This document shows positions 1 through 64,000 of a stretch of DNA of 64,000 bases, one piece after another. Under the pieces are notes generated by a model. The model did no database searches. It was given only the letters and a program-made list of their open reading frames with translations, and was not told where the DNA came from. How positions within the stretch are numbered: position 1 is the first letter of the stretch; each line of letters starts with the position of its first letter. The position numbers and the translations under genes were made by a program. This DNA comes from Escherichia coli. Lineage in GTDB: Bacteria; Pseudomonadota; Gammaproteobacteria; Enterobacterales; Enterobacteriaceae. The stretch lies in assembly GCF_003790525.1 (NCBI RefSeq), contig NZ_CP033635.1, one strand, 5' to 3'.

Positions 1-422
<422 letters not shown>

Positions 423-429
423 TGTAAAT

Positions 430-495
430 GCCGGATGAAGCGTTTATGCCGCATCCGGTAGTCCTGAATCGTGCGGGGGCAACCCCGCACACATC
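430..495. repeat. REP-like palindromic units downstream of glpK
   Basis: Inverted repeats ccggatg...catccgg and tgcggggg..ccccgca in the glpK-glpX intergenic region. Confidence 0.4.
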
Positions 496-556
496 AATAA
501 TCCCGCCCTTCCCCTGTGCTACACTTCGCGCCATTCCTTACTGCTTAGAGTTTGCT

Positions 557-1567
557 ATGAGACGAGAACTTGCCATCGAATTTTCCCGCGTCACCGAATC
601 TGCGGCGCTGGCTGGCTACAAATGGCTAGGACGCGGCGATAAAAACACCGCGGACGGCGCAGCGGTAAACGCCATGCGTATTATGCTCAACCAGGTCAAC
701 ATTGACGGCACCATCGTTATTGGTGAAGGTGAAATCGACGAAGCACCGATGCTCTACATTGGTGAAAAAGTCGGTACTGGTCGCGGCGACGCGGTAGATA
801 TTGCTGTTGATCCGATTGAAGGCACGCGCATGACGGCGATGGGCCAGGCTAACGCGCTGGCGGTGCTGGCTGTTGGCGATAAAGGCTGCTTCCTCAATGC
901 GCCAGATATGTATATGGAGAAGCTGATCGTCGGACCGGGAGCCAAAGGCACCATTGATCTGAACCTGCCGCTGGCGGATAACCTGCGCAATGTTGCGGCG
1001 GCGCTCGGTAAACCGTTGAGCGAACTGACGGTAACAATTCTGGCTAAACCACGCCACGATGCCGTTATCGCTGAAATGCAGCAACTCGGCGTACGCGTAT
1101 TTGCTATTCCGGACGGCGACGTTGCGGCCTCAATTCTCACCTGTATGCCAGACAGCGAAGTTGACGTGCTGTACGGTATTGGTGGCGCGCCGGAAGGCGT
1201 GGTTTCTGCAGCGGTGATCCGCGCATTAGATGGTGACATGAACGGTCGTCTGCTGGCGCGTCATGACGTCAAAGGCGACAACGAAGAGAATCGTCGCATT
1301 GGCGAGCAGGAGCTGGCACGCTGCAAAGCAATGGGCATCGAAGCCGGTAAAGTATTGCGTCTGGGCGATATGGCGCGCAGCGATAACGTCATCTTCTCTG
1401 CCACCGGTATTACCAAAGGCGATCTGCTGGAAGGCATTAGCCGCAAAGGCAATATCGCGACTACCGAAACGCTGCTGATCCGCGGCAAGTCACGCACTAT
1501 TCGCCGCATTCAGTCCATCCACTATCTGGATCGCAAAGACCCGGAAATGCAGGTGCACATTCTCTGA
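557..1567 (+). CDS. glpX: Fructose-1,6-bisphosphatase class II
   Basis: 336 aa from ATG 557 (MRRELAIEFSRVTESAALAGYKWLGRGDKN...); the ORF-track start at 428 is an upstream extension. Confidence 0.9.
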   Translation: MRRELAIEFSRVTESAALAGYKWLGRGDKNTADGAAVNAMRIMLNQVNIDGTIVIGEGEIDEAPMLYIGEKVGTGRGDAVDIAVDPIEGTRMTAMGQANALAVLAVGDKGCFLNAPDMYMEKLIVGPGAKGTIDLNLPLADNLRNVAAALGKPLSELTVTILAKPRHDAVIAEMQQLGVRVFAIPDGDVAASILTCMPDSEVDVLYGIGGAPEGVVSAAVIRALDGDMNGRLLARHDVKGDNEENRRIGEQELARCKAMGIEAGKVLRLGDMARSDNVIFSATGITKGDLLEGISRKGNIATTETLLIRGKSRTIRRIQSIHYLDRKDPEMQVHIL

Positions 1568-1588
1568 GTGATTTGATCGATTGAGCCT

Positions 1589-1617
1589 TCCAGTCCTTCG
1601 GGACTGGAATTTTTTTG
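1589..1617 (+). terminator. Rho-independent terminator after glpX
   Basis: Hairpin tccagtcc-ttcg-ggactgga followed by a T-run. Confidence 0.7.
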
Positions 1618-1663
1618 TTCGGAGAACGAAGATAAGGCAAGTCAATCAAAACAGGAGAAAAAC

Positions 1664-2410
1664 ATGGCTGATTGGGTAACAGGCAAAGTCACTAAAGTGC
1701 AGAACTGGACCGACGCCCTGTTTAGTCTCACCGTTCACGCCCCCGTGCTTCCGTTTACCGCCGGGCAATTTACCAAGCTTGGCCTTGAAATCGACGGTGA
1801 ACGCGTCCAGCGCGCCTACTCCTATGTTAACTCGCCCGATAATCCCGATCTGGAGTTTTACCTGGTCACCGTCCCCGATGGCAAATTAAGCCCACGATTG
1901 GCGGCACTGAAACCGGGCGATGAAGTGCAGGTGGTTAGCGAAGCAGCTGGCTTCTTTGTTCTGGATGAAGTACCAGATTGCGAAACGCTATGGATGCTGG
2001 CAACCGGTACAGCGATTGGCCCTTATCTATCGATTCTGCAACTGGGTAAAGATTTAGATCGCTTCAAAAATCTGGTCCTGGTTCACGCCGCACGTTATGC
2101 CGCCGACTTAAGCTATTTGCCACTGATGCAAGAACTGGAAAAACGCTACGAAGGCAAACTGCGCATTCAGACGGTGGTCAGTCGGGAAACGGCTGCGGGT
2201 TCGCTCACTGGGCGGATACCGGCGTTAATTGAAAGTGGTGAACTGGAAAGCGCGGTTGGCCTGCCGATGAATAAAGAAACCAGCCATGTGATGCTGTGCG
2301 GCAATCCACAGATGGTGCGCGATACGCAACAGTTGCTGAAAGAGACCCGGCAGATGACGAAACATTTACGTCGCCGACCGGGCCATATGACAGCGGAGCA
2401 TTACTGGTAA
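1664..2410 (+). CDS. fpr: Ferredoxin/flavodoxin-NADP+ reductase
   Basis: 248 aa, MADWVTGKVTKVQNWTDALFSLTVHAPV...; recognised as Fpr. Confidence 0.9.
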   Translation: MADWVTGKVTKVQNWTDALFSLTVHAPVLPFTAGQFTKLGLEIDGERVQRAYSYVNSPDNPDLEFYLVTVPDGKLSPRLAALKPGDEVQVVSEAAGFFVLDEVPDCETLWMLATGTAIGPYLSILQLGKDLDRFKNLVLVHAARYAADLSYLPLMQELEKRYEGKLRIQTVVSRETAAGSLTGRIPALIESGELESAVGLPMNKETSHVMLCGNPQMVRDTQQLLKETRQMTKHLRRRPGHMTAEHYW

Positions 2411-2414
2411 GCGG

Positions 2415-2843
2415 TTACTTATCGATAAACGGCACGATGAGCAAATCCGCACTCAACTTATTGATCATCCCGCGATATGCCGGCATCAAACGGTTGATAA
2501 ATGAGTGGTGATGACCACAGACAAGGAGGTCGCACTGCTCTTTTTGCATAATTTCCAGCAGTGTTTCCGGCATTTCTCCGCGTTCAATACGCAGTTTTGT
2601 CTTCGGCCATTGAATATTTTTCGTCAGTTTATACAGCTTGTTATCCGACTTATTCTTCAACAATTGAAGAATATCTTCTGTTGCAGGGAAGTAGATACCC
2701 GGATACAACTCGCTTAAGCCATCATCAATATGAATTAACGTCAGGTGAGCGTCATTATGTCTGGCGAGCTCCAGGGCTTTATTCACCAGTAAGGCATCTT
2801 CTTCATTCCCGGAAATTGCCACGCCAATGTGTTTATAAGCCAT
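2415..2843 (-). CDS. uspD: Universal stress protein D
   Basis: 142 aa, [42 protein letters not shown]...; Usp fold signature. Confidence 0.85.
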
Positions 2844-2869
2844 GTTTAACTCCTTCTAAAGCAACTCCA

Positions 2870-3169
2870 TCAAGCTAACGAACGCAGTGATAACTCAAAA
2901 ATAATCATCTCGGCCTGGCATGAGAAGGTGAAGGCCGCATCAAGCTCAACTTGCCCTTCCAGATCCTTAATCTTATAGGCTACGCTGGCCCCTTCATCTG
3001 CAGAGGATGCAGCGGCGGCAAGCTCTTTCAGTTTGGTCATAAAGGACTCTGCTTCTTCGCGGGTGGCAAAAAAGCGCGAAAACTTACTGGTACAGTTGTC
3101 GTTATCAATCACCGTACCGATATCAATCGCACATCCTTTAGTACTGCATTTATCTACGACATCTTTCAT
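2870..3169 (-). CDS. yiiS: Conserved small protein YiiS (UPF0381)
   Basis: 99 aa ORF in the conserved position between uspD and yiiR. Confidence 0.8.
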
Positions 3170-3380
3170 AGGGCACCTCTGTATATTCGCCTCTCTGTCG
3201 ATTACGACTTAAGAATAATGCGCCGTTAAAGGAAGAACAAACAAGTAATGATCTTATGGATTACCATTTTTTTTGATATTGCTTAAGGTGAAGAGTTCAG
3301 AAGGATTTTCCGGGCATTGTCACTTGCATCGTGGAAATAACAATCCCGGAAAAAAATAGCAGTAAGAGATATATTAAAGG

Positions 3381-3821
3381 TTAATTACTTGATTTATTGT
3401 CGGCTTTATACTTCACATCCTGGGTATCTTTACCATATTTATTTTCGCCTTGTGTGCCAACAAACGCACCAAGATCGATAAGCATCATCACCAGAATCAA
3501 TGTCGGGACAAAACGCCCCACCGCCCATTGCCAGACACCCGGTAAAATCGCCCAGTTACCCGCCAGCAGCATCCACGCCACAATCATCAGAAATGCCCAT
3601 GCGCCGGAACGCCCGCGATCATGCAAGCGCTTAACGGTTACTGCCGCTGTTGGCCAAAGCAAGCACACAAGGCAAAACGCCGCGGTCTGAATATCGAGTA
3701 AATTTTTACCCGCCAGTGAGAAAAGCACCAGCATGCCTGCGAACCACAGGCCTATCCAAATCCAGAAATCACGGCGTCCAATACGCCCTTTAAATGAGAA
3801 TAACCATTGCTGTATGGTCAT
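3381..3821 (-). CDS. yiiR: Inner membrane protein YiiR (DUF805)
   Basis: 146 aa, several hydrophobic helices (MTIQQWLFSFKGRIGRRDFWIWIGLWFAGMLVLF...). Confidence 0.8.
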   Translation of the reverse strand: MTIQQWLFSFKGRIGRRDFWIWIGLWFAGMLVLFSLAGKNLLDIQTAAFCLVCLLWPTAAVTVKRLHDRGRSGAWAFLMIVAWMLLAGNWAILPGVWQWAVGRFVPTLILVMMLIDLGAFVGTQGENKYGKDTQDVKYKADNKSSN

Positions 3822-3921
3822 GTAAGTTCCTTGATGGTTGTCTTTTCCAGGATTCTACCCTTTTGACAAGGGCGACAGATATCGTTTTAATCGGAGCCAG
3901 TCATAACAAAAGGTACTGTCA

Positions 3922-4521
3922 ATGAAGCCAGGGTGTACGCTGTTTTTTCTCTTATATTCTGCATTAACCGTTACAACAACGGCGCATGCACAAACACCAG
4001 ATACGGCAACGACCGCGCCTTATCTGCTGGCTGGAGCCCCTACTTTCGATCTCTCCATCAGCCAGTTTCGAGAAGACTTTAACAGCCAGAATCCCAGCCT
4101 GCCACTGAACGAATTTCGTGCCATCGACAGCAGTCCCGACAAAGCCAATCTCACTCGTGCTGCCAGTAAAATTAACGAGAACTTGTATGCTTCTACAGCG
4201 CTGGAGCGCGGTACCTTAAAAATCAAAAGCATTCAAATGACCTGGCTACCCATCCAGGGGCCAGAGCAAAAAGCCGCGAAAGCGAAAGCTCAGGAATACA
4301 TGGCAGCGGTGATCCGCACACTCACCCCATTAATGACCAAAACACAAAGCCAGAAAAAACTGCAGTCGCTACTAACGGCGGGGAAAAACAAACGTTATTA
4401 CACCGAGACAGAAGGTGCACTGCGTTATGTTGTCGCGGACAACGGCGAAAAGGGGCTGACCTTCGCTGTTGAACCGATTAAGCTGGCACTATCTGAATCG
4501 CTTGAAGGTTTGAATAAATGA
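3922..4521 (+). CDS. yiiQ: Secreted protein YiiQ (DUF1454)
   Basis: 199 aa with N-terminal signal peptide (MKPGCTLFFLLYSALTVTTTAHA). Confidence 0.8.
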   Translation: MKPGCTLFFLLYSALTVTTTAHAQTPDTATTAPYLLAGAPTFDLSISQFREDFNSQNPSLPLNEFRAIDSSPDKANLTRAASKINENLYASTALERGTLKIKSIQMTWLPIQGPEQKAAKAKAQEYMAAVIRTLTPLMTKTQSQKKLQSLLTAGKNKRYYTETEGALRYVVADNGEKGLTFAVEPIKLALSESLEGLNK

Positions 4522-4628
4522 CAAAAAGCAAAGCCTTTGTGCCGATGAATCTCTATACTGTTTCACAGACCTGCTGCCCTGCGGGGCGGCCATCTTCCTT
4601 TATTCGCTTATAAGCGTGGAGAATTAAA

Positions 4629-5396
4629 ATGCGACATCCTTTAGTGATGGGTAACTGGAAACTGAACGGCAGCCGCCACATGGTTCACGAGCTGGTTTCT
4701 AACCTGCGTAAAGAGCTGGCAGGTGTTGCTGGCTGTGCGGTTGCAATCGCACCACCGGAAATGTACATCGATATGGCGAAGCGCGAAGCTGAAGGCAGCC
4801 ACATCATGCTGGGTGCGCAAAACGTGGACCTGAACCTGTCCGGCGCATTCACCGGTGAAACCTCTGCTGCTATGCTGAAAGACATCGGCGCACAGTACAT
4901 CATCATCGGCCACTCTGAACGTCGTACTTACCACAAAGAGTCTGACGAACTGATCGCGAAAAAATTCGCGGTGCTGAAAGAGCAGGGACTGACTCCGGTT
5001 CTGTGCATCGGTGAAACCGAAGCGGAAAACGAAGCGGGCAAAACTGAAGAAGTTTGTGCACGTCAGATCGACGCGGTACTGAAAACTCAGGGGGCTGCGG
5101 CATTCGAAGGTGCGGTTATCGCTTACGAACCTGTATGGGCAATCGGTACTGGCAAATCTGCAACTCCGGCTCAGGCACAGGCTGTTCACAAATTCATCCG
5201 TGACCACATCGCTAAAGTTGACGCTAACATCGCTGAACAAGTGATCATCCAGTACGGCGGCTCTGTAAACGCGTCTAACGCTGCAGAACTGTTTGCTCAG
5301 CCAGACATCGACGGCGCGCTGGTTGGCGGTGCTTCTCTGAAAGCTGACGCTTTCGCAGTGATCGTTAAAGCTGCAGAAGCGGCTAAACAGGCTTAA
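4629..5396 (+). CDS. tpiA: Triosephosphate isomerase
   Basis: 255 aa, [26 protein letters not shown]...[21 protein letters not shown]; classic TIM motifs. Confidence 0.95.
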
Positions 5397-5405
5397 GTCT
5401 GACAG

Positions 5406-5428
5406 GTGCCGGATTTCATATCCGGCAC
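5406..5428. terminator. Hairpin between convergent tpiA and cdh (likely bidirectional terminator)
   Basis: Perfect inverted repeat gtgccggat-ttca-tatccggcac. Confidence 0.6.
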
Positions 5429-5450
5429 TTACTTTCCTTAACTCCTCGCC

Positions 5451-6206
5451 TTAACGCAAAATCTCACACTGATGATCCTGGATTTCCTCGGCTGAAGCAC
5501 GGTTCAGCGTCAGTAGATTTCGTTGTGTCGCCAGCAATACAAATGAGTTATCACTCTGCCGTACCATTGCCAGCCCGTAGCTTCCCATATGTTCCCGCGC
5601 CTCAGGCACTTCTTCTGCAAGCATCATAAATGGGCTGCGTTGTACCAGTTCGCTTTCCGTTACCCGACGCGCCAGGTACTCATGCCCACGCAAACCACCT
5701 GGCAGTGGCAACCAGCGGCTACTGATGTTCGCCAGATTGTTATCCAGCTGTTCGCGCACATCAGGACGAATACAAGAAATATGAATATGAAAATGGTTTT
5801 GCGTACGCCCGGTGCGAGAGTTGATCGCCAAAGAAACCGCGCGATCGGGAACCGGCTGGCCGTATTTTTTGCTCATAAAATCACGCGCCTGCCAGGCCAA
5901 CCAAAAGAAGTTCGGCGTTGAAGGATCGGTCAACAAAGGACTTTCAGTACCGTTAATACGATACGTTGGCATCAACAGATATTGCAGTGGGCCATTAAGA
6001 TCTTTTAAAACCACGTATCCGGCGTTGGGTTTGACTTCCGCACATGGCGAAGGATTTTGATTTTGCTGCTGATTGGGCAAACATTCCTCAAGGACAATCT
6101 TACGTAATGTATCCGACTCTTCACCGGTTAATTTCCAGTAACCAATACCGGCAGCCACAACGGCGATAACTATCATCACCAAAAAAAGAAGACCCGCTTT
6201 TTTCAT
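5451..6206 (-). CDS. cdh: CDP-diacylglycerol pyrophosphatase
   Basis: 251 aa from [24 protein letters not shown]...; ORF-track start at 6398 is an upstream extension. Confidence 0.85.
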
Positions 6207-6261
6207 CTTTTTTTCCCTGTACCTCAAAGAGATGCAAGGGTAACGCAAAATCGTGACAAAT

Positions 6262-6292
6262 AAAAAACCCGGTCGCGAGAAACCACCGGGTT
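6262..6292 (-). terminator. Rho-independent terminator after sbp
   Basis: Minus-strand hairpin aacccggtggtttctcgcgaccgggtt followed by a T-run. Confidence 0.6.
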
Positions 6293-6312
6293 TGATAATT
6301 ATCCTGGAGAAA

Positions 6313-7302
6313 TCAGCGTTTGCTGATCTGATCGAACGTACCGCCGTTAGCAAAATGCTCTTTTTGCGCTTTCGTCCAGCCGCCGAACTCTTCATCAATG
6401 GTGAATAACTTCAGCTTTGGAAACGCATTTTCGTACTTTTTCGCCACCTCAGCATCGCGCGGACGGTAGTAGTTTTTCGCGGCAATTTCCTGACCTTCTG
6501 GCGAGTAGAGATATTTCAGGTAGGCTTCCGCCACCTCTTTGGTGCCTTTTTTCTCGACCACTTTATCGACCACCGACACGGTTGGCTCTGCGAGGATAGA
6601 CTCACTCGGCGTGACGATTTCGAATTTATCTTTCCCCAGTTCATTCGCTGCCAGCAGAGCTTCGTTTTCCCAGGCGATCAGTACATCGCCAATTCCGCGC
6701 TCGACAAAAGTGTTAGTGGAGCCGCGCGCGCCAGAATCCAGAACTTCGACGTTTTTATACAGTGCCCGAACAAAATCCTGTGCTTTTGCCTGATCGTTGT
6801 TGTTGTGATGCAGCGCGTAGCCCCAGGCAGCCAGGTAGTTCCAGCGCGCGCCACCAGAGCTTTTCGGATTAGGCGTGATCACCGAAACACCCGGTTTAAT
6901 CAGATCGTTCCAGTCATGGATCTGCTTCGGATTGCCCTTACGTACCAGGAAAACAATGGTGGAAGTGTACGGTGCGGAGTTATCCGGCAGACGTTTGATC
7001 CACTCTTTATCAATCCGCCCGCGTTCCGCAATTGCGTCCACGTCATAGGCCAGAGCCAGAGTGACAACATCAGCTTCAATACCATTGATTACCGACGTCG
7101 CTTGTTTGCCTGAACCACCGTGGGACTGACGGATCACCACGTTATCGCCAGTTTGCTGTTTCCAGTGGGCGCTGAATGCCTTGTTGTACTGTTCGTACAA
7201 TTCGCGCGTTGGATCATATGAAACGTTAAGAAGCTGAATATCCTTTGCCATAACGCTGGTTGCCGCCAGCAAAAATGTTAACCCTACGCCCCACTTGTTC
7301 AT
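6313..7302 (-). CDS. sbp: Periplasmic sulfate-binding protein
   Basis: 329 aa with signal peptide ([19 protein letters not shown]). Confidence 0.9.
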
Positions 7303-7439
7303 CGCCCGACTCTCTTATGTTGTGTTGTGATGAGCAAAGCGTGCCAGAAGGTTAACCAAACATTAAAGAATAAAAAAAGATTGGCTATAACTTGCGGGTA
7401 TATGTTGAGGGATTAAAAAGGCGGAAGAAATCCGCCTCA

Positions 7440-7570
7440 TATTGCTGACAAAGTGCGCTTTGTCCATGCCGGATGCGGCGCGAACGCCTTATCCGGCCTA
7501 CAAAAGTTTGCAAATTCAATAAATTGCAGAATTCATGTAGGCCTGATAAGCGAAGCGCATCAGGCATTTT
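7440..7570. repeat. REP/BIME elements between sbp and pfkA
   Basis: Copies of the REP consensus gccggatgcggcgcgaacgccttatccggcctac and the inverted copy gtaggcctgataagcgaagcgcatcaggc. Confidence 0.75.
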
Positions 7571-7621
7571 TGCTTCTGTCATCGGTTTCAGGCTAAAGGA
7601 ATCTGCCTTTTTCCGAAATCA

Positions 7622-8584
7622 TTAATACAGTTTTTTCGCGCAGTCCAGCCAGTCGCCTTTGAACGGACGCTTCATGTTTTCGATAGCGTCGATGATGTCG
7701 TGGTGAACCAGCTGTTCGTTCTGGATACCTACGCAACGACCGCCGTAGCCTGCCAGCAGCAGATCGATAGCGTAAGCGCCCATACGGGAAGCCAGAATAC
7801 GGTCGTAAGGCACCGGAGAACCACCGCGCTGGATGTGGCCCAGCACAGTTGCGCGGGTTTCACGACCGGTTTCTTTCTCGATGAAATGCGCCAGTTCGTC
7901 AACATCACACATATGTTCGGTAATCGCCACGATCGCGTGTTTTTTACCTTTCGCGATACCCGCTTTGATTTCGTTTACCAGGTCTTCACGGCTGAATTCA
8001 ACTTCCGGAACTACAACGAATTCACAGCCACCAGCAATAGCCGCAGCCAACGTCAGATCGCCACAATAACGACCCATCACTTCCACCACGGAAATACGCT
8101 GGTGAGAAGAAGAGGTGTCACGCAGACGGTCGATCGCTTCTACAACGGTGCTCAGCGCAGTGAAGAAACCGATAGTGTAGTCAGTGCCTTTGATGTCGTT
8201 GTCGATAGTGCCCGGCAGGCCGATGCACGGGAAGCCCATTTCGGTCAGACGCATTGCACCCATGTAGGAACCGTCACCGCCGATAACCACCAGCGCATCG
8301 ATCCCACGTTTTTTCAGGTTTTCGATAGCCACGGCGCGGATGTTCTCGTCGCGGAATTCCGGGAAACGCGCAGAACCGAGGAACGTACCGCCACGGTTGA
8401 TCATGTCAGAAACGCTGTAACGGTCTAGCTGTACCATACGGTCTTCATACAGACCCAGATAGCCGTCATAAATGCCCATTACTTCCAGACCTTCTGTCAG
8501 CGCAGAACGAACAACCCCGCGAATTGCGGCGTTCATGCCTGGCGCATCACCGCCGCTTGTCAACACACCGATTTTCTTAATCAT
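7622..8584 (-). CDS. pfkA: 6-phosphofructokinase I
   Basis: 320 aa from [26 protein letters not shown]...; ORF-track start at 8680 is an extension. Confidence 0.95.
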
Positions 8585-8764
8585 GACTACCTCTGAACTT
8601 TGGAATGCAAAATGAAATCTGTTGCCGGAAGTCTTCTTGCACATCGAAGTGATCCAACGAATGTGCAAATAGTATAACAATCACTTCCTGCTGAATTGAT
8701 TCAGGTCAGGCCAAATGGCGGTATTTTATACACAAAATGCGGGTCTGGCTCTCTTTTATACTGA

Positions 8765-9667
8765 TTATGAAAGCATAGACCGTTTACCCTCCCTGGGTAC
8801 GACGGAACAGGGGTCCTGATGGATAATCACATCCGATCCCGGAAAACGCCGTAAAATAGCCTGCTCTACCTGATCCGCCACCATATGTGCCTGAACCAAA
8901 GGCAGAGAGTCTTCCATTTCCAAATGAATCTGAATAAAGCGGGTCGGCCCTGACTGCCGCGTGCGAAGATCGTGAGCGCCGCTAACACCCGGCCAGGAAG
9001 TCACGATATCAATAATTTCTTGCCGTTCTTCATCAGGCAATGCGCGATCCAGTAATGACTGTACCGCCTCATATCCCATGCGTAACGCGCTATATAAAAT
9101 ATAGATGCCGATTCCCAATGCAAACAGAGCATCGGCGCGATGCCAGCCGTACCAGGACAACCCCAGCGCCAGCAGAATTGCGCCGTTCATCATAACATCA
9201 GACTGGTAATGTAGCATATCAGCCCGCACCGCCTGGCTTTGCGTCCGGCGCACCACCCACCGCTGAAACGAGACAAGGATAATCGTACAAATTAGCGCCA
9301 CAATTGTCACGATAACCCCGACGCCTGGATCTGTCATCGGTGTTGGAGATACCAGATGTTGAATACCCGTCAAAAACAGGAATAGTGCCGAACCGGAGAT
9401 AAACATACTTTGCGCCAGCGCCGCGAGGGACTCAGCTTTACCGTGACCAAACGAGTGATTATCGTCGGCAGGTTGCAGGGAATATCGCACCACCAGTAAA
9501 TTCGTCAACGACGCGCCGATATCCACCAGCGAATCCACCAGCGCGGCGAGAATACTCACCGACCCGGTATACCACCATGCAAAAATTTTAATCAGCAATA
9601 GCAGCGAAGCCATCGCCGTCGCAGCAATCGCCGCCCGACTGACCAGCCGTCCATAAGATTGATTCAT
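8765..9667 (-). CDS. fieF: Cation-efflux (Fe/Zn) transporter, CDF family
   Basis: 300 aa from [32 protein letters not shown]...; CDF membrane domain plus C-terminal cytoplasmic domain. Confidence 0.9.
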
Positions 9668-9745
9668 AAATACTCCCGCTATCAACTGACGGTAGTATAA
9701 CGGAAGCAAATCATCTGCAATGCATTAAGCAGCAAGCAAATTGAG

Positions 9746-9792
9746 GATAAAAAAAACCCCCACATCATGTGGGGGAAGACAGGGATGGTGTC
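9746..9792. repeat. attL core (prophage-left copy of the cpxP-terminator repeat)
   Basis: gataaaaaaaacccccacatcatgtgggggaagacagggatggtgtc, identical over 47 bp to 44747..44793. Confidence 0.85.
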
Positions 9793-9840
9793 ACAAAAAA
9801 TCACCTAACCTACTGATATAAATGGATTTATATAAACCAC

Positions 9841-9860
9841 TGTCCACATAGCGTCCACAT
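9841..9860. promoter_or_regulatory. Putative integrase arm-type binding sites (tandem TGTCCACA repeats), left arm
   Basis: tgtccacatagcgtccacat; the same tandem motif recurs at 44646..44664 beside int. TGTCCACA is the reverse complement of the P2 Int arm consensus as recalled. Confidence 0.5.
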
Positions 9861-9891
9861 CGACCATAAATAAAGCCCCTCAACTGAGGGG

Positions 9892-11317
9892 TAATGCCGA
9901 TCAGTTAAGGATCAGTTGACCGATCCAGTGGCTGTGTAAGAATCCGGAAACGCTCACTTGTTTCCGGATTTTTTTATGCACATTGGACAGGCTCTTGATC
10001 TGGTATCCCGTTACGATTCTCTGCGTAACCCACTGACTTCTCTGGGGGATTACCTCGACCCCGAACTCATCTCTCGTTGCCTTGCCGAATCAGGTACTGT
10101 AACGCTACGCAAGCGCCGTCTTCCCCTCGAAATGATGGTCTGGTGTATTGTTGGCATGGCGCTTGAGCGTAAAGAACCTCTTCACCAGATTGTGAATCGC
10201 CTGGACATCATGCTGCCGGGCAATCGCCCCTTCGTTGCCCCCAGTGCCGTTATTCAGGCCCGCCAGCGCCTGGGAAGTGAGGCTGTCCGCCGCGTGTTCA
10301 CGAAAACAGCGCAGCTCTGGCATAACGCCACGCCGCATCCGCACTGGTGCGGCCTGACCCTGCTGGCCATCGATGGTGTGTTCTGGCGCACACCGGATAC
10401 ACCAGAGAACGATGCAGCCTTCCCCCGCCAGACACATGCCGGGAACCCGGCGCTCTACCCGCAGGTCAAAATGGTCTGCCAGATGGAACTGACCAGCCAT
10501 CTGCTGACGGCTGCAGCCTTCGGCACGATGAAGAACAGCGAAAATGAGCTTGCTGAGCAACTTATAGAACAAACCGGCGATAACACTCTGACGTTAATGG
10601 ATAAAGGTTATTACTCACTGGGACTGTTAAATGCCTGGAGCCTGGCGGGAGAACACCGCCACTGGATGATACCTCTCAGAAAGGGAGCGCAATATGAAGA
10701 GATCAGAAAACTGGGTAAAGGCGATCATCTGGTGAAGCTGAAAACCAGCCCGCAGGCACGAAAAAAGTGGCCGGGACTGGGAAATGAAGTGACAGCCCGC
10801 CTGCTGACCGTGACGCGCAAAGGAAAAGTCTGCCATCTGCTGACGTCGATGACGGACGCCATGCGCTTCCCCGGAGGAGAAATGGCGGATCTGTACAGTC
10901 ATCGCTGGGAAATCGAACTGGGATACAGGGAGATAAAACAGACGATGCAACTGAGCAGGCTGACGCTGAGAAGTAAAAAACCGGAGCTTGTGGAGCAAGA
11001 GCTGTGGGGTGTCTTACTGGCTTATAATCTGGTGAGATATCAGATGATTAAAATGGCGGAATATCTGAAAGGTTACTGGCCGAATCAACTGAGTTTCTCA
11101 GAATCATGTGGAATGGTGATGAGAATGCTGATGACATTGCAGGGCGCTTCACCGGGACGTATACCGGAGCTGATGCGCGATCTTGCAAGTATGGGACAAC
11201 TTGTGAAATTACCGACAAGAAGGGAAAGGGCCTTCCCGAGAGTGGTAAAGGAGAGGCCCTGGAAATACCCCACAGCCCCGAAAAAGAGCCAGTCAGTTGC
11301 TTAACTGACTGGCATTA
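9892..11317 (+). mobile_element. IS4 insertion sequence (1426 bp)
   Basis: Terminal inverted repeats taatgccgatcagttaagg / ccttaactgactggcatta (imperfect); flanked by a 13-bp direct duplication ctcaactgagggg at 9879..9891 and 11318..11330; single transposase ORF. Confidence 0.9.
9976..11304 (+). CDS. insG: IS4 transposase (DDE family)
   Basis: 442 aa from ATG 9976 ([40 protein letters not shown]...); ORF-track start at 9958 is a TTG extension. Confidence 0.9.
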
Positions 11318-11342
11318 CTCAACTGAGGGGCTATTTTTGTGA

Positions 11343-11561
11343 TCACATCCACATAATTTGCTGCCCTGACGGCAACGGGTGCGGCCTCACGGCGTGGACT
11401 TCTCCCGGCTTCACGATGTATCTCTGTACCGACTCATAAGTGATGAACGTGGCGCTGCAATTCACGTTCTGGCACTGGTGATAACGCTCTTTTGTCGTGT
11501 CAGTGATATAGCGGCTTGTACGCGCATGTGCGGCATGCTGGCATAAAGGACAATGAAACAT
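11343..11561 (-). CDS. ogr: Late-gene transcription activator Ogr (zinc finger)
   Basis: 72 aa, MFHCPLCQHAAHARTSRYITDTTKERYHQCQNVNCSATF...; four-Cys zinc finger; P2 Ogr length. Confidence 0.9.
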   Translation of the reverse strand: MFHCPLCQHAAHARTSRYITDTTKERYHQCQNVNCSATFITYESVQRYIVKPGEVHAVRPHPLPSGQQIMWM

Positions 11562-11642
11562 CGCGAGCACCTCTTCCGGTTTTGTTGATAGTGCCATTTT
11601 AGTTAAATTATCATTATAAAACAAAAAGATAAACAAAAGACA

Positions 11643-12806
11643 TCACTCATAATCTTCTGTTTCGTACTCCACATCAGAAAGCCTGACCTCAAGCTCTAAG
11701 GACGTCGTGAAGCCGCTATTATTCAGAAAATGTGTCACCTTAGTGACTGTCCAGTCCTGCTCGTCTATGACGCGCTTAAAGCCTGACACTCTGACCGGTG
11801 TTTCCGTGTAAATATCTGCACGACCGGTAGCCAGGATGATGGAGAACTCCGCAACGCCCCGTTGCAGTTTATCCCACTTCGCCTGAGCAGCACGCATGGC
11901 CTGTGCTTTCGTGGCATATACCGTGGTCAGGGCAAAAACGTTGTCAGCCTCACCGGCCATGTATTCACCTTCGCGCGCTTCCGGTACTTTTGGCGCTTTC
12001 TTCTGCGTGACTGGTTTCGCTTTCGGGTGCTCCAGTGCGCGCAGGTGTTTTTCTTTCTTTTTGCGTTTCAGTTTTACCTTCTGCTTTTGCGGCTTCGGGT
12101 CTTTGGTGTGAAGCCACTTTGCCGTTACGCCGGTATAGGCTCCACGGTCAGCAATCGCAAAATGATGACGGTCGCCGTCGCTGCGGGTGATGGTAATCTG
12201 CGGGATTTTTTTACCGCTGGCCGTCACCCCCTGCCCCGCTTTGAGAAACAACAGTTTTCCCATTTTTACCGACACCTCACCGCCGTTGCGTTCAGCAAGG
12301 CGGGTCAGGAATTTTGCATCAGACTCCTGCGACTGGTCGATGTGCGGGATTTTAATTCCGGCCAGTGACGGAGCGACACTGGCTTCCAGCCTGTTACGGG
12401 AGGCTATCGCCTCAACAATCGCACCGAGCGTGGTGTCATGCCAGGAGCCTTCACGGCGGGAATTGAGCGTGCCACGAAAATCTGCACTCCGGGCCCGGAT
12501 GGCGACCACATCCGGCGTGCCCCGGTGTTCTACCTCATCAACGGTGAATTTCCCTTTGCATACCAGGGCAAAACCTTTCCAGCCGATATACACCGTCAGA
12601 ACAGCGCCACGAACCGGCAGTTCGACCTGCCCGTCGGCATCGTTCAGTTCAATATCAAGCTGATCAGCCTCAAAGCCCCGGTTATCCGTCAGGGTCATGC
12701 TCATCAGACGGTCGCTGATATTGCCGGTAATATCCCTGCTGTCGAGCATCAGCATGTAATCCGGCGTCAGCGTACTGCCTGCATCAAATGTCAGCGCATC
12801 CAGCAT
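11643..12806 (-). CDS. D: Tail protein D
   Basis: 387 aa, same length and position as P2 gpD. Confidence 0.85.
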   Translation of the reverse strand: MLDALTFDAGSTLTPDYMLMLDSRDITGNISDRLMSMTLTDNRGFEADQLDIELNDADGQVELPVRGAVLTVYIGWKGFALVCKGKFTVDEVEHRGTPDVVAIRARSADFRGTLNSRREGSWHDTTLGAIVEAIASRNRLEASVAPSLAGIKIPHIDQSQESDAKFLTRLAERNGGEVSVKMGKLLFLKAGQGVTASGKKIPQITITRSDGDRHHFAIADRGAYTGVTAKWLHTKDPKPQKQKVKLKRKKKEKHLRALEHPKAKPVTQKKAPKVPEAREGEYMAGEADNVFALTTVYATKAQAMRAAQAKWDKLQRGVAEFSIILATGRADIYTETPVRVSGFKRVIDEQDWTVTKVTHFLNNSGFTTSLELEVRLSDVEYETEDYE

Positions 12807-13285
12807 TATTCCGCCCCCGTCATCCCCGTGAATCTGGTCGCCAGACTACCGGCCTTACCGATGAGCGACTCCGCCTGTTTACCGATATCGCCATAAAGCG
12901 CGGCCAGTGATTCATCAACGCGGGTGAGCGACAGCGTAAAATCAATTTTTCGGGGTGTGCCGTCTGCAAAGAAAATACTCCCTGTTTCACTCACCTTGCT
13001 GATGACATACATGCCGTAAATCATGCCTGTGCCATCCAGCAACGGCCACGCCCGGCCTTCCTCTGCCATCAGCCTGAGCGTGGTCATCGTCAGCTTGCCG
13101 CCGGTCAGTTCGGGATAAAGCACGCCGGCAAGCGTAATGTTTTCCTCACCCACACCGAGAAACTGAAAGGCATCCCGTTTACCGATACGGGAATTTGACG
13201 GCCAGCGATAATCTGATTCGCGCTGCATGGTCTGGTGTGGCAGCGTCTGGCGCATAAAAACAAACATACCTAACGCGAGCATCAT
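12806..13285 (-). CDS. U: Tail protein U
   Basis: 159 aa, P2 gpU length and position. Confidence 0.85.
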   Translation of the reverse strand: MMLALGMFVFMRQTLPHQTMQRESDYRWPSNSRIGKRDAFQFLGVGEENITLAGVLYPELTGGKLTMTTLRLMAEEGRAWPLLDGTGMIYGMYVISKVSETGSIFFADGTPRKIDFTLSLTRVDESLAALYGDIGKQAESLIGKAGSLATRFTGMTGAE

Positions 13286-13299
13286 TTTTAGTCACCTCC

Positions 13300-15747
13300 T
13301 TAACCGTCATGCATCATGCTGGCACGGGCGCGCACACGTTTATCCCGCTCGTATTTTTCGAGCGCATCCTGTAACTGGCGGTCGAGCTGTGTCCCCGGCG
13401 CAGTACCACCCGTCAGGCTGATGTGATATTCGTTTTTACTCTGGTCCACATAAGAGCGGCCAGCCGGTGCCGTGACCGGCTGATAAGCCTGATAGCCTGC
13501 ATAAGAGCTGGTCGCCGGAATATAACCACCGCTGCCATACGTGGCGGCTTGAGTTCTGGCGGCGGTCTGGTCAAGTGTGTCTGACTCTTTGTTGATAACA
13601 CCGAGTTTTTCCAGTACCCAGTCAATACCGCTGCGCAGTTTGTTGAACGCATTAAGCGGCAGCATCAGCGCGTCAGCCAGTGCCTGCCCGAACATGACCC
13701 CCGTGTCACGGCAACTGTTCAGGGAGTCCTGAGTGGCTTTGACCGGGGCAATCAGGTTTTTAAACCACTGCCACGCGGCCTGTAACTTTTCACCCAGCCA
13801 GTCAAACACCGGCTTAAGTGGCGTGAACAGTTCCCCCACCGGCGCAAATGCCACTTTCAGCCCTTCAACCACACCGCCAAAGAATGCGCTGACAGGCTCC
13901 CAGTATTTACGGATAAGCAACGCCCCGGCGACAATTGCGGCCACCACGGCCACAACCGGCCAGCTAATAACCCCGATGGCGGTCATAACAGCACTGCCAA
14001 CCGTCGTGAAGACTGCCCCCATTGCGCCTGCTGCCGCGATGATGGCATTGATGCCGGTGATAACCGGCCAGGCTACGAGGCCAATGGCACCGATGATGCC
14101 AGTCAGCGCCAGCGCGCCACCGGCAATGATGCCGATGGTTGACGCCAGTGATTTGTTTTTCTGGATCCAGCCGTCGAGTTTTAACACATACTTTGTGGTC
14201 GTCTGCGTGAGCTTACGCAGCGCGCCTTCCTGCTGGTCAAACAGGTCAGTCCCCACTGCCTCATAAGCGGACTGAAACTCTTTAAAGTCACCGCCTAGGT
14301 TGTCCTGCATGATATTTACCAGCTCGGCGGTCTTCCCGTCTGAGGATTTAAACGCAGCGGTCAGTTTGTCCAGCTTTCCGGTTGAGGCGGCAGTCATCAG
14401 CACGGCGGCGGCTGAGCTGGCCTCCTCCCCGAAAATAGTTTTCATGTATTCAGCCTGCTGGGCAGTACCGAGCCGGTTTTTCTCAAAACTGGCCTGCATT
14501 TCTTTCAGAATGGTAAATATTGGCCGGGTGTTTCCCTTGCTGTCTGAGGTTTTCACTCCAAGCTCTTTGAGTGCATCCCATGCTTTTCCCGTCGGTGCCT
14601 GCAGGCGGCTTAACACGGCACGGCTTCCCGTCCCCGCCATTGAGCCTGTGATTTTTGCATCATGCAGCGCCCCGACCATTGCGGCGGTTTCTTCAATGCT
14701 GACACCGGCATTTTTTGCCACAGGTGCGGCATAGGTCAGCGCATCGCTCATGCCGTCAAAATCGGCGGCGGTTTTGTTCATCGTCATGGAGAGAACATCC
14801 CCGATATGAGCGACCTTATCGTTTGAAAGCTGAAAGGCGGATTTCATCCCCATCAACAGGGCGGCGTTTTCTTCCATCGTGCGGCGGTTCGCCAGCGCCA
14901 TATTCAGCGTGACCGGCGTTGCCGCCTGAATGGCATCAACATCCCCACCCGCTTTCGCGATGATTATCTGTGCACCGGCCGCATCATCCGCCGAGGCGGC
15001 GGTATTGTCGCCGAGCTGGCGCGCCTGTTTGCGTAGTGCGGTCATTTCGGCGGAGTCTTTTGCCACTCCGAGCACGGCCAGCAATTCTGAGTTTTTCTGC
15101 GCAAACTCATAACCTGGCATCAGCAACTTAACTCCGGCCATCGTTCCCGCCGCCGCAATCCCCACACCGGCAGCGCCCACTGAGGCCATATTTCCGGCCA
15201 GTTCCTTGCCTGCCTGATAACGCTGTTTTACTGCGTTAAGTTTTGCCTGTTGCGCACTGACACGCGCCAGCGCGTCACGCTGACGGTTAAGCTGTGCGGT
15301 GGTTTCACTGATACGGTTTTTCAGTCCCTGCTCATCATGTGCAAGATTGCGGGTATTAATTCCCACAACGGCCAGTTCCCGCTGCTGGCGTTTAACGGAA
15401 TCCGTCAGGCGGTTATATTTCGCCTGTAAGTCCTCCGCCGCACGCTTCGCGGATTCCAGCACTTTCGCCTGAGCACGTGTCGGACGTTCGGTGTTTTTAA
15501 ACTGTGTGGCAAGGGCTTCGGCCTCCTGCCGTGCCTTTTCAAGTGCATGACCAGTCACGGCGAGCTGTGCACTGGTCTTGCGAAATCCCTCAATACGGGA
15601 TGCCTGACCGTTCAGCTCACGCAGTGATTTTTGTGTTTCCCGGATATCCCCCGACAGCGATTTGCTCGCTGTGCGGATGGATTTAAACGGGCGGGATGCC
15701 TGGTCAACAGCCCTGAGCAATACCTGTAATTTTACATTGTTACTCAT
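13300..15747 (-). CDS. T: Tail tape-measure protein T
   Basis: 815 aa, coiled-coil N-terminus and Gly/Ala-rich hydrophobic repeats; P2 gpT length. Confidence 0.9.
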   Translation of the reverse strand: MSNNVKLQVLLRAVDQASRPFKSIRTASKSLSGDIRETQKSLRELNGQASRIEGFRKTSAQLAVTGHALEKARQEAEALATQFKNTERPTRAQAKVLESAKRAAEDLQAKYNRLTDSVKRQQRELAVVGINTRNLAHDEQGLKNRISETTAQLNRQRDALARVSAQQAKLNAVKQRYQAGKELAGNMASVGAAGVGIAAAGTMAGVKLLMPGYEFAQKNSELLAVLGVAKDSAEMTALRKQARQLGDNTAASADDAAGAQIIIAKAGGDVDAIQAATPVTLNMALANRRTMEENAALLMGMKSAFQLSNDKVAHIGDVLSMTMNKTAADFDGMSDALTYAAPVAKNAGVSIEETAAMVGALHDAKITGSMAGTGSRAVLSRLQAPTGKAWDALKELGVKTSDSKGNTRPIFTILKEMQASFEKNRLGTAQQAEYMKTIFGEEASSAAAVLMTAASTGKLDKLTAAFKSSDGKTAELVNIMQDNLGGDFKEFQSAYEAVGTDLFDQQEGALRKLTQTTTKYVLKLDGWIQKNKSLASTIGIIAGGALALTGIIGAIGLVAWPVITGINAIIAAAGAMGAVFTTVGSAVMTAIGVISWPVVAVVAAIVAGALLIRKYWEPVSAFFGGVVEGLKVAFAPVGELFTPLKPVFDWLGEKLQAAWQWFKNLIAPVKATQDSLNSCRDTGVMFGQALADALMLPLNAFNKLRSGIDWVLEKLGVINKESDTLDQTAARTQAATYGSGGYIPATSSYAGYQAYQPVTAPAGRSYVDQSKNEYHISLTGGTAPGTQLDRQLQDALEKYERDKRVRARASMMHDG

Positions 15748-16167
15748 TCGTGTTTCCGCTTCGCCGGAGCGCCTTTTCGCGCCATGTGATGAGTTCGGTC
15801 AGGCTCATGGGATACAGTTCTGATGGCGGCCAGTGAAATATCACTGCCACATCCGCCATCAGGTCATCGACCGAGAGATTTTTCGGAAACGTCACTGCAC
15901 CGAGTTCGGCGACAAAAAACCGACCACCTTACCGGCCAGCGCCACAAGGTCAGGCAGTTCCAGCGCGGCGACCTCCTGTTCGGTCAGCATCGGTGCCGTC
16001 ATGCGCGGCAGCACTTTAATCAGTGCATCGACTTCGGAGTTCGCGACCGCAGCCAGACTGACACCGCGCAGCGTCCCGGCATTGGGTTTCATCAGCGTGA
16101 CCTGTTCGATAACCTGCTCACCACGCTTGACCGGATTGTCCAGGGTAATCACATTTTCTTTGTTCAT
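15740..16167 (-). CDS. E+E': Tail chaperone E+E-prime, made by programmed -1 frameshift
   Basis: Slippery heptamer T-TTT-TTG on the minus strand (plus-strand 15913..15919) near the end of E; hand translation of the -1 frame runs 57 codons to TAA at 15740..15742, overlapping the T start; total about 142 aa as in P2. Confidence 0.75.
15892..16167 (-). CDS. E: Tail chaperone E
   Basis: 91 aa, ...VVGFLSPNSVQ; P2 gpE length. Confidence 0.9.
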   Translation of the reverse strand: MNKENVITLDNPVKRGEQVIEQVTLMKPNAGTLRGVSLAAVANSEVDALIKVLPRMTAPMLTEQEVAALELPDLVALAGKVVGFLSPNSVQ

Positions 16168-16223
16168 GGTTTTCTCACTTCTGAATCAGGGTTAACCGGT
16201 CAGCCTGGCTGACCGGATGAAAA

Positions 16224-16742
16224 TCACAGGCCGATATTGCGGCGGTGTTGCTCCAGCCGGTCGACGCCGTTCACCTTCTCAATCATGTTGATGGTGTCGA
16301 TTTCGACCAGCTCCTTACCGTCCATCGTCAGCCGGAAATAGGTGCAGACCACGGAGATTTTCGACTCAGTGTCTTCTCCCTGTTTACCCTCGCCAGTGTC
16401 GATTTCTTTCTGACGTCCACGCATGACCACTTCGACGGCCACCGTTTCGCCGGTATCGTCACGCTGGTAAGAGCCTGCAAAACGAATCGGCACAGCATCC
16501 ACACCGGTTGCGGCGTAAAGCTCCCAGATAACCGAATCCGGGAAGCCACCGAGTGACCACTCCATTGACAGCGCATCGTCATCAAGGCCGAGGTCTACCG
16601 GTGCGCTGCCGTTCATCCCCGCACCGCGATAGTTTTCGAGCTTACGGGTCAGTTTTGGCAGCGTGACGGACTTTGCAACGCCCTGATAGCTGTAGCCGTT
16701 CAGAAAGACGTTCATTAACTTGAGTTTGCGCGGCATTGCCAT
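16224..16742 (-). CDS. FII: Tail tube protein FII
   Basis: 172 aa, P2 gpFII length and position. Confidence 0.9.
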   Translation of the reverse strand: MAMPRKLKLMNVFLNGYSYQGVAKSVTLPKLTRKLENYRGAGMNGSAPVDLGLDDDALSMEWSLGGFPDSVIWELYAATGVDAVPIRFAGSYQRDDTGETVAVEVVMRGRQKEIDTGEGKQGEDTESKISVVCTYFRLTMDGKELVEIDTINMIEKVNGVDRLEQHRRNIGL

Positions 16743-16754
16743 CGGTCAGGCTCC

Positions 16755-17945
16755 TTAATTGCTGTTAACCGAGGTGACCAGATTTGCCAGGTATTTATCG
16801 GTAATACGCTGGCGCAGGGTCAGGTTTTCAAGAGGAGGCACCGGGGTATAGTCGTAGTCGATATACAGTTTTCCGGCCTTAAGGGTTTCCGCATCGTTGG
16901 ATTCTTCGCTGAACCAGCAGGTCGCATCCACGATATAGCCGTTTGTTTTCAGCTCACGGAATTTGGCATTGATGCCGTCAACGATGTCGCGAATCAGCGT
17001 TGCGGTGATGGGCTTGTCCACCGCCCACATGTGCGCCTCAGCCATCGTGTCGGCCAGCACCTGCGCGGTGCGGGTGTAGTTTTCAAAGAGGAACAGCGGG
17101 TCATCAGAGCAGGTACGGTTACCCCAGAATCGGAAACCGTCGCGGCGAATCAGCGTAGTGACGCCTGACTCGTTAAGCAGGTCAGCATCGGTGCCGGACT
17201 CCTGCAAATCCCAGAATACAGATGCGCTGATGCCGGTAACACCGTTCACCCCGACATTGGACAGCGTTTTATGCCAGCCCTGCTCCTGGTCGATTCTGGC
17301 ACGCAGACCCAGCGCACGGGCGGTGGCATACGCGGTGGCGGTGGTGCTGGTGACCGTATCCCATGCGAGGAAATCCGGCCAGATGACCATCAGCTCACGC
17401 TGGCTGAAATTCTGGCGGTAGGCTTTCACCTCGGAAATGGTTTTACAGCCCCATGCGCTGATATACCCGAAAGCGCGCAGCTTCTGACAGACTGATGCCA
17501 GTGCAACAGCCACCTCTTTGGTATCCAGCCCCGGCACGCCGAGAATACGCGGTTTAACACCGGTTACCGACTCCGCCGCCAGCAGGGCTTTCAGTCCGGT
17601 GTACTGACCGTTTTCGTCGGTGGTGCCGATGATATTGGAAACGGTCTGCGCAAGTTTCGTTTCCTCGTCGTCGCCGGTGCCGTCTTCCACACGCACGACA
17701 ACGGTGACCGGTTTTGACTGGTCGGCGATGGCCTGCAACGATGCCGCCAGCGTGCCTTTTTTACCGGCCTTTGCAATTGCGCTCTGCACATTGGTAATCA
17801 GCACTGGTTTATTGAGGGGGAAGATTTCCGCATCCGCATCGCTGGCCGTGCAGACCATGCCAACAATGGCGGTGGATACGGTGGAAATGACGCGGGTGCC
17901 GTCGTTAATCTCCAGCACCTGCACGCCGTGATGATAGTCACTCAT
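16755..17945 (-). CDS. FI: Contractile tail sheath protein FI
   Basis: 396 aa, MSDYHHGVQVLEINDGTRVISTVSTAIVGMV...; P2 gpFI length. Confidence 0.9.
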   Translation of the reverse strand: MSDYHHGVQVLEINDGTRVISTVSTAIVGMVCTASDADAEIFPLNKPVLITNVQSAIAKAGKKGTLAASLQAIADQSKPVTVVVRVEDGTGDDEETKLAQTVSNIIGTTDENGQYTGLKALLAAESVTGVKPRILGVPGLDTKEVAVALASVCQKLRAFGYISAWGCKTISEVKAYRQNFSQRELMVIWPDFLAWDTVTSTTATAYATARALGLRARIDQEQGWHKTLSNVGVNGVTGISASVFWDLQESGTDADLLNESGVTTLIRRDGFRFWGNRTCSDDPLFLFENYTRTAQVLADTMAEAHMWAVDKPITATLIRDIVDGINAKFRELKTNGYIVDATCWFSEESNDAETLKAGKLYIDYDYTPVPPLENLTLRQRITDKYLANLVTSVNSN

Positions 17946-18264
17946 CCGTTTAACTCCGTGGTTAATGGGTGCAACTATTTTCTGTTGGGCAGTGCATGAG
18001 ACGCTATTTGACCTGGCTGGTCAGTGGATGAAACAACAGATAAAGAAAAGGCAGGCAATTCGCCCGCCTGTCCTGATTTGTACTCACTCATTTTCCGACT
18101 GACAATTTACATAGCCAAAACGCTATCAAATCTGACAGTCTGCTTTGAGCGAGGAGCAGAGGTTAGTTTTAGTTAACCAAAATGATAAAAAGCAGTAGAA
18201 AAATCCGCTCATTACGTTATGGTTATAAGCCGCACATAATCATCCGAGCCAAATCCTCTTGATT

Positions 18265-19164
18265 TCAAAGAATTAGCACTTGCTCTTCACTAGAAACTAT
18301 GGTTCTGACTTCACGCTCAAATATTGGATCCATTATCATTTTTCTATTTGTTGGAATAGTAAATTTACCGAGTACCATGACAATGCTACTCAACGGAAAT
18401 AATTTTGGAGTAACATTTCCTAATTGAATCGTAGGATATATATTAAAGCCCCCTTTTATCCTCATTGGCGAACCTTCAATGAAGTGTCGATAATTAAATT
18501 TCGCCATAGGGATTCTCGCCACATGCACTTTCATAATTACAGCAACCTGAGCTATTTTTACTTTCTGGAGGTAAGTTGACAATCGTTCTAACTGCGTTGT
18601 TTCATAGAAAAAATCAGACCACGTTACAGTACTTGTTCCAGTAACAATTTTTATGCTGTTTCTCTTGTTGGGGTGAGCTTTTCCATATTCATAGATCTCC
18701 CGTAAGCTATCCATGTTCTTCACATAAGGGGCTTTCCGACCTCTCTTGACATAAACGCGGTCTGTAGTATCAGAAGGTGGATTTGCCTGCATAGCTGCAG
18801 CTTTTCTGCTTAATTTAGAGATATCATCTTCATCGAGTATATGTATACGGAATATATTATTACCTGTGGCAAGCGCACGGCTGATATCATGACTGGAATC
18901 ACTTGCATAAATTGTATTCAATCCTGAAGTTCCATACTGGCATAATTTGTCATGCGTGAAATTTTTTTCCAGTCTAAAGAAGGCGGGGATATGCAAGGTT
19001 TTATTAAAACTCCGACGAATATGGCTTTTGACATACACCAAATGAGCAGAGCAATTTGGGTCAGGACATTTGAGTGGATAGGGATTAACACTATAATTAA
19101 AAGTATTTACATTTACTAAAATCTGATTGTTATCAATAGCCTGAGTTATACGAATACCACTCAT
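18265..19164 (-). CDS. Hypothetical protein at the Z/fun variable locus between G and FI (candidate anti-phage cargo)
   Basis: 299 aa ORF with GGAGG 5 nt upstream of the ATG; AT-rich relative to flanking tail genes; no family recognised by eye (contains CPDPNC). Confidence 0.6.
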   Translation of the reverse strand: MSGIRITQAIDNNQILVNVNTFNYSVNPYPLKCPDPNCSAHLVYVKSHIRRSFNKTLHIPAFFRLEKNFTHDKLCQYGTSGLNTIYASDSSHDISRALATGNNIFRIHILDEDDISKLSRKAAAMQANPPSDTTDRVYVKRGRKAPYVKNMDSLREIYEYGKAHPNKRNSIKIVTGTSTVTWSDFFYETTQLERLSTYLQKVKIAQVAVIMKVHVARIPMAKFNYRHFIEGSPMRIKGGFNIYPTIQLGNVTPKLFPLSSIVMVLGKFTIPTNRKMIMDPIFEREVRTIVSSEEQVLIL

Positions 19165-19379
19165 TACTCCTCCATAAAGATAGGCGCAAGCATTTAGTAA
19201 TAAACCATTAACATGCCGAGATCATACCCGATCATTGAAATGTAAACACTCCCCTAAGACGGCTGCTGGCATAATATTTTATGACATCAGCAATGCCCAC
19301 CTCTGGCACAGAGTGGACTGTCAGATTAGGCTTTACTCTGTGCCATAGATATGTAAGCCCACACTAGAGCTCATACAAC

Positions 19380-19907
19380 TTATTGCGGCATTTCCGGCCA
19401 TTCAGGATTTGCAGGATCCACACGACTGACCAGAACACTATAGCGTTCCCATGCCTCCAGTCGACTACGCTCCTCATCTGTTGCCATATTCAGCCTGACC
19501 GCGCGCTCCAGCGGCAAAATCACGGATTCAGCTTCGGAAAGCAAAGCTGCCTTATGTAATTCCGCCAGTTTCTGCTGTTCGTCTGCCGTATAAATCCGCT
19601 TAATCACGGCACCATCCTTAAACATCCATTTACCTGAGTCGTCAGCACGTCGGTTGGAGGTAATATCAGGAACCTCAACAACGCTAAAACCTTCAGGATT
19701 AAGCGTTGAAGCATCTCTGGTGATAGCGACAATAATATTATTTTCATCGTAAACAATCTTTATTGTGTCTGGCTGAAAGTTCTTCACTTCCTCATACCAG
19801 TTTTTTCCGTCCTCAGAGTAAAGCCAGATAACTCCGTGTTTCTTTGTTAACTCATACTGTTCCAGTGTTTTAGCGTTACCCGCTTTTATGTTCTTTAAGT
19901 GCATCAT
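19380..19907 (-). CDS. G: Tail fibre assembly protein G
   Basis: 175 aa, P2 gpG length and position. Confidence 0.85.
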
Positions 19908-19908
19908 A

Positions 19909-21930
19909 TTAAACGCTCGCTACATTATACCAGGTGCCATTTATATACTTTTGAACGGGTCTGTAATAAACGCCCGCTATATTATCGGCAGAGTTGGACC
20001 CTGTATCCTGAACATTAATACCAGACAATACATGACCTGACGGGCACTGGAAATTCCATGTTTGCCAGTTGTTCACTCCATAATATTGCTGTGACCCAAG
20101 TCGAACATCTTTCACATATCTGGAATCAAAATTGCCATAGTTGCCAGGAATAACTTGCGAGCCACAAAGCCAGTTACCGTTATTATCCATGTACGCCTGA
20201 CCATCGGTGCCATTGGCTGTCCTTGAGTTATTAATCATGTAGATGCCAAATTGCTTGTTCCCCAGTCCACCTATCATGAACTTGCGGTCAGCGTGATTCT
20301 GGCGAAGCAACGCCTGAGCGCTATCAGTGTTAACTATATTTTTCCCAAAGATAGCGTTGTTATCGCGCATCTGAATCCACATACCATTACTGCTGTTAAT
20401 AGCAAAACGGTCTGAAAGCGTCTCCCCTGAAACATTAAGGCCACGCCCCATCGAAACAGCGCCAGTAGCGTTATTAATCCATAATGGCCTTAATCCGTTA
20501 TAAGTCCCCATGTTGTCACCGGAGTTTGTCAACATGAAGTATGTATTTGAACCATCATTACGAATAAAGAATCCGTAATTACCATAAGCAATACGTAGGC
20601 CGTTTGCTGATTTTGATATGACTTCGCCATTTACAATGGCATTGACAAGAACATACAAAGCATCCCATTTAAGATTCATCAGGTCTTTTGTTGTAGTACT
20701 CTGGCGGCTTCTCCATTTGAAATATTCATTGCCGTTATCCCCCGTTTCAAACCACATGAATGAATCAGTGTCACCATCGGCATCATTTTTAAATCCAATC
20801 TTCGCCCAGTCAGTATTTCGAATCCAGGCAAGGATTGAGTCGTTTTCAAAAGTAAGTCCACCGGACAAGGTATCGCCATTTTTTTGCACGGCGTTCCCGG
20901 CTCGGTTTACCGTTTCCTGTAAACCGAGATATTCGATAACGGCGGCAACGGTCGATTTAGCCAGAATATCCCGCCCGACTTTTGTCAGGGTTGCCAAGCT
21001 GGCAACATCATTCCCAATAAAATACGGAAACCTGTCTGCCGCAGTAGCAAGCCCCGCCAGTGCCGTCAGGGTGGCATCTTTCGGTTGCTTACCCGCAAGC
21101 GCATTAGTCATGGTGGTAGCAAAATTCGGGTCATTGCCCAGCGCCGCCGCCAGCTCGTTCAGCGTATTCAGTGCGTCAGGCGACGAGTCTACAAGGGCGG
21201 CAATCGCGGCCATAACGAAAGCCGTGTTTGCGATCTGAGTATTATTCGTTCCCTGTCGCGCAGTTGGCGTCGTTGGCGTTCCGGTCAGTGCAGGGCTGTT
21301 TAATGGCGCTTTCTTGTTCGTTTCATCCATTACCGTCTTAACGGCTTTCGGCGTTGCAGCCAGTGTTTCAGACGTGCTGTTGGTCGCACTGCTTAACTGA
21401 GTAAAACCTTTTGCGGTCAGCGAGGCGTCAGGGTGACGTCGTGACTGTTCATGTTCTGCAATTTTGTCATCAACGTAATCCTGCGTCGCCATCACCGTTG
21501 TGGTGTCGATGGTCAGATCCACTGAGGCTACACTGCTGACGATAATGACCATGCGGCAGGTCTGCGAACGTCCTGAGCCTTCGGCAAGGGCTGGCTTATA
21601 ACTTTCGGCCATGTTCGCCACGGCAATTAACGTTCCCGCATCATCGTACAGGCCAAGCTCACGCATCCAGAAACCGCCCACCTCCGGCGGAATAACCAGC
21701 TCTGCGATAATATAATTACTGTTTCGTTTGTCCTGGCTGATTTTGTTCAGCGCATGTCGCCAGACTTCGTGGATAAGCCCGGTCTGTCCGGCATCCGGGA
21801 CAGGCAATTTACCACCGCCATCCCCGACGGCCATCGTGGTAATGTTGACCTTCCGCCCTCCCGGCGCGGTTGCCGCTGCCAGCTTTGCTGCACCGGCAGT
21901 GGTGATAACGGTTTTGAATTTTGTGCTCAT
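19909..21930 (-). CDS. H: Tail fibre protein H
   Basis: 673 aa (P2 gpH is 669 aa); conserved N-terminal region, Asn/Gly-rich C-terminal receptor-binding part. Confidence 0.85.
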
Positions 21931-21940
21931 TATTCCTCAC

Positions 21941-22471
21941 TTATCCGGGGTAAACCGTAATTACATCGCCGTCATAAGCCACACCACCGGCAAACAGGTA
22001 GCCGGGAATGTCCCGGGTAATGTTCAGACCAATAAGGTGGCGGCTTGCAGGTTTGGCATCAGCAATCAGCCGTTCCATTTCCTGATACATTGCCTCTGTG
22101 ATGCCGCTTTCCAGTACACCAATATCAAGCCGGAAGGTGCCGGGCGGGTCACTGTTTTCCCACCACTCCGTCACGTTGATGAGATAGCCGAGCGGCTCCA
22201 CCACACGCCGGATTGCACCTATTGTGCCTTTATGACAGTGGATGAAATAGGCATCGCGGATAACGGCGCGTTTTGTCGCTTCCGGCCACTTTTCATCCCA
22301 CCTGTCGACCGAAAACGCCCACGCCAGCCACGGCAGCAGATTTGCCGGACAGGTATCCGGGTTCCACAGCTCACGAATACTGACCGGCGTTTTTTCAATT
22401 TCCGCACAGGCTTTTGCGGCGGCGACTTCAAGCGGTGATGAGCCGGTCGGCAGCAGTCGCGAATCACTCAT
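21941..22471 (-). CDS. I: Baseplate protein I
   Basis: 176 aa, P2 gpI length and position. Confidence 0.85.
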   Translation of the reverse strand: MSDSRLLPTGSSPLEVAAAKACAEIEKTPVSIRELWNPDTCPANLLPWLAWAFSVDRWDEKWPEATKRAVIRDAYFIHCHKGTIGAIRRVVEPLGYLINVTEWWENSDPPGTFRLDIGVLESGITEAMYQEMERLIADAKPASRHLIGLNITRDIPGYLFAGGVAYDGDVITVYPG

Positions 22472-23372
22472 CCGAGCCTCCGGTCACGACGCTGTATTCG
22501 GTACAGAAAGACGCCTGCGTATTGTTGAGCACGATGTCGGCCAGCGGTGCAGCCAGTTCGACACGCTGCACGCCTTCCACATGCAAAGCGGCATAAATGG
22601 CAGACAGACGGATGTCGCGCCCCAGCCGGTGCTGTGCCGTGATGTATGCTTCCAGTTTTTTCACGGCGGCCGCGCGGATGGGTTCACTTTCGGGACCAGG
22701 GTAAAGGTAAAGCGTGGCGTTTATCTGGTATTCAACAATGGCGGCAGACTGCACGGTCACGCGGTCGGCCACCGGTCTGACGTCCTCGCCATTCAGGGCG
22801 TTACGCACCACCGCCAGCAGGTCTTTGGATGCGACACCGTTATTCTCACGTGACAGCACAGAGATGGTGACGCAGGCCGGAGACGGACTGGTGACAGAGA
22901 TATCCGCGACACGCCCGTCAGCACTGCGACCATGATACTGATAGGCACCCACCGACCCGGCGACGCTTAAACCTTCAAACGCCTGCTGAATACGCAGACG
23001 ATAATCGGTATCAGATTCCATCACTGCCGGTGTCGGCGGGATGGTCGAATCATCTGCCGGGGTGATAGTCAGACGCGTGGTGTTGTAATTGGCACCAATC
23101 ACATCAAGGTCATTACCGGCGGCACAGGCCAGCATCACCGCCCGTGCGGCCTCATTCACACGCTGACGCCAGATAAGCTCACGATAAGCATTTTCTTCCA
23201 GCAGTTTGACGAGAGGCTCAGATTCCAGTGTCAGGGTACGGGCGACCGCCTCCTGCTGGTCTTCCGGGTAAAGGGAAATCAGTGTCGCCTTGCGTTCGGC
23301 GAGAATGGTTTCAAAGTCCAGCTCCTCGACCACATCCGGTGCGGGTAGCTGGTTCAGGTCGATAATCGGCAT
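22464..23372 (-). CDS. J: Baseplate protein J
   Basis: 302 aa, P2 gpJ length and position. Confidence 0.85.
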   Translation of the reverse strand: MPIIDLNQLPAPDVVEELDFETILAERKATLISLYPEDQQEAVARTLTLESEPLVKLLEENAYRELIWRQRVNEAARAVMLACAAGNDLDVIGANYNTTRLTITPADDSTIPPTPAVMESDTDYRLRIQQAFEGLSVAGSVGAYQYHGRSADGRVADISVTSPSPACVTISVLSRENNGVASKDLLAVVRNALNGEDVRPVADRVTVQSAAIVEYQINATLYLYPGPESEPIRAAAVKKLEAYITAQHRLGRDIRLSAIYAALHVEGVQRVELAAPLADIVLNNTQASFCTEYSVVTGGSDE

Positions 23373-23376
23373 GGTT

Positions 23377-23724
23377 TCAACTCACAGGGATGGTTAACGA
23401 AAGTGGCTGGCCGGTGTCGTTGTGCTGACCGGTTAACGTGACCGTCATTCGCCCGTCAAAACTGCGCGCCGTGGTGACGGATGACAGGGTGACGCGGGGT
23501 TCCCATTTCAGCACTGCCATGTAACAGGCGACCTTAATCTGCAACTCAAGCGCCGGGGTCTGCGGCTGGTCAATCATTGACGCCAGCAACGAGCCGTAAT
23601 CACGACGCATCACCCGTGAGCCGACGGGGGTACGCAGGATATCGCCGATACTCTGGCTGATATGCTCAAGGTCAGTGACAGTCAGGCCATCACTGCGATT
23701 CATTCCGAGATAACGCGCAGTCAT
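23377..23724 (-). CDS. W: Baseplate protein W
   Basis: 115 aa, P2 gpW length and position. Confidence 0.85.
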   Translation of the reverse strand: MTARYLGMNRSDGLTVTDLEHISQSIGDILRTPVGSRVMRRDYGSLLASMIDQPQTPALELQIKVACYMAVLKWEPRVTLSSVTTARSFDGRMTVTLTGQHNDTGQPLSLTIPVS

Positions 23725-24356
23725 AGAGGTCCCCCGGTTGTGCCGCCGCTGTCGCCGGGGTGTTTATGGGTATGCAGTACCTTACCGTTTGATGAGAGCT
23801 CACCGCCGGTGTGTTCAATGTTGCCGCGCATCGTCCCGCCCTTCTGCACTTCCAGCGTGCCGGTAATCAGCCTGTTGGTGCAGACCACCTCCGGTGTGTC
23901 CAGGGTGATGCGGGTTGATGCTTTCACCATGACCACCGGCACCGTGGCAGTAACAGAATCAGAAGCCGTCACGCTGGCCGTTTTAACTCCGCTTACCGTG
24001 AGCGCGCTGGTTTCAGGTTCATACTCAATCACCGCCCCGTCAGGGAAACGGATATGCAGGGCATCCGCCGACGCAGACGGCGCGGGGTTATCGCCGGAAT
24101 AAATCCCCGGCAGAACGAACGCCGTGTCGAGTTCACCACCCACGGCCAGAATCAGCACCTGTTCCCCCACGGAAGGTGCCCACCATGTGCGCGAACGCCC
24201 GGCGCGATGGGTCAGCCACTGAAGCCAGTCGGTGCACATGCCGCCGGTCTGCACACGGCAGCGACCGGCATTAAGGTCGGTTTCGACGATAATGCCGGTG
24301 CGGATCATGTTGCGCAGTGCGCGCGCGAGTTCCTGAATATTTGCGAGAGTGTTCAT
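23721..24356 (-). CDS. V: Baseplate spike protein V
   Basis: 211 aa from MNTLANIQELARALRNMIRTGIIVETDLNAGRCRV...; P2 gpV length. Confidence 0.85.
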   Translation of the reverse strand: MNTLANIQELARALRNMIRTGIIVETDLNAGRCRVQTGGMCTDWLQWLTHRAGRSRTWWAPSVGEQVLILAVGGELDTAFVLPGIYSGDNPAPSASADALHIRFPDGAVIEYEPETSALTVSGVKTASVTASDSVTATVPVVMVKASTRITLDTPEVVCTNRLITGTLEVQKGGTMRGNIEHTGGELSSNGKVLHTHKHPGDSGGTTGGPL

Positions 24357-24439
24357 GCGTGTGAGATTGCACAATATATAAAAGTTATGCTATCTGGATT
24401 CATTTGTAGAACGACCATACAACATTCGAGGAGAGCGTA

Positions 24440-25225
24440 ATGTTCAGTGATAATGTGACTAATGCGTGGTGGTTTATCTCTTTGTATCTATTTTTATTAA
24501 TAGCATTAACATTTGTTACCTTTGGTAAAAGTAATCTTATGAGGTTTATTGCACATCATTTCAATCTTGAGTATTCAGACAGAAAGTTAAAAATGCTCGA
24601 CAAAAAATGGCGCGACATTCAACTATTTAAAATAATTAACGGAATCAATGTATCAGGCATCGAAGATGTGAGAATGATACAGCAGGGGCTGATTGATGGA
24701 AAACTAAAAACATCGTATTTTTTCCTTACTCGCTTCTGGGGTGACATAACAAAACCACCACACATAATTAAAACAACAATTGTAATTCTGGCCAGTATTA
24801 TTTATATTCTCTTCGCATGTTATATACACAATGAACAATCCGCTATAGTAAGGGATGCCATAGGTATACCATATAAAAATATGATGTACTATGTTTATAG
24901 TGACAAAGTTCTTTTATCCTTCAAAAATAAAACGGTTGAATTTAATAAAACTTATAGCCTTGCCGATTGCAAGAGTCTGCAAAACGTATTTATAAAAGAC
25001 ACACTTCCCGAGATCGCCTGCAATAAGCTCTTACAGCTAAACAAGGAGGACTCCGAATGGTTAAGTCAGGAGATTAAAGATAATAACAGCCACAGAAAAA
25101 CATTATTAATAATATCCCTAACCTATTTCATTTCAGGTCTGCTTATATTCCTGTCATATACAAAATTCCTTTACGCCAATAAGAAGGTTTTAGAATACAA
25201 AGCATCAAATAAAAACCACTCATAA
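24440..25225 (+). CDS. Hypothetical membrane protein at the orf30 position, opposite strand to the tail genes
   Basis: 261 aa, very AT-rich, about three predicted TM helices (WWFISLYLFLLIALTFVTF; TIVILASIIYILFACYI; LLIISLTYFISGLLIFLSY). Confidence 0.6.
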   Translation: MFSDNVTNAWWFISLYLFLLIALTFVTFGKSNLMRFIAHHFNLEYSDRKLKMLDKKWRDIQLFKIINGINVSGIEDVRMIQQGLIDGKLKTSYFFLTRFWGDITKPPHIIKTTIVILASIIYILFACYIHNEQSAIVRDAIGIPYKNMMYYVYSDKVLLSFKNKTVEFNKTYSLADCKSLQNVFIKDTLPEIACNKLLQLNKEDSEWLSQEIKDNNSHRKTLLIISLTYFISGLLIFLSYTKFLYANKKVLEYKASNKNHS

Positions 25226-25296
25226 ACCTCTAAATATTGAGCGACCAGCACGGCCGCTCAATGCTTAATTGCGCATCAGCCTCTGCCTTGATAAAA

Positions 25297-25749
25297 CTAA
25301 CGCTCAAGGTGAGCCAGGATAATCTCTTCAATCATCTGCACATCCTCACCGGTAAAGCCGAGCAGAGGACGCGCCGGATAATCAATTTTCTTACCGTCTT
25401 TCCGGTTTTCTTCCGACAGACCGAACTGATGCACACTGGCGATTTTCGGTGACTTCCCGCCGTAAAACTCCATTGATGCCTGTTCCGGGCTGGCGCGGAT
25501 ATGCAAAAAACGACTGGTGATAAGTTTCGCAAACATTTTTCGCTTAACACGACCGGTCTTTTTTCTGGCGCTCTGCTGCTGGCGTGGCGCGTAGGGTGTG
25601 CCGTCCGGAGCTTTCTGTGCCATCACCCGACGCTGCTGACTCTGCCGCAGGCGTTTCGCCAGTTCGGCACTCAGTCGCCGACGCCCTGACGGTGACAGCG
25701 ATTCAATCAGTCCGGTCAGCCGGTCTTCAAAACGCTTAAACTCATTCAT
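25297..25749 (-). CDS. S: Tail completion protein S
   Basis: 150 aa, P2 gpS length and position. Confidence 0.85.
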   Translation of the reverse strand: MNEFKRFEDRLTGLIESLSPSGRRRLSAELAKRLRQSQQRRVMAQKAPDGTPYAPRQQQSARKKTGRVKRKMFAKLITSRFLHIRASPEQASMEFYGGKSPKIASVHQFGLSEENRKDGKKIDYPARPLLGFTGEDVQMIEEIILAHLER

Positions 25750-26209
25750 CCCACTTGCTCACCAGTTCGCCATTGATATACAGCTCCATCGGGCGGGTGA
25801 CCGGCTCCGGCGGCGGAGGTTCCGGGATATTCTTCACATGCAGCGCGCCGTCCACCTCACTGACCAGCGTGCGCTCGGTCAGCATCAGGCTGATACTGAT
25901 ATCAAAGCTGCTGTCATTGTTGATGTCCGCATAAAACGTGAAGCCCTTTTTCTGGCCTGCGTCGGTGGTCATGATGTCGGGCTGATTTTCCCGCAGCCAC
26001 GCCAGCACCGGCACGATGAGCAGGTCAAAATCACCGGTAAAGTCGGTCACAATGACATTGAGCGTGTAACGCTTTTCAAATGACAGCGACCTCGCCAGTG
26101 TGGAGGCAATACTCCCGTTATCCACGAATATCCGCAGCATCTCGGGACTGGTTTTCAGCACCGTGACAGCATCAGTCAGCGCCCTGCGCAGGCTGTCGGG
26201 TTTGAGCAT
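25742..26209 (-). CDS. R: Tail completion protein R
   Basis: 155 aa, P2 gpR length and position. Confidence 0.85.
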   Translation of the reverse strand: MLKPDSLRRALTDAVTVLKTSPEMLRIFVDNGSIASTLARSLSFEKRYTLNVIVTDFTGDFDLLIVPVLAWLRENQPDIMTTDAGQKKGFTFYADINNDSSFDISISLMLTERTLVSEVDGALHVKNIPEPPPPEPVTRPMELYINGELVSKWDE

Positions 26210-26462
26210 CGTTTTCGTCCTGACAGTGTTTAATCATTTTTACCTGGCTGGCACAGCGTGCCAGCGCGTTCTCAAGCTGCCGGATATCAGCACTTAAATC
26301 GCCGTTCGTCTCCGGGTCACTGCCCGGCATCGGGCAAAGGCTCACTTTCGGGCAGGCGTTGTGGACAATCACTGGCGTCGGCGCAGGCCGGGCGCTGGTG
26401 CAACCGGCGCACAGCATCAGGCAGGTCAGCGCCGTACCAGCGGCGAAAATCTTCGTTTTCAT
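26172..26462 (-). CDS. lysC: LysC, Rz1-like outer-membrane lipoprotein spanin, nested out of frame in lysB
   Basis: 96 aa from MKTKIFAAGTALTCLMLCAGCTSARPAPTP...; lipobox LCAGC; embedded in the lysB 3' region. Confidence 0.7.
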   Translation of the reverse strand: MKTKIFAAGTALTCLMLCAGCTSARPAPTPVIVHNACPKVSLCPMPGSDPETNGDLSADIRQLENALARCASQVKMIKHCQDENDAQTRQPAQGAD

Positions 26463-26742
26463 TAAGTAACCTCGTGATGGTTTTCTCGCGCTGTGCTTCA
26501 CGCTTCGCGGCGTTCTCCAGCTCCTGACGCAGTGCCACCTGCGCCAGCTCGTTTTTGTCTGCCCTGGTAAGGGCAACATGAAGCTGATTTTTCAGCATGG
26601 TGATGGTCGTCTGCTGTTCACTGGCGACGTTGTTCGCCCTGTCCAGCGAGGCGCGCAGGCTGGCATTTTTGTGTTTCACCAGAAACAGACCGGCCACCGC
26701 CAGTGATAACAACACGACCAGCACAATCATCAGCTTTGACAT
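26317..26742 (-). CDS. lysB: LysB, Rz-like inner-membrane spanin
   Basis: 141 aa, N-terminal TM helix then coiled-coil periplasmic domain. Confidence 0.8.
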   Translation of the reverse strand: MSKLMIVLVVLLSLAVAGLFLVKHKNASLRASLDRANNVASEQQTTITMLKNQLHVALTRADKNELAQVALRQELENAAKREAQREKTITRLLNENEDFRRWYGADLPDAVRRLHQRPACADASDCPQRLPESEPLPDAGQ

Positions 26743-27155
26743 GGTTCCCGCCCCTCAAAACGCTGACAGCAGGCCGTACGTATCAGCCGGAAGAACACCG
26801 ATGCCACGAGATAAATCAGCGCGGTAAAAATCCACCCGGCAGCGACCAGCGAGATAAACGTCGCCACCATCACTACCAGAGCCACTGACCGCCTGCGCCA
26901 CGGCACCGGCTGCAAAAACAGCGCCGTGACAATCTTCACGGCCAGCGATTCCGGCGGCAGCTCCCGCCCGTAGCGTTCCAGTACATACTCAGTGGCATAC
27001 ACGCCGACACCACCGGCAACCACACAGATAACCGTCGCCAGAATCGCCCAGGCGGCGACAAAACTGACGGCCACGCTCTGCGGGTAAATCAGGGACAGTG
27101 CCAGCATCAGCGCCAGCGACACGTTCAGCATCAGTGAAAGGGATAATTTCTTCAT
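26730..27155 (-). CDS. lysA: LysA, membrane protein of the lysis cassette
   Basis: 141 aa with four hydrophobic segments; P2 LysA length. Confidence 0.8.
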   Translation of the reverse strand: MKKLSLSLMLNVSLALMLALSLIYPQSVAVSFVAAWAILATVICVVAGGVGVYATEYVLERYGRELPPESLAVKIVTALFLQPVPWRRRSVALVVMVATFISLVAAGWIFTALIYLVASVFFRLIRTACCQRFEGREPCQS

Positions 27156-27169
27156 GGTGTTTACTCCGT

Positions 27170-27667
27170 TTAAGCCAGTACGCCGCCAGCGGTACGCCAG
27201 ACGGTGAACAGTTTTTCCAGTGAATGCTCACGCTGACCGTAACCGGCACCCGGCAGGGACGCCCAGATATTGCGACAGCGTGAAATGGCGCGCTCAATGC
27301 GTCCCGCCCGGATGTCATCCAGTGCACCGCGTTCGCGGATCAACTGAATGGCGAGTCTGTCCTGTGACAACGGACTGAAATCAGGCAGGGCAAGCTGTTT
27401 GCGGTAGTGCGGCCAGAACAGGTAAAGCTGCTGATAGCGACCGGAGGCCGTGGATTTTTCACCGCGACGGTTAAACACCTTCGCCGGTCGGCCATGCGCG
27501 AACGGGTGGTCACTGTAGTCGGTGAAAATTTCCGGCTTCCCGTCCAGTCCGGTGACTATCACGTCATAGCCCCGGTTTTTCGTCAGCGGATGATTCGCCG
27601 TCCCTTCGGACACGGCCAGCATGTCGAGAAAGGCGGCGATATTCTGGTGCGTGTTAATTACCGGCAT
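27170..27667 (-). CDS. K: Endolysin (lysozyme-like)
   Basis: 165 aa, MPVINTHQNIAAFLDMLAVSEGTANHPLTKNRGYDVIVTG...; P2 gpK length. Confidence 0.85.
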   Translation of the reverse strand: MPVINTHQNIAAFLDMLAVSEGTANHPLTKNRGYDVIVTGLDGKPEIFTDYSDHPFAHGRPAKVFNRRGEKSTASGRYQQLYLFWPHYRKQLALPDFSPLSQDRLAIQLIRERGALDDIRAGRIERAISRCRNIWASLPGAGYGQREHSLEKLFTVWRTAGGVLA

Positions 27668-27948
27668 TACGGTTTCCCCCTGCCCTTAAAGCGGCGCTGA
27701 ATGGCAATCTCAATCACCTGATAACCGGCGATACCCAGCATGGAGCCGATGCCGCAAACCGCAGGCAGTGACAGGTCAGGAAACTGCACCAGAACAACAC
27801 CGGCAACCATCGAGACAAAACCACCGAGCAACATGCGCCCGATAAACAGACGCGGGGTGATGGGTTCACCACCGGTAAGCACCTTGCCGACAACAATCAG
27901 CACCCCAATCATGAAAAGCGACAGGACGCTTTTTTCTTCTGCTGTCAT
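27667..27948 (-). CDS. Y: Holin
   Basis: 93 aa with TM helices; P2 gpY length and position. Confidence 0.85.
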   Translation of the reverse strand: MTAEEKSVLSLFMIGVLIVVGKVLTGGEPITPRLFIGRMLLGGFVSMVAGVVLVQFPDLSLPAVCGIGSMLGIAGYQVIEIAIQRRFKGRGKP

Positions 27949-27951
27949 GCG

Positions 27952-28155
27952 TTACTCCCACAGATTGACAGTTTCAGCCACGGGCGCGGTCTGAACGTCG
28001 GGCAGTTCGACGGCGGTGCCATGTGGCAGCACCGCACCCAGTTCAGCCAGTCCCGGATTTGCGACGAGCACGGTCTCAACCACGCCCTCAGTGCGCCCGT
28101 AATACCGGACACAAATGGCGTCGAGCGTGTCGCCCTGTAGCGCAAAGGTCTTCAT
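27952..28155 (-). CDS. X: Tail protein X
   Basis: 67 aa from MKTFALQGDTLDAICVRYYGRTEGVVETVL...; P2 gpX length. Confidence 0.85.
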   Translation of the reverse strand: MKTFALQGDTLDAICVRYYGRTEGVVETVLVANPGLAELGAVLPHGTAVELPDVQTAPVAETVNLWE

Positions 28156-28664
28156 CAGATTTGACTCACGATGCAGCGCGGCTTGTCCTGGATACGCGCC
28201 ACCGCCCAGCGCATATCCCGCCACAGTTCATCAATGGTGCTGTCAATGCTGTCAGCCTTCTTGTCACCTTTCGCACTGGCATCCACGCCGCGATAACGCT
28301 CATAAAGCGACGCGGTCGCCATCGCACACACGGCGCGCTCGTAGTAAAAAACTTTGATGCTTTCACCGTCGATGTCGTCCGCCGGGACGTCCGCCAGACG
28401 CGTAAAACCGGCGGCAATTTTCTGTTCGCGGTACTCGTACAGCTCCGCATTCGTCTCCGCCATGCCTGACTTGATGGCCTCACGCAGACGGGCGGGGGCG
28501 ACGGTCTGCTCAAGGCGCATACGTTCCCGGACGCGCTTCGGGTCGATATCGGGAAAAAAGAACGTGTTTTTAATCACCGGCTCGTCGCCTGCCGGTTGCG
28601 GGATGACCACCGTACCCTCACCGGACACGGGAGCCTCCTTTCGCGGAATAATCAGCGTCATCAT
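28155..28664 (-). CDS. L: Capsid completion protein L
   Basis: 169 aa from MMTLIIPRKEAPVSGEGTVV...; P2 gpL length. Confidence 0.8.
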   Translation of the reverse strand: MMTLIIPRKEAPVSGEGTVVIPQPAGDEPVIKNTFFFPDIDPKRVRERMRLEQTVAPARLREAIKSGMAETNAELYEYREQKIAAGFTRLADVPADDIDGESIKVFYYERAVCAMATASLYERYRGVDASAKGDKKADSIDSTIDELWRDMRWAVARIQDKPRCIVSQI

Positions 28665-28763
28665 GACTACCTCTGAAAAGTCGGGCGGTGGACGCCGGTG
28701 CAATGTCAGGTAATTCACCCTCACTGACCGGCGTGCCGCCCTGGCGCGGGGCGCATTCGGTTG

Positions 28764-29507
28764 TTAACTGGCTTTCTTTTTCGGGCGTCCACGTTTTGCC
28801 GGTGTCACGCTCCGGGTCTTACGCGGGGTACGGGTGGCCGCTTTTGGCTGCGGCTCCGGCTTCGGTTTCAGCTCCCGCTCCAGTCGTTCAATCTCTTTTT
28901 TGACGCCTGCCTGACAGTCGAGCTGTGTCGCACGTTGCAGGTGAGCCAGCGCACCGGCGGCATCACCAGCGTCACGCAGAAACAGACCGGTGATTTTGTG
29001 CAGCTTTGCGCGCACTTCATCAGGCATGTCAGCCGTGGCGGTCAGTTCAATGGTCTCCGTCAGCAGGCGGGTATCCACAGACTCACCGGCAGCGTGAGCA
29101 CGCATGGCCGCGAGCGCCACCTCCTCGGTGAACATGTACGGCGGGGGGCGGCGGTGTTTACCCGGCATGGTCAGACCGTACTTCAGGGCATAACGGGCAA
29201 TCTCCAGCGCACCGGCAATATCGCCGGTATCCAGACGCCACAGCATGACCGTCATCAGAATGTCATCCTGTGCACCTTTGCCCTGCTCCAGCACGCCGTT
29301 CACCCACGGCAACCAGAACGGCAGCAGTTCGCGTTTTTTCGCGGCCTTCAGCTCTTTTGAATAAATCGCTTTCAGTGTGCGCTGGTCTGCGGCCAGCTTG
29401 ACCAGCATCTGCTCATAGACAGTTGCATGTCGCAGCGGGGCGGCTTCCCGCTGCGCGGTCATCGCTGCCGAGACCCGCATCATGTGGCGCTGTGCGGGAC
29501 TCGTCAT
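28764..29507 (-). CDS. M: Terminase small (endonuclease) subunit M
   Basis: 247 aa, P2 gpM length and position. Confidence 0.85.
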   Translation of the reverse strand: MTSPAQRHMMRVSAAMTAQREAAPLRHATVYEQMLVKLAADQRTLKAIYSKELKAAKKRELLPFWLPWVNGVLEQGKGAQDDILMTVMLWRLDTGDIAGALEIARYALKYGLTMPGKHRRPPPYMFTEEVALAAMRAHAAGESVDTRLLTETIELTATADMPDEVRAKLHKITGLFLRDAGDAAGALAHLQRATQLDCQAGVKKEIERLERELKPKPEPQPKAATRTPRKTRSVTPAKRGRPKKKAS

Positions 29508-29510
29508 CGG

Positions 29511-30584
29511 TCACGCTCCCGGCTCTGCGGTCGCCCTGGCCGGTGTGGAGAAATCACCGACCTTAATTTTTTCCACCAGACAACCGGCGGCGTAGTCTTC
29601 CACCACGTAATCAATGTTCATTGACTCGTAGTTCTCCACGCGGTCGAGTTTCGGGTTTTCCACAATCACGCGGCGATGGCTGTCATCCATGTAGTAGATG
29701 GACAGGTTTTCCAGCTTCGTGATGAGCATCGCATCCGCCGGGAAGTACGGGACGCGTACCGCTGGCAGGTTGCCGATGCGTTTCTGGCTGATGATGACGT
29801 CAGCGGCCAGCATTTCGCTGTTGTCCTGCTCCTTGTTGACGATGGGAAAATACTTGTCCGCCAGTAGCTGACGTCCCACAATCACCACAAGGTCAGGGTC
29901 TTCCTGATACCACGGCTCAATCAGGTTGTTGGTCGCATCCATCACCAGTGCATCAAGGCTGGCATAATCACCGCCCTTACCCACGCGGATGACCTCAGAG
30001 GTGGTGTGCCCTTCCTCGTCAGTGACCTTGCTCATCACGCGCGCCGGGGCTTCATTGCGGTATTTCTGCAGCCAGCCGACCGCCACATCCTGCAGCATCG
30101 GATTGCTGCTGCGGTCAGAGGTTTCGGCACGCTTCACGCCGTTAAAACCGGCCATGATGAAATCAAGGGACTGGCGTTTGATAATGGCGTTACGGACACG
30201 GAGCTGGAAATCCTGATAACGCGCCCACAGGTCCAGCGTTTTGTAGCGGATATAAAAATCGAAGTTAATCTGGTCGCATTCGTACTTGTTTGACGCCAGC
30301 TTCGAGAAGTCCTTCGGCTGACGCTCGGTGCCACCGGCGGTGTCGGTGGTGCTGGCGATGGAGCCGGTGACACCAATACCAATTTTTTCCCCTTTCATTT
30401 CGCTGACCGGCACAATGTTGATGCGGGTCAGAAAGTCAGAGGACTCCTGCATGGTGTTCATCAGGGTCTGGGTGACCGACGGTTCAACGGTGAATTTTTT
30501 CGACACATCACCGGCGTCGATGCCGTTCAGTTCGGCAACACGGGACAGGTAGGCATTAAATTTAAAGCGGGTTTCCTGGCGCAT
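29511..30584 (-). CDS. N: Major capsid protein N
   Basis: 357 aa, P2 gpN length and position. Confidence 0.9.
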   Translation of the reverse strand: MRQETRFKFNAYLSRVAELNGIDAGDVSKKFTVEPSVTQTLMNTMQESSDFLTRINIVPVSEMKGEKIGIGVTGSIASTTDTAGGTERQPKDFSKLASNKYECDQINFDFYIRYKTLDLWARYQDFQLRVRNAIIKRQSLDFIMAGFNGVKRAETSDRSSNPMLQDVAVGWLQKYRNEAPARVMSKVTDEEGHTTSEVIRVGKGGDYASLDALVMDATNNLIEPWYQEDPDLVVIVGRQLLADKYFPIVNKEQDNSEMLAADVIISQKRIGNLPAVRVPYFPADAMLITKLENLSIYYMDDSHRRVIVENPKLDRVENYESMNIDYVVEDYAAGCLVEKIKVGDFSTPARATAEPGA

Positions 30585-30642
30585 AGTTTTTCCTGAAATT
30601 AAGGGTTAATCGTGAAGGTTTTCCCGGACTGACTGACGCCGG

Positions 30643-31497
30643 TCAGCAGTTCGTCATCAGGGCGTCACCGCCACCGCCGGTGGCTTTGCTGCGGCGCTGC
30701 TGGGTCAGACTTTCGGTGTGGTCGAGACTGTTTTTCAGGCGGGTGAATGCCTGACTGGTTTCATCCGCCCTGTCAGTCACATCCTGCTTAAGTGCGGAAA
30801 AGGCGGTTTCCATCTCAGCAAGGCGCTGCTCAGTGGCGCTCAGTTTTTCCTGCACATGCTCAGCGACAGCGGTCACCGCTTCATGCACGTCATTCAGACG
30901 GGCGTCATCGCTGGCCTGTTTGCGGCCAAAAATGGATTTCACCTTTTCGGTCAGGGCGGTGAACACGGTTTCAGGCAGGTCTTCAAATTCCAGCTCAACG
31001 GGCGTTGCCACTGAAATCAGGTTTTCAGGGCTTAATTTGAAGCGGTTCAGGGGGTTGTGTTTTGCCGTGCGGCAGAATTCCAGATATTCCGTGCCGAGGC
31101 TTGCCGGGTCATCGGTGACGGCCAGACCCACCAGATAACATTTGCCGGTGTTGGCAAAGTTCGGCTGAATTTCCATTGAGGTGTAGACCTTCTGTGCGGC
31201 CTTGTTCATCGCGATAAGGTCATCGGTCGGGGTGATTTTCGCAAACAGCGCCCATTTGCCTTTCAGCGCCGAATCATCGTCAATCTTTTCGGCCTTCAGT
31301 TCGACCACATCGCCATAACGTTTAAAAATGCCGTCAGGCAGGATGCCTCGCAGATGTTCCAGGTTAATACGGCAACCATAGACACGCGGGTCAAAGGTTT
31401 CCGCCATTTCCTGAATATCCTGCGCACTGATGACACGCCCGTCACAGGTGTCACCCTCAACGCCGATACGAAAGAATTTTGAGACTTTTTTTGCCAT
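30643..31497 (-). CDS. O: Capsid scaffolding protein O
   Basis: 284 aa from MAKKVSKFFRIGVEGDTCDGRVISAQDIQEMAETF...; P2 gpO length. Confidence 0.85.
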   Translation of the reverse strand: MAKKVSKFFRIGVEGDTCDGRVISAQDIQEMAETFDPRVYGCRINLEHLRGILPDGIFKRYGDVVELKAEKIDDDSALKGKWALFAKITPTDDLIAMNKAAQKVYTSMEIQPNFANTGKCYLVGLAVTDDPASLGTEYLEFCRTAKHNPLNRFKLSPENLISVATPVELEFEDLPETVFTALTEKVKSIFGRKQASDDARLNDVHEAVTAVAEHVQEKLSATEQRLAEMETAFSALKQDVTDRADETSQAFTRLKNSLDHTESLTQQRRSKATGGGGDALMTNC

Positions 31498-31670
31498 TGT
31501 CAGGAGTCCTGAATAGTGATTAGAGGAGTCACATGTCGGCATCAGTTTCCCGACGATGCGCATCCTCCGCCATCAGTCCCGGATGGCTTATCACTGACAC
31601 AACAGCACCTTAGCGAATCGCGGGGCGCGACTCAGTAGCCTTGCCGTGTATTCATCACGGCGAGGTATTC

Positions 31671-33443
31671 ATGACCATCACCACAGACACCACTCTTTTA
31701 CACGACCCGCGTCGTCAGGCGGCGCTGCTGTACTGGCAGGGGTTTTCCGTGCCGCAGATTGCCGCCATGTTGCAGATGAAACGCCCGACGGTGCAGAGCT
31801 GGAAACAGCGCGACGGCTGGGACAGCGTTGCCCCCATCAGCCGTGTCGAAATGAGTCTGGAAGCGCGGCTGACCCAGCTCATCATCAAACCGCAGAAAAC
31901 CGGCGGTGACTTCAAGGAAATTGACCTGCTGGGACGCCAGATTGAACGACTGGCACGGGTCAACCGCTACAGTCAGACCGGCAACGAGGCAGACCTTAAT
32001 CCGAACATCGCTAACCGCAACAAAGGCGGGCGGCGCAAACCGAAAAAGAATTTTTTCAGCGACGAAGCCATCGAAAAGCTGGAGCAGATTTTCTTTGAGC
32101 AGTCTTTCGACTATCAGTTGCACTGGTATCGCGCCGGGCTTGAGCACCGCATCCGCGATATCCTGAAATCCCGCCAGATTGGCGCAACGTTTTATTTTTC
32201 CCGCGAGGCGCTGCTGCGTGCCCTGAAAACCGGTCATAACCAGATTTTTCTGTCGGCCAGTAAAACGCAGGCGTATGTGTTCCGCGAATACATCATCGCC
32301 TTTGCCCGGCTGGTTGACGTTGACCTGACCGGTGACCCGATTGTCCTGGGCAATAACGGCGCAAAACTGATTTTTCTCGGCACCAACTCCAACACCGCGC
32401 AGAGCCATAACGGCGACCTGTACGTCGACGAGATTTTCTGGATCCCGAATTTTCAGGTACTGCGTAAGGTGGCATCAGGTATGGCCTCACAGAGTCACCT
32501 GCGCTCGACCTATTTCTCCACCCCGTCCACGCTGGCGCACGACGCCTACCCGTTCTGGTCGGGTGAACTGTTTAACCGGGGACGCGCCAGCGCCGCCGAA
32601 CGCGTGGAAATCGACGTCAGTCATAACGCCCTTGCCGGTGGGCTTCTCTGTGCGGACGGCCAGTGGCGGCAGATTGTCACCATTGAGGACGCCCTGAAAG
32701 GCGGCTGCACGCTGTTCGACATTGAGCAGCTCAAACGCGAAAACAGCGCCGACGATTTTAAAAACCTGTTCATGTGTGAATTTGTTGACGACAAGGCGTC
32801 GGTATTCCCGTTCGAGGAGCTGCAACGCTGCATGGTCGACACGCTGGAAGAATGGGAAGACTATGCGCCGTTTGCCGCCAATCCGTTCGGCTCCCGCCCG
32901 GTATGGATTGGTTACGACCCGTCACACCGTGGCGACAGCGCCGGATGCGTGGTGCTGGCACCGCCGGTGGTGGCCGGAGGTAAATTCAGAATACTTGAGC
33001 GTCACCAGTGGAAAGGCATGGACTTTGCCACTCAGGCGGAATCCATCCGCAAACTCACCGAAAAATACAACGTCGAATACATCGGAATTGATGCCACCGG
33101 CCTCGGTGTCGGCGTGTTCCAGCTCGTGCGCTCGTTCTATCCCGCCGCGCGCGATATCCGCTACACGCCGGAAATGAAAACCGCAATGGTGCTCAAGGCA
33201 AAAGACGTCATCCGCCGTGGCTGTCTGGAATATGACGTCAGCGCCACCGACATCACCAGCTCGTTCATGGCTATCCGCAAGACCATGACCAGCAGCGGAC
33301 GCAGCGCCACCTATGAGGCCAGCCGTAGCGAGGAAGCCAGCCACGCCGACCTCGCCTGGGCGACCATGCACGCCCTGTTAAATGAGCCACTCACCGCCGG
33401 TATCAGCACCCCGCTGACATCCACCATTCTGGAGTTTTACTGA
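31671..33443 (+). CDS. P: Terminase large (ATPase) subunit P
   Basis: 590 aa from ATG 31671 (MTITTDTTLLHDPRRQAALLYWQGFSVPQIAAM...); ORF-track start at 31641 is a TTG extension. Confidence 0.85.
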   Translation: MTITTDTTLLHDPRRQAALLYWQGFSVPQIAAMLQMKRPTVQSWKQRDGWDSVAPISRVEMSLEARLTQLIIKPQKTGGDFKEIDLLGRQIERLARVNRYSQTGNEADLNPNIANRNKGGRRKPKKNFFSDEAIEKLEQIFFEQSFDYQLHWYRAGLEHRIRDILKSRQIGATFYFSREALLRALKTGHNQIFLSASKTQAYVFREYIIAFARLVDVDLTGDPIVLGNNGAKLIFLGTNSNTAQSHNGDLYVDEIFWIPNFQVLRKVASGMASQSHLRSTYFSTPSTLAHDAYPFWSGELFNRGRASAAERVEIDVSHNALAGGLLCADGQWRQIVTIEDALKGGCTLFDIEQLKRENSADDFKNLFMCEFVDDKASVFPFEELQRCMVDTLEEWEDYAPFAANPFGSRPVWIGYDPSHRGDSAGCVVLAPPVVAGGKFRILERHQWKGMDFATQAESIRKLTEKYNVEYIGIDATGLGVGVFQLVRSFYPAARDIRYTPEMKTAMVLKAKDVIRRGCLEYDVSATDITSSFMAIRKTMTSSGRSATYEASRSEEASHADLAWATMHALLNEPLTAGISTPLTSTILEFY

Positions 33444-34477
33444 TGAGCAAGAAAAAAGGGAAAACACCGCAACCTGCGGCAAAAAAAATGACCGCCAGCG
33501 CCCCGAAAATGGAGGCATTCACCTTTGGTGAGCCGGTGCCGGTACTCGACCGCCGTGACATTCTGGATTACGTCGAGTGCATCAGTAACGGCAGATGGTA
33601 TGAGCCACCAGTCAGCTTTACCGGTCTGGCAAAAAGCCTGCGTGCTGCCGTGCATCACAGCTCACCGATTTACGTCAAACGTAACATTCTGGCCTCAACG
33701 TTTATCCCACACCCGTGGCTTTCTCAGCAGGATTTCAGCCGCTTTGTGCTGGATTTTCTGGTATTCGGTAATGCGTTTCTGGAAAAGCGTTACAGCACCA
33801 CCGGTAAGGTCATCAGACTGGAAACCTCACCGGCAAAATATACCCGCCGTGGCGTGGAGGAGGATGTTTACTGGTGGGTGCCGTCCTTCAACGAGCCGAC
33901 ACCTTTCGCGCCCGGCTCCGTGTTTCACCTGCTGGAGCCGGATATTAATCAGGAGCTGTACGGTCTGCCGGAATATCTCAGCGCCCTTAACTCTGCCTGG
34001 CTGAATGAGTCGGCCACGCTGTTCCGCCGCAAGTATTACGAAAACGGCGCTCATGCCGGATATATCATGTACGTCACTGATGCCGTGCAGGATCGCAACG
34101 ATATCGAAATGCTTCGCGAAAACATGGTGAAGTCGAAAGGCCGCAACAACTTTAAAAACCTGTTTCTCTATGCCCCGCAGGGGAAAGCTGACGGCATTAA
34201 AATTATCCCGCTCAGTGAAGTGGCAACGAAGGACGATTTTTTTAATATCAAAAAAGCCAGCGCCGCTGACCTGCTGGACGCGCACCGCATCCCCTTTCAG
34301 TTGATGGGCGGCAAGCCGGAGAACGTCGGGTCGCTGGGTGATATTGAGAAAGTAGCAAAGGTCTTTGTCCGCAATGAGCTTATCCCGTTACAGGACAGGA
34401 TCCGCGAGATAAACGGCTGGCTCGGTCAGGAGGTCATCCGATTTAAAAACTACTCACTGGACACTGACAACGGCTGA
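33443..34477 (+). CDS. Q: Portal protein Q
   Basis: 344 aa; start overlaps the P stop (TGATG); P2 gpQ length. Confidence 0.9.
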   Translation: MSKKKGKTPQPAAKKMTASAPKMEAFTFGEPVPVLDRRDILDYVECISNGRWYEPPVSFTGLAKSLRAAVHHSSPIYVKRNILASTFIPHPWLSQQDFSRFVLDFLVFGNAFLEKRYSTTGKVIRLETSPAKYTRRGVEEDVYWWVPSFNEPTPFAPGSVFHLLEPDINQELYGLPEYLSALNSAWLNESATLFRRKYYENGAHAGYIMYVTDAVQDRNDIEMLRENMVKSKGRNNFKNLFLYAPQGKADGIKIIPLSEVATKDDFFNIKKASAADLLDAHRIPFQLMGGKPENVGSLGDIEKVAKVFVRNELIPLQDRIREINGWLGQEVIRFKNYSLDTDNG

Positions 34478-34482
34478 ACATC

Positions 34483-34504
34483 GCCGCCTGCGGGCGGCTT
34501 TTTT
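34483..34504 (+). terminator. Rho-independent terminator after Q
   Basis: Hairpin gccgcctgcgggcggc followed by tttttt. Confidence 0.7.
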
Positions 34505-34646
34505 ACACCCCGTCATCACGCCCTCACACGTTCGCCACTGTACAAAACACCCCGCAGACACACCAACGCCCCGGCAGGCCGACTAAACGCCATCACGACG
34601 CGCTCAGACGCTGAAAAAATAAAATCAGCACCACCGCCAGCGCGCA

Positions 34647-34665
34647 GTGCTTTCCCCGCCTCGCC
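34647..34665 (-). other. cos site (19-nt cohesive end)
   Basis: Reverse complement of gtgctttccccgcctcgcc is GGCGAGGCGGGGAAAGCAC, matching the P2 cohesive-end sequence as recalled; lies between Q and the cargo locus as in P2. Confidence 0.7.
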
Positions 34666-34892
34666 CGCCCGCTTCATGGGTCGGTTTTGATGCAATTCCA
34701 AAAGCCGTCCAAACTCTCTTAGGCTAAATGTCCAACGAGAAAATAGTTCTTTGAATGTGAATGCATTTTAATGCAGAGTTATGCCCAGCATTTTTGTACA
34801 CTTCGATGTATCAAATGCGCTGCAAACGATCAAATATGGATGTTTTATCAAGCATCCCCCAAAAGATATTTACATCATCCCATGAGGTTAAG

Positions 34893-35966
34893 ATGGATAA
34901 CAAAATCGTAGAAATTGAGACAAATAAGCTTGATTTTGACCCTAAAAACCCACGTTTCTTTCGTCTCAATGATGCCAGTAACGCTGCAACAGTCATTGAG
35001 GAAATGTTAGATGACGAAAGTGTCCACGATCTAATGCTATCAATCGGTCAGCAAGGTTACTTTCCTGGAGAACCTTTATTGGCAGTAAAAAGCAATGGAA
35101 ACTACATCGTGGTTGAGGGAAACAGACGCTTAGCTGCTGTAAAGTTGCTCAATGGAGATCTGCTTCCTCCAAAAAGAAAACTTAAAGGTGTGCAAGAAAT
35201 CATTGATGATACTACCAATAAACCTAAGAAGCTTCCCTGCATCATTTATGAAAACCGAGAGGATGTACTGAGATATATCGGTTATCGTCATATAACTGGG
35301 GTCAAAGAATGGGACTCATTATCTAAAGCCAAATACCTTAAAGAGTTATGTGATACTTTTTATTCACATGAGCCTAAAGAGATAGTATTAAAAAATCTGG
35401 CTCGTGAGATTGGGAGTAAACCACATTATGTTGCAACACTTCTCACTGCACTGAACTTATATGAAGTCGCGCATGACCATGAGTTTTTTAATTTACCCAT
35501 GAAGGCTTCTGACGTGGAATTTTCATATATAACCACAGCTTTGGGATATTCAAAAATCACAAACTGGTTAGGTCTACAGGATAAAAAGGATTTTTTAGAC
35601 CCAAATTTAAATGAAGAAAACCTTAAGCGTTTATTCTCTTGGTTTTTTGTGCCTGACCAACAAGGTAGAACCATCATCGGTGAGTCTCGAAGAATAAAAG
35701 ATATTGCAGCAGTGGTTGAGAAACCCGAAGCAATTGAAATTCTCATGAAAAGTTCAAACTTGGATGAAGCATATCTATATACCAGCGGAGAAAGAGAAGC
35801 ATTAGATAAAGCACTAAACGCAGCTAGTGTTAAATTAAGAGTAGTTTGGGATATGCTACTTAAAGCTAAAGAATTAACATTAGAGCATGAAGAGGCTGCA
35901 TCTGAAATTTTTGAGATGTCAAAAAATATTAGAAATCAGATCAGAAGCAAAAGGGAGGATGATTGA
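34893..35966 (+). CDS. ParB/Srx-like N-terminal domain protein (cargo gene 1 at the old/tin position)
   Basis: 357 aa from ATG 34893 (RBS gagg upstream); ParB-box-like motifs LDFDPKNPRF and IVVEGNRRLAAVKLL; AT-rich. Confidence 0.7.
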   Translation: MDNKIVEIETNKLDFDPKNPRFFRLNDASNAATVIEEMLDDESVHDLMLSIGQQGYFPGEPLLAVKSNGNYIVVEGNRRLAAVKLLNGDLLPPKRKLKGVQEIIDDTTNKPKKLPCIIYENREDVLRYIGYRHITGVKEWDSLSKAKYLKELCDTFYSHEPKEIVLKNLAREIGSKPHYVATLLTALNLYEVAHDHEFFNLPMKASDVEFSYITTALGYSKITNWLGLQDKKDFLDPNLNEENLKRLFSWFFVPDQQGRTIIGESRRIKDIAAVVEKPEAIEILMKSSNLDEAYLYTSGEREALDKALNAASVKLRVVWDMLLKAKELTLEHEEAASEIFEMSKNIRNQIRSKREDD

Positions 35967-35970
35967 GATT

Positions 35971-36996
35971 ATGATTACAAATCTTGATTCAATGCCTTCT
36001 AATGAGCCTTATTTATGGGCTGATTATATTGAGATATTGGCCTTAACTAATATCGACAGGTCATTCAGTCGAGGAGACCTATATAGCACACTGCAAGCTC
36101 AACCCGAAGCAGTACTAGCTGAAACAGATGAAGCAGAAGAAGAGGGCGTTTATGATGTTGATGATGAAAATGATACGCCTGTACGCAAGAGAACAAAACG
36201 AAGTGTTAGTCGAGCATATACTGACAGAAAGTGGAGCTATGCGATAGGCTTCATACGACAACGCATTGATTTATTTGGGGATAGTTACCCTTTTACTTTA
36301 TCAGAAGACAACGATACTGTAGAGTTACGTGATATATCAGAAAAGCCACTGGAACATTTAGAAAGACTATATTTAGCTTTACTAATCTGTGCTAACATAA
36401 AATATGTCAACATAATGAGCAGAAGAGAGATAACGCGCAGTTTTGAACTAATTAGTTTACCTATTTTTGAAAGCCTAATGCCTAGCGGTAGCATAATAAA
36501 AGCATGCTGGGCTTCTGGTGGTCAAGCGGCCCCTTACACTGGAACTCTATATAATAAATTTAAGAGTATTGCTTCCGATATCCGTTGCACAGCGAACTTC
36601 AAAGAACGAGATTTCAGTCGAGGAAATAGTGGTGACGGAGGCCTTGACATAATTGCCTGGCATCCAATGGGAGATCAACGAGATGCCATCCCTATTTCTT
36701 TTGTTCAGTGTGGCTGTTCTCAAGAAGAGTGGGAAGCGAAGCAGCTTGAGGCCTCACCTGCGATGCTCTACAGTAAATTCCCCGTAGCTCACCGATGGGC
36801 AACTTATTATTTCTTACCTCAAGATCTACGATGGATAGATGGTGAGTGGGCGCATAAAAATAAGTTAGGCGATGCTATTTTTGTTGATCGCCTAAGATTA
36901 ATCAATTTAACCAGAGCATCTGATAATATTGATCACAGTCAAAATATTAGCTATCTAGATATCATCCTTGATCCTTCCAGCGCGATCGCTGCTTAA
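35971..36996 (+). CDS. Hypothetical protein, possible PD-(D/E)xK-type nuclease (cargo gene 2)
   Basis: 341 aa; starts 4 nt after gene 1 (alternative ATG 35959 overlaps its stop); contains GDGGLDIIAW ... ISFVQCGCSQEEWEAK, resembling an Mrr-type catalytic core but lacking the canonical QCK lysine. Confidence 0.6.
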   Translation: MITNLDSMPSNEPYLWADYIEILALTNIDRSFSRGDLYSTLQAQPEAVLAETDEAEEEGVYDVDDENDTPVRKRTKRSVSRAYTDRKWSYAIGFIRQRIDLFGDSYPFTLSEDNDTVELRDISEKPLEHLERLYLALLICANIKYVNIMSRREITRSFELISLPIFESLMPSGSIIKACWASGGQAAPYTGTLYNKFKSIASDIRCTANFKERDFSRGNSGDGGLDIIAWHPMGDQRDAIPISFVQCGCSQEEWEAKQLEASPAMLYSKFPVAHRWATYYFLPQDLRWIDGEWAHKNKLGDAIFVDRLRLINLTRASDNIDHSQNISYLDIILDPSSAIAA

Positions 36997-37931
36997 TCCC
37001 ATAAATCTGGAAGGTTTCTAGCAACCGCCTCAAACAATGGAGGCGGTACTGCATTACCTACCACAGTATATTTCATATTAATAGAAGCCCGTTCAGTTTC
37101 TGGGAAAATTAAATCCCCAAAACCTTGTAAAATAGCAGCCTCTCGATAGCTAAACCTACGAGCTGGTGCATCCGAAGTAAATTGCCACTTATCAGGTCCC
37201 AATTTTTCTAATGTTGGACTTATTGGATGTAGAGGCATATGTCTAGGATTTGCAACAATTGTTTTAGATATCTGATCCCAATCTTGCCTACGGTTTCGCG
37301 ATAGATAATACCAATGAAAATCGGCGTCATAAAACTCGCCAACAGGCCAAACAGGCATATGCCCAATAGCATCACGAATTGTGGAATATGGTGTCAAACC
37401 ATCACCATGTGTTGGTTTTGGAAATTTGTATGTAATACCGTAGTCCTTTCGTATTCCTACGATAAAGATTCGCTTCCTATCTTGGGATACCCCATAATGG
37501 GACGCATTCAGAATTTGCGAGCTTACTGTATAACCTGCTTCTTCGAAAACTTTGAATTGATCCTTTAATAAATGCTCAAAGTTACGCCTTACCATACCAG
37601 AGACATTCTCTACAATGAATGCTTTTGGCTTAATTTTACTCAAAGCACGGGCAAACTCTAAATATAGTGTATTAATCTTTCTATCTGCCTTCCTTGCCCC
37701 ACCTTGACTAAATCCTTGGCAAGGATAGCATCCGATGAGCAACTCAGCAGAAGGGAACGACTGGAGCCCTGAGATATCGCCCAAAATGTAGTCAGTTTCA
37801 GGATGGTTTTCTAAGTAAACGTCCCTTGCGTAAGGCAAAATATCATTTGCCATAAGCACATTGAAACCTGCGTTCAAAACTCCCGCATCAGAACCACCAC
37901 ATCCAGAAAAAAGTGAAACTACAGTTGGCAT
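36993..37931 (-). CDS. DNA cytosine-5 methyltransferase, HaeIII/HhaI-type small m5C MTase (cargo gene 3)
   Basis: 312 aa with motif I FSGCGG, motif IV PCQGFS, motif VI ENV, motif VIII QDRKR, motif X GNAVPPPL, plus YYLSRNRRQDW resembling the M.HaeIII variable region; convergent with gene 2 (4-bp overlap). Confidence 0.85.
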   Translation of the reverse strand: MPTVVSLFSGCGGSDAGVLNAGFNVLMANDILPYARDVYLENHPETDYILGDISGLQSFPSAELLIGCYPCQGFSQGGARKADRKINTLYLEFARALSKIKPKAFIVENVSGMVRRNFEHLLKDQFKVFEEAGYTVSSQILNASHYGVSQDRKRIFIVGIRKDYGITYKFPKPTHGDGLTPYSTIRDAIGHMPVWPVGEFYDADFHWYYLSRNRRQDWDQISKTIVANPRHMPLHPISPTLEKLGPDKWQFTSDAPARRFSYREAAILQGFGDLIFPETERASINMKYTVVGNAVPPPLFEAVARNLPDLWD

Positions 37932-38173
37932 TGACCCCTCCTAAAAACCGACCGCGTATTATAGCGAAACACCCCGTTGGGAAAAGCTAGATTTTGCCAA
38001 GTCTTGATATTCTCACGTTTTAGTAGTTGTGGCCATCTTTAACGAGAAAAAGATAAAATTGACTTCTCATTAATTTTCAATAGGTTTAATTGTAAGCTCA
38101 AACTAACGCCTCGCGACACTCGTTATTCAACCCCGCCAGCCCTGAAAACAAGTTTCACGACTGGCGGCGTTCT

Positions 38174-38323
38174 CTATCGTCTGCGTTGTGGTGGCGCAAC
38201 TCTGGACTGACCGATATGGTTAAACCGCCCGTAATTATCCCGGACTATTTCGGCACACCCGACCAGCTCATCGGGCGTCAGATTTTCGTTGACCATAATC
38301 CGCTGTAAACGCTGAACAATAGC
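38174..38323 (-). CDS. Small hypothetical ORF downstream of the orf91-position gene
   Basis: About 49 aa from MAIVQRLQRIMVNENLTPDELVGCAEIVRDNYGRF...; start and reality uncertain. Confidence 0.3.
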   Translation of the reverse strand, partial: AIVQRLQRIMVNENLTPDELVGCAEIVRDNYGRFNHIGQSRVAPPQRRR

Positions 38324-38379
38324 CATCAGCTTGATATTTTTAGTTTTATGGTGCGGTATCTCGCCTGGTATTCTGTGCA

Positions 38380-38832
38380 TTATCCAAGCCACCCGTTTTG
38401 CTGTGCACGCTCCATCTGTTCATCTGAATAGTTCCATGCTCCATCCGTGGCAACCATTGCCCCGCCAGACATCCCCGTCTCTGGTTCATACATAACAGCA
38501 AGGCCGAGCTGATGCATAATTTCATGATTAATTCTGAATACCAGGCCACGCTCACTAAGTTCTTTCCAGTTCACAATCTCATATGCGCCTGTATTAAGCA
38601 GCTCAATACTTAGCAAGACATAATCTTCCAGCCAGTCTGACAGGTCAGTAACATCTGTTATCCGGGCTTCAACATTTCGCCCCGTATACACACCCTGCAC
38701 CCATTCATACAAAATCAACGTGTCCCCGCGCTCATAATTACGGTCATTTTTCCGGAACTCTGCACGTTTCTTTCCTTCCAGCACAAGGTCGAAATATTTT
38801 GCGTGCAGCTTTACCTCGTGAATTTTTGCCAT
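38380..38832 (-). CDS. ASCH/DUF3850-like protein at the orf91 position
   Basis: 150 aa from MAKIHEVKLHAKYFDLVLEGKKRAEFRKNDRNYERGDTLILYEW...; start overlaps the A stop by one nucleotide. Confidence 0.6.
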   Translation of the reverse strand: MAKIHEVKLHAKYFDLVLEGKKRAEFRKNDRNYERGDTLILYEWVQGVYTGRNVEARITDVTDLSDWLEDYVLLSIELLNTGAYEIVNWKELSERGLVFRINHEIMHQLGLAVMYEPETGMSGGAMVATDGAWNYSDEQMERAQQNGWLG

Positions 38833-41117
38833 TATGTCCACTCCATTACTGTTGAGAATCCCGGCCACTCATCAGCGACCGGATACGTGAATTTTTTCCC
38901 GTCATAATTTACGGTCGCGCCACGCGCCAGCGCCTCAAGCTCCCATCGCTGCGGCCTGATACCGTTCTGAGCAAGGTCAACGCGGATACGGGTAATTTGC
39001 GTTCGTTCCGACCGGGTCAGTCTGGCCGATGGCGCTATTTCATGTGGTTTTAACGGGCTTCCGTTTCTCTGCTGACGATTTGGTGTTCTCAGTTCGTGTT
39101 TTAATGCACCTCTGAGCGCCCTCACGACCTCTGGCTCATTCCATTCGATAACACCGTCATCAACCAGATTAAGCACGGCTGCGGCATGTTCATAAGGTGT
39201 GGGAGCCGGTAACGAAGTATCACTGCCGGTGAGCTTTCCACAGTTATTGACAGGACTCCGAGGCGCGGCGATGCCGCTTTTTAAAGTCAAAGGCTCAACG
39301 ACCGGAACTTTCGGCACAATGCGCCAGTCCGTCGTTCTGGTGATATGAATATGACGCGCGCCGAGATGCGGCGCGTAAATACCGACCACTCTCTCGACTT
39401 CTTCCTCGTACTCGTTAACGTCACTCGACGGGCTACGGGCAACCCTGACAGTCTGACAATCGCGCGGGACATTTGCCCCACCCTGCGCGCTGATATACAA
39501 CGCAAAATCACCACTGTCTGCGGCAGCGCGAGCAGCCTCGACGCGTTCGTCAAACTCATCAGCAATACTGACGCCGCGAGGTAATTTGCGTAGTTCACGG
39601 TAAGCCCCCATTGTCGGTAGGCCAACCGTTTTAAATTGCGGAATGCGCCACGTTGACGCCCATGCGGTAACAGCCGCGGCAGTGTCTTTCAGCGGCCTGC
39701 CGGTATCGTTATCGAGCTGACCATCCAGTGCATAGCCGTCGATGTTTTTTGAAATGTATTTCGCGATATACCCCGCAGCACCGCCCCGATTAAGGTGTTT
39801 TGCCTGAAAACGGTTTCGCGCGGCTCCTCTTTCGTCGCCATCCTCTTTGAGCGCATAGCGACGCATGATTTCGATAATCTGGTTACGCTGGCGCGAATTA
39901 CAAAAAAGCATCATATGCCAGTGCGGCGTTCCGTCGTGGTGTGGCTCGACGACACGCAAACCGTAGACCTGTAAATCATTATCCTTGAATGCCGTGCGCA
40001 TCAGGCTCCAGATACGGCAGAGATAACGCTGCGCATCCTTTGGATTAAATGCCTCATCGTTCCAGCCGTGATTAAGCTGCACGGTTTTACTTTCGCCTTT
40101 TCCTACCTGACGTGTCGGGTGATACTTTGACGGCGCGGTCAGCGTGATAAACATCCCCACATCACCCTCTGCAGCGGCGTAACGCTCAATACCGGCAATG
40201 GTGTTCATCAGCTCCATCCGGCGAATTTCAGGATTAGAAATACTGCCCATCACCTTACTGATAAGGTCGATGCGCTCGCCGGTTTCCCTGTTTTCAAGGT
40301 CACACGATTTAAGAAATTCCAGATTTGCCTGGCGGCGCGCACGCACATCACGAATGGCATGTTTACTGGCATAAGGTGAACGGTCTTTATTGACCTCCCC
40401 GACAGCAATCAGTAACGCCTCATGCCAGCGCATACGCTGGCCTTTAAGCTGTCTAATCCACCACTCATCGTTAAACAGGCGGGCAATGGCAGAATATGCC
40501 TGCCTCGTGGTCATCTGCCCTTTACGGTATTTTCTCCAGTACAGCGGGGAAATATTGAAAGCACGTGCAGCGCCAGCAACATGACCATACAGGTGAGCCT
40601 GCGCCTCATCCGTAAACAGCGATTCTTTTTCGCCATGGGCATCCACCCAGGCATCGCAGAGTTCCTCATACATCATGAAAAGCTGCGATGAGATACGGGC
40701 GGCAAACTTTTTCAGCTCCTTGTCATTCATTCCCGGCAGGCGCGCATAGTGGTCACGCTCTGCCAGAAACAGCAACGACGCGTCGGTGTTCATTTCATGG
40801 CGCTGATTCACACGCTCAATGCGCGGCCATAAACGACGCTGAAAAGTGGATGTGAGGAAATAAAACCCGTGCACCGGGCTTTTATTGCGCCGGATGTAGT
40901 CATAGCGTGAAGTAAACAGCGAGCGCAAAAAGTAAGGCAGGCGGTTAATCGTGGATAAAACACCTTGCACCTGACGCATCTCATCACGTGTAAGGGGTCT
41001 TTCGCGCCCGACGGCCTCGCGTGGCGCGTTCCATGCATAAGCACCGGTAAACATCTTACCGGTGCCTGCGGCAAATGCTGACGGAGGGACAAAACGCCCG
41101 GAGGCTTTAACGGCCAT
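38832..41117 (-). CDS. A: Replication initiation protein A (rolling-circle nicking endonuclease)
   Basis: 761 aa from MAVKASGRFVPPSAFAAGTGKMF...; P2 gpA length. Confidence 0.85.
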   Translation of the reverse strand: MAVKASGRFVPPSAFAAGTGKMFTGAYAWNAPREAVGRERPLTRDEMRQVQGVLSTINRLPYFLRSLFTSRYDYIRRNKSPVHGFYFLTSTFQRRLWPRIERVNQRHEMNTDASLLFLAERDHYARLPGMNDKELKKFAARISSQLFMMYEELCDAWVDAHGEKESLFTDEAQAHLYGHVAGAARAFNISPLYWRKYRKGQMTTRQAYSAIARLFNDEWWIRQLKGQRMRWHEALLIAVGEVNKDRSPYASKHAIRDVRARRQANLEFLKSCDLENRETGERIDLISKVMGSISNPEIRRMELMNTIAGIERYAAAEGDVGMFITLTAPSKYHPTRQVGKGESKTVQLNHGWNDEAFNPKDAQRYLCRIWSLMRTAFKDNDLQVYGLRVVEPHHDGTPHWHMMLFCNSRQRNQIIEIMRRYALKEDGDERGAARNRFQAKHLNRGGAAGYIAKYISKNIDGYALDGQLDNDTGRPLKDTAAAVTAWASTWRIPQFKTVGLPTMGAYRELRKLPRGVSIADEFDERVEAARAAADSGDFALYISAQGGANVPRDCQTVRVARSPSSDVNEYEEEVERVVGIYAPHLGARHIHITRTTDWRIVPKVPVVEPLTLKSGIAAPRSPVNNCGKLTGSDTSLPAPTPYEHAAAVLNLVDDGVIEWNEPEVVRALRGALKHELRTPNRQQRNGSPLKPHEIAPSARLTRSERTQITRIRVDLAQNGIRPQRWELEALARGATVNYDGKKFTYPVADEWPGFSTVMEWT

Positions 41118-41382
41118 ATGAGCCAAAAGCCTCTGAACAACGCCTGCTGAGTTGCTCAACCTGCGCGTTTAAATCAGCAAAAGACTTTGCGCTTCCGGTC
41201 AGAATATCGTGATGCATCAGGCCGGAAACGAGCTGGCTTAATTTCGGGTAATAACCAACCACCGCCAGCCATTCCTGACCGGCGTTTTTACCGCTTTCAG
41301 CTCTCTTTTTCTCGTGGAGAATAAACTGAAAGCTGTCACTGGTAACGACATAACGTTCGCCAATTTCAATACGAATACTCAT
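41107..41382 (-). CDS. P2 orf83-like small protein
   Basis: 91 aa ORF in the conserved early-operon position, tightly packed with neighbours. Confidence 0.6.
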   Translation of the reverse strand: MSIRIEIGERYVVTSDSFQFILHEKKRAESGKNAGQEWLAVVGYYPKLSQLVSGLMHHDILTGSAKSFADLNAQVEQLSRRCSEAFGSYGR

Positions 41383-41603
41383 GCCGTTCTCCGGTAATGT
41401 TTGTTTTTTGCTTCAAAGACTGACTGACAGGAAACACAACGCGTGGCTGACGGATAAGCCGCACGACGGGCAGCAGGTATTGGCGCGTCACACTCTTCGC
41501 AAACCAGCGCAGAAGCACCGCAATGTTTTACCCTTGCCGCGTTAATCTGGCGCTCCAGTAATTCAGCCTGTTGTTCCTGAATAAAATCTACGTTGTCCGG
41601 CAT
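41379..41603 (-). CDS. TraR/DksA-family zinc-finger protein (P2 orf82-like)
   Basis: 74 aa with four-Cys arrangement CEECDAPIP...CVSCQ. Confidence 0.65.
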   Translation of the reverse strand: MPDNVDFIQEQQAELLERQINAARVKHCGASALVCEECDAPIPAARRAAYPSATRCVSCQSVFEAKNKHYRRTA

Positions 41604-41908
41604 TACCAGTTCCTTTTGTCGTTAAGGTTTTTAAATTCATCAGCGCAATAGCTGGCGATTTCTGTCGTTAATTTCGTCAGTTCATCCACGGAGGAGATTT
41701 GCTTGTGAAACACAGCGCGTTTAACAAGTAAATTGACCACATCAGACAGGAGGTTTAATTCGTTCTGATAAATCGCGATAACAGACTCAGTTATTTCGCG
41801 TTTTTCTTTATCAAGACCAAGTTGAATAAGAGACAAATCGCCATTTTTCATAACGGCGATTTTTAGGGCGTTATTCAGTAATACAACTGAACGAGAACAG
41901 GACATCAA
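41603..41908 (-). CDS. P2 orf81-like small protein
   Basis: 101 aa ORF, positional. Confidence 0.55.
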
Positions 41909-42129
41909 AGCACCTCCCCGCGAGACAATCCGATATTGTGAAATTTTTCCGACTCCTGACTGAGCAGCTCGACTATCTCCACGCGGGATAACTCCGCCTT
42001 TGTGATGTGGCGAATCATGGCGTCAAGATGAGAAGAAAAGCGCGTCGCTGCGTCGGCCTGTGCTTCGGTTCTGGCCTGTTGCAGCAGTAATGCGTATTTA
42101 CCGCACTGATTTTCAGAAACTGTATGCAT
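41905..42129 (-). CDS. P2 orf80-like small protein
   Basis: 74 aa ORF, positional. Confidence 0.5.
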
Positions 42130-42192
42130 GACTTTCTCCAGGCAAAAAGAAGCCCCGCACGATTAAGTGCGTTAAAAACTCTGGTTAATTAC

Positions 42193-42693
42193 TTAATGCA
42201 GATATTGCTCTGGTTTTACCGACGTCAGAATTGTCGGTGCATACTCAAACAGGCTGAATAATTCACGTAATGCACGGAATAAAGCATCACGCCAGTAACA
42301 TGATTCTTCATTAATTCGCCAGTATGGCTGGTTGAATTCTTTTTCAGTCAGTCGTGCGTGCATAAATAAAGTGCGACGCTGACTGACTGTTAAAAAACTA
42401 ATATATGCATACTCACTTGCGCCAACCTGACGGCGTTTTGAGAATGCGCCACGCAATTCATCAATTGCACAAACCAGTCGTTCACGTTCGACGTCGTTCA
42501 TTTCTTCAAAACGCATCGTTGCGTGACGCTGTTTTAACTGTGCATGAAAGCAAACCGTTAGCCGTTCGCGCTCCATCATCTGATTATAATAATCACATGT
42601 ATCCTGCCAGCGAGGGACGGCAAGATGCTTGCCAATTATCCGGCGCATAGCTGCTGGCTGTTTTTCAACGAGATTAAGCGTCATCACTGTCAT
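42193..42693 (-). CDS. B: Replication protein B (helicase loader)
   Basis: 166 aa, P2 gpB length and position. Confidence 0.8.
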   Translation of the reverse strand: MTVMTLNLVEKQPAAMRRIIGKHLAVPRWQDTCDYYNQMMERERLTVCFHAQLKQRHATMRFEEMNDVERERLVCAIDELRGAFSKRRQVGASEYAYISFLTVSQRRTLFMHARLTEKEFNQPYWRINEESCYWRDALFRALRELFSLFEYAPTILTSVKPEQYLH

Positions 42694-42887
42694 TTCCAGC
42701 CCCTCCGGCTTTTCAGAAAGGTCAGAGCCTTTTTTAACGGACTCTGTTTTTTGGTGCGGATAATGATTCCCTTACGCCCCTTACCGTGGGTGATGGTGAA
42801 GTCAATCGCCCTGGGGCTTTCGTTACGCAGTAACTGAGCAATACAACGCGGTTCACTCATAATCACAACCCCATCCACAAAAGCCAT
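42690..42887 (-). CDS. P2 orf78-like small protein
   Basis: 65 aa ORF between cox and B. Confidence 0.5.
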   Translation of the reverse strand: MAFVDGVVIMSEPRCIAQLLRNESPRAIDFTITHGKGRKGIIIRTKKQSPLKKALTFLKSRRGWK

Positions 42888-43135
42888 GCATCACGCTGTT
42901 CAACTGGTCGGTTATAAAACGCCTCTCGTACAGCGCGATTAAACTCTGGAATGAAAACCCACTTCTCACCGACACGAGCGTTCGGCTTACTTGGATCACG
43001 AAGCTCAATAACTGGCAACTTATTCTCTTTTACCATCTTGACTACAGCCGTTTCTGGCTTACCAAGTAACTCTGCAAACTTAACCGTATGTACCGCATCA
43101 ATCGGGTACTGAATCACATAGTCATTGACTTCCAT
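42863..43135 (-). CDS. cox: Cox-like excisionase / early-promoter repressor
   Basis: 90 aa; first gene of the early operon, divergent from C; P2 Cox is about 91 aa. Confidence 0.7.
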   Translation of the reverse strand: MEVNDYVIQYPIDAVHTVKFAELLGKPETAVVKMVKENKLPVIELRDPSKPNARVGEKWVFIPEFNRAVREAFYNRPVEQRDAWLLWMGL

Positions 43136-43287
43136 TGATTAGCCCTTTTTGCTTTCGTGTTACCCTTATTAGATCCAGTCCCTTCTAGGTCGCACCTGTC
43201 CTTTCTAGGGACTGGCTAACACACTCAAAAGGTCACCAATACACAACCTTTTGACGGGAATATAAGTCACCAATAGGTTACTGTCAA
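43136..43287. promoter_or_regulatory. Immunity switch region (divergent C and cox promoters with operator repeats)
   Basis: Intergenic region between divergent C and cox; direct repeats ccagtcccttctagg (43175..43189) and cctgtcctttctaggg (43195..43210). Confidence 0.6.
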
Positions 43288-43581
43288 ATGCAGACATTCG
43301 AAAAACTGAAAGCGATTAGGAAAGCAGAAGGCTTAACACAGGCGAAATTCAGCGAAATTAGCGGGATAGCTCTAGGAACAGTCAAAAATTACGAAAGTGG
43401 GCATAAAGACCCTGGTCTCAGCATCGTTATGCGAGTCACAAATACGCCTTTATTTAAAAAATATACGCTCTGGTTAATGACTGGTGATACGTCACCACAA
43501 GCTGGTCAGATCGCGCCGGCTCTCGCACACATTGGGCAAAAACCAACAGAATCAGACCACTCCGAAAAACAGACTGGTTAA
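43288..43581 (+). CDS. C: Immunity repressor C (HTH)
   Basis: 97 aa, MQTFEKLKAIRKAEGLTQAKFSEISGIALGTVKNYESG...; HTH_XRE-like. Confidence 0.8.
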   Translation: MQTFEKLKAIRKAEGLTQAKFSEISGIALGTVKNYESGHKDPGLSIVMRVTNTPLFKKYTLWLMTGDTSPQAGQIAPALAHIGQKPTESDHSEKQTG

Positions 43582-43650
43582 CACTCTATAAACATTACAT
43601 TTTCACCATTTGTTACCAAGATGGTGAATACAGCGTCAGAGGGCTTTCTT

Positions 43651-44631
43651 ATGTCAATTAAGAAGCTCGATGATGGACGCTATGAAGTGGACATTAGACC
43701 TCGCGGTCGCGACGGAAAACGCATCCGCAGGAAATTTGAAAGAAAAGCTGAGGCTGTAGCATTTGAGCGATACACAATCGCCTACGCCAGCCAGAAAGAA
43801 TGGGCAGGTCAGCGAGCAGATCGCAGAACTTTGAGTGAGTTGCTGAACATCTGGTGGAAATATCACGGGCAAAACCACGAGCATGGAACAAAAGAGTTTA
43901 ATCATCTGCTCAAAACCATCAGCGGCATAGGTGATATACCAGTGAGCCGGATGAGCAAAAGAGCTTTGATGGATTATCGTTCCATGCGACTACGTGATGG
44001 TATCAGTGCCGCAACGATAAACCGTGACATGTACCGATTATCCGGCATGTTCACAAAATTAATTCAATTGGATGAATTTTCCGGGCAACACCCAATTCAC
44101 GGACTGCCGCCACTGGCGGAGGCCAACCCTGAAATGACGTTCCTGGAAAAAGCAGAAATCGAAAAACTGTTAAATGTTTTGGATGGTGATGACTTACTTG
44201 TCGCACTTTTATGTCTGAGCACTGGAGGAAGATGGACGGAAGTTGCCACGCTAAAACCAGCACAGATTACAAATTGCAGGGTTACCTTCCTGAAAACCAA
44301 AAACGGTAAAAAGCGAACCGTGCCGATTTCTGAGGAACTGGAGAAAAAAGTTAAAGAGGAGGCCAGCGCTAAATTATTCAAAGTTGATTATGAGAAGTTT
44401 TGCGGGATTTTACGCAGAGTGAAGCCAGATATACCACCCAATCAGGCAACCCACATCCTGCGGCATACATTCGCAAGCCATTTCATGATGAATGGGGGCA
44501 ATATAATCGCACTGCAACAGATTCTGGGACATGCGAGCATTCAGCAGACGATGGCCTATGCGCACCTTGCGCCTGACTACCTGCAAAATGCCGTCGCGCT
44601 GAATCCTCTAAAAGGCGGAGTGACGTTATAA
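43651..44631 (+). CDS. int: Tyrosine integrase
   Basis: 326 aa from MSIKKLDDGRYEVDIRPRGRDGKRIRRKF...; C-terminal catalytic region ...HILRHTFASHFMMNGGNIIALQQILGHASIQQTMAYAHL; ORF-track start at 43621 is a 10-codon extension. Confidence 0.85.
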   Translation: MSIKKLDDGRYEVDIRPRGRDGKRIRRKFERKAEAVAFERYTIAYASQKEWAGQRADRRTLSELLNIWWKYHGQNHEHGTKEFNHLLKTISGIGDIPVSRMSKRALMDYRSMRLRDGISAATINRDMYRLSGMFTKLIQLDEFSGQHPIHGLPPLAEANPEMTFLEKAEIEKLLNVLDGDDLLVALLCLSTGGRWTEVATLKPAQITNCRVTFLKTKNGKKRTVPISEELEKKVKEEASAKLFKVDYEKFCGILRRVKPDIPPNQATHILRHTFASHFMMNGGNIIALQQILGHASIQQTMAYAHLAPDYLQNAVALNPLKGGVTL

Positions 44632-44645
44632 ATTTCCCTTCTGAG

Positions 44646-44664
44646 TGTCCACATAGTGTCCACA
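44646..44664. promoter_or_regulatory. Putative integrase arm-type binding sites, right arm
   Basis: tgtccacatagtgtccaca, matching the left-arm copy at 9841..9860. Confidence 0.5.
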
Positions 44665-44746
44665 CTCTCAGAACTTTGTAGCCCTTCCAGTCCCTTATAG
44701 GTTTTCTTAAGTTACTGTTTTCTTACGGAAACCGATGTAAGTGATT

Positions 44747-44793
44747 GATAAAAAAAACCCCCACATCATGTGGGGGAAGACAGGGATGGTGTC
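44747..44793. repeat. attR core, identical to attL; carries the cpxP/CpxQ terminator hairpin
   Basis: 47-bp identity with 9746..9792; contains cccccacat-c-atgtggggg next to an A/T run. Confidence 0.85.
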
Positions 44794-44812
44794 TATGGCA
44801 AGGAAAACAGGG
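44750..44812 (-). ncRNA. cpxQ: CpxQ sRNA (processed cpxP 3'UTR) with intrinsic terminator
   Basis: Minus-strand sequence ...uuuuccuugccauagacaccaucccugucuucccccacaugaugugggggUUUUUUUU immediately downstream of the cpxP stop; matches CpxQ as recalled. The 5' end is approximate. Confidence 0.6.
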
Positions 44813-44816
44813 TTTA

Positions 44817-45317
44817 CTACTGGGAACGTGAGTTGCTACTACTCAATAGCTTCAACGATGAACTTTTTTGCCATTGCGTCACGTCGCGCAACTGCTCCAT
44901 TCGTTGTTGATGTTTCTCGTTTAAAACCGCTTGCTGCTCCGGCGTTAACAGGCGATACATTTGGTTGCGGACTTTTGCCATCTCAACCTGACGAGCAATT
45001 TGCTCATTCGCCATTTTTTCTGCCTGTGCGCGCACAGCGTTTTCATCAAAATTTTCTGCGGTGACAAGGCGATGCATTGTCTCCAGTTCGCTAACATTAA
45101 CAGGAGGCTGTTCGTGCCGGGCCTGTTGCATAAGATCTCGCATCTGCTGACGCTGATGTTCGGTTAAACTTATGCCGTCGAACATATGGCTCTGCGTACT
45201 GCGCTGCGTAAGTTCTTCACCCGGATGCCAGTTATCGCCTGAACCGACTTCAGCAGCGTGGCTTAATGAACTGACTGCCAGCGTTGAGGCCATGACGGCA
45301 GCGGTAACTATGCGCAT
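44817..45317 (-). CDS. cpxP: Periplasmic stress adaptor/inhibitor CpxP
   Basis: 166 aa, [34 protein letters not shown]...; LTXXQ motifs. Confidence 0.9.
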
Positions 45318-45396
45318 CATTTGCTCCCAAAATCTTTCTGTCGCGATTCAACGATAGAGAGTTTACGATTCAGGCTGCAAACATGCGTCAGGGGGT

Positions 45397-45411
45397 GTAA
45401 AACAACGTAAA
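45397..45411. promoter_or_regulatory. CpxR box in the divergent cpxP-cpxRA promoter region
   Basis: Perfect GTAAA-N5-GTAAA (gtaaaacaacgtaaa). Confidence 0.7.
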
Positions 45412-45466
45412 GTCATGGATTAGCGACGTCTGATGACGTAATTTCTGCCTCGGAGGTATTTAAACA

Positions 45467-46165
45467 ATGAATAAAATCCTGTTAGTTGATGATGACCGAG
45501 AGCTGACTTCCCTATTAAAGGAGCTGCTCGAGATGGAAGGCTTCAACGTGATTGTTGCCCACGATGGGGAACAGGCGCTTGATCTTCTGGACGACAGCAT
45601 TGATTTACTTTTGCTTGATGTAATGATGCCGAAGAAAAATGGTATCGACACATTAAAAGCACTTCGCCAGACACACCAGACGCCTGTCATTATGTTGACG
45701 GCGCGCGGCAGTGAACTTGATCGCGTTCTCGGCCTTGAGCTGGGCGCAGATGACTATCTCCCGAAACCGTTTAATGATCGTGAGCTGGTGGCACGTATTC
45801 GCGCGATCCTGCGCCGTTCGCACTGGAGCGAGCAACAGCAAAACAACGACAACGGTTCACCGACACTGGAAGTTGATGCCTTAGTGCTGAATCCAGGCCG
45901 TCAGGAAGCCAGCTTCGACGGGCAAACGCTGGAGTTAACCGGCACTGAGTTTACCCTGCTCTATTTGCTGGCACAGCATCTGGGTCAGGTGGTTTCCCGT
46001 GAGCATTTAAGCCAGGAAGTGCTGGGCAAACGCCTGACGCCTTTCGACCGCGCTATTGATATGCACATTTCCAACCTGCGTCGTAAACTGCCGGATCGTA
46101 AAGATGGTCATCCGTGGTTTAAAACCTTGCGTGGTCGCGGCTATCTGATGGTTTCTGCTTCATGA
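45467..46165 (+). CDS. cpxR: Envelope-stress response regulator (OmpR family)
   Basis: 232 aa, MNKILLVDDDRELTSLLKELLEMEGFNV... Confidence 0.95.
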   Translation: MNKILLVDDDRELTSLLKELLEMEGFNVIVAHDGEQALDLLDDSIDLLLLDVMMPKKNGIDTLKALRQTHQTPVIMLTARGSELDRVLGLELGADDYLPKPFNDRELVARIRAILRRSHWSEQQQNNDNGSPTLEVDALVLNPGRQEASFDGQTLELTGTEFTLLYLLAQHLGQVVSREHLSQEVLGKRLTPFDRAIDMHISNLRRKLPDRKDGHPWFKTLRGRGYLMVSAS

Positions 46166-47535
46166 TAGGCAGCTTAACCGCGCGCATCTTCGCCATCTTC
46201 TGGCTGACGCTGGCGCTGGTGTTGATGTTGGTTTTGATGTTACCCAAGCTCGATTCACGCCAGATGACCGAGCTTCTGGATAGCGAACAGCGTCAGGGTC
46301 TGATGATTGAGCAGCATGTCGAAGCGGAGCTGGCGAACGATCCGCCCAACGATTTAATGTGGTGGCGGCGTCTGTTCCGGGCGATTGATAAGTGGGCACC
46401 GCCAGGACAGCGTTTGTTATTGGTGACCACCGAAGGCCGCGTGATCGGCGCTGAACGCAGCGAAATGCAGATCATTCGTAACTTTATTGGTCAGGCCGAT
46501 AACGCCGATCATCCGCAGAAGAAAAAGTATGGCCGCGTGGAACTGGTCGGTCCGTTCTCCGTGCGTGATGGCGAAGATAATTACCAACTTTATCTGATTC
46601 GTCCGGCCAGCAGTTCTCAATCCGATTTCATTAACTTACTGTTTGACCGCCCGCTATTACTGCTGATTGTCACCATGTTGGTCAGTACGCCGCTGCTGTT
46701 GTGGTTGGCCTGGAGTCTGGCAAAACCGGCGCGTAAGCTGAAAAACGCTGCCGATGAAGTTGCCCAGGGAAACTTACGCCAGCACCCGGAACTTGAAGCG
46801 GGGCCACAGGAATTCCTTGCCGCTGGTGCCAGTTTTAACCAGATGGTCACCGCGCTGGAGCGCATGATGACCTCTCAGCAGCGTCTGCTTTCTGATATCT
46901 CTCACGAGCTGCGCACCCCGCTGACGCGTCTGCAACTGGGTACGGCGTTACTGCGCCGTCGTAGCGGTGAAAGCAAAGAACTGGAGCGTATTGAAACCGA
47001 AGCGCAACGTCTGGACAGCATGATTAACGACCTGTTGGTGATGTCACGTAATCAGCAGAAAAACGCACTGGTTAGCGAGACCATCAAAGCCAATCAGTTG
47101 TGGAGTGAAGTGCTGGATAACGCGGCGTTCGAAGCCGAGCAAATGGGCAAGTCGTTGACAGTTAACTTCCCGCCTGGGCCGTGGCCGCTGTACGGCAATC
47201 CGAACGCCCTGGAAAGTGCGCTGGAAAACATTGTTCGTAATGCCCTGCGTTATTCCCATACGAAGATTGAAGTGGGCTTTGCGGTAGATAAAGACGGTAT
47301 CACCATTACGGTGGACGACGATGGTCCTGGTGTTAGCCCGGAAGATCGCGAACAGATTTTCCGTCCGTTCTATCGTACCGATGAAGCACGCGATCGTGAA
47401 TCTGGCGGTACAGGTTTGGGGCTGGCGATTGTTGAAACCGCCATCCAGCAGCACCGTGGCTGGGTTAAAGCGGAAGACAGTCCGCTTGGCGGTTTACGGC
47501 TGGTGATTTGGTTGCCGCTGTATAAGCGGAGTTAA
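46162..47535 (+). CDS. cpxA: Envelope-stress sensor histidine kinase
   Basis: 457 aa; start overlaps cpxR stop; HAMP and HisKA/HATPase motifs (SHELRTPLTRL). Confidence 0.95.
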   Translation: MIGSLTARIFAIFWLTLALVLMLVLMLPKLDSRQMTELLDSEQRQGLMIEQHVEAELANDPPNDLMWWRRLFRAIDKWAPPGQRLLLVTTEGRVIGAERSEMQIIRNFIGQADNADHPQKKKYGRVELVGPFSVRDGEDNYQLYLIRPASSSQSDFINLLFDRPLLLLIVTMLVSTPLLLWLAWSLAKPARKLKNAADEVAQGNLRQHPELEAGPQEFLAAGASFNQMVTALERMMTSQQRLLSDISHELRTPLTRLQLGTALLRRRSGESKELERIETEAQRLDSMINDLLVMSRNQQKNALVSETIKANQLWSEVLDNAAFEAEQMGKSLTVNFPPGPWPLYGNPNALESALENIVRNALRYSHTKIEVGFAVDKDGITITVDDDGPGVSPEDREQIFRPFYRTDEARDRESGGTGLGLAIVETAIQQHRGWVKAEDSPLGGLRLVIWLPLYKRS

Positions 47536-47545
47536 ACTCCGCATT

Positions 47546-47636
47546 GTAGGCAGGATAAGGCGTTTACGCCGCATCCGGCATTTGAGCAGGATGCCTGATG
47601 CGACGCTGATAGCGTCTTATCAGGCCTACACTCCGG
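47546..47636. repeat. REP/BIME elements after cpxA
   Basis: gtaggcaggataaggcgtttacgccgcatccggca and gatgcctgatgcgacgctgatagcgtcttatcaggcctac. Confidence 0.7.
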
Positions 47637-47639
47637 GGG

Positions 47640-48314
47640 TTATTTTCCCCACAACCGGCGGGAAAAATCTTCGATCTTGCCGCTCAGTCGGCGCTTTTGC
47701 ATCGTCCGCGTCCAGCTTTTCGATAACCCGGCGGCGGAGAGTAAACGGTGATACTGATCGTCATCAAACGGCATATGCCATGCGATGGCGGCAGCCTCCT
47801 GCACGGTCACATCACTGACACGGGAAACCAACTCCAGTGGCGCATCAGCAGATACCAACCCTGGTGCAATTACGCTATACAACCACCCCACTTTACCCGT
47901 GTTTTGCATCAACTGCGCTATGTCGCTGATATCAAAATGGTAATTGAGTTTATAGCAAGGCGAGCGCGGCTGGCTGACCTGAATTAATGCCTCTCCCCAG
48001 CGGAAAATATCGCCCATATAAACATTACTTTCCGTCAGACCGTCGGTTGAGAGATTTTCACCAAACGCAGGCGCAACAAACAACTCCGCCTGTTCCGGAA
48101 ATTCCCGCGCCCAGTAGAGATAGTGCTCACGAGGATAATGACAAAGCGCTCTGTCTGGCCCGCCGTGAACCATTTTCTCCGCCTGCTCGTCACCTTCCAG
48201 CCCCAGCTCCGTCAGCATCAACTCACCATCAACCTGGATTTTGGCAATTGCGCTGGGTTTGCCTTCGGGATAAGCCTGAATCTTGCCTGTGTATACATCA
48301 ACCGGATATCGCAT
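47640..48314 (-). CDS. yiiM: MOSC-domain protein YiiM
   Basis: 224 aa from MRYPVDVYTGKIQAYPEGKPSAIAKIQVDG... Confidence 0.85.
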   Translation of the reverse strand: MRYPVDVYTGKIQAYPEGKPSAIAKIQVDGELMLTELGLEGDEQAEKMVHGGPDRALCHYPREHYLYWAREFPEQAELFVAPAFGENLSTDGLTESNVYMGDIFRWGEALIQVSQPRSPCYKLNYHFDISDIAQLMQNTGKVGWLYSVIAPGLVSADAPLELVSRVSDVTVQEAAAIAWHMPFDDDQYHRLLSAAGLSKSWTRTMQKRRLSGKIEDFSRRLWGK

Positions 48315-48462
48315 CTGTTCCCTCTCCACGAGAAATTTCCCCATTAGACCATATTTATTTTATGTCAGGCGTGCTGTTTTCGCGGTATGTATCCAGGCAG
48401 GAGCTCAATAGCAAACCGGACGAACGTTAGTTCATCCGGCTGTGGGGATTAAGGAAGCAGGT

Positions 48463-49446
48463 TTATTTCACCGTACCTAAAATTTCGATTTTCGCCGCTC
48501 TGGCTTTGACTTTACGTGACCAGATAGAGGTAAGAATTGGCACCAGAATCGAAGTCACAATGACCGCCGTCGCTACCAGCGAAGTTGCTGCCGGAGCCAT
48601 CGGTTTAAACGCAGGCACCATTTCTGCAATCAGCACAGGTGTCGCTACCGCGGCCCCTGCGGAACTGGAAGCGGCAATTCCGGCAGTGCCATCGCCACCG
48701 CCAATCAATTTATCAGCGATAATCAACGGAATACCGGTCACGATAATTACTGCCACACCCAACAGGATCCCCAGCAAACCTGTCTGGGCAATTACAGTCA
48801 AATCAATGGTATTGCCCAGCGCGAAGGCAAAGAATGGAATCAGCGTCTGCACCGCTTTGCTGAAAAATTCTCGTAATTCAGGGTCAAGGTTCCCAAGGGC
48901 AAAGCCCACCAGGAACGGTAATACTGCGCCGACGAAAACATGCGGTTCAAACGAGGCAATCCCGGCAGTGCCCAGAATAATCATCGTCATGAGCGGCCCG
49001 GACTCCAATGACATCAACACAAATGCCCCAGCTTCTTCTTTTGTGCCGTACTGCTGCATGATGGAAGCGTAAAGTCCGCCGTTGGTCATATCCATCGCCG
49101 CCACCAGCGCCAGCGTTGAAAGTCCGGCAAAGAATCCAACTTCAACACCATGTTCCGGAATAATGCGCGAGGCAATCGCCGCAACCACCCACGCGACGGC
49201 AATTTTTGTTACCACCAGCGTGCCGGATTTACGCAATACCGTTCCCGTCGCGCTTAATTTTATTGACGCCCCCATGCAAAAAAACCACACCGCCAGAATG
49301 GGCACCGTACCGGTAATCATCCCGTTGGTGAATGATCCAAAATATTTCCCCGCCCCCGGCGAGAAGGTGTGGCACAGTGCGCCAAGGAATAGCGGGACGA
49401 GCATCATCCCCCCCGGGATTTTCTCAATCGAGCGTTTTATCTGCAT
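48463..49446 (-). CDS. kdgT: 2-keto-3-deoxygluconate permease
   Basis: 327 aa from [26 protein letters not shown]...; polytopic membrane protein. Confidence 0.9.
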
Positions 49447-49628
49447 TTCCATCACCTGTCGGCATATTTTTAAGGGCTGATGCGTCATTCCTCAACGGAG
49501 CATCAGTGTTGATGGAAACGAAGATAGACATTCATTTGATCAATAAAAGTGATCAAAACCACACCATTTGAAATACTGTTTTATTTTTATCGGATCATTG
49601 TTTTTATTTTGAAATTGATCACAAAAAA

Positions 49629-49649
49629 ACCACCGCCGTTGGCGATGGT
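49629..49649. terminator. Hairpin terminator downstream of sodA
   Basis: accaccgccgttggcgatggt flanked by an A-run and a T-run. Confidence 0.6.
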
Positions 49650-49705
49650 TCATTTTTTAAGCTGCAATGCGGCGTAAACGCCTCATTGCAGCAGGCAGCA
49701 AATGA

Positions 49706-50326
49706 TTATTTTTTCGCCGCGAAACGTGCCGCTGCTTCGTCCCAGTTCACCACGTTCCAGAACTCTTTGATGTAGTCCGGACGGCGGTTCTGGAATTTCA
49801 GGTAGTAAGCATGTTCCCACACATCCAGGCCCACAATCGGGAAGCCGGAAGCGCCAGAAATAGCTTCACCCATCAGCGGGGAGTCCTGGTTAGCAGTAGA
49901 AACCACCGCCAGTTTATCGCCTTTCAGCACCAGCCATGCCCAGCCGGAACCAAAGCGGGAAGCTGCCGCTTTCTCAAATTCTGCTTTGAAGTTATCAACG
50001 GAGCCGAAGTCACGTTCGATAGCCGCTTTCAGGTCACCCTGTAAGGTGGTGCCTTTTTTCAGACCTTTCCAGAACAGGCTGTGGTTAGCGTGACCGCCAG
50101 CGTTGTTGCGCAGTACGGTTTTCTTGTCTGCTGGCAGCTGGTCCAGTTTGGTGATCAGCTCTTCAACCGGCAGGTTAGCGAATTCTGGCAGGCTTTCCAG
50201 CGCCGCGTTGGCGTTGTTGACGTAGGTCTGATGGTGTTTGGTGTGGTGGATTTCCATGGTCTGCTTATCGAAGTGCGGTTCCAGGGCATCGTAAGCATAC
50301 GGCAGGGATGGCAGGGTATAGCTCAT
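49706..50326 (-). CDS. sodA: Manganese superoxide dismutase
   Basis: 206 aa from [35 protein letters not shown]... Confidence 0.95.
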
Positions 50327-50610
50327 ATTCATCTCCAGTATTGTCGGGCGGCCGATTGTTAATGCCGCGTAAGCAGTTGGTTCATTATAGTTAATTAAAT
50401 GATATTGAAAATGATTATCAATGCCGTACTTTTCGTAAGGGTATGGTTTTGCAGGAAAATGCCCAAGATGTGAAGCAAATCACCCACTTAATGCCGTGAT
50501 TGCCAGTAAATCGGCAGCGGCGGCAACAGGCGAAAGGTTAATCGACAGCACGATTTTTACACTCATCTCGTCGGAGATGTGACGCGACGAAAAATGATGA
50601 GGATAAGAAG

Positions 50611-51645
50611 ATGAGTAACGCGATTACGATGGGGATATTTTGGCATTTGATCGGCGCGGCCAGTGCAGCCTGTTTTTACGCTCCGTTCAAAAAAGTAAAA
50701 AAATGGTCATGGGAAACCATGTGGTCAGTTGGTGGGATTGTTTCGTGGATTATTCTGCCGTGGGCCATCAGCGCCCTGTTACTGCCGAATTTCTGGGCGT
50801 ATTACAGCTCGTTTAGTCTCTCTACGCTGCTGCCTGTTTTTCTGTTCGGCGCTATGTGGGGGATCGGTAATATCAACTACGGCCTGACCATGCGTTATCT
50901 CGGCATGTCGATGGGAATTGGCATCGCCATTGGCATTACGTTGATTGTCGGTACGCTGATGACGCCAATTATCAACGGCAATTTCGATGTTCTGATTAAT
51001 ACCGAAGGCGGACGCATGACGTTGCTCGGCGTTCTGGTGGCGCTGATTGGCGTAGGGATTGTGACTCGCGCCGGGCAGTTGAAAGAGCGCAAGATGGGCA
51101 TTAAAGCCGAAGAGTTCAACCTGAAAAAAGGGCTGGTGCTGGCGGTGATGTGCGGCATTTTCTCTGCCGGGATGTCCTTTGCGATGAACGCCGCAAAACC
51201 GATGCATGAAGCCGCTGCTGCACTGGGCGTCGATCCACTGTATGTCGCTCTGCCAAGCTATGTTGTCATCATGGGAGGCGGCGCGATCATCAACCTCGGT
51301 TTCTGCTTCATTCGTCTGGCAAAAGTGAAGGATTTGTCGCTAAAAGCCGACTTTTCGCTGGCAAAACCGCTAATCATTCACAACGTGTTACTCTCGGCAC
51401 TGGGCGGTTTGATGTGGTATCTGCAATTCTTTTTCTATGCCTGGGGCCACGCCCGCATTCCGGCGCAGTATGACTACATCAGCTGGATGCTGCATATGAG
51501 CTTCTATGTATTGTGCGGCGGTATCGTCGGGCTGGTGCTGAAAGAGTGGAACAATGCAGGCCGCCGTCCGGTAACGGTGTTGAGCCTCGGTTGTGTGGTG
51601 ATTATTGTCGCCGCCAACATCGTCGGCATGGGCATGGCGAATTAA
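50611..51645 (+). CDS. rhaT: L-rhamnose-proton symporter
   Basis: 344 aa, [32 protein letters not shown]... Confidence 0.9.
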
Positions 51646-52490
51646 TCTTTCTGCGAATTGAGATGACGCCACTGGCTGGGCGTCATCCCGGTTTCCCGGG
51701 TAAACACCACCGAAAAATAGTTACTATCTTCAAAGCCACATTCGGTTGAAATATCACTGATTAACAGGCGGCTATGCTGGAGAAGATATTGCGCATGACA
51801 CACTCTGACCTGCCGCAGATATTGATTGATGGTCATTCCAGTCTGCTGGCGAAATTGCTGACGCAAAACGCGCTCACTGCACGATGCCTCATCACAAAAC
51901 TCATCCAGCGCAAAGGGACTTTTCAGGCTGGCCGCCAGCCGGGTAATCAGCTTATCCAGCAACGTTTCGCTGGATGTTGGCGGCAACGAATCGCTGGTGT
52001 AACGATGGCGATTCAGCGACATCACCAACTGCCCGAACAGCAACTCTGCCATTTCGTTAGCAAACGGCACATGCTGACTACTTTCATGCTCAAGCTGACC
52101 GATAATCTGCCGCGCCTGTGCCATCCCCATGCTACCTAAGCGCCAGTGTGGTTGCCCTGCGCTGGCGCTAAATCCCGGAATCGCCCCCTGCCAGTCAAGA
52201 TTCAGCTTCAGCCGCTCCGGGCAATAAATAATATTCTGCAAAACCAGATCGTTAACGGAAGCGTAGGAGTGTTTATCGTCAGCATGAATGTAAAAGAGAT
52301 CGCCACGGGTAATGCGATAAGGGCGATCGTTGAGTACATGCAGACCATTACCGCGCCAGACAATTACCAGCTCACAAAAATCATGTGTATGTTCAGCAAA
52401 GACATCTTGCGGATAACGGTCAGCCACAGCGACTGCCTGCTGGTCGCTGGCAAAAAAATCATCTTTGAGAAGTTTTAACTGATGCGCCAC
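51642..52490 (-). CDS. rhaR: Transcriptional activator RhaR (AraC family)
   Basis: AraC-type HTH C-terminus; start set at GTG 52490 for the 282-aa form; an upstream ATG at 52580 ([10 protein letters not shown]...) would give 312 aa. Confidence 0.8.
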
Positions 52491-52563
52491 CGTGGCTACC
52501 TCGGTCAGAGAACGAAGTTGATTATTCGCAATATGGCGTACAAATACGTTGAGAAGATTCGCG

Positions 52564-53400
52564 TTATTGCAGAAAGCCATCCCGTCCCTGACGAATATCA
52601 CGCGGTGACCAGTTAAACTCTCGGCGAAAAAGCGTCGAAAAGTGGTTACTGTCGCTAAATCCGCAGCGATAGGCGATGTCAGTAACGCTGGCCTCACTGT
52701 GGCGTAGCAGATGTCGGGCCTTCATCAGTCGCAGGCGGTTCAGGTAACGCTGAGGCGTCAGTCCCGTTTGCTGCTTAAGCTGCCGATGTAGCGTACGCAG
52801 CGAAAGAGAAAATTGATCCGCCACGGCATCCCAATTCACCTCATCGGCAAAATGGTCCTCCAGCCAGGCCAGAAGCAAGTTGAGACGTGACGCGCTGTTT
52901 TCCAGGTTCTCCTGCAAACTGCTTTTACGCAGCAAGAGCAGTAATTGCATAAATAAGATCTCGCGACTGGCGGTCGAGGGTAAATCATTTTCCTCTTCCT
53001 GCTGTTCCATCTGTGCAACCAGCTGTCGCACCTGCTGCAACACGCTGTGGTTAACGCGCCAGTGAGACGGATACTGCCCATCCTGCTCTTGTGGCAGCAA
53101 CTGATTCAGCCCGGCGAGAAACTGAAATCGATCCGGCGAGCGATACAGCACATTGGTCAGACACAGATTATCGGTATGTTCATACAGATGCCGATCATGA
53201 TCGCGTACGAAACAGACCGTCCCCCCGGTGATGGTATAGGGCTGCCCATTAAACACATGAATACCCGTGCCATGTTCGACAATCACAATTTCATGAAAAT
53301 CATGATGATGTTCAGGAAAATCCGCCTGCGGGAGCCGGGGTTCTATCGCCACGGACGCGTTACCAGACGGAAAAAAATCCACACTATGTAATACGGTCAT
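52564..53400 (-). CDS. rhaS: Transcriptional activator RhaS (AraC family)
   Basis: 278 aa, [44 protein letters not shown]... Confidence 0.9.
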
Positions 53401-56413
<3,013 letters not shown>

Positions 56414-56462
56414 ACACTGCCGGATGCGGCGCGAGCGCCTTATCCGGCCTACGGGTCGTGCA
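56414..56462. repeat. REP element between rhaA and rhaD
   Basis: tgccggatgcggcgcgagcgccttatccggcctac. Confidence 0.7.
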
Positions 56463-56495
56463 TCCGACAACACCGAATTTACAGGAACACAGAAC

Positions 56496-57320
56496 ATGCA
56501 AAACATTACCCAGTCCTGGTTTGTCCAGGGAATGATCAAAGCCACCACCGACGCCTGGCTGAAAGGCTGGGACGAGCGCAATGGTGGTAACCTGACGCTG
56601 CGCCTGGATGACGCCGATATCGCACCGTATCACGACAACTTTCATGCACAACCGCGCTATATCCCGCTCAGCCAGCCCATGCCTTTACTGGCAAATACAC
56701 CGTTTATTGTCACCGGCTCCGGCAAATTCTTCCGTAACGTCCAGCTTGATCCTGCGGCTAACTTAGGCGTCGTAAAAGTCGACAGCGACGGCGCGGGCTA
56801 CCATATTCTCTGGGGGTTAACCAACGAAGCCGTCCCGACATCCGAACTTCCGGCGCACTTCCTCTCTCATTGCGAACGCATTAAAGCCACCAACGGTAAA
56901 GATCGGGTGATCATGCACTGCCATGCCACCAACCTGATCGCCCTTACCTACGTATTGGAAAACGACACCGCGGTCTTCACTCGCCAGCTTTGGGAAGGCA
57001 GCACCGAGTGTCTGGTAGTGTTCCCGGATGGCGTCGGCATTTTGCCGTGGATGGTGCCCGGCACCGACGAAATCGGCCAGGCGACCGCACAGGAAATGCA
57101 AAAACATTCGCTGGTGTTGTGGCCCTTCCACGGCGTCTTCGGCAGCGGTCCGACACTGGATGAAACATTCGGTTTAATCGACACCGCAGAAAAATCAGCA
57201 CAAGTATTAGTGAAGGTTTATTCGATGGGCGGCATGAAACAGACCATCAGTCGTGAAGAGCTGATAGCACTCGGCCAGCGTTTCGGCGTTACACCACTTG
57301 CCAGTGCGCTGGCGCTGTAA
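56496..57320 (+). CDS. rhaD: Rhamnulose-1-phosphate aldolase
   Basis: 274 aa from ATG 56496 ([33 protein letters not shown]...). Confidence 0.95.
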
Positions 57321-57329
57321 GGAGCAAAT

Positions 57330-57644
57330 ATGATCCGCAAAGCCTTTGTCATGCAGGTTAACCCCGACGCCCACGAAGAGTATCAGCGTCGGCATAATCC
57401 AATCTGGCCGGAACTGGAAGCAGTGTTGAAATCTCACGGTGCGCATAACTACGCCATTTACCTCGACAAAGCGCGTAATCTGCTGTTTGCCACGGTAGAG
57501 ATTGAATCTGAAGAACGGTGGAATGCGGTAGCCAGTACTGATGTTTGCCAACGTTGGTGGAAGTATATGACCGACGTTATGCCAGCTAACCCGGATAACA
57601 GCCCAGTCAGTAGCGAGCTGCAAGAAGTGTTTTACCTGCCTTAA
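57330..57644 (+). CDS. rhaM: L-rhamnose mutarotase
   Basis: 104 aa, [34 protein letters not shown]... Confidence 0.9.
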
Positions 57645-57684
57645 TGAGTTGCGGTGCCGGAAAATATCCAGCACCGCGCCTTCA

Positions 57685-59079
57685 TCAGAAGAAGTATTTA
57701 AAGCGAACGCGTGCGCCGTAACGGTCATCAGTATCATCACCGTGTTTTTTATCACCGTCGCTATCCAGAATGGAGTAATACGTCCCGAGGTAAATATTAA
57801 AGTTCTCCATATCCATCACATTAGCGAACTGATAAGACGCATGAATGGTGTGAATGGTGTACGTCCCTTCATCATCAATCCAGCAGTCGTTATCACAAAC
57901 TACACCGCTGAATTCATCAATCTTATTGTGCGCGTAGATATAACCCAGCTCGAAACGTTTCCACAGCGCGTTAATCCCGGCAGTGAAATCTTTCTCATTA
58001 TTAGCATCTAAATAGGCGGTATTAAGATTAACCACGACGCCATTTTCCGGATCCGTTTTCAGGCCATTCCAGGTCATGCTCATACCATAGCCGGTACGAT
58101 CGGACTGATCGACAAAATTACCCTTGCTATCGGTATAACCATAAGCATTATTTACTACGTTCGCTTCCATCGCTGCGGAAACGGTGAATTCTTCCGTCGG
58201 CGACCAGGCAATTACCGGACGCAGATAAGCAACATTTTTCTGCTGCTCCATATCGCGTCCATGATAATTACCGTCATTATATAAAGATGTTCCGTCTTCA
58301 AGTAACGTGTTTAACTCAAAATACCAGTTATCAAGTTGTTTGCTGACGAGGAAATTACCGCCAGCGTTAGAGCGCCCGCGGCCCTCTTTCATCATATAGA
58401 TATAACCGCTGCCATCGTCATAAAGATCGTTCGCAGTATTACCGGAATGTTCAACAAAGGTATCCTGATTCAGCGGGAACATATCGTAGGCTTCAAAACG
58501 GCCGACTTTGACCTTCCAGTCATTCTCTTTCCCAAAGAAGAATACCGCATCATCGATATTTACTGAACCGTGCATGTCCCCCAGCGGTTGTGCGGAGAAC
58601 CCGGCGAAATAGCCATTATCCAGTTTTCGCATACCATCAAAACCTAACAAAATACGACCATTGAGATTCCACTGTTCATTAGTGGGATCGCTATTCACAT
58701 CAGCGTTGGTCATTGCCAGCAGGCCATGATTACTTTCTGCATCCATATTAAATTCTACGTCGCCGTAGATTTTTAAATCGCCATAACCTGAGAGCAAAAG
58801 ATTAGGTGAGGTGGAGTTTTTCTTTGCAGATTCCGCCGTTGCCTGTCCATTTACCGGCGTATTGCCCTGGGCAGCCTTAATTTCGCGGATCTCAGCGGCT
58901 TGTTGTGTCTGCAGCTGTTTAACCTGGCTCTCTGCTTTTGCTGCCCGCATTTCTGCCGCTTCCAGGCGTTCTTCCAGCAATGCCATGCGTTGTTCCAGCG
59001 TTAAATGCTGTGTTTTTGCCATTCCGGTACTACATGCCAATAATAAACCGATGGCTAAAGATAATGTCGATTTTTTCAT
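57685..59079 (-). CDS. Predicted outer-membrane beta-barrel porin with N-terminal coiled coil (absent from K-12 at this position)
   Basis: 464 aa; signal peptide MKKSTLSLAIGLLLACSTGMA; coiled-coil stretch (EQRMALLEERLEAAEMRAAKAESQVKQLQTQQAAEIREIK); aromatic/Gly-rich body ending ...RFKYFF with C-terminal Phe. Confidence 0.7.
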   Translation of the reverse strand: MKKSTLSLAIGLLLACSTGMAKTQHLTLEQRMALLEERLEAAEMRAAKAESQVKQLQTQQAAEIREIKAAQGNTPVNGQATAESAKKNSTSPNLLLSGYGDLKIYGDVEFNMDAESNHGLLAMTNADVNSDPTNEQWNLNGRILLGFDGMRKLDNGYFAGFSAQPLGDMHGSVNIDDAVFFFGKENDWKVKVGRFEAYDMFPLNQDTFVEHSGNTANDLYDDGSGYIYMMKEGRGRSNAGGNFLVSKQLDNWYFELNTLLEDGTSLYNDGNYHGRDMEQQKNVAYLRPVIAWSPTEEFTVSAAMEANVVNNAYGYTDSKGNFVDQSDRTGYGMSMTWNGLKTDPENGVVVNLNTAYLDANNEKDFTAGINALWKRFELGYIYAHNKIDEFSGVVCDNDCWIDDEGTYTIHTIHASYQFANVMDMENFNIYLGTYYSILDSDGDKKHGDDTDDRYGARVRFKYFF

Positions 59080-59555
59080 TATTTACGTTCCCTGAAATAA
59101 AAGAGACCCTACGCTTTCCAAAAGGAATACGTATATAGAGAAATATAAGGTGTGCACTTTCGAATTTTTAATCCAACTTCAGCAGGCCGATGGATAGTAT
59201 CCCGCTGCATAATATGAGTAAATCCGCTGATTTCCTGGAACGTGAGGAATATAACAATAGTGCCTTTTTTAACCAAATATCGTAAAAAATATTAGATATA
59301 ATTCACGCTGACTCATAAGCCACAAATATAAATAACCTTGCTGCAAAACATGTGCGACAGTTAAACATTCACAACATCATTAAATAATGATTTTTTATTC
59401 ACTGAATTTATTTTTCCCATCAATATGTGCCTTACACCACAAAATTTATCCTTCACTCTGCCTTATATTGTCACGACTTCACGACATATCCGCGCTCATC
59501 ACAAAACCGCCCCGCCGTTACAATTAACTATAATATTTTTTCATGGAGTCCAATA

Positions 59556-60002
59556 ATGGCAGCACTTACTGCAAGCTGTATTGACCTGAATATTCAGGGC
59601 AATGGCGCTTATTCCGTTCTGAAGCAGTTGGCGACAATGGCGTTACAAAACGGTTTTATCACCGACTCACACCAGTTCCTGCAAACCCTGCTGCTGCGCG
59701 AAAAAATGCACTCCACGGGATTTGGTTCCGGCATCGCCGTGCCGCACGGTAAAAGCGCCTGCGTTAAACAACCGTTCGTGTTATTCGCCCGCAAAACGCA
59801 GGCCATTGACTGGCAGGCCAGCGATGGCGAAGACGTCAATTGCTGGATCTGCCTCGGCGTGCCACAAAGTGGCGAAGAGGAACAGGTCAAAATCATCGGC
59901 ACGCTGTGCCGCAAAATTATCCACCAGGATTTTATCAACCAACTGCGACAGGGCGACGCCGACCAGGTACTTGCTTTGTTAAATCAAACCCTCAGCTCAT
60001 AA
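59556..60002 (+). CDS. frvA: PTS fructose-like EIIA component
   Basis: 148 aa from ATG 59556 (MAALTASCIDLNIQGNGAYSVLKQLATMALQNGFITD...); ORF-track start at 59427 is an extension. Confidence 0.85.
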   Translation: MAALTASCIDLNIQGNGAYSVLKQLATMALQNGFITDSHQFLQTLLLREKMHSTGFGSGIAVPHGKSACVKQPFVLFARKTQAIDWQASDGEDVNCWICLGVPQSGEEEQVKIIGTLCRKIIHQDFINQLRQGDADQVLALLNQTLSS

Positions 60003-60012
60003 GGAAGTGGCG

Positions 60013-61464
60013 ATGGAGTCATCCTTACGTATTGTCGCGATCACCAACTGCCCCGCCGGGATCGCTCACACCTACATGGTGGCGGAAGCCCTGGAACAGA
60101 AAGCCCGTTCTCTCGGTCATACCATTAAAGTTGAAACTCAAGGATCAAGCGGCATCGAAAACCGCTTATCCAGCGAAGAGATTGCCGCTGCCGATTACGT
60201 GATTCTCGCTACCGGGCGTGGCCTGAGCGGTGATGATCGCGCGCGATTTGCCGGGAAAAAGGTTTATGAGATTGCCATCTCCCAGGCGCTGAAAAATATC
60301 GACCAGATTTTCAGTGAATTACCGACAAACTCGCAGCTTTTTGCCGCAGATAGCGGCGTGAAGCTCGGCAAACAGGAAGTGCAAAGTGGCAGCGTAATGA
60401 GCCATCTGATGGCGGGTGTTTCTGCGGCGCTGCCGTTTGTCATCGGTGGCGGTATCCTGGTGGCGCTTGCCAACATGCTGGTGCAGTTCGGTTTGCCGTA
60501 TACCGATATGTCGAAAGGCGCGCCGTCGTTTACCTGGGTGGTGGAATCCATCGGTTATCTCGGCTTCACCTTTATGATCCCCATCATGGGCGCTTATATT
60601 GCCTCGTCGATTGCCGATAAACCGGCTTTCGCTCCGGCGTTTCTGGTTTGCTATCTGGCGAATGACAAAGCCCTGCTCGGCACCCAGTCTGGCGCGGGCT
60701 TCCTCGGTGCGGTGGTGCTGGGGCTGGCGATTGGCTATTTCGTCTTCTGGTTCCGTAAAGTGCGCCTTGGCAAAGCATTACAACCGCTGCTCGGTTCCAT
60801 GCTGATCCCGTTCGTTACTCTGCTGGTTTTTGGCGTACTGACTTACTACGTTATCGGACCGGTGATGTCCGACCTCATGGGCGGGTTGCTGCACTTCCTG
60901 AACACCATTCCTCCGTCAATGAAGTTTGCGGCGGCGTTTCTGGTTGGTGCGATGCTGGCATTCGATATGGGCGGCCCCATCAACAAAACCGCCTGGTTCT
61001 TCTGCTTCTCTCTGCTGGAAAAACACATTTACGACTGGTACGCCATCGTCGGCGTTGTCGCGCTGATGCCGCCTGTCGCGGCGGGTCTTGCGACGTTCAT
61101 TGCGCCCAAACTGTTTACTCAACAGGAAAAAGAAGCCGCCAGTAGCGCCATTGTGGTCGGTGCCACGGTCGCGACCGAACCGGCTATTCCTTACGCTCTG
61201 GCGGCACCACTGCCAATGATCACCGCCAATACGCTGGCGGGCGGCATTACCGGCGTGCTGGTGATCGCTTTCGGAATCAAACGACTGGCACCTGGTTTGG
61301 GTATCTTTGACCCGCTGATCGGCCTGATGTCGCCGGTAGGTTCGTTTTACCTGGTGCTGGCGATTGGCCTCGCGCTGAACATTTCATTCATTATCGTCCT
61401 GAAAGGATTATGGTTACGCCGCAAAGCCAAAGCTGCGCAACAGGAGCTTGTCCATGAACATTGA
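60013..61464 (+). CDS. frvB: PTS fructose-like EIIBC component
   Basis: 483 aa from MESSLRIVAITNCPAGIAHTYMVAEALEQ...; polytopic C-terminal domain. Confidence 0.85.
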   Translation: MESSLRIVAITNCPAGIAHTYMVAEALEQKARSLGHTIKVETQGSSGIENRLSSEEIAAADYVILATGRGLSGDDRARFAGKKVYEIAISQALKNIDQIFSELPTNSQLFAADSGVKLGKQEVQSGSVMSHLMAGVSAALPFVIGGGILVALANMLVQFGLPYTDMSKGAPSFTWVVESIGYLGFTFMIPIMGAYIASSIADKPAFAPAFLVCYLANDKALLGTQSGAGFLGAVVLGLAIGYFVFWFRKVRLGKALQPLLGSMLIPFVTLLVFGVLTYYVIGPVMSDLMGGLLHFLNTIPPSMKFAAAFLVGAMLAFDMGGPINKTAWFFCFSLLEKHIYDWYAIVGVVALMPPVAAGLATFIAPKLFTQQEKEAASSAIVVGATVATEPAIPYALAAPLPMITANTLAGGITGVLVIAFGIKRLAPGLGIFDPLIGLMSPVGSFYLVLAIGLALNISFIIVLKGLWLRRKAKAAQQELVHEH

Positions 61465-62524
61465 GTTGCTGCAACAGTTGTGCGAAGCCAGCGCCGTCAG
61501 CGGCGATGAACAGGAAGTTCGCGACATTCTGATAAACACGCTGGAACCTTGCGTTAATGAGATCACCTTTGATGGTCTGGGCAGCTTTGTTGCCCGTAAG
61601 GGGAATAAAGGGCCAAAAGTTGCTGTTGTCGGGCATATGGATGAAGTCGGCTTTATGGTCACCCACATCGACAAGAGCGGTTTTCTGCGTTTTACCACCA
61701 TTGGCGGCTGGTGGAATCAGTCGATGCTCAACCACCGGGTAACCATACGGACACACAAGGGAGTGAAAATCCCTGGTGTAATTGGCTCCGTCGCCCCACA
61801 TGCGTTAACCGAAAAGCAAAAGCAACAACCGCTGTCATTTGATGAGATGTTCATTGATATTGGCGCGAACAGTCGCGAAGAGGTGGAAAAACGCGGCGTG
61901 GAAATTGGCAATTTTATTAGCCCGGAAGCCAATTTTGCCTGCTGGGGCGAAGATAAAGTGGTCGGCAAGGCGTTGGATAACCGCATCGGCTGCGCAATGA
62001 TGGCCGAGCTACTACAGACAGTAAATAACCCCGAAATTACGCTTTATGGCGTTGGCAGTGTGGAAGAAGAAGTTGGGCTACGCGGGGCACAAACCTCGGC
62101 TGAACACATTAAACCGGATGTGGTGATCGTGCTGGATACCGCCGTCGCGGGCGATGTTCCGGGCATTGATAACATTAAATACCCGCTGAAACTGGGCCAG
62201 GGGCCGGGGCTGATGCTGTTTGACAAGCGCTACTTCCCCAACCAGAAACTGGTGGCGGCGTTAAAAAACTGTGCCGCACATAACGATTTACCGCTGCAAT
62301 GTTCCACCATGAAAACCGGAGCGACGGATGGCGGGCGCTACAACGTGATGGGCGGCGGGCGTCCAGTTGTCGCGCTGTGTCTGCCAACGCGTTATCTGCA
62401 CGCCAATAGCGGTATGATTTCAAAAGCCGATTACGATGCTCTGCTCACGTTGATAAGGGATTTTCTGACCACCTTAACCGCGGAGAAAGTCAACGCGTTT
62501 AGCCAGTTCCGTCAGGTGGATTAA
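61454..62524 (+). CDS. frvX: M42-family aminopeptidase/endoglucanase-like protein
   Basis: 356 aa from ATG 61454 (MNIELLQQLCEASAVSGDEQEVRDIL...). Confidence 0.85.
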   Translation: MNIELLQQLCEASAVSGDEQEVRDILINTLEPCVNEITFDGLGSFVARKGNKGPKVAVVGHMDEVGFMVTHIDKSGFLRFTTIGGWWNQSMLNHRVTIRTHKGVKIPGVIGSVAPHALTEKQKQQPLSFDEMFIDIGANSREEVEKRGVEIGNFISPEANFACWGEDKVVGKALDNRIGCAMMAELLQTVNNPEITLYGVGSVEEEVGLRGAQTSAEHIKPDVVIVLDTAVAGDVPGIDNIKYPLKLGQGPGLMLFDKRYFPNQKLVAALKNCAAHNDLPLQCSTMKTGATDGGRYNVMGGGRPVVALCLPTRYLHANSGMISKADYDALLTLIRDFLTTLTAEKVNAFSQFRQVD

Positions 62525-64000
62525 TGCTAAACGAACGCCAGTTAAAGATTGTCGATCTGCTGGAGCAACAGCCACGCACGCCTGGCGAGCTGGCGCAACA
62601 GACTGGCGTTTCCGGCAGGACCATCCTGCGTGATATTGACTATCTCAACTTTACCCTTAACGGCAAAGCCCGCATTTCCGCCAGTGGCAACGCGGGCTAT
62701 CAGCTGGAAATCTTCGAGCGCCGCAGCTTTTTTCAGTTGCTGCAAAAGCACGATAACGACGATCGGCTGCTGGCGCTGTTATTACTGAATACCTTCACTC
62801 CCCGTGCGCAACTCGCCTCGGCGCTTAATTTGCCAGAAACGTGGGTAGCAGAGCGCCTGCCCCGCCTGAAACAGCGCTATGAACGCGGTTTTTGTCTCGC
62901 TAGTCGCCCTGGTTTGGGCCATTTCATTGATGAGACAGAAGAGAAACGCATTATTTTGCTGGCGAATCTTTTACGCAAAGATCCGTTTTTAATTCCGCTG
63001 TCGGGCGTAACACGAGACAATTTTCAACAATTAACCACCGCCTGCGAAAAGCAACGTCGCTGGCCGCTGATGCAAGGCGACTATCTCTCAAGCCTGATTC
63101 TGGCGATTTACGCCCTGCGTAATCAACTGACCGATGAGTGGCCGCAATATCCCGGTGACGAGATAAAACAAATCGTTGAACAGAGCGGCCTGTTTCTTGG
63201 TGATAACGCTGTAAGAACCCTGACAGGTTTGATAGAGAAACAGCATCAGCAAGCGCAGGTAATTTCTGCCGATCATGTGCTGGGGTTGCTGCAAAGGGTG
63301 CCAGGCATCGCGTCATTGAATATTATTGATACGCAGTTGGTTGAGAATATTACCGGGCATTTATTACGTTGCCTTGCCGCACCGGTGTGGATTGCCGAGC
63401 ACCGCCAAAGCAGCATGAATAACCTGAAAGCCGCCTGGCCTGCGGCCTTTGATATGAGTCTGCACTTTATTACGCTACTGCGTGAACAGCTCGATATTCC
63501 CCTTTTCGACAGCGATCTGATCGGTTTGTATTTTGCCTGTGCGCTGGAACGGCATCAAAACGAACGCCAGCCGATCATTTTGCTCTCGGACCAGAACGCG
63601 ATTGCCACCATTAATCAGCTCGCCATTGAGCGCGATGTTTTACATTGTCGGGTGATTATTGCCCGTAGCTTAAGCGAACTTGTTGCCATTCGCGAAGAGA
63701 TTGAGCCGTTATTGATCATTAACAACAGCCATTATTTACTGGATGACGCGGTAAATAATTACATCACCGTAAAAAATATCATTACGGCTGCCGGTATCGA
63801 ACAAATAAAACATTTTCTGGCGACGGCATTTATTCGCCAGCAACCGGAGCGTTTTTTCTCTGCCCCCGGAAGTTTTCATTATTCGAATGTACGCGGTGAA
63901 AGCTGGCAACATATTACCCGGCAAATTTGTGCTCAATTAGTCGCACAACACCATATTACCGCCGATGAAGCGCAACGGATCATCGCCCGCGAAGGCGAAG
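62524..64000 (+). CDS. frvR: Transcriptional regulator FrvR, N-terminal part (3' end outside the window)
   Basis: ATG 62524 overlaps the frvX stop; the frame translated by hand (MLNERQLKIVDLLEQQPRTPGELAQQTGVSGRTILRDID...) stays open to the window end. Not in the ORF track because no stop lies inside the window. Confidence 0.8.
   Translation, partial: MLNERQLKIVDLLEQQPRTPGELAQQTGVSGRTILRDIDYLNFTLNGKARISASGNAGYQLEIFERRSFFQLLQKHDNDDRLLALLLLNTFTPRAQLASALNLPETWVAERLPRLKQRYERGFCLASRPGLGHFIDETEEKRIILLANLLRKDPFLIPLSGVTRDNFQQLTTACEKQRRWPLMQGDYLSSLILAIYALRNQLTDEWPQYPGDEIKQIVEQSGLFLGDNAVRTLTGLIEKQHQQAQVISADHVLGLLQRVPGIASLNIIDTQLVENITGHLLRCLAAPVWIAEHRQSSMNNLKAAWPAAFDMSLHFITLLREQLDIPLFDSDLIGLYFACALERHQNERQPIILLSDQNAIATINQLAIERDVLHCRVIIARSLSELVAIREEIEPLLIINNSHYLLDDAVNNYITVKNIITAAGIEQIKHFLATAFIRQQPERFFSAPGSFHYSNVRGESWQHITRQICAQLVAQHHITADEAQRIIAREGE

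Follow-up and report, generated by a model that had tools for sequence, protein, structure and literature searches.

Genes of the Lysis Region

The window, i.e., the whole 64,000-nucleotide stretch of Escherichia coli DNA that was analyzed, contains five contiguous genes on the minus strand in the order Y, K, lysA, lysB, and lysC, which form a lysis cassette with holin and endolysin and are followed by the genes R and S (Table 1). The K product matches two structures of lambda lysozyme, 1AM7 and 3D3D (E 7e-44). The product of lysA, the 3′ end of which overlaps the start of lysB by 13 nt, is assigned to the NF038378 DNZ54_00345 family (120 bits) and to phrog_162, and several hydrophobic segments are apparent in its hydropathy scan; for P2, LysA is reported to be the antiholin and to possess four TMDs (PMC3091744). 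When positions 25000-28600 were scanned, the cassette itself yielded no promoter-like site, and the terminator-like matches in the same interval are within the expectation from shuffled sequences. A sequence-only reading of this DNA had previously recognized a full lysis module, and Y, K, and lysA are indeed found directly upstream of lysB and lysC. Furthermore, the interval 26172-26742, to which that reading had assigned the spanin genes, is the exact union of lysB and lysC, and internal stops, which it had named as refuting evidence, were absent from both ORFs on re-inspection.

Table 1. Positions in the window of the lysis genes, their internal features, and the adjoining tail genes.
Feature	Positions	Strand	Description
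Y, holin	27667-27948	minus	93 aa; PF04550 Phage_holin_3_2 (E 7e-42); phrog_175 holin
K, endolysin (lambda R-type)	27170-27667	minus	165 aa; phrog_90 endolysin (E 3.8e-70)
lysA, multi-pass membrane protein, proposed antiholin	26730-27155	minus	141 aa
lysB, i-spanin	26317-26742	minus	141 aa; 426 nt; ATG to TGA; no internal stops
Coding region of the LysB transmembrane anchor	26677-26733	minus	residues ~4-22, LMIVLVVLLSLAVAGLFLV
+1-frame ORF containing lysC	26172-26579	minus	135 aa from first ATG; no internal stops
lysC Shine-Dalgarno sequence GAGG	26470-26473	minus	7 nt 5′ of the ATG (26462), within lysB
lysC, o-spanin	26172-26462	minus	96-aa precursor; predicted 76-aa mature lipoprotein; +1 frame relative to lysB
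LysC signal peptide and Cys21 codon	26400-26462	minus	residues 1-20, MKTKIFAAGTALTCLMLCAG; codon of predicted lipidated Cys21, 26400-26402
lysB/lysC dual-coding overlap	26317-26462	minus	146 nt; lysB codons 94-141 and stop; lysC codons 1-48
Overlap of lysC 3′ end with start of R	26172-26209	minus	38 nt
R, tail completion gene	25742-26209	minus	155 aa; PF06891 (E 9.8e-45)
S	25297-25749	minus	150 aa

Families and Predicted Structures of LysB and LysC

LysB is assigned to the TIGR03495 phage_LysB equivalog at 172.5 bits (curated cut-off, 92.75) and to the Rz-like spanin family phrog_89 (E 8.8e-61); a Pfam scan at E ≤ 0.01 returned solely a sub-threshold match to DUF5937. The protein has one hydrophobic segment, located within residues 1-25, with a peak of 3.12 in a 19-residue Kyte-Doolittle window. 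In an AF2 model built from a small alignment (mean pLDDT 81.5), LysB is predicted to form a continuous helix from residue 3 to residue 95, comprising the TMD and a long periplasmic helix, followed by short helices and a low-confidence tail.

LysC is assigned to the NF038368 P2_Rz1 equivalog at 127.4 bits (cut-off, 27; E 1.7e-37), and its residues 4-88 span the entire 85-position profile. Matches were also obtained to PF23793 LysC, at 62.4 bits against a cut-off of 27, and to a PHROG 'Rz-like spanin' family. The TIGR03495, NF038368, and PHROG matches uphold the previous designation of the pair as i-spanin and o-spanin. A tblastn search with LysC retrieved 273 phage records, 254 of which cover at least 80% of the query. 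An alignment of nine divergent homologues, from phages of Escherichia, Salmonella, Klebsiella, Burkholderia, and Haemophilus, shows that G9, L15, and Cys21 are invariant, as are the periplasmic cysteines C37, C43, C70, and C80. Mature LysC would carry four cysteines besides the predicted lipid-bearing one, and 10.5% of its predicted 76 residues are proline. In the AF2 model, again from a small alignment, the N-terminal half is proline-rich and non-helical, and a helix is predicted for residues 53-88 at pLDDT >90, in agreement with the published description of P2 LysC (PMC3556154). A sequence search identified no relatives of LysB or LysC with solved structures.

The +1 ORF might have been considered a frame that is open by chance and yields no product, with lysB acting alone. 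When the codons of lysB were shuffled, the +1 frame remained open over the 48-codon overlap in 6% of cases, so the openness of the frame is on its own a weak argument and was not used as evidence for lysC. A chance frame is nevertheless difficult to reconcile with the position of the ORF, approximately half of which extends past lysB and fills a gap of 108 nt that would be non-coding without it, and with the match to a curated family noted above. It is equally at odds with the conservation of the protein, including its invariant cysteines, over proteobacterial P2-like phages, and with an ORF that is intact in 78 of 79 relatives in IMG/VR. The probability of a chance frame is regarded as negligible, and lysC, as judged from homology and conserved features rather than from the openness of its frame, is a real gene.

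Overlapped Architecture of the Gene Pair

Coordinate arithmetic places the start of lysC at nt 281 of the 426-nt lysB, i.e., 66% along the gene, with a frame offset of +1, and lysC shares only the last 146 nt (34%) of lysB. From the lysB stop codon (26317-26319), lysC continues for a further 145 nt to its own stop codon (26172-26174), which is located inside R. The different reading frame that the sequence-only reading had attributed to lysC is confirmed by these positions, whereas its description of lysC as nested inside lysB, in the last two thirds of that gene, is to be corrected, because lysC overlaps the last third only and continues 145 nt beyond the stop.

The arrangement conforms to the overlapped class of two-component spanins, in which the +1-frame start of the o-spanin gene is internal to the i-spanin gene and its end lies past the i-spanin stop (PMC3556154). 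P2 lysB/lysC is the published paradigm of this class (PMC6139136 Fig. 1b, PMC3556154, PMC3091744), and Lynch et al. described the start of P2 lysC as being in the +1 frame within lysB and its stop as being out of frame within R (PMC3091744). P2 and WPhi are both entered in SpaninDB as 'ovl', and for WPhi the shared length is given as 146 nt, a fraction of 0.343 of its i-spanin gene. The geometry in Wphi and PSP3 is identical to that in the window, with 146 nt shared and 145 nt beyond, and the lysB and lysC genes of Burkholderia phages share 155-164 nt. The overlapped arrangement was found in the curated records of Wphi, PSP3, Momento, ST79, and KS14, and the pair is annotated as i-spanin/o-spanin in the Momento record. 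Furthermore, E. coli SMS-3-5 carries an identical gene, to which PGAP attached the remark 'substantially overlapping although not fully embedded'.

In the embedded class, typified by lambda Rz/Rz1, the gene for the outer-membrane component lies wholly within that for the inner-membrane component. Such an arrangement would resemble the present locus in that the start of lysC, like that of Rz1, is internal to the i-spanin gene and in the +1 frame; however, the position of the lysC stop past that of lysB, within R, already refutes it. Moreover, no Pfam match to lambda Rz or Rz1 was obtained at E ≤ 0.01, all curated relatives examined show the overlapped geometry, and it is on exactly this point that the literature sets P2 against lambda. 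An embedded pair is accordingly given practically no probability, and lysB/lysC in the window belongs to the overlapped class rather than to the lambda-type embedded class. The region provides a clean example for keeping the two architectures apart.

The overlap imposes dual coding on 146 nt. Briefly, the first codons of lysC, ATG AAA ACG AAG (MKTK), use the same bases that encode L-N-E-N-E in LysB, and these residues form part of ENExxRxW...LPxxVxRL, where the conservation of LysB is highest. In a set of 61 distinct Peduovirus sequences, the variability at third positions of lysB is 0.25 in the overlap and 0.40 outside it; the lower value is only a trend and is not significant (Fisher p = 0.09), the sequences being too similar to decide.

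Start Codon of lysC

Public records disagree on the start of lysC, giving a product of 52, 81, or 96 aa, and the value of the present analysis lies in this point of annotation. In NC_070904.1 and PV340563.1, lysC is annotated as a 159-nt gene encoding 52 aa and starting with MPGSDPE (Met45), and in NC_010498.1 (E. coli SMS-3-5, PGAP) as a 246-nt gene encoding 81 aa from Met16. The 96-aa start is used in the records of Wphi, PSP3, and Burkholderia phages and in SpaninDB. Translation from the ATG at 26462 yields 96 aa beginning with MKTKIFAAGTALTCLMLCAGCTS, and both the length and the LCAGC motif given for LysC by the sequence-only reading are reproduced by this start.

The GAGG preceding this ATG is kept in 76 of 80 IMG/VR loci, and SpaninDB gives an identical Shine-Dalgarno sequence for the P2-family o-spanin. 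Most of the tblastn alignments among the 254 records begin at residue 1, out to phages of Burkholderia and Pseudomonas. The 96-aa start is therefore the one supported by the sequence features, namely the GAGG, the conserved signal-peptide residues, the invariant cysteines, and the alignments from residue 1.

If one of the shorter starts were correct, LysC would be a short soluble protein of 52 or 81 aa without a signal peptide, i.e., a cytoplasmic 'lysis regulatory protein'. The 159-nt and 246-nt annotations are in line with such a protein, as is the Pfam LysC model, which begins at residue 16. Neither Met16 nor Met45, however, is preceded by a Shine-Dalgarno sequence, as opposed to the GAGG at -7 of Met1. 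Residues 1-44, including G9, L15, C21, C37, and C43, are conserved in distant homologues, and the NF038368 match, which extends from residue 4, as well as the starting point of most alignments with at least 80% coverage and the 96-aa start in SpaninDB, Wphi, and PSP3 all run counter to a truncated product. A soluble LysC is considered very improbable. Both shorter starts were rejected for lack of a Shine-Dalgarno sequence and loss of the conserved N-terminus; the distinction matters because the 52- and 81-aa forms drop the signal peptide, the feature that makes LysC an outer-membrane lipoprotein.

A longer form was likewise rejected. The 135-aa product from the first ATG of the frame (26579) has no Shine-Dalgarno sequence; in Wphi, PSP3, KS14, and a Klebsiella phage, an in-frame stop is located just 5′ of Met40, which corresponds to Met1 of lysC; and the 39-codon extension is interrupted by stops in 17 of 80 IMG/VR loci.

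Lipoprotein Signal of LysC

The signal peptide predicted from the 96-aa start consists of the n-region MKTK, with a charge of +2, the h-region IFAAGTALTCLML, with a mean hydropathy of 2.05, and the lipobox L-C-A-G preceding C21. Gly is located at -1, Cys at +1, and Thr-Ser (T22-S23) at +2/+3. The sequence LCAGCTS is invariant in all 79 close relatives, and canonical boxes, LSG/C, LCA/C, and LLA/C, are found at the aligned positions in divergent relatives.

The current consensus is [LVI][ASTVI][GAS]C, and functional deviations from it are documented (PMC6139136). The LysC lipobox fails this strict consensus owing to Cys at -3, and it also fails PROSITE PS51257-like and G+LPP-like patterns for the same reason. 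LCAG is listed in SpaninDB as the P2-family lipobox. Since the aligned Cys is invariant and relatives possess canonical boxes, Cys at -3 is taken as a caveat and not as a refutation. As regards the lipobox, for which the sequence-only reading had proposed signal peptidase II site prediction as a check, LCAG/C is present and Cys21 is invariant, whereas the residue at -3 falls outside the strict consensus.

According to the Lol avoidance rule, lipoproteins with no Asp at +2 are sorted to the outer membrane. With Thr-Ser at +2/+3 and no Asp at +2, LysC would be expected to be sorted to the outer membrane.

Identity and Distribution of the Prophage

The 2.6-kb segment at positions 25700-28300 is 99.8% identical to Peduovirus P2 records, and the whole prophage, at approximately 9746-44793 of the window, aligns to NC_070904.1 at 99.4-99.5%. 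It is flanked by E. coli chromosomal genes, fieF to the left and cpxP-cpxR-cpxA to the right. Immediately 3′ of ogr, which encodes the activator of the late genes, an IS4 element is present. LysC and its counterpart in the P2 record OU784549.1 share 100% identity, and four residue differences (R3K, G42E, T119A, and M128L) separate LysB from the SpaninDB sequence for NC_001895.

The two genes are essentially identical to those of P2 and, like them, lie between lysA and R; the +1 frame, the 146-nt overlap, the Shine-Dalgarno sequence, and the LCAG lipobox are likewise common to both. The differences from classical P2 are not substantial and concern the chromosomal location of the present copy, as a prophage inserted between fieF and cpxP, and its non-essential cargo loci. 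DNA matching positions 26100-26800 was found in 1,608 of 5,426 complete E. coli genomes (~30%); among these matches, the best are 100% identical and most are at least 95% identical, and the matching DNA is annotated as lysB/lysC in the E. coli records listed.

Taken together, the region almost certainly represents the two-component spanin lysB/lysC, in overlapped architecture, from an E. coli prophage of bacteriophage P2. All of this is already known, descriptions of the two genes, their arrangement, the lipobox, and the function having been available since 2004-2007, and standard pipelines name the pair.

Proposed Mechanism and Related Spanin Systems

In the proposed scheme, all five lysis genes would be expressed from a late operon, and the operon from Y to lysC is presumably the P2 late O operon. 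Translation of lysC would start from its own GAGG site inside lysB. LysB would reside in the inner membrane with its N-terminus in and its C-terminus out, and LysC, by analogy with its family and with lambda Rz/Rz1, would be cut by signal peptidase II before Cys21, lipidated, and delivered to the outer membrane by the Lol system. Binding between the periplasmic C-terminal portions of the two proteins would then produce a complex that may span the periplasm within the peptidoglycan mesh. Upon triggering of holin Y, endolysin K would strip the peptidoglycan and thereby free the complexes, whose change in shape would bring about fusion or disruption of the two membranes and complete lysis. Markov et al. 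are said to have reported in 2004, in J Bacteriol 186:4628, that co-expression of lysB and lysC complements lambda Rz/Rz1 nulls. The final steps follow the general spanin model, in which loss of peptidoglycan frees the complexes for membrane fusion or disruption (PMC6139136).

The sequence-only reading had named lysis after induction as a check of the module. Prophages of P2 are not known to be SOS-inducible, and defects in spanins show only under certain conditions, namely in high divalent cations; lysis after induction is for these reasons a poor test.

Missense alleles of lysC affecting the first two prolines cause early lysis in cells with compromised peptidoglycan, and, apart from alleles of the holin and antiholin, early-lysis phenotypes are reported solely for alleles of lysC (PMC3556154). 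It may be hypothesized that P2-type LysC has a role in lysis timing beyond membrane fusion, exerted via functional contact with the holin/antiholin pair or via slow or alternative processing. Altered processing would be due to the unusual yet strictly conserved lipobox, with its Cys at -3, and to C14, a further Cys within the h-region; such a role is nonetheless considered unlikely.

The pair resembles lambda Rz/Rz1 in that an inner-membrane type II protein with a helical periplasmic domain is combined with a small, proline-rich outer-membrane lipoprotein whose gene is in the +1 frame, and in that the lambda pair acts after holin and endolysin; the same mode of action is expected for LysB/LysC. 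The systems differ in that Rz1 lies entirely inside Rz whereas lysC extends 145 nt beyond lysB, and in that mature LysC is longer (76 aa), possesses four periplasmic cysteines, and yields no Rz/Rz1 family match in the Pfam scan described above. PseT.3/PseT.2 of T4, a separated pair, and gp11 of T1, a unimolecular spanin, act at the same last stage of Gram-negative lysis and likewise require an outer-membrane lipoprotein signal (PMC6139136). Unlike lysB and lysC, the T4 spanin genes do not overlap, and T1 gp11 combines a lipobox and a C-terminal TMD in one polypeptide.

Annotation and Variation of the Lysis Genes

The same lysC gene carries three different starts across public annotations: it is annotated as a 52-aa product in NC_070904.1 (locus L001, 1973-2131) and PV340563.1 (L003, 973-1131), as an 81-aa product initiated at Met16 by PGAP in NC_010498.1 (L091, 1984-2229), and as the 96-aa product in Wphi, PSP3, and SpaninDB. 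The signal peptide is wholly or mostly lost in the 52-aa and 81-aa calls, and the first position of the Pfam LysC model lies at LysC residue 16, as in the 81-aa call. A further labeling problem concerns LysA, whose family (phrog_162) is designated "endolysin" in PHROGs, a label carried over into RefSeq phage records. Because LysA is a multi-pass membrane protein that lacks an enzyme domain, this label appears to be an error that has been propagated between annotations. K is the true endolysin and matched lambda lysozyme structures at an E-value of 7e-44; no Pfam or NCBIfam match to K was found at the thresholds applied.

Among the 79 IMG/VR relatives compared, the TGA stop codon of lysB is replaced by a sense codon in eight (loci L016, L053, L054, L056, L073, L078, L081, and L085), which extends LysB to a length of either 147 or 156 aa and leaves LysC unbroken. 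In another relative (L041), unrelated sequence occupies the place of the 3′ half of lysC, which may reflect a rearrangement or an assembly artefact close to the contig end.

Features of the P2 prophage and its surroundings (window positions)
Feature	Position	Strand	Remark
fieF	8765-9709	-	Neighbor of the integrated prophage
Direct repeat, 47 nt, GATAAAAAAAACCCCCACATCATGTGGGGGAAGACAGGGATGGTGTC	9746-9792 and 44747-44793		Bounds the prophage (~35 kb)
Target duplication, 13 bp, CTCAACTGAGGGG	9879-9891 and 11318-11330		Either side of the IS4-family element
IS4-family insertion sequence, 1426 bp	9892-11317
IS4-family transposase ORF	9958-11304	+	PF13006 Nterm_IS4 and PF01609 DDE
ORF, 299 aa	18265-19164	-	GC 0.37; at the variable Z/fun locus of P2, flanked by the tail sheath gene and G
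P2 orf30 equivalent, 261 aa	24440-25225	+	GC 0.33; between S and V, opposite strand
lysC	26172-26462	-	96 aa
lysA	26730-27155	-
K	27170-27667	-	Endolysin
Cargo	34761-37931		GC 0.37-0.41
ORF, 401 aa	within cargo		N-terminal part matches PADLOC PD-Lambda-5_A and PDC-M38A models
ORF, 369 aa	within cargo		No family match found
C5 cytosine DNA methyltransferase	within cargo		Convergent; PF00145; top PADLOC match DruM-like

Variable Loci, Insertion Sequence, and Integration Site

The low-GC cargo occupies the tin/old position of classical P2, the known variable hotspot of this phage, and probably represents a module for anti-phage defence or one resembling restriction-modification. For the 299-aa ORF of the Z/fun locus, matches were found in neither Pfam nor PADLOC. 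The orf30 equivalent is membrane-protein-like; its sole match is phrog_2407 (function unknown), and PADLOC and NCBIfam yielded none.

The IS4-family element, with terminal inverted repeats of approximately 19 nt, lies within the prophage between attL and ogr, where it splits the GC-rich hairpin directly downstream of ogr, and is not present in the P2 record NC_070904.1. The prophage itself is inserted between fieF and cpxP/cpxR/cpxA, and its flanks are 100% identical to those of E. coli SMS-3-5 and other strains.

Follow-up and report, generated by a model that had tools for sequence, protein, structure and literature searches.

Architecture of a three-gene cassette in a P2-type prophage

What do three AT-rich genes carried by an Escherichia coli prophage encode, and do they act together? 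In the 64,000-nt stretch of DNA analyzed here (the window; contig NZ_CP033635.1, assembly GCF_003790525.1), these genes, hereafter g1, g2 and the methylase gene, are located in a low-GC block between the portal gene Q and the replication gene A of a P2-type prophage. A first-pass annotation had assigned them to the old/tin position and read them as a possible restriction-modification (RM) module. The site is indeed the P2 cos-proximal (old/tin) hotspot: terminase P (31641-33443) and portal Q (33443-34477) lie on one flank, and a small ORF (38174-38392), a DUF3850 gene (38380-38868) and gpA (38832-41159) on the opposite one; the integrase gene is found at 43621-44631. The reported AT richness also holds, with a GC content of 0.35-0.44 over 34750-37750 vs 0.52-0.60 in the flanks.

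The ORF list of the window contains 34761-35966 and 35887-36996 on the plus strand and 36993-37931 on the minus strand. Judging from their matches to PHROG 3694, PHROG 3984 and TIGR00675, respectively, these are genes and not chance ORFs. As annotated, g1 and g2 are co-oriented and separated by 4 nt (g1 stop TGA at 35964-35966, g2 ATG at 35971), and the methylase gene converges on g2 in a 4-bp tail-to-tail overlap, the TTAA at 36993-36996 being common to both stop codons. The cos-proximal spacer 3′ of Q, followed by the g1 leader, spans 34478-34892 (plus strand) and contains a terminator-like hairpin at 34483-34498. The intergenic region upstream of the methylase gene (37932-38173, minus strand) is the presumed site of its promoter. 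In a scan for promoter and terminator consensus sequences, the counts did not exceed those of shuffled controls, and no upstream promoter was assigned to g1; a tRNA scan of the window found none.

Predicted domains of the three proteins

The g1 product is probably a 357-aa protein encoded at 34893-35966 on the plus strand. The frame is open upstream to 34761, where the first-pass annotation had placed the start, but this is merely the longest possible ORF, and both homologue alignments and RefSeq give ATG 34893, which is preceded by GAGG 6 nt upstream. g1 matches PHROG 3694 (E 1.5e-155). Its N-terminal ParB N-domain, which carries DPKNPR and GNRR motifs, is followed by a helical middle part and a long C-terminal helical hairpin. 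The ParB/Srx-like assignment is upheld by this ParB N-domain fold with GNRR, and the box II GxxR arginine motif is present. The box III-like residues E120 and N121 are not conserved across the family, and the parB_part model scored 29.9 bits, below its cutoff of 58.45. g1 may bind a nucleotide; according to the ParB-CTPase survey, the nucleotide specificity of ParB-CTPase-fold proteins is not predictable from sequence. Among the 25 families that matched g1, 24 were PD-Lambda-5_A profiles (best E 3.2e-24, residues 45-195 of the g1 ORF), and these matches are confined to positions 1 to ~160 of profiles that are 428-592 positions long. The N-domain also matches the candidate PDC-M38A; our literature search found no mention of PDC-M38.

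The second gene (35971-36996, plus strand) encodes a 341-aa candidate nuclease effector; RefSeq chooses an alternative ATG at 35959, which overlaps the g1 stop codon. Searches of Pfam, NCBIfam and PADLOC gave no match for g2, and only PHROG 3984, of unknown function, was found (E 4.8e-151). The first-pass annotation had noted a degenerate Mrr-like PD-(D/E)xK motif. Structure prediction gave a confident model with an N-terminal winged helix and a C-terminal PD-(D/E)xK-like domain, but the fold matches were weak. In this model the pLDDT falls to 61-75 in an acidic low-complexity insert (residues ~47-85; 36109-36225, plus strand), which is missing from most of the ~305-aa homologues in the alignment. 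The g2 family comprises >3000 clusters at 50% identity without a Pfam or NCBIfam model. The best 150 of 3242 family representatives were all stand-alone proteins of 263-379 aa, with no g1-g2 fusion among them.

The 312-aa product of the third gene (36993-37931, minus strand) is, from its profile and structure matches, an m5C DNA methyltransferase closest to M.HaeIII, including the target-recognition domain. TIGR00675 matches it with 185.6 bits (cutoff, 100.65), and the M.HaeIII structure 1DCT matches residues 4-307 (E 1.6e-48), which bears out the annotation as a full-length HaeIII-type enzyme with catalytic motifs: the translation carries FSGCGG, PCQ, ENV, QDRKR and GNAVPP, and motifs I, IV, VI, VIII and X are present. 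R225, R227 and R243 of HaeIII align with conserved arginines of the methylase, and the ANPRHMPLHP motif is kept in nearly all linked methylases. The target would probably be GGCC.

Previous description and test of the trio

The first-pass annotation had not recognized the trio as a described system, but it has been recorded before. The cassette is identical to gp98/gp96/mth of phage Wphi (AY135739), and Table S2B of Rousset et al. 2022 lists the same trio, from E. coli ATCC 9637, as pFR107 "RM-like", the proteins 1-3 of which are identical to the methylase, g2 and g1 of the window, respectively. At the P2 hotspot, the system that includes this cassette type (system #2) ranks second in frequency, with 1136 occurrences among 18,150 loci (Table S5B of Rousset et al. 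2022). We found the cassette in ~2.6% of complete E. coli genomes. Despite this abundance, g1 and g2 have neither a family annotation nor a known activity. Rousset et al. 2022 provide a label and a listing, without a domain analysis of g2 or a mechanism; the distribution outside phages and the dnd-linked relatives described below go beyond that study. Our literature search found no description of a defence system composed of ParB, m5C methylase and nuclease, and neither the ParB-CTPase survey nor two comparative genomic studies of BREX and Dnd systems describe the g1-g2 pair. Rst_3HP, a three-gene P2 system active against P1, was also considered as the same trio and rejected: it is without recognisable domains, and pFR107 is listed separately.

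[quoted passage not shown] 2022). Since the cassette has already been catalogued, and tested once without visible effect, it is real but only partly new. Phage restriction in vivo by the pFR107 trio is not among the validated activities, and McrBC/Mrr compatibility of the host was uncontrolled. MG1655 is an mcrBC+ mrr+ strain, McrBC accepts GGm5CC as a substrate, and laboratory hosts that are McrBC+ would probably not tolerate the HaeIII-like methylase. An mrr-deleted host was needed in the work on PD-lambda-5 (Vassallo et al. 2022). For these reasons, the test in MG1655 may not have been fair.

Linkage and decay of the cassette

Starting from g2, we surveyed 44 loci, which span Proteobacteria, Campylobacterota, Acidobacteriota, Armatimonadota, Chloroflexota, Bacillota, Planctomycetota and Bacteroidota. 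In 41 of them, the gene immediately 5′ of g2 is a g1 homologue. These are all the related loci with upstream DNA except L030, in which g1 is deleted and g2 truncated; the remaining two (L031 and L032) are cut upstream by a contig end. The identities of g1 and g2 to their counterparts in the window are correlated (Spearman 0.93, n = 38).

In 30/44 loci an m5C methylase adjoins g1-g2, and the 4-bp tail overlap often recurs (L004, L015, L016, L017, L021 and L023, among others); Vsr is encoded beside the methylase in L003, L004, L014, L060 and L061. In distant relatives without the m5C methylase, other modification genes stand in for it: the phosphorothioation genes dndC/D/E(/B/A) in L044, L045, L046, L047, L049, L053 and L059, DptH in L042 and L047, the Dam-like methylase PD-Lambda-5_B in L051 and L052, and another type II methylase in L055. 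A modification module of any kind is adjacent in ~40/44 loci on chromosomes, on conjugative elements and at unrelated phage positions, and in all four additional loci sampled by an independent profile search (three m5C, one dndBCD). The available locus DNA of the distant g1-g2 pairs L048 and L050, and possibly L024 and L054, contained no modification gene, and some pairs neighbor GmrSD/SspE-like or type IV genes. The survey shows strict g1-g2 adjacency and a recurrent neighboring DNA-modification module. The linkage is strong, and conserved three-gene synteny far outside phages strengthens the RM-like reading of the first-pass annotation.

The partners diverge and decay unequally. Between two coliphages the methylase is 98% identical, whereas its partners are 32% and 25% identical; the main-clade methylase is 60-84% identical across its 26 loci, in which g2 goes down to 26%. 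DNA similarity to the 12474II-type cassette has its left edge exactly at the g2/methylase boundary (TTAA 36993-36996), suggesting that recombination exchanges the two parts as separate units. Beside an intact methylase, g2 is truncated or fragmented in L030 and L038, and IS5 interrupts it in two E. coli strains. Among the m5C-linked loci, none has an intact g1-g2 pair next to a broken methylase. This pattern, in which g2 is lost and the methylase is kept but never the reverse, is typical of RM. The cassette is also kept inside decayed P2 remnants, in which the portal and gpA genes are truncated.

A model for the trio and its alternatives

On balance, we think that the trio is probably, though far from certainly, a single modification-coupled restriction module that is gated by a ParB-fold NTPase and carried as prophage cargo. 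The HaeIII-like methyltransferase would mark host and prophage DNA, probably at GGCC. g1 would act as a ParB-fold nucleotide-binding switch, whose C-terminal helical hairpin could dimerise, and would engage DNA and gate or position g2; g2, with its winged-helix and PD-(D/E)xK-like domains, would cut DNA without the mark. The two proteins may be translationally coupled and act as a single reader-effector pair, which, as the relatives suggest, could plug into different self-marking modules. Methylation would then block cleavage, rather than license it as phosphorothioate does for SspE. The trio looks like an unusual RM-like system, a conserved three-gene set at a defence-gene hotspot; the "RM-like" label was reached independently by Rousset et al. 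2022. The trio would have an anti-phage function; its relative PD-lambda-5 (ParB/HEPN plus a Dam-like methylase) gives broad phage defence (Vassallo et al. 2022). A point against the proposed mechanism is that a restriction enzyme with a 4-bp site should have restricted several phages of the eight-phage panel.

It is also conceivable, but unlikely, that the mark is not protective and that g1 senses it and, through its NTPase cycle, licenses g2, which would then nick or cleave incoming DNA or set off abortive infection. In SspE, a nuclease is joined to a ParB-superfamily NTPase domain, and its action requires host phosphorothioate; distant g1-g2 pairs adjoin dnd modification genes, and PD-lambda-5 was described as RM+Abi (Vassallo et al. 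2022). Such licensing would fit two very different g1-g2 alleles working beside the same methylase and would tolerate pairs without a nearby methylase. However, g1 is without the DUF262/DGQQR signature, g2 is not an HNH protein, and the one-sided decay better fits a lethal restriction partner. We consider it quite improbable that two unrelated cargoes share the hotspot, an orphan or anti-restriction phage methylase and an independent g1-g2 module with a defence or type IV-like role. The similarity edge at the gene boundary, the pairs without an adjacent methylase or next to GmrSD/SspE-like or type IV genes, and the negative result of the published trio test would all agree with separate cargoes, but not so the adjacency of a modification module in nearly all surveyed loci and in every further sample, the conserved stop overlap and the frequent presence of Vsr; moreover, a modification-dependent nuclease beside an active methylase would be self-toxic.

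Retention of the cassette in decayed P2 remnants, together with the lack of reported defence in the single published test, could instead point to a selfish addiction module, whose main effect would be to keep the prophage or its remnant in place by post-segregational killing, with little or no anti-phage role. Such a role is compatible with restriction activity because it needs the same biochemistry, and as a sole explanation we give it scant credence, as the hotspot houses many validated defences and the relative PD-lambda-5 does defend. The ParB fold and GNRR motif of g1, and the putative partition system carried by about a quarter of P2-like phages (Rousset et al. 2022), raised the idea that the ParB-like protein helps the phage genome to segregate as a plasmid. 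We rejected this idea, the probability of which is close to negligible: the partition system in question is the StbA/Plasmid_stab_B cassette (system #1), which is distinct from the trio, no ParA gene is present in the cassette studied here, and a search for parS-like sites or operator arrays yielded only short repeats at chance level. In addition, the obligate partner of g1 is nuclease-like, and the context of g1 elsewhere consists of modification and defence genes.

Relationship to known systems

If the trio restricts DNA as in the restriction model, it would represent a new type of restriction architecture, with a separate nuclease under the control of a ParB-fold nucleotide switch, and the mechanism class of PD-lambda-5 would be explained as well. 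PD-lambda-5, which is itself experimentally protective, is likewise prophage-borne and combines a ParB-N-domain protein with a DNA methyltransferase; PD-Lambda-5_A profiles match residues 1-150 of g1 (E 3e-24), and an operon-like row in L051 and L052 combines g1-g2 with a PD-lambda-5-like pair around a single Dam-like methylase. In contrast, PD-lambda-5 has two genes, whereas the trio has g2 as a separate winged-helix/PD-(D/E)xK-like effector. Its A protein is ~440-500 aa with a weak HEPN/DUF4145-like C-terminus, unlike the 357-aa g1 with its hairpin. The methylase of PD-lambda-5, the B protein, is of the Dam-type m6A class (PF02086, MethyltransfD12), while that of the trio is of the m5C type (PF00145) and convergent. 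With type II m5C RM systems with Vsr, such as HaeIII-type GGCC systems, the trio shares a HaeIII-like methylase, the convergent tail-to-tail layout, frequent Vsr neighbors among its relatives and decay into an orphan methylase, but its putative restriction side consists of two obligately paired genes, one with a ParB fold. SspE, GmrSD and BrxU resemble the trio in logic only: a ParB-superfamily NTPase is coupled to a nuclease that discriminates the modification state of DNA, in some cases linked to phosphorothioation. In each of them a DGQQR-type DUF262 domain is fused to a DUF1524 HNH nuclease in one protein, whereas the trio uses two separate proteins, with a ParB domain of the GNRR type and an effector that is not HNH; neither DUF262 nor DUF1524 was found in g1 or g2 in Pfam, NCBIfam or PADLOC.

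Many dnd modification clusters are without dndFGH, and g1-g2 is a candidate for the missing restriction partner. More tentatively, and less likely than not, the pair might be a portable general reader-effector for unrelated self-marks made by interchangeable neighbors (5-methylcytosine, N6-methyladenine, possibly N4-methylcytosine, and phosphorothioate), a previously unrecognized restriction partner for dnd clusters without dndFGH and the founding example of a large family. Nucleases in Dnd neighborhoods (HARE-HTH+REase and others), which resemble the g2 model in being REase-fold proteins with an N-terminal winged-helix-type reader beside dnd genes, have been proposed as real restriction partners (Krishnan et al., NAR 2024), although ParB is mentioned there only in connection with DndB. 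The DGQHR domain of DndB (TIGR03187/TIGR03233) matched neither g1 nor its dnd-linked homologues, and a separate true DndB is encoded in L047 and L059.

Gene layout of the cassette

The interval 34761-37931 of the window is filled by three long ORFs: g1, encoding a ParB/Srx-fold protein, and g2, encoding a 341-aa putative nuclease, on the plus strand, and the gene for a HaeIII-like m5C methylase on the minus strand. The genes for the P2-type terminase (31641-33443) and the portal (33443-34477) flank this interval on one side, and on the other lie a 72-aa ORF (38174-38392), a DUF3850/ASCH gene (162-aa ORF; 38380-38868) and replication gene A (gpA; 38832-41159), with the integrase at 43621-44631. 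This site is the cos-proximal P2 hotspot, the place of old and tin in P2 itself, and the GC content of the cassette (0.35-0.44) is lower than that of its flanks (0.52-0.60). The ends of g2 and the methylase gene share the sequence TTAA (36993-36996). The cassette had been described accurately in the first-pass annotation. Its start at 34761 holds for the open frame of g1, but every homologue and RefSeq begin at ATG 34893, which is preceded by GAGG 6 nt upstream and yields 357 aa. The g1 stop codon is TGA 35964-35966 and g2 starts at ATG 35971, with an alternative ATG at 35959 chosen by RefSeq.

An imperfect palindrome in the leader ahead of g1 (AATGCATT...AATGCA, 34749-34778) could serve as an operator but scored at chance level in a repeat scan. 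The 72-aa ORF and the DUF3850/ASCH gene (38174-38868) still accompany the cassette where the prophage has decayed to a remnant; ParB-DUF3850 fusions are frequent in phages according to a recent survey.

Distribution in phages and E. coli genomes

The 3.3-kb block of the window shares 99.9-100% identity with phage Wphi (AY135739), in which the cassette genes are annotated as gp98, gp96 and mth, and a record labelled Peduovirus P2 is likewise identical. Cassette DNA was matched in 140 of 5426 complete E. coli genomes; the entire cassette was matched at ≥99% identity in 103 of these, and in 36 the match was limited to the methylase part (90-95%). In many carriers, the P2 prophage around the cassette has decayed to a remnant whose portal and gpA genes are truncated (e.g. 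L009, L010 and L011; L numbers denote homologue loci with flanking DNA). IS elements were found in three carriers. Two of them have IS5 within g2 and the third has IS2 upstream of g1; the methylase gene is undamaged in each. The same trio is present in Pseudomonas phage D14A, at a different position in its genome, and in Yersinia phage HQ103. In HQ103 (MZ420230.2; L056:2335-3279), a complete 314-aa m5C methylase ORF, absent from the public annotation, is convergent with two genes annotated as hypothetical.

Linkage of g1, g2 and DNA modification genes

The linkage of g1, g2 and modification genes is our strongest result. The order ParB-like gene, g2, m5C methylase gene was found in the first three homologue contexts, namely Ramlibacter, Methylomonas and a P2-like prophage of Enterobacter, with Vsr in both chromosomal cases. 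Scanning one genome per species yielded 44 loci from at least 8 phyla, which were counted by script with a g1 HMM, a g2 HMM and the window methylase. In 41 loci, g1 immediately precedes g2; the three exceptions are L030, where g1 is deleted and g2 truncated, and L031 and L032, where a contig end cuts off the DNA upstream. An m5C methylase gene adjoins the pair in 30 of the 44, mostly convergent and often with the same 4-bp overlap, sometimes co-directional or upstream. An independent sample of four loci, taken from a separate profile search that gave 3242 family representatives, also contains a modification module in every case: three m5C methylases, two of them with Vsr, and one divergently transcribed dndBCD.

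The remaining pairs are more divergent (g2 identity 22-28%). The genes dndC, dndD and dndE, in places with dndB or dndA, adjoin g1-g2 in L044, L045, L046, L047, L049 and L053, DptH in L042 and L047, and a different type II methylase in L055. A PD-Lambda-5_B-type Dam methylase gene, preceded by a PD-Lambda-5_A-like gene, adjoins the pair in L051 and L052. No modification gene was found in the locus DNA of L048 and L050, where the pair has a GmrSD/SspE-like neighbor; L024 and L054 may also be devoid of one, but both loci are cut off by contig ends.

The distant homologues of the dnd group, which include L059, have dnd phosphorothioation genes as neighbors in place of a methylase; in L047, for example, g1-g2 (4680-6723) adjoins dndE/D/C/B (6757-11667). 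In the locus DNA of L044, L049 and L053, dndFGH was not seen. The pair may be an unrecognized restriction partner of dnd clusters. In the Bacteroidales loci (L051:2707-6870 and L052:216-4379), the PD-lambda-5_A-like gene, the Dam-type methylase gene (PD-Lambda-5_B, E = 1e-108), g1 and g2 run in one direction, and one methylase appears common to two ParB-based modules. In Campylobacterota (L048:3215-4933 and L050:3180-4898), the GmrSD/SspE-like gene (PADLOC Orf5/HEC-06) overlaps the g1 start, possibly representing a methylase-independent version of the pair. On the Chloracidobacterium contig of L033, a 113-aa HTH_26 protein with no counterpart in the E. coli cassette is encoded just upstream of g1-g2-methylase (L058:3427-3768) and may be a controller regulator like C proteins.

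Predicted activities of the methylase and g2

The methylase contains the full set of m5C motifs and scores above the TIGR00675 cutoff. Its closest solved relative is M.HaeIII (E = 1.6e-48); their alignment spans the whole protein, target-recognition domain included, which bears out the full HaeIII-type methyltransferase of the first-pass annotation. HaeIII R225, R227 and R243, the residues that contact GGCC, align with conserved arginines, so that GGCC as the target is only a lead. The sequence ANPRHMPLHP in the recognition domain is near-universal among linked methylases of the main clade.

Model comparison gave weak fold matches for g2, with winged-helix proteins at the N-terminus and, at the C-terminus, restriction enzymes of the PD-(D/E)xK type, among them MspJI, N.BspD6I, AspBHI, NgoMIV, Bse634I, Cfr10I, SdaI, NucS and HamA. 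In a broad alignment, D18, E21, R98, YPF106-108, D222-G-G, D226, W254 and D306-R-x-R309 are invariant and E159, Q246 and K257 near-invariant, which fits, without proving, a nuclease active site whose lysine has been relocated. Residues ~47-85 of the Wphi-type g2 (window 36109-36225) form an insert that is acidic, of low complexity (EAVLAETDEAEEEGVYDVDDENDT...) and modeled with lower confidence. A few other clades share it, but it is missing from most homologues; such a loop could be autoinhibitory or mimic DNA.

Evolution and decay of the module

Between Wphi and phage vB_EcoM-12474II (L002), the methylases are 98% identical, but g1 and g2 only 32% and 25%. DNA similarity between the two types begins exactly at the g2/methylase stop-codon overlap (window 36994 onward), indicating that the g1-g2 module and the methylase gene have been swapped as separate units. 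Across the 26 main-clade loci, methylase identity is 60-84%, with g1 falling to about 35-40% and g2 to 26%. The identities of g1 and g2 co-vary (Spearman 0.93), for which common ancestry alone could suffice. An intact methylase gene stands beside truncated or fragmented g2 in L030, L038 and the IS5 cases, and the reverse, a broken methylase with intact g1-g2, was not seen among m5C-linked loci. This pattern is what a lethal restriction partner restrained by its methylase would produce.

Relation to known systems and candidate mechanism

The first-pass annotation did not recognize the trio as a described defense system, and this does not hold. Plasmid pFR107, tabulated as "RM-like" in the supplement to Rousset et al., 2022, carries three genes taken from the P2 locus in E. 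coli ATCC 9637, and their protein products are identical to the window methylase, g2 and g1. It is listed under "additional tested systems" (Table S2B) and not under "validated" (S2A); the text names just three further P2 systems with defense activity, and pFR107 is absent from these (Rousset et al., 2022). The trio had thus been both noticed and tested. Their Table S5B gives 1136 occurrences for P2-hotspot system #2, noted as "RM-like system", and its representative proteins include a 12474II-type g2 and the Wphi-type g1. In the PADLOC search, one of the checks proposed at first pass, the N-terminal ~150 residues of g1 matched PD-Lambda-5_A (E = 3e-24) and most of g1 matched the candidate PDC-M38A. 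PD-lambda-5 is a broadly protective pair of a ParB/HEPN protein and a Dam-type methylase, which had to be cloned in an mrr-deleted host and was called a compacted prophage RM+Abi system (Vassallo et al., 2022). As its effector, methylase class and gene number all differ, the cassette is not PD-lambda-5 as defined. Classing it under type II restriction-modification would likewise be premature.

The synteny, Vsr neighbors, swapped modification modules, decay pattern and PD-lambda-5 precedent together favor, at somewhat better than even chances, a modification-coupled restriction module in which the mark blocks the effector. The methylase would mark self DNA, g2 would be a winged-helix nuclease attacking unmarked DNA, and g1, the ParB-fold protein, would act as a nucleotide-dependent switch or clamp gating or positioning g2. 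The main objection to this reading is the negative pFR107 test. The test host, K-12 MG1655, has both McrBC and Mrr, and McrBC acts on GGm5CC, so a functional clone may not have been tolerated; this is a plausible excuse rather than evidence. The dnd-linked relatives of g1-g2 lend appeal to a serious variant, an SspE-like model in which a mark on host DNA enables the effector instead of blocking it; we regard it as rather unlikely. Unlinked cargo, pure addiction and partition jointly share the remaining probability, a partition role being essentially excluded.

The Wphi genes, the "RM-like" system and the homology to PD-lambda-5 are already known. New here are the predicted domain organization of g2, the extent of the unannotated family to which it belongs, the strict g1-g2 pairing across phyla, and the exchange of partners by this pair among m5C, m6A and phosphorothioate modification. 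Most of the remaining interest lies in this exchange. Table S5A of Rousset et al., 2022 lists another P2-hotspot arrangement, DUF262 + DNA_methylase + HEPN (WP_000351260, WP_001697730 and WP_000373633), a PD-T4-2-like pair with an m5C methylase that parallels the ParB-nuclease-methylase logic.

Follow-up and report, generated by a model that had tools for sequence, protein, structure and literature searches.

Orphan ParB-fold proteins are numerous on mobile elements and their functions are largely unknown (PMC12704722). One such protein is encoded within a 64-kb stretch of Escherichia coli DNA (the whole stretch is hereafter called the window), and we asked what a ParB-like protein does at this locus. 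The preliminary description had presented its gene as a stand-alone piece of cargo, had regarded a partition role as unlikely and had pointed to ParB-like domains in systems linked to DNA modification.

The ParB-like gene lies in the cargo hotspot of a P2-like prophage

The window represents a P2-like prophage of E. coli, and its cassette is identical to orf98-orf96-mth of phage WPhi. The ParB-like gene (34893-35966, plus strand) sits immediately beyond cos, in the tin/old ('TO') cargo hotspot, which in P2 is a known defence hotspot (PMC6823313, PMC9122126). The left edge of the hotspot is formed by the 19-nt cohesive-end sequence of a P2-type cos (34647-34665, no strand assigned), where gtgctttccccgcctcgcc is the same sequence as the annotated cosR of phage P2. 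An ATGCA-N5-ATGCA motif (34761-34775, plus strand) marks the presumed cargo promoter region, equivalent to the old-tin promoter region of P2; it is matched once in the window, against 0.02 matches expected. Each ParB cassette in a P2-type hotspot, the one with a 32%-identical allele among them, is preceded by a single copy of the motif, and in phage P2 ATGCAATCTCATGCA lies slightly upstream of the mapped old-tin transcript start. As it is identical for ParB alleles that are themselves only 32% identical, and is also found at P2 old-tin with unrelated cargo, we rejected it as a ParB-specific operator and assign it to the hotspot. Inspection of the upstream regions of the non-P2 loci revealed no motif in common.

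The open frame spans positions 34761-35966 of the plus strand, and we chose the ATG at 34893 as its start. The gene proposed earlier is thus real: a GAGG ribosome-binding site, the RefSeq call (WP_000368931) and the N-termini of 34 homologues agree on this codon, and the alternative upstream ATG at 34761 falls within the promoter-region motif.

The encoded protein carries a predicted ParB/Srx fold

Profile, alignment and structure-model evidence identifies the product as a ParB/KorB-like protein of 357 aa (WPhi orf98), predicted to comprise a ParB/Srx domain of NTP-binding type at the N-terminus, an HTH region and, as its C-terminal half, a conserved part made up entirely of helices. Its family is large, with at least 551 clusters at 50% identity (E<=1e-30). 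Both ParB-box-like motifs quoted in the preliminary description are present and essentially invariant across this family, namely FDPxNPRF (F15, D16, N19, P20, R21, F22) and VEGNRRLAAVKLLN (E75, G76, N77, R78, R79, L80). In 35 sequences, down to 53% identity, neither the arginine pair of Box II nor the NPR motif near the N-terminus varies, and both are retained in relatives at 32-43% identity; E75-G76-N77-R78-R79 conforms to the Box II pattern GxxR/GxRR and aligns to GERR of the Bacillus subtilis and Helicobacter pylori ParB proteins.

The domain search bore out the ParB/Srx fold. The Pfam ParB_N match is weak on its own (E=0.067), the best PADLOC matches are to the N-domain of PD-Lambda-5_A models (E-values of up to 2.5e-24), and Foldseek, applied to an AF2 model (pLDDT 85.8), returned KorB, CDP/CTPgS-bound ParB and Noc at 1.8e-5 to 3e-4 over ~250 columns covering the N-domain and HTH. 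From the PADLOC models, AF2 and Foldseek, the predicted assignment of the N-terminal domain to the ParB/Srx superfamily is firm. Pfam searches of the 357-aa sequence detected no HTH, dimerisation or methyltransferase domain. KorB, the top Foldseek match, is a transcriptional repressor. For the ParB-CTPase fold, NTP specificity is reported to be unpredictable from sequence or AlphaFold3 (PMC12704722).

A predicted nuclease and a C5 methyltransferase adjoin the ParB-like gene

The partner gene (WPhi orf96; 35959-36996, plus strand) begins where the ParB-like gene ends: the stop codon of the latter overlaps or abuts the partner start, and the two are translationally coupled. The partner is 345 aa long if read from the RefSeq start; the ATG at 35971, favoured by homologues, gives 341 aa. 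Upstream of and overlapping this gene, the ParB-like gene occupies exactly the position of a controller gene in restriction-modification systems. Searches with the partner sequence in Pfam, NCBIfam, PADLOC (zero matches at E<0.01) and the PDB gave nothing significant; fold comparison alone was informative and predicts an N-terminal winged helix followed by a C-terminal PD-(D/E)xK restriction-endonuclease fold. The candidate active-site region contains the motif GDGGxD230-X19-Q250-C-G, plus K261 and E264, and residues D226, D230, D239, Q250, K261 and E264 are invariant. At the position of the canonical lysine of (D/E/Q)xK, all family members have Gly or Ala, so any nuclease activity of the partner would depend on K261 as a presumed migrated lysine.

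Convergent to the partner gene, with stop codons overlapping by 4 nt, lies a gene for an M.HaeIII-like C5 DNA cytosine methyltransferase (WPhi mth; 36993-37931, minus strand). It scores 1.8e-54 and 185.6 bits against TIGR00675 (cutoff 100.65), is matched by the PADLOC DruM/MTase_II models and aligns with M.HaeIII over its full length (1.6e-48), target-recognition region included. As in a type II restriction-modification system, the methyltransferase holds all C5-methyltransferase motifs and the adjacent gene is predicted to encode a restriction-enzyme fold. Avoidance of GGCC was dropped as a check on methyltransferase specificity: the observed/expected ratio of 0.62-0.63 is alike in the whole window and in the prophage backbone, and is uninformative.

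The three genes form a conserved mobile trio

The ParB-like gene, the partner gene and the C5 methyltransferase gene occur together in 19/19 unique loci that are intact and have enough sequence, although these loci share ancestry and are therefore not independent samples. They are found in Gamma- and Betaproteobacteria, in three gene orders, and are carried by P2-like, Mu/lambdoid-like and Pseudomonas Citexvirus phages, in a Tn7-like neighbourhood and on plain chromosome. In one of the gene orders, the ParB gene begins 22 nt after the methyltransferase gene, which leaves no room for an intergenic promoter. The suspected link with DNA modification is thus real and much stronger than first noted, with a C5 methyltransferase in every intact locus.

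More than 200 contigs contain both the ParB-like and the partner gene. Pairwise identities of the ParB-like protein and its partner are correlated with r=0.95, and those with the methyltransferase with 0.56-0.58. The pair is also replaced as a block: in a blastn comparison with an E. coli O145 prophage, homology extends until 34703 and resumes from 36994, with sharp breakpoints. The exchanged unit (34703-36994, plus strand) comprises the promoter region, the ParB-like gene and the nuclease gene. Between the breakpoints the O145 allele retains distant protein similarity alone (ParB 32%, partner 25% identity), and beside the replaced pair the methyltransferase is 97.8% identical. Hence the ParB-like protein, the protein with winged helix and PD-(D/E)xK fold and the M.HaeIII-like methyltransferase form a conserved mobile trio, in which translational coupling, co-divergence and joint exchange tie the first two genes together. 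The 'stand-alone cargo gene' of the preliminary description is therefore part of an operon with the gene for the predicted restriction-endonuclease-fold protein, on which that description is silent. The correlation of 0.95 and the unit swapping are expected from plain operon linkage too, as in C-protein/R-gene pairs, and are no proof of a complex.

Degraded copies show which parts are lost. Among four IS-disrupted E. coli cassettes, IS5 lies in the nuclease gene in 3/4, IS2 separates the promoter motif from the ParB gene in 1/4, and the methyltransferase gene is hit in 0/4. At locus L028, an intact methyltransferase stands next to a nuclease gene with a frameshift and a truncated ParB-like gene. 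In phage L-413C, one 2.57-kb deletion removed the ParB C-terminus, the nuclease and the methyltransferase; most of the ParB gene is kept, up to residue 309, and the methyltransferase is absent. Disruptions thus strike either the module in its entirety or the nuclease or its promoter side, and never the methyltransferase alone, in a count made up of few IS and deletion cases and with an element, IS5, that has target preferences.

Possible roles of the ParB-like protein

Our favoured reading, held with modest confidence, is that of a defence module of three genes that resembles restriction-modification, has the ParB-like protein as its ParB-fold subunit and resides as lysogenic-conversion cargo in the 'TO' hotspot of P2/WPhi. 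This reading is supported by the position of the cassette, past cos in the P2 tin/old hotspot and with a promoter-region motif in common with P2 old; by the match of the ParB-like N-domain and HTH to those of ParB, KorB and Noc and by the invariant Box II and NPR residues; by the partner's predicted restriction-endonuclease fold and winged helix, with conserved D...Q...K/E residues; by the trio linkage, the r of 0.95, the O145 pair swap and the decay pattern; and by the precedent of ParB-fold modules in GmrSD, SspE and Menshen. The methyltransferase would mark the DNA of host and prophage, with GGCC-like sites as the probable targets; methylation of the GG(5mC)C type is itself a likely substrate of McrBC. 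The ParB-like protein, a putative dimer built like ParB, KorB and Noc from an NTP-binding N-domain, an HTH and a helical C-terminal domain, would bind DNA and use nucleotide binding as a switch; in the switched state it may recruit or license the partner nuclease, and unmethylated incoming DNA would be cut. The nuclease would then depend on the NTP-binding, ParB-type DNA-binding protein as an obligate partner, which presumably acts as a clamp or sensor or else as a KorB-like controller. It is possible, if unlikely, that the protein is a true nucleotide-gated DNA clamp (the nucleotide possibly being CTP), which would load at unmethylated recognition sites or on any DNA, slide along it and license the nuclease.

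A different division of labour, which we hold to be rather unlikely, is that the winged-helix nuclease alone is the complete restriction enzyme of an ordinary type II restriction-modification system and that the ParB-like protein is its controller, a KorB/DndB-like and possibly NTP-gated repressor or activator that times or limits the nuclease relative to the methyltransferase. KorB, which binds operators through its HTH, is indeed among the best structural matches, DndB, which has a ParB fold, negatively regulates a modification system (PMC12839542), the ParB-like gene is placed like C genes with respect to the nuclease gene, and the partner appears to have a DNA-binding winged helix and a catalytic domain of its own, as SdaI has. 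A controller is however hard to reconcile with the upstream regions: the sole conserved motif is common with the P2 old promoter and its unrelated cargo, it is unchanged between ParB alleles that are 32% identical, with no operator co-varying, the non-P2 loci have no common operator, and in the order that places the ParB gene 22 nt behind the methyltransferase gene an intergenic promoter is missing. Moreover, known controllers need far less than 357 aa, an invariant NTP-pocket motif and a helical half of 200 aa that is highly conserved.

It is quite improbable that the ParB-like protein itself cuts or nicks DNA and that its PD-(D/E)xK-fold partner is a catalytically dead recognition or sensor subunit. 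The Gly or Ala at the QxK lysine family-wide would fit a dead partner, Osa and RK2 ParB have been reported as ParB-like nucleases, and nicking by members of the ParB/Srx superfamily is cited in PMC12839542; the six invariant partner residues are nevertheless consistent with an active variant site, and IS insertions fall in the partner gene, as expected if the partner is the costly component. L-413C, which keeps most of a ParB gene beside no methyltransferase, also speaks against a ParB nuclease, but its copy ends after residue 309. As for a genuine centromere-binding ParB that maintains or positions prophage or phage DNA, the architecture of N-domain and HTH is like that of ParB, Noc and KorB, yet several findings speak against it. 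No ORF with a deviant Walker-A motif (KGGxGK[ST]) was detected in the window or in the related loci scanned, and ParA-type Pfam families are absent from all gene tables. The N-terminal ParA-binding motif [LFI]G[KR]G[LFI] (as defined in PMC12704722) is missing from the 357-aa translation, and the score against TIGR00180 (parB_part) is 30.5 bits, below the cutoff of 58.45. P2-type phages integrate, the gene lies in a non-essential hotspot for defence cargo, and its linkage to the methyltransferase and the nuclease-fold gene is strict. Partition, already doubted in the preliminary description, is for these reasons effectively refuted.

Relation to known systems

The favoured reading, that of a ParB-fold subunit, finds a close parallel in restriction systems of the LlaJI/BsuMI/McrBC type, which have in common with the module a C5 methyltransferase, a two-gene restriction part (an NTPase-type fold and a PD-(D/E)xK nuclease) and a life as mobile defence cargo. 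LlaJI and BsuMI consist of a C5 methyltransferase, a separate NTPase-fold subunit and a PD-(D/E)xK nuclease. Their NTP-binding fold is the AAA+ fold of McrB, whereas that of the WPhi-type module is ParB/Srx, with a presumed NTP dependence; PADLOC and NCBIfam profile searches revealed no McrB or McrC similarity in the module proteins. By analogy, the mechanism would resemble that of the NTPase subunit in enzymes of the LlaJI/McrBC type and of the ParB-fold (DUF262) module in GmrSD and SspE. A ParB-fold NTPase module controls the nuclease in each of GmrSD, SspE and Menshen, and the anti-phage proteins GmrSD/BrxU, SspE and Menshen NsnA have in common with our module a ParB/Srx nucleotide-binding domain, a helical DNA-binding domain and a nuclease effector (PMC12065111, PMC12373910, PMC13251355). 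These proteins belong to the DUF262 branch (DGQQR motif), have HNH/DUF1524 or other effectors, often fused, and attack modified DNA or sense phosphorothioate; the WPhi-type module is predicted to bring its own protective methyltransferase. Its ParB-like protein has a canonical GxRR box, a structural match to ParB, KorB and Noc instead of DUF262 proteins and a separate PD-(D/E)xK partner, and neither a DGQQR-type motif nor an HNH/DUF1524 nuclease was found.

PD-lambda-5, described by Vassallo et al. 2022 (PMC9519451), is likewise P2-type prophage defence cargo that combines a ParB N-domain with DNA methylation. Only residues 1-151 of the ParB-like protein match, over the first ~160 positions of PD-Lambda-5_A models that are 430-590 positions long; the labelling of PD-lambda-5 in PMC9519451 suggests that the rest of these models is a methyltransferase, which would make gene A a ParB-N/methyltransferase fusion of the kind found in phages. 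The WPhi-type methyltransferase is a separate C5 enzyme, the ParB-like protein has a helical C-terminal half of its own, and the partner, with its zero PADLOC matches, provides no homologue of gene B. We therefore rejected membership of PD-lambda-5, Menshen and GmrSD, with which the generic N-domain alone is common. The 715-position PADLOC candidate model PDC-M38A, on which we found no literature, matches ParB-like residues 41-327; the partner has no match to this model, which leaves no Rosetta-stone fusion.

HaeIII (type IIP) resembles the module in its methyltransferase and in a convergent, adjacent PD-(D/E)xK-fold gene. Unlike HaeIII, the module has a nuclease motif without the canonical lysine and an additional ParB-fold gene, which is larger and better conserved, coupled to the nuclease gene and obligatorily present (19/19 unique intact loci), contrary to a type II system in which R and M suffice. 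With the CTP-gated clamps KorB, Noc and chromosomal ParB, the ParB-like protein has in common the N-domain and HTH, the Box II arginines and the NPR motif; it differs in the Box III region (YRHITG instead of ENxQR), in a C-terminal half unrelated by sequence, and in having a nuclease and a methyltransferase as neighbours instead of ParA or KorA.

The three-gene module looks like an undescribed variant of restriction-modification. We found no functional description in the literature of WPhi orf96 or orf98, of the module's accessions or of a combination of ParB with restriction, and neither ParB nor the WPhi-type methyltransferase is mentioned in the main text of Rousset 2022 or of a 2026 preprint on P2/P4 hotspots. 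The fixed pair of partners in the ParB-like family suggests an assayable function, the restriction of unmethylated DNA. Should cleavage require the ParB-like protein, restriction-modification would gain a new kind of NTP-switch subunit, and ParB-type switching a simple plaque or transformation read-out. Were it a clamp, a ParB-type switch would provide the long-range communication and self/non-self gating of a restriction enzyme in place of an ATP motor or a GTP-driven McrB ring, and the ParB-CTPase fold would gain a defined role in immunity with canonical (non-DUF262) ParB architecture. The module is found in ~2-2.6% of complete E. coli genomes (103 + 36 of 5,426), and since PADLOC-DB v2.0.0 models neither the partner protein nor the trio as a system, carrier prophages may be scored as devoid of its putative defence. 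The allele swap in E. coli, with two ParB-nuclease pairs (32%/25% identity) beside one methyltransferase, amounts to a natural experiment on specificity and on escape from anti-restriction.

A conserved cargo site of a P2-like prophage

The window carries an E. coli P2-like prophage, in which the ParB-like gene (34893-35966, plus strand) opens a cassette flanked upstream by the P2 packaging/capsid side (terminase, 31641-33443; portal, 33443-34477) and downstream by phage backbone, namely a homologue of P2 orf91 of the DUF3850/ASCH type (38380-38868, minus strand) and replication gene A (38832-41159). A 19-nt cohesive-end site (cos, 34647-34665) has exactly the sequence annotated as cosR in phage P2. 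The cassette thus forms the extreme end of the genome in virion DNA and, given these neighbours, occupies the stretch from Q/cos to A known as the TO region. TO is recognised as an anti-phage hotspot (PMC9122126, PMC9519451), and P2 has its defence genes old and tin there (PMC6823313). The segment 34400-38900 is 100% identical in E. coli SMS-3-5 and about 100 further complete genomes, and the record of phage WPhi gives the gene order orf98, orf96, mth, the product of orf98 being 100% identical to the ParB-like protein. As expected of cargo, G+C falls from about 0.56 to 0.37-0.41 over 35001-38000. Other low-G+C islands (0.39-0.44) in or near the prophage, at 18001-21000, 24001-25000 and 58001-60000, may be further cargo loci. 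The prophage backbone (12000-34700 and 38900-46000) shows strong depletion of GATC, with 24 observed against 115 expected, a ratio of 0.21 compared with 0.55 over the whole window. A recent survey reported ParB-fold/DUF3850 fusions to be common in phages (PMC12704722); here the DUF3850 gene stands two genes away, unfused, and Citrobacter versions of the locus lack it, which makes its nearness probably a coincidence.

Upstream of the cargo operon, we found the motif ATGCA-N5-ATGCA (ATGCATTTTAATGCA, 34761-34775), whose single occurrence in the window compares with 0.02 expected. Each ParB cassette in a P2-type hotspot, an allele with only 32% identity among them, has one copy of either ATGCATTTTAATGCA or ATGCAAAATCATGCA on its 5' side, and in P2 itself (L043, ~4960-4985, minus strand) ATGCAATCTCATGCA...TTGAATGCA lies directly 5' of the mapped old-tin transcript starts. 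An operator specific to ParB is rejected, since the motif is found at the P2 old-tin promoter and the 32%-identical allele alike. We read it instead as a promoter architecture common to the hotspot, which may be a conserved site for a promoter or regulator driving any TO cargo; this suggests cassette expression of the lysogenic-conversion type, the annotation given to old and tin in P2. Simple scans for promoters and terminators performed no better than on shuffled sequences.

A ParB-fold protein without partition hallmarks

The start at 34893 is corroborated by a GAGG ribosome-binding site, the RefSeq start and an equivalent start in 34 homologues. Records differ in their start codons: the WPhi GenBank entry takes the longest ORFs, of 401 and 369 aa (34761-35966 and 35887-36996), RefSeq has proteins of 357 and 345 aa, and the lengths best supported by aligned homologues are 357 and 341 aa. 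The start of the 401-aa reading falls within the promoter-region motif. Both ParB-box motifs quoted in the preliminary description are real, FDPxNPRF and EGNRRLAA being invariant across the family, and the domain search it proposed placed the protein in the ParB/Srx fold superfamily with the Box II arginines intact. Pfam ParB_N matched only at E=0.067; PADLOC models containing ParB-N matched at values down to 2.5e-24, HMMER aligned the motif region to GERR of Spo0J/ParB, and with Foldseek the structure model matched KorB, CDP- or CTPgS-bound ParB and Noc over about 250 columns, corresponding to the N-domain and HTH (E 1.8e-5 to 3e-4). On these three lines of matching we consider the predicted ParB fold firm. 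Residues ~140-357 are modelled as all-helical, the last two helices (300-324 and 330-355) being long; no specific structural match was found for this half, which is strongly conserved among homologues (for example W250, F252, T260, E264 and R266). The family gave 1,624 matches in a 90%-clustered database and 551 representatives at 50% identity and E<=1e-30, nearly all of 355-390 aa. Yersinia phage HQ103 encodes a partial homologue (34% identity over 83% of the query).

A partition role had been thought unlikely for want of a parA, and this holds: no gene of ParA type is present in the window or the related loci scanned, and, differing in this from partition ParB proteins, the protein lacks a ParA-binding motif in its sequence and scores below the TIGR00180 cutoff.

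A predicted nuclease and a methyltransferase complete the cassette

The ParB-like gene had been described as stand-alone cargo, which proved wrong: its stop overlaps or abuts a partner gene, starting at 35959 (RefSeq) or 35971 (the ATG favoured by homologues) and ending at 36996, and the trio recurs across loci. The partner had no match in Pfam, NCBIfam, PADLOC (v2.0.0 holds no model for it) or PDB sequences, its PHROGs family is labelled unknown, and all 203 homologues are annotated 'hypothetical'. Fold matches to N.BspD6I, SdaI, LlaBIII, AspBHI, NgoMIV, Bse634I, Cfr10I and AgeI point to a PD-(D/E)xK-type nuclease. The conserved core in the homologue alignment reads GDGGxD230-X19-Q250-C-G, and K261 and E264 after it are invariant. 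MspJI carries D-X20-QxK; the D-to-Q spacing is similar, but every relative seen has Gly or Ala in place of the canonical lysine, so any nuclease activity would need a relocated lysine. WPhi-type partners also bear a strongly acidic insertion of ~35 residues and then a basic stretch (EAVLAETDEAEEEGVYDVDDENDTPVRKRTKRS) at residues ~47-85 (36090-36210). It is missing from most homologues, different acidic inserts occupy the same place in other lineages, and it might serve for autoinhibition or as a DNA mimic.

The methyltransferase was correctly placed on a gene separate from the ParB domain (36993-37931, minus strand). This C5 cytosine enzyme aligns with M.HaeIII over its full length (1.6e-48), target-recognition region included, and has arginines at the positions equivalent to R225, R227 and R243, which reportedly read GGCC in the M.HaeIII structure; GGCC-like specificity is thus a lead.

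The three genes travel together and the ParB-nuclease pair is swapped as a block

Comparing genomic contexts across relatives whose identity ranges between 32% and 100%, we found the trio in the same hotspot of Citrobacter, Raoultella and Intestinirhabdus P2-like prophages (L005-L008, L017, L032), in a Pseudomonas Citexvirus phage (L042), in a different phage with the order methyltransferase, ParB, nuclease (L014-L016), near Tn7-like genes in Dechloromonas (L009), in a genome with TIR-NACHT genes nearby, the methyltransferase being divergent and upstream (L012), and on the Methylomonas chromosome (L002). At the last (Methylomonas sp. DH-1, 11437-12845), the methyltransferase is adjoined by a transposase and by a Vsr (very-short-patch repair) fragment of 58 aa, as would fit a methylase once paired with vsr. 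Scanning GTDB species genomes recovered the trio in 14/18 loci, the other four lying at a contig edge (2) or visibly decayed (2), and the partner profile always recognised the ORF adjoining the ParB-like gene (E 1e-37 to 1e-152). Over 19 unique loci, pairwise identities of the ParB-like protein (mean 0.51) and partner (mean 0.44) correlated at 0.95; the methyltransferase (mean 0.70) correlated with them at 0.56 and 0.58, respectively. Within the reach of comparative data, the trio is one unit.

The cassette is present in 103 of 5,426 complete E. coli genomes. Another 36 (O145 and others) carry the methyltransferase gene at 90-95% DNA identity and gave no megablast match to the ParB-like and partner genes. 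In these 36 a second allele fills the same hotspot; in one O145 prophage (RM8988-C1, L039, 2899-5935), its identity to the window proteins is 32% for the ParB-like protein, 25% for the partner and 97.8% for the methyltransferase. DNA homology breaks sharply at 34703, just past cos, and restarts at 36994, in the stop codon of the methyltransferase; ParB-like gene, nuclease gene and promoter region were therefore exchanged en bloc, leaving the methyltransferase unchanged. In R-M systems, restriction genes typically diverge or are replaced much faster than their methyltransferases. The swap implies that a single methylation pattern has to be tolerable for both ParB-nuclease pairs.

Four E. coli cassettes are disrupted by insertion sequences: IS5 lies within the nuclease gene in three, at no fewer than two positions, IS2 separates the promoter motif from the ParB start in the remaining one, and none has an insertion in the methyltransferase. 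In a Dechloromonas locus, an intact methyltransferase stands beside a ParB gene truncated at its 5' end and a nuclease gene with a frameshift. Yersinia phage L-413C (L041, 207-1199) has an O145-type ParB gene, 97.7% identical up to residue 309, where a 2.57-kb deletion fused into orf91 removed the ParB C-terminus, nuclease and methyltransferase together. These outcomes, few in number and with IS5 having target preferences, are compatible with a toxic-nuclease/protective-methylase logic.

A likely DNA-binding subunit of a nuclease system

The ParB-like gene, whose product has a ParB/KorB/Noc-type architecture, shows strict coupling to genes for a nuclease-fold protein and a methyltransferase. 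LlaJI and BsuMI are C5-methyltransferase R-M systems in which the restriction half consists of an NTPase and a nuclease. In GmrSD, SspE and Menshen, ParB-fold (DUF262) modules sense DNA and gate nucleases (PMC12065111, PMC12373910, PMC13251355). By analogy with these two precedents, the ParB-like protein would most likely be the nucleotide-switch and DNA-binding subunit of a nuclease system, recruiting or licensing its partner on unmethylated DNA. Which nucleotide such folds bind is not predictable (PMC12704722), and a sliding clamp is a rather doubtful speculation.

The main rival is that the ParB-like protein acts as a KorB/DndB-like controller of nuclease expression, which its gene position and the KorB structural match favour; however, no operator co-varies with it, one gene order lacks an intergenic promoter, and its size and conservation also argue against a controller. 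Co-divergence and unit swapping fit a subunit and a controller alike, because operon linkage alone yields both.

The suggested link to DNA modification stands in that a methyltransferase belongs to the trio. We found no description of the function of the trio or of orf96/orf98 in the searchable open-access literature; the biology proposed for it is plausible, widespread and directly testable. The ParB-like protein differs from GmrSD/DUF262 in its motif and in lacking an HNH domain, and only its N-domain matches PD-lambda-5, whose matched models are taken to be ParB-N/methyltransferase fusions, the partner being unmatched. In its predicted working the trio most resembles R-M systems, from which it differs by an obligatory third, ParB-fold component.

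What the first reader, a model, noticed from the sequence alone, without database searches (positions are those of the whole stretch)
36993..37931. Small m5C methyltransferase with HaeIII-like variable region
All canonical motifs are present, and the stretch YYLSRNRRQDW between motifs VIII and IX resembles the M.HaeIII target-recognition region as I recall it. A GGCC-type specificity would be unusual for E. coli and would mark the whole prophage/host DNA.
Basis: inference. Interest (0 to 1): 0.5.

Follow-up and report, generated by a model that had tools for sequence, protein, structure and literature searches.

The report
Phage WΦ cytosine methylase, HaeIII-like
The ORF is a real, intact DNA cytosine-5 methyltransferase (the already-annotated mth gene of the P2-like coliphage WΦ) whose DNA-reading region does resemble the GGCC enzyme M.HaeIII, and it sits beside two conserved genes that look like its uncharacterised restriction partner.

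Summary
Observation confirmed. Window 36993..37931 (-) encodes a 312-aa C5-cytosine methyltransferase with motifs I, IV, VI, VIII, IX and X. YYLSRNRRQDW lies between VIII and IX.

Among solved structures, only M.HaeIII aligns through the variable region. Its GGCC-contacting residues S224, R225, R227 and R243 are invariant here. S219 and Q244 are both His, so this is a distinct TRD subfamily. GGCC is the best guess (about 0.55) but is untested.

The gene is not new. It is 99.9% identical to mth of coliphage WΦ (NC_005056) and lies in the P2 hotspot between portal and gpA. It occurs in 139 of 5426 complete E. coli genomes.

It is not solitary. It converges on orf96 (model: winged helix plus PD-(D/E)xK nuclease fold, restriction enzymes as best fold matches) and orf98 (ParB/sulfiredoxin fold). 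This trio recurs in Klebsiella and Morganella prophages and in betaproteobacterial chromosomes. Remote orf98/orf96 pairs sit next to other C5 methylases, often with Vsr.

Best reading: the modification arm of an uncharacterised restriction-modification-type defence cassette. The methylase itself is of ordinary interest; the partner module is of moderate interest.

The parts
36993..37931 (-). mth: 312-aa C5-cytosine DNA methyltransferase, identical to WP_001143634.1 and 99.9% identical at DNA level to phage WΦ mth
   Evidence: ORF. Pfam PF00145 E 5.5e-61, full length. M.HaeIII 1dct E 1.6e-48. WΦ annotation.
37893..37910 (-). Motif I FSGCGG (AdoMet binding)
   Evidence: invariant F8, G10, G12, G13 in A2
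37707..37727 (-). Motif IV YPCQGFS with the catalytic Cys71
   Evidence: aligned to P-C71-Q of M.HaeIII
37470..37484 (-). Motif VIII QDRKR
   Evidence: identical to QDRKR of M.HaeIII
37224..37310 (-). Core of the target-recognition region, YYLSRNRRQDWDQISKTIVANPRHMPLHP (aa 208-236). S211, R212, N213, R214, W218, T224, R230 and L234-H235-P236 correspond to M.HaeIII S224, R225, N226, R227, W231, T237, R243 and L247-H248-P249.
   Evidence: These residues are invariant in 118 family members and in the 47%-identical Ramlibacter enzyme.
37041..37145 (-). Motifs IX (REAAILQGF) and X (GNAVPP)
35959..36996 (+). orf96/gp96 homologue (341-345 aa; alternative start at 35971). N-terminal winged-helix-like domain plus C-terminal PD-(D/E)xK-like nuclease domain. 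Candidate restriction nuclease. Its stop overlaps the stop of mth by 4 bases, convergent.
34893..35966 (+). orf98/gp98 homologue (357 aa). ParB/sulfiredoxin-fold N-terminal domain with invariant E75-G76-N77 and R79 (R78 at least 90%) in the VEGNRRLAA stretch, plus an all-helical C-terminal domain. Overlaps the orf96 start by 8 bases.
34900..38000 (.). Low-GC cargo island (GC 0.35-0.44 against 0.52-0.60 in the flanks) at the P2 'tin/old' hotspot. It lies between portal gene Q (33443..34477, +) and orf92/orf91/gpA (38174..41159, -).
   Evidence: The hotspot is described in PMC9519451 and PMC9122126.

Best explanation
The ORF is an active AdoMet-dependent DNA cytosine-5 methyltransferase. By homology it flips the target cytosine out of the helix, attacks C6 with Cys71 and transfers a methyl group to C5.

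Its target-recognition region is of the M.HaeIII type. The most likely product is GGm5CC on both strands.

It is the modification gene of a three-gene cargo cassette (orf98, orf96 and mth, as in phage WΦ) carried in the portal-gpA hotspot of a P2-like prophage. The methylase protects the lysogen's chromosome and the prophage from a two-protein endonuclease encoded convergently:
- orf96 would supply DNA binding (winged helix) and cleavage (PD-(D/E)xK).
- orf98 would supply a ParB/Srx-fold, possibly nucleotide-dependent, partner.

Unmethylated incoming phage DNA would be cut, so the cassette would work as prophage-encoded restriction-modification.

Shown here: methyltransferase identity and intact motifs; TRD homology to M.HaeIII; the folds of the two neighbours; conserved three-gene linkage. 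Inferred: enzymatic activity, the GGCC site, cleavage by orf96/orf98, and the defence phenotype.
For: Methyltransferase:
- Full-length PF00145, with all motifs and the catalytic Cys present.

TRD:
- M.HaeIII is the only solved structure that aligns through the variable region.
- Of the residues that contact bases of the GGCC site in M.HaeIII (PMC11879396 Table 2; PMC3526282), S224, R225, R227 and R243 are invariant. This holds in 118 family members and in cassette MTases down to 47% identity.
- R225 is the residue whose loss abolishes G1 readout. S224 and R227 are the residues mutated when M.HaeIII was evolved towards GGWCC. Their conservation argues for a contiguous GGCC.
- One depositor's annotation reads 'Modification methylase BspRI'.

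R-M context:
- The same trio sits at the same prophage position in E. coli (103 genomes at >=99%; the one diverged-partner genome opened, of 36, has ParB-N and hypothetical genes in the same layout).
- It also sits there in Klebsiella and Morganella.
- Outside prophages it occurs in Methylotenera, Oryzomicrobium and Ramlibacter, the last with Vsr.
- Remote orf98 relatives (32-39% identical) are each followed by an orf96-like ORF (26-28% identical in the two compared) and a PF00145 methylase, two of three with Vsr.
- The orf96 model matches restriction endonucleases. The orf98 model matches ParB-N proteins.
- In strain JXZ9A32M an IS5 interrupts orf96 while mth and orf98 stay intact.

Host compatibility:
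- E. coli W, the natural WΦ host, lacks mcrBC, mrr and hsd (PMC3032704).
- SMS-3-5 also lacks mcrBC and mrr at that locus.
Against: - No methylation data for any carrier strain were found.
- S219 and Q244 of M.HaeIII, both base contacts at position 3, are His/His here. They are invariant in each clade, so the TRD is a separate subfamily.
- TRD identity to M.HaeIII is only 27%.
- The TRD finds no Bacillus-phage methylase at E<0.01. To my knowledge those multispecific enzymes carry a GGCC module.
- The mcrBC argument is weak. Only 597 of 5426 E. coli genomes carry K-12-type mcrBC.
- No defence or cleavage assay exists.
Confidence: 0.6

Rival explanations
1. Same enzyme and same cassette, but the recognition site is not plain GGCC. 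It could be a related or extended site (for example GGNCC, GGWCC, YGGCCR or RGCC-like), because this TRD is a distinct subfamily of the HaeIII type.
For: - M.HaeIII S219 and Q244 (contacts to position 3) are replaced by His206 and His231, each invariant in its own clade. R229, Q239 and Q246 also differ.
- The segment before the TRD core is about 17 residues shorter than in M.HaeIII.
- In M.HaeIII a few TRD substitutions are enough to shift specificity (PMC3526282).
- The related L021 enzyme (48% identical) has lost the R243 equivalent, so this TRD type does drift.
Against: - R225, S224, R227 and R243 equivalents are all invariant.
- S219A and Q244A mutants of M.HaeIII keep GGCC specificity (PMC11879396), so changes at those two positions need not alter the site.
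- No solved enzyme of other specificity aligns in this region.
Confidence: 0.27
2. The methylase is a solitary phage 'anti-restriction' or epigenetic enzyme. It would protect phage DNA from GGCC-type host restriction or tune gene expression. orf98 and orf96 would be functionally unrelated cargo.
For: - Phage-borne orphan methylases are common.
- A survey of P2-like viruses lists dcm-type genes as auxiliary genes that may help evade host immunity (PMC13100340).
- mth has its own orientation and its own upstream region.
Against: - Every one of the 11 locus types opened (10 where orf96/orf98 or their remote relatives were looked up, plus the IS5-disrupted E. coli locus) has a C5 methylase within about 5 kb. 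These span Gammaproteobacteria, Betaproteobacteria and metagenomic contigs. The methylases have different TRDs, and four of the loci carry Vsr.
- All 139 E. coli genomes with mth matched at least the mth part of the cassette. 103 matched the whole cassette. The one diverged-partner locus opened (of 36) also has both partner genes.
- The stop codons overlap.
Confidence: 0.1
3. The gene is present but silent or inactive in the lysogen, so that host DNA is not marked.
For: No expression or methylation data. Prophage cargo genes are sometimes repressed or decayed.
Against: - All catalytic motifs are intact, with a good Shine-Dalgarno sequence.
- The sequence is conserved at >=99% in 103 genomes, and the TRD is invariant across the family.
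- If the neighbours are a nuclease, the methylase must be expressed for the lysogen to survive.
Confidence: 0.05

Closest known systems
mth (DNA cytosine methylase) of Escherichia phage WΦ, NC_005056 / AY135739, with orf96 and orf98
   Same: The whole 3039-bp cassette is 99.9% identical. It has the same position, downstream of gpA/orf91/orf92 and next to the portal gene. The chromosomal site is also the same, cpxP-fieF, as for prophage Wphi1 of E. coli W (PMC3032704; SMS-3-5 context).
   Different: Nothing of substance; this is the same gene. In the papers I could search, no specificity for Mth and no function for orf96 or orf98 is reported.
M.HaeIII (GGm5CC), PDB 1dct / 3ubt
   Same: 38% identical overall. 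It aligns end to end, including the TRD. S224, R225, N226, R227, W231, T237, R243 and L247-H248-P249 are conserved. It is of similar small size (312 against 330 aa).
   Different: The TRD core is only 27% identical. S219 and Q244 are His. The loop before the TRD is about 17 aa shorter. The partner genes found here are not of the HaeIII endonuclease family, since there is no Pfam RE_HaeIII or other RE_ family hit.
Druantia type II methylase DruM (PADLOC PDLC00027 / PDLC00031)
   Same: These are the best profile matches in PADLOC (E 1e-110 and 9.5e-88). They cover residues 4-307 and so include the TRD.
   Different: No DruE, DruF or DruG-like genes are nearby. The neighbours gave no Druantia model hits, and the locus is only three genes between phage core genes. 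This is a shared methylase lineage, not a Druantia system.
PD-λ-5 (Vassallo et al. 2022), described as a compact prophage RM+Abi system
   Same: It carries a ParB-N-like domain in a methylation-linked defence system. It needed a host with the mrr region deleted for cloning (PMC9519451). orf98 matches the first ~150 positions of many PD-Lambda-5_A models (E to 3e-24).
   Different: Only the ParB-N part matches. PD-Lambda-5_A profiles are 430-590 positions long and the authors label the protein a methyltransferase. Here the methylase is a separate C5 enzyme and the second protein is a PD-(D/E)xK-like protein with no PADLOC hit.
Classical Type II R-M systems with PD-(D/E)xK endonucleases (for example SdaI, or NgoMIV/Cfr10I/Bse634I)
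   Same: A C5 methylase sits next to a nuclease-fold protein in convergent layout. SdaI likewise combines winged-helix and PD-(D/E)xK domains.
   Different: There is an extra, strictly linked ParB/Srx-fold protein. There is no sequence similarity to any named endonuclease family. The catalytic motif is atypical.
GmrSD / SspE-type enzymes (ParB-like DUF262 NTPase domain plus nuclease domain)
   Same: They combine a ParB-superfamily domain with an endonuclease in DNA-modification-aware restriction (my knowledge of the family). ParB-like folds are listed among the nuclease domains of R-M systems in PMC3710099.
   Different: Those are single-chain, modification-dependent or phosphorothioate-sensing enzymes with HNH-type nucleases. 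Here there are two chains, a PD-(D/E)xK fold and a cognate protective methylase.

Membership tests
DNA cytosine-5 methyltransferase (Pfam PF00145) | Full-length match to the family profile above threshold | tested here: met
   PF00145 E 5.5e-61, residues 3-307, model 2-322 of 324. TIGR00675 185.6 bits against cut-off 100.65.
DNA cytosine-5 methyltransferase (Pfam PF00145) | Conserved motifs I (FxGxG), IV (PCQ with catalytic Cys), VI (ENV), VIII (QxRxR), IX and X (GNAVP), in the canonical order with the TRD between VIII and IX | tested here: met
   Positions listed. Aligned to the same motifs of M.HaeIII.
DNA cytosine-5 methyltransferase (Pfam PF00145) | Transfers methyl from AdoMet to C5 of cytosine in DNA | not testable with these tools
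   Needs an enzyme assay or methylome data; none found in the literature searched.
M.HaeIII-type (GGCC) methyltransferases | Variable region homologous to the M.HaeIII TRD | tested here: met
   M.HaeIII is the only solved structure aligned through 4-307. TRD-only BLASTP E 1e-11.
M.HaeIII-type (GGCC) methyltransferases | Conservation of the base-contacting residues S219, S224, R225, R227, R243, Q244 (PMC11879396 Table 2; PMC3526282) | tested here: inconclusive
   S224, R225, R227 and R243 are conserved and invariant in the family. S219 and Q244 are both His, while invariant S/Q in 120 HaeIII relatives.
M.HaeIII-type (GGCC) methyltransferases | Methylates the inner cytosine of GGCC, so DNA becomes resistant to HaeIII/BsuRI | not testable with these tools
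   No methylome or digestion data found for WΦ, E. coli W, SMS-3-5 or other carriers.
Type II restriction-modification system | Methyltransferase gene adjacent to, and co-inherited with, an endonuclease gene | tested here: met
   The trio is conserved in all 11 locus types opened. The adjacent orf96 has a nuclease fold.
Type II restriction-modification system | The partner cleaves unmethylated DNA at or near the methylase's site and is blocked by the methylation | not testable with these tools
   Inferred only. Supporting anecdote: IS5 inside orf96 with mth intact in one genome.
Type II restriction-modification system | The partner belongs to a named restriction endonuclease family | tested here: not met
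   No Pfam, NCBIfam or PADLOC hit and no PDB sequence hit for orf96. Fold-level similarity only.
Druantia type II | DruM together with DruE (large helicase-like protein), DruF and DruG | tested here: not met
   Only the methylase matches DruM models. The cassette is three genes, bounded by the phage portal gene and gpA.
PD-λ-5 | Full-length match of the A protein (ParB-N plus methyltransferase), plus a B protein | tested here: not met
   orf98 matches only profile positions ~1-160 of 430-590. orf96 has no PADLOC hit.
ParB/Srx superfamily (orf98) | ParB-N fold with the GxRR arginine motif | tested here: met

The most novel reading that the evidence does not exclude
orf98 (ParB/Srx fold plus helical domain) and orf96 (winged helix plus PD-(D/E)xK) form a widespread, uncharacterised two-subunit restriction endonuclease family. 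It pairs with C5 methylases of different specificities, often with Vsr. The ParB-like subunit may act as a nucleotide-dependent switch or clamp that licenses cleavage. WΦ/E. coli W would offer a ready model, and the system would be an undescribed occupant of the P2 defence hotspot.
Probability: 0.45. Interest if true: 0.6.

Novelty: new member of a known kind. Interest (0 to 1): 0.38.

Why it matters
Practical side. If the site is GGCC, about 2.6% of sequenced E. coli would carry dense GGm5CC marks. That group includes the industrial strain W/KO11 and many carbapenem-resistant clinical isolates listed. Related prophages in Klebsiella, Enterobacter and Morganella would do the same. Three consequences follow from established knowledge:
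- The DNA would resist HaeIII-type digestion.
- It would add C-to-T mutational hot spots.
- It would become a substrate for McrBC-type restriction when moved into K-12 cloning hosts.

Biological side. The methylase points to a three-gene cassette in the well-known P2 defence hotspot. Its nuclease side has no named family. Relatives are spread across Proteobacteria and metagenomes. It is a tractable candidate for a new flavour of restriction-modification.

Tried and rejected
1. Finding methylases of known specificity to compare TRDs.
- The homologue search with the query returned only generic names.
- A search with M.HaeIII itself returned 120 unnamed close relatives. These were useful only for the conservation analysis.
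- The cluster look-up gave no specificity name.
- tblastn of the TRD against phages found no Bacillus-phage methylases.

2. Literature search for a measured motif.
- Searches on PD-λ-5, Druantia DruM, Klebsiella and E. coli 5mC methylomes, WP_001143634, Wphi and ATCC 9637 found no specificity for this enzyme.
- The Odegrip 2006 paper on the P2 variable locus is not held.

3. GGCC avoidance as a signature.
- GGCC is already depleted across the whole window (observed/expected 0.62).
- The cassette has 5 GGCC sites at 39% GC. This is uninformative.

4. mcrBC incompatibility test.
- E. coli W and SMS-3-5 lack mcrBC.
- Only 11% of E. coli genomes have K-12-type mcrBC.
- The tools cannot intersect the two genome lists, so the test has no power as run.

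5. Druantia II and PD-λ-5 membership. Both were rejected on gene content.

6. Promoter and terminator scan of the cassette. Counts were no better than in shuffled sequence.
Full report
**1. The observation**

Window 36993..37931 on the minus strand is one open reading frame of 312 codons. It starts at an ATG preceded by AGGAGGGG. It matches the C5-cytosine methylase family end to end: Pfam PF00145 residues 3-307, E 5.5e-61, and NCBIfam TIGR00675 at 185.6 bits against a cut-off of 100.65.

The motifs sit in canonical order:
- I, FSGCGG, aa 8-13
- IV, YPCQGFS, aa 69-75 (Cys71)
- VI, ENV, aa 108-110
- VIII, QDRKR, aa 150-154
- IX, REAAILQGF, aa 263-271
- X, GNAVPP, aa 292-297

The quoted YYLSRNRRQDW is aa 208-218 (window 37278-37310), between VIII and IX.

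**2. Is the variable region HaeIII-like?**

Yes. Against all PDB sequences the best match is M.HaeIII (1dct, E 1.6e-48). It is the only match whose alignment continues through the variable region (query 4-307). M.HhaI, DNMT1, 3g7u and M.MpeI stop at or before about residue 214. The variable regions alone give E 1e-11, although only 16 of 59 positions are identical.

The published M.HaeIII-DNA contacts are S219 (position 3), S224 (position 2), R225 (position 1), R243 (position 4 and +1 flank) and Q244 (position 3). R225A loses readout of the first G (PMC11879396). R225, S224, R227 and R243 are also the residues that changed first when M.HaeIII was evolved to other sites (PMC3526282).

In this protein the equivalents of the following M.HaeIII residues are all present: S224, R225, N226, R227, W231, T237, R243 and L247-H248-P249. 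They are invariant in 118 homologues at 75-100% identity. They are also invariant in cassette methylases from Betaproteobacteria down to 47% identity.

Two contact positions differ. S219 and Q244 are both His here. Each state is invariant in its own clade: 120 HaeIII relatives against 118 WΦ-type proteins. The loop before the TRD core is about 17 residues shorter.

So this is a distinct subfamily of the HaeIII-type TRD. S219A and Q244A do not change M.HaeIII specificity. GGCC therefore remains the best single prediction, and I put it at about 0.55. A related or extended site is a serious rival.

An identical prophage record carries the depositor's label 'bspRIM, Modification methylase BspRI'. 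To my knowledge M.BspRI is a GGCC enzyme. This is an annotation, not a test.

**3. What and where it is**

The gene is not new. The 3039-bp stretch 34893-37931 is 99.9% identical to coliphage WΦ (NC_005056). There the three genes are orf98, orf96 and mth, 'DNA cytosine methylase'.

The window holds a WΦ-type P2-like prophage inserted between fieF and cpxP. This is the site reported for prophage Wphi1 of E. coli W (PMC3032704).

The cassette lies between the portal gene Q and orf92/orf91/gpA. That is the 'tin/old' hotspot of P2-like phages, known to hold varied defence systems (PMC9519451; PMC9122126). It is a low-GC island: 0.35-0.44 against 0.52-0.60 in the flanks.

mth is present in 139 of 5426 complete E. 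coli genomes, always chromosomal and single copy.
- 103 genomes carry the whole cassette at >=99%.
- 36 (O145:H28 and others) carry a 93%-identical mth. The one such locus I opened has diverged ParB-N and hypothetical partner genes in the same layout.

Homologues at 75-90% identity are common in Klebsiella, Enterobacter, Citrobacter, Morganella, Serratia and Yersinia.

**4. The neighbours**

mth converges on orf96, and their stop codons overlap by 4 bases. orf98 overlaps the orf96 start by 8 bases.

*orf96* has no Pfam, NCBIfam, PADLOC or PDB sequence match.
- Winged-helix proteins match the N-terminal part.
- The family has invariant E163, G225-D226-G227, D230, Q250 and K261. These are plausible active-site residues in a non-canonical arrangement. 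This assignment is inferred.

*orf98* has a ParB/sulfiredoxin-fold N-terminal domain.
- Model pLDDT is 94.1.
- E75, G76, N77 and R79 are invariant and R78 is at least 90% conserved. A helical C-terminal domain follows.
- Sequence profiles see it only weakly: ParB_N E 0.067 and parB_part below cut-off.
- The N-terminal 150 residues match PD-Lambda-5_A models.

**5. Linkage**

The trio recurs at the same prophage position in Klebsiella and Morganella.

Outside prophages it occurs in Methylotenera and Oryzomicrobium in the same convergent layout. In Ramlibacter it occurs with Vsr and with the methylase a little further away.

orf98 belongs to a large family: 287 clusters at 50% identity with E below 1e-30. 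I opened three remote members (32-39% identical). Each is followed by an orf96-like ORF. The two compared are 26-28% identical to orf96, at E 7e-31 and 6e-35. Each also has a PF00145 methylase nearby, two of three with Vsr.

Those methylases have different variable regions. The orf98/orf96 module therefore travels with C5 methylases of different specificities.

This pattern is what a restriction endonuclease and its cognate methylase look like. It is hard to reconcile with mth being a solitary enzyme.

One genome has an IS5 inside orf96 with mth and orf98 intact, in a decaying prophage.

**6. Mechanism proposed**

Mth methylates its site (probably GGCC) on the lysogen and prophage DNA. orf96 and orf98 together attack DNA that lacks the mark.
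- orf96 would bind through the winged helix and cut through the PD-(D/E)xK domain.
- orf98 would act as a ParB-fold partner that may bind a nucleotide.

Only the identities, folds and linkage are shown. Activity, site, cleavage and defence are inferred.

A GGm5CC product would be an R-m5C substrate for K-12 McrBC (established knowledge of McrBC). E. coli W lacks mcrBC, mrr and hsd, and SMS-3-5 lacks mcrBC and mrr. However, K-12-type mcrBC occurs in only 597 of 5426 genomes, so this agreement carries little weight.

**7. Comparison with known systems**

- The methylase is a member of the C5 family, and is the WΦ mth gene itself.
- Its closest characterised relative is M.HaeIII.
- Its best PADLOC model is the Druantia II methylase DruM (E 1e-110). 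No other Druantia gene is present, so it is not Druantia.
- PD-λ-5 shares only the ParB-N domain.
- ParB-like folds are already listed among nuclease domains of R-M systems in comparative genomics (PMC3710099).
- In the searchable literature I found no description of this particular trio, and no specificity for Mth.
- REBASE could not be consulted, so prior characterisation there cannot be excluded.

**8. Verdict**

The finding is real. Its central inference, a HaeIII-type TRD, is correct. The claimed GGCC specificity is plausible but unproven. The gene is an annotated gene of a known phage and is moderately common, which lowers its surprise value.

This is the conserved ParB-fold plus PD-(D/E)xK pair, which looks like an uncharacterised restriction partner in the P2 defence hotspot.

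Noticed in passing
window 18265..19164 (-): A 299-aa ORF with no PADLOC hit. It sits between the tail-fibre assembly gene and the tail sheath gene, which is the P2 Z/fun position that Vassallo et al. call a second defence hotspot. It is annotated 'hypothetical protein' in SMS-3-5.
   Followed up: partly
window 24440..25225 (+): A 261-aa, hydrophobic, AT-rich ORF inserted between a virion morphogenesis gene and baseplate gene V, on the opposite strand to its neighbours. No PADLOC hit. Possible further cargo gene.
   Followed up: partly
L015 (NZ_CP193883.1, strain JXZ9A32M) 2567-4795: An IS5 splits the orf96 homologue into two fragments, while mth and the ParB-like gene stay intact. The portal and gpA genes of that prophage are truncated.
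   Followed up: yes
L011, L019, L020 (Ramlibacter and two metagenome/MAG contigs): A Vsr (very-short-patch repair endonuclease) gene is embedded in the orf98/orf96/methylase clusters. The enterobacterial prophage cassette has none, and E. coli supplies its own Vsr with Dcm.
   Followed up: partly
L019 9099-10655: A GmrSD_N (DUF262, also ParB-superfamily) protein lies immediately after the methylase of a remote orf98/orf96 cluster. That gives two ParB-superfamily proteins in one small island.
   Followed up: no
L017 (SMS-3-5, NC_010498.1 5,005,139-5,010,123): The immigration-control region of SMS-3-5 holds a split DUF262/GmrSD gene, symE, an hsdR fragment and a 3'-5' exonuclease. K-12 has mcrBC-hsdRMS-mrr at this position.
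   Followed up: partly
window 38380..38868 (-) and 38174..38392 (-): Between gpA and mth lie an orf91-like DUF3850 protein, extended C-terminally (matches phrog_1812, with phrog_986 'RNA-binding protein' for its first half), and a small orf92-like ORF (phrog_11386). Their function is unknown.
   Followed up: no
L021 2351-3322: This methylase is 48% identical to Mth and has the same TRD scaffold. The Arg equivalent to M.HaeIII R243 is replaced (ATSSHIPLHP), and Ser224 is Thr. It may be a natural specificity variant of this TRD type.
   Followed up: no

Follow-up and report, generated by a model that had tools for sequence, protein, structure and literature searches.

A TraR-family C4 zinc-finger protein encoded in the early operon of an Escherichia coli P2-type prophage is identical to phage P2 Orf82

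Does a short cysteine-rich reading frame in a phage-like operon of Escherichia coli encode a protein acting on host RNA polymerase (RNAP), and to which branch of the TraR/DksA-type proteins does it belong? We analysed a stretch of 64,000 nucleotides (NCBI RefSeq assembly GCF_003790525.1, contig NZ_CP033635.1), hereafter the window. The initial annotation had read a 74-aa protein of the early operon as TraR/DksA-type on account of its four-Cys pattern, had pointed out that such phage proteins can reprogram host transcription, and had proposed a zinc-finger profile search and an rRNA promoter assay as checks. The reading frame proves to be orf82 of a prophage of the P2 type (Peduovirus), and we consider it very probable that its product is a TraR-branch RNAP-binding regulator redirecting host transcription.

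The reading frame is borne out at exact coordinates (Table 1) as an ATG-to-stop ORF of 74 codons in the ORF list, with the stop included; its strand, left unstated in the initial annotation, is the minus strand. The four-Cys pattern is present as a single CxxC-x17-CxxC arrangement, C35-E-E-C38 ... C56-V-S-C59, the four cysteines of which are predicted zinc ligands, as judged from the sequence; Orf82 has five cysteines, C28 lying outside the motif. The absence of any zinc-finger family match, named in the initial annotation as the refuting outcome, did not occur: the profile search returned matches above threshold for two zinc-finger family models, taking the gathering threshold for Pfam and the curated or equivalog cut-offs for NCBIfam. 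Pfam PF01258 (zf-dskA_traR) scores 43.6 bits (cut-off 24.9, E=3e-11) over Orf82 residues 34-64, corresponding to profile positions 5-35 of 36, and NCBIfam TIGR02419, defined as 'phage/conjugal plasmid C-4 type zinc finger protein, TraR family', scores 78.3 bits (cut-off 59.7, E=4.7e-22) over residues 3-64, covering profile positions 1-64 of 64. PHROG 54 (phrog_54, 'DksA-like zinc-finger protein') matches Orf82 end to end (residues 1-73, E=1.5e-32). The Cys pattern and these family matches far exceed chance.

Three more specific assignments were rejected, i.e. the F-plasmid TraR equivalog (NF010268; 43.2 bits with a cut-off of 108), DksA proper (TIGR02420 and NF033459; 20.0 with a cut-off of 115.5 and 27.7 with a cut-off of 105 bits, respectively, for a protein of 74 aa) and the YbiI-type DksA/TraR proteins (NF008243; 47.1 bits with a cut-off of 96). 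As these NCBIfam equivalog cut-offs are not reached, Orf82 is a phage member of the short TraR subfamily and an orthologue of none of DksA, F-plasmid TraR and YbiI.

An alignment of ten sequences, comprising Orf82, the F-type TraR translated from the traR gene of a plasmid record, and eight homologs from Eganvirus, Felsduovirus, Kapieceevirus and unclassified Peduoviridae, shows which residues are conserved. The eight Peduoviridae homologs, from four lineages, are 43-50% identical to Orf82, and D3, D6, R46, R47, C35, C38, C56 and C59 are invariant across all ten sequences. R46/R47 are the equivalents of TraR R48/R49, a pair contacting the rim helices and beta' Si3 (PMC9239242), and the acidic residues lie in the N-terminal sequence M-P-D3-N-V-D6; substitution of D3/D6 impairs the function of both TraR and lambda Orf73 (PMC9239242). 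The DxxDxA motif of TraR is imperfect in Orf82, position 8 being Ile instead of Ala. Among the eight divergent homologs this position is Ala in four and Val in four, with Ile in the P2-type proteins; residue 8 therefore varies within the Peduoviridae sampled, and an imperfect DxxDxA motif is common in this phage family. According to the authors defining the motif, A8 is highly conserved but no requirement for assignment to the TraR family, and they noted the 'missing A8 in Orf82' for a protein that is active all the same, with a higher IC50 (PMC9239242). As a separate observation, the residue of TraR aligned with C28 is a His. For lambda Orf73, its additional Cys residues were suggested as a possible cause of the failure to activate the promoters tested (PMC9239242).

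The best sequence matches of Orf82 in the PDB are the TraR chains of RNAP complexes, 5w1s_M (E=8.9e-10) and 6n57_M (~1e-9), followed by YbiI and, weakly, DksA. An AlphaFold model computed from the ten-sequence alignment has a helix at residues 3-28, a Cys-bearing core and a second helix at residues 57-72, at moderate model confidence (pLDDT 69, pTM 0.37). A Foldseek search of the PDB with this model ranks TraR from the RNAP complex first (6n57_M, E=1.5e-4, prob 1.00, TM 0.49/0.51) and TraR 5w1s_M second, and then DksA, YbiI, DksA2 and chlamydial Dks; superposition on TraR gives a large rmsd of ~12 A, so the helix packing of the model is not to be trusted. With moderate confidence only, the modelled architecture appears TraR-like, having an N-terminal helix, a zinc-binding globular domain and a C-terminal helix and being devoid of the DksA coiled coil.

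A tblastn search of a phage collection with Orf82 matched 166 records, many of them, including phage P2 (AF063097.1, orf82), at 100% over all 74 residues. The protein is identical to P2 Orf82 (AAD03304.1; AF063097.1, 27548-27772) in 74/74 residues and the gene in 224/225 nucleotides, the single base difference being synonymous, and the neighbours orf81 and orf83, the operon order and the overlapping junctions are the same as in P2. The possibilities of a chance ORF and of a decaying pseudogene were rejected on the grounds of this protein identity and the single synonymous difference. Megablast of window positions 41000-43200 gives matches of ~98% identity to P2-type phages; the immunity and cargo regions differ from P2, tin/old being absent and the accessory genes being different ones. 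At a nucleotide identity of at least 95%, orf82 is found in 1602 of 5426 complete E. coli genomes (~30%). In E. coli SMS-3-5 (NC_010498.1), which differs from window positions 7064..45564 at 2 of 38,501 positions, RefSeq names the product 'TraR/DksA C4-type zinc finger protein' (WP_001113264.1). The feature is thus already known: the RefSeq annotation is correct, the gene is common in E. coli, and the biochemistry was published in 2022.

The complete P2-type prophage occupies 9746..44793 of the window between fieF and cpxP, and a 47-bp direct repeat (GATAAAAAAAACCCCCACATCATGTGGGGGAAGACAGGGATGGTGTC) marks its two ends, at 9746..9792 and 44747..44793. Comparison of the region beside ogr (10800-11800) with 44550-44900 gave no exact shared repeat of at least 12 bases; this is because of an IS4 insertion, the repeat lying further left at 9746-9792. 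The IS4-family transposase gene lies inside the prophage, and its insertion might have consequences for excision or for the attR arm. The P2 tin/old slot is occupied by two cargo genes. The first encodes a protein with a ParB N-terminal domain matching the PADLOC models PD-Lambda-5_A and PDC-M38A (E ~1e-24) and phrog_3694, the second a 345-aa protein of phrog_3984 with no match in Pfam or PADLOC; the pair may represent an anti-phage system of the PD-Lambda-5 kind, placed in a P2 defence hotspot. Directly downstream of gene A, genes for a C-5 cytosine DNA methyltransferase and a DUF3850/ASCH protein take the place of P2 orf91/tin/old; the neighbourhood of the methyltransferase gene yielded no cognate restriction enzyme. 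Two accessory ORFs occupy further positions (Table 1).

The placement in an early operon is correct as well. The P2 record (AF063097.1) gives the order Pe, cox, orf78, B, a putative terminator, orf80, orf81, orf82, orf83 and A, and the minus strand of the window shows the same gene order from cox through A; orf82 itself is flanked by orf81 and orf83, with cox and B preceding it and A, the last large gene of the operon, following. The integrase gene, like the gene of the C-type repressor, is on the plus strand. The orf81 stop TAA shares one base with the orf82 ATG (TAATG at 41603), the orf82 stop overlaps the orf83 ATG (ATGA at 41379-41382), and overlaps of stop and start codons are the rule across this early operon. 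Given the terminator-like hairpin in the B-orf80 gap, it is uncertain how strongly orf82 is expressed. Two observations concern the neighbouring genes. Orf81 and Orf83 constitute a very divergent duplicated DUF5405 pair bracketing the TraR homolog; pairwise BLASTP gives no alignment between them, though both match the Pfam DUF5405 profile. The orf78-like ORF and the end of cox share 25 nt; P2 orf78 has 56 aa, and within the 65-aa ORF of the window phrog_273 covers residues 10-65 only, the downstream start probably being the true one.

Table 1. Features of the prophage early operon, of orf82 and of accessory loci in the window
Feature	Position	Strand	Basis or remark
C-type immunity repressor (HTH)	43288..43581	+ (divergent)	Pfam HTH_3; position as P2 gene C
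Pe-like early promoter site, strong and sigma-70-like, TTGACA-17-TATATT, 11/12	43259..43287	-	between C repressor gene and cox; position matches P2 Pe
cox, first gene of the operon	42863..43135	-	Pfam Phage_Cox E=9.4e-24
orf78-like ORF, 65 aa	42690..42887	-	RefSeq call alike
Replication gene B	42193..42693	-	size and position as P2 gpB
Terminator-like hairpin in the B-orf80 gap	42156..42171	-	scan; P2 putative rho-independent terminator 26980-27007
orf80 (DUF2732)	41905..42129	-	Pfam, P2 and RefSeq annotation
orf81 (DUF5405)	41603..41905	-	Pfam E=4.9e-34; P2 and RefSeq annotation
Shine-Dalgarno-like AAGGA, 7 nt 5' of the orf82 ATG, within the orf81 end	41611..41615	-	minus-strand sequence ...ACAAAAGGAACTGGTAATG
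orf82, 74-aa TraR-family C4 zinc-finger protein	41379..41603	-	ORF, profiles, identity to AAD03304.1 and WP_001113264.1
N-terminal tip motif D3-N-V-D6-F-I8, orf82 codons 3-8	41580..41597	-	alignment with F-plasmid TraR and 8 Peduoviridae homologs
C28, orf82 codon 28	41520..41522	-	
Zinc ribbon C35xxC38-x17-C56xxC59 including R46/R47, orf82 codons 35-59	41427..41501	-	regex, Cys positions, alignment, Pfam match
orf83 (second, divergent DUF5405 protein)	41107..41382	-	Pfam E=6.7e-13
Replication gene A, rolling-circle initiator	38832..41117	-	Pfam Phage_GPA E=6e-123; RefSeq 'replication endonuclease'; P2 gpA
DUF3850/ASCH plus DUF7415 protein	38380..38868	-	
C-5 cytosine DNA methyltransferase	36993..37931	-	PF00145 E=1e-61; PADLOC DruM2/MTase_II models
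Two cargo genes	34893..36996	+	P2 tin/old slot
261-aa accessory ORF	24440..25225	+	phrog_2407; orf30 position, strand opposite to tail genes; no Pfam or PADLOC match
299-aa accessory ORF	18265..19164	-	phrog_7195; P2 variable slot, Z/fun position; no Pfam or PADLOC match
ogr	about 11343..11561	-	
IS4-family transposase gene	9958..11304	+	between left att repeat and ogr

The proposed RNAP-binding and transcription-reprogramming activity is supported by published data on the identical protein, since P2 Orf82 was one of five phage TraR homologs assayed by Gopalkrishnan and colleagues (mBio 2022; PMC9239242). The rRNA promoter assay has thereby already been reported for this exact protein: purified P2 Orf82 inhibited rrnB P1 without ppGpp at an IC50 of 250 nM, roughly 5-fold weaker than TraR with an IC50 of ~50 nM, a difference which, as the authors suggest, may be due partly to the 'missing A8' (PMC9239242). 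P2 Orf82 competed with DksA for RNAP at half-maximal concentrations of 0.65-1 uM, about equal to TraR, which locates it at the same secondary-channel site, and upon IPTG induction it fully complemented a dksA deletion (PMC9239242). The thrABC and argI promoters were activated by every homolog tested except lambda Orf73, a statement made for the group (PMC9239242), and overexpression of Orf82 stops cell growth according to Liu et al. 1993 as cited there. That P2 Orf82 is expressed from Pe together with the replication genes fits, in the authors' view, a role in lytic growth (PMC9239242).

Comparison with the characterised relatives defines where Orf82 stands. With F-plasmid TraR (PDB 5W1S, 6N57; WP_001278689.1; 73 aa compared to 74 aa) it has 38-39% identity and shares D3, D6, the CxxC-x17-CxxC arrangement, PIP, the RR pair, the three-element architecture, the residues E64, K68, H69 and Y70 (KHY) of the C-terminal helix and the same activity in vitro (PMC9239242). 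Orf82 differs in carrying I8 for A8 and the extra Cys28, in a linker before the zinc ribbon that is two residues shorter, and in being encoded in a phage early operon instead of the conjugative tra operon. E. coli DksA (PDB 1TJL) and YbiI (PDB 2KGO) have the C4 zinc-finger domain PF01258 in common with Orf82, and DksA also the binding site in the RNAP secondary channel; however, DksA, at 151 aa, contains a long coiled coil and exerts its full effect only with ppGpp, whereas Orf82 has a single N-terminal helix and acts independently of ppGpp.

Functional parallels are offered by lambda Orf73 and VP882 Orf61 (TraR_VP882; gp61, 36% identical to Orf82), which like Orf82 are phage-encoded TraR homologs expressed early in the lytic programme and inhibit rRNA promoters via RNAP binding. 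Lambda Orf73 has six cysteines compared to five in Orf82 and scarcely activates the promoters tested, and VP882 TraR acts with a partner, QisA, and an inactivator, QtiQ. To our knowledge, neither a yield phenotype nor a partner nor an inactivator has been described for Orf82. Lambda Orf73 raises the phage yield 3- to 4-fold depending on D3/D6, which was attributed to inhibition of host promoters (PMC9239242), and by analogy with it Orf82 may benefit P2. A full-text literature search found no phenotype of a P2 orf82 mutant, nor did PMC9239242 or the VP882 preprint contain one, and the physiological role in P2 is therefore drawn by analogy.

These data are consistent with a model according to which, once the C repressor is lifted, Pe would transcribe orf82 along with cox, B, orf80, orf81, orf83 and A, the genes from orf80 to A being expressed by read-through of the B-orf80 hairpin and orf81-orf82-orf83 being translated as a tightly coupled block. 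Orf82 then docks in the secondary channel of host RNAP, as published for the identical protein. By homology to the TraR-RNAP structures, its N-terminal helix is expected to bring D3 and D6 close to the active site and its C-terminal helix to touch the beta lobe at beta Si1, the Zn(Cys)4 globular domain, R46/R47 included, being placed at the channel rim and beta' Si3. This would result in ppGpp-independent inhibition of promoters forming short-lived open complexes, such as those of rRNA and ribosomal-protein genes, while some amino-acid biosynthesis promoters would be stimulated.

Three alternatives have to be weighed against this reading. According to the first, which we regard as improbable, Orf82 acts mainly in complex with Orf81 and/or Orf83, and its solo activity in vitro under- or mis-reports its function. 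Both flanking genes of orf82 belong to one family, DUF5405, and orf81, orf82 and orf83 are joined by the codon overlaps TAATG and ATGA; such overlaps are, however, usual throughout the operon, and the relation of Orf81 and Orf83 to each other is detectable at the profile level only. A precedent comes from VP882, in which gp60 (QisA) overlaps gp61 (TraR) by 4 nt, TraR and QisA co-purify and growth arrest is far stronger with both than with TraR alone, while QtiQ, a third VP882 protein, inactivates the TraR-QisA complex (2026 preprint). No similarity of QisA to either Orf81 or Orf83 was detectable (E at least 6.8), and therefore it is the position of the genes that suggests the partnership. Moreover, in six annotated records of Eganvirus, Felsduovirus, Kapieceevirus and related phages no DUF5405 gene is annotated beside the TraR-like gene, which in these Peduoviridae comes after an Orf80/DUF2732-type gene or a hypothetical protein and is followed by a replication, exonuclease, methylase or unnamed gene; a DUF5405 partner is thus not conserved with the TraR-like gene in this sample. 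The ~5-fold weaker inhibition of rrnB P1 by Orf82 alone despite RNAP binding equal to that of TraR would fit a missing partner, but Orf82 alone complements the dksA deletion and regulates promoters (PMC9239242). Orf81 and Orf83 acting as partners or modulators of the RNAP activity of Orf82, as a non-homologous counterpart of the control by QisA and QtiQ, is by this analogy a candidate arrangement with a slim chance of being correct. If it were true, it would explain TraR-like RNAP binding combined with weaker solo inhibition, and it would constitute a tunable host growth-arrest module in P2 as well as the first function for DUF5405.

Somewhat less probable still is that Orf82 chiefly targets promoters of the phage (Pe/Pc or the late ones depending on Ogr) or the interface of replication and transcription, and not host rRNA promoters. 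The position of orf82 between the replication genes B and A is compatible with this idea, as is the activation of F tra promoters by TraR, and the authors allow for some homologs acting on promoters of the phage that encodes them (PMC9239242). With lambda Orf73, however, the activity of pR, pR' and pL changed little or not at all (1.4-fold at most), and the authors traced the higher yield to host promoters (PMC9239242). That orf82 is a decaying or silent relic of a defective prophage, its Cys pattern having no current function, has a negligible probability, since, although the IS4 element at one prophage end shows at least one insertion to have been suffered, the protein is identical to the active Orf82 of viable phage P2 with its sole base difference synonymous, the full P2 gene set is kept in the prophage, the gene is retained in 1602 of the 5426 complete E. 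coli genomes at the identity given above, and the key residues are retained in homologs of 43-50% identity.

As the preferred reading, Orf82 acting on host RNAP as a TraR-type regulator concerns a phage transcription-reprogramming factor that is already annotated and characterised, and its discovery value is small; yet reading the raw sequence alone sufficed to recognise it correctly. By analogy with lambda Orf73, it is likely that during lytic growth of P2 host transcription would be diverted from ribosome synthesis toward the needs of the phage.
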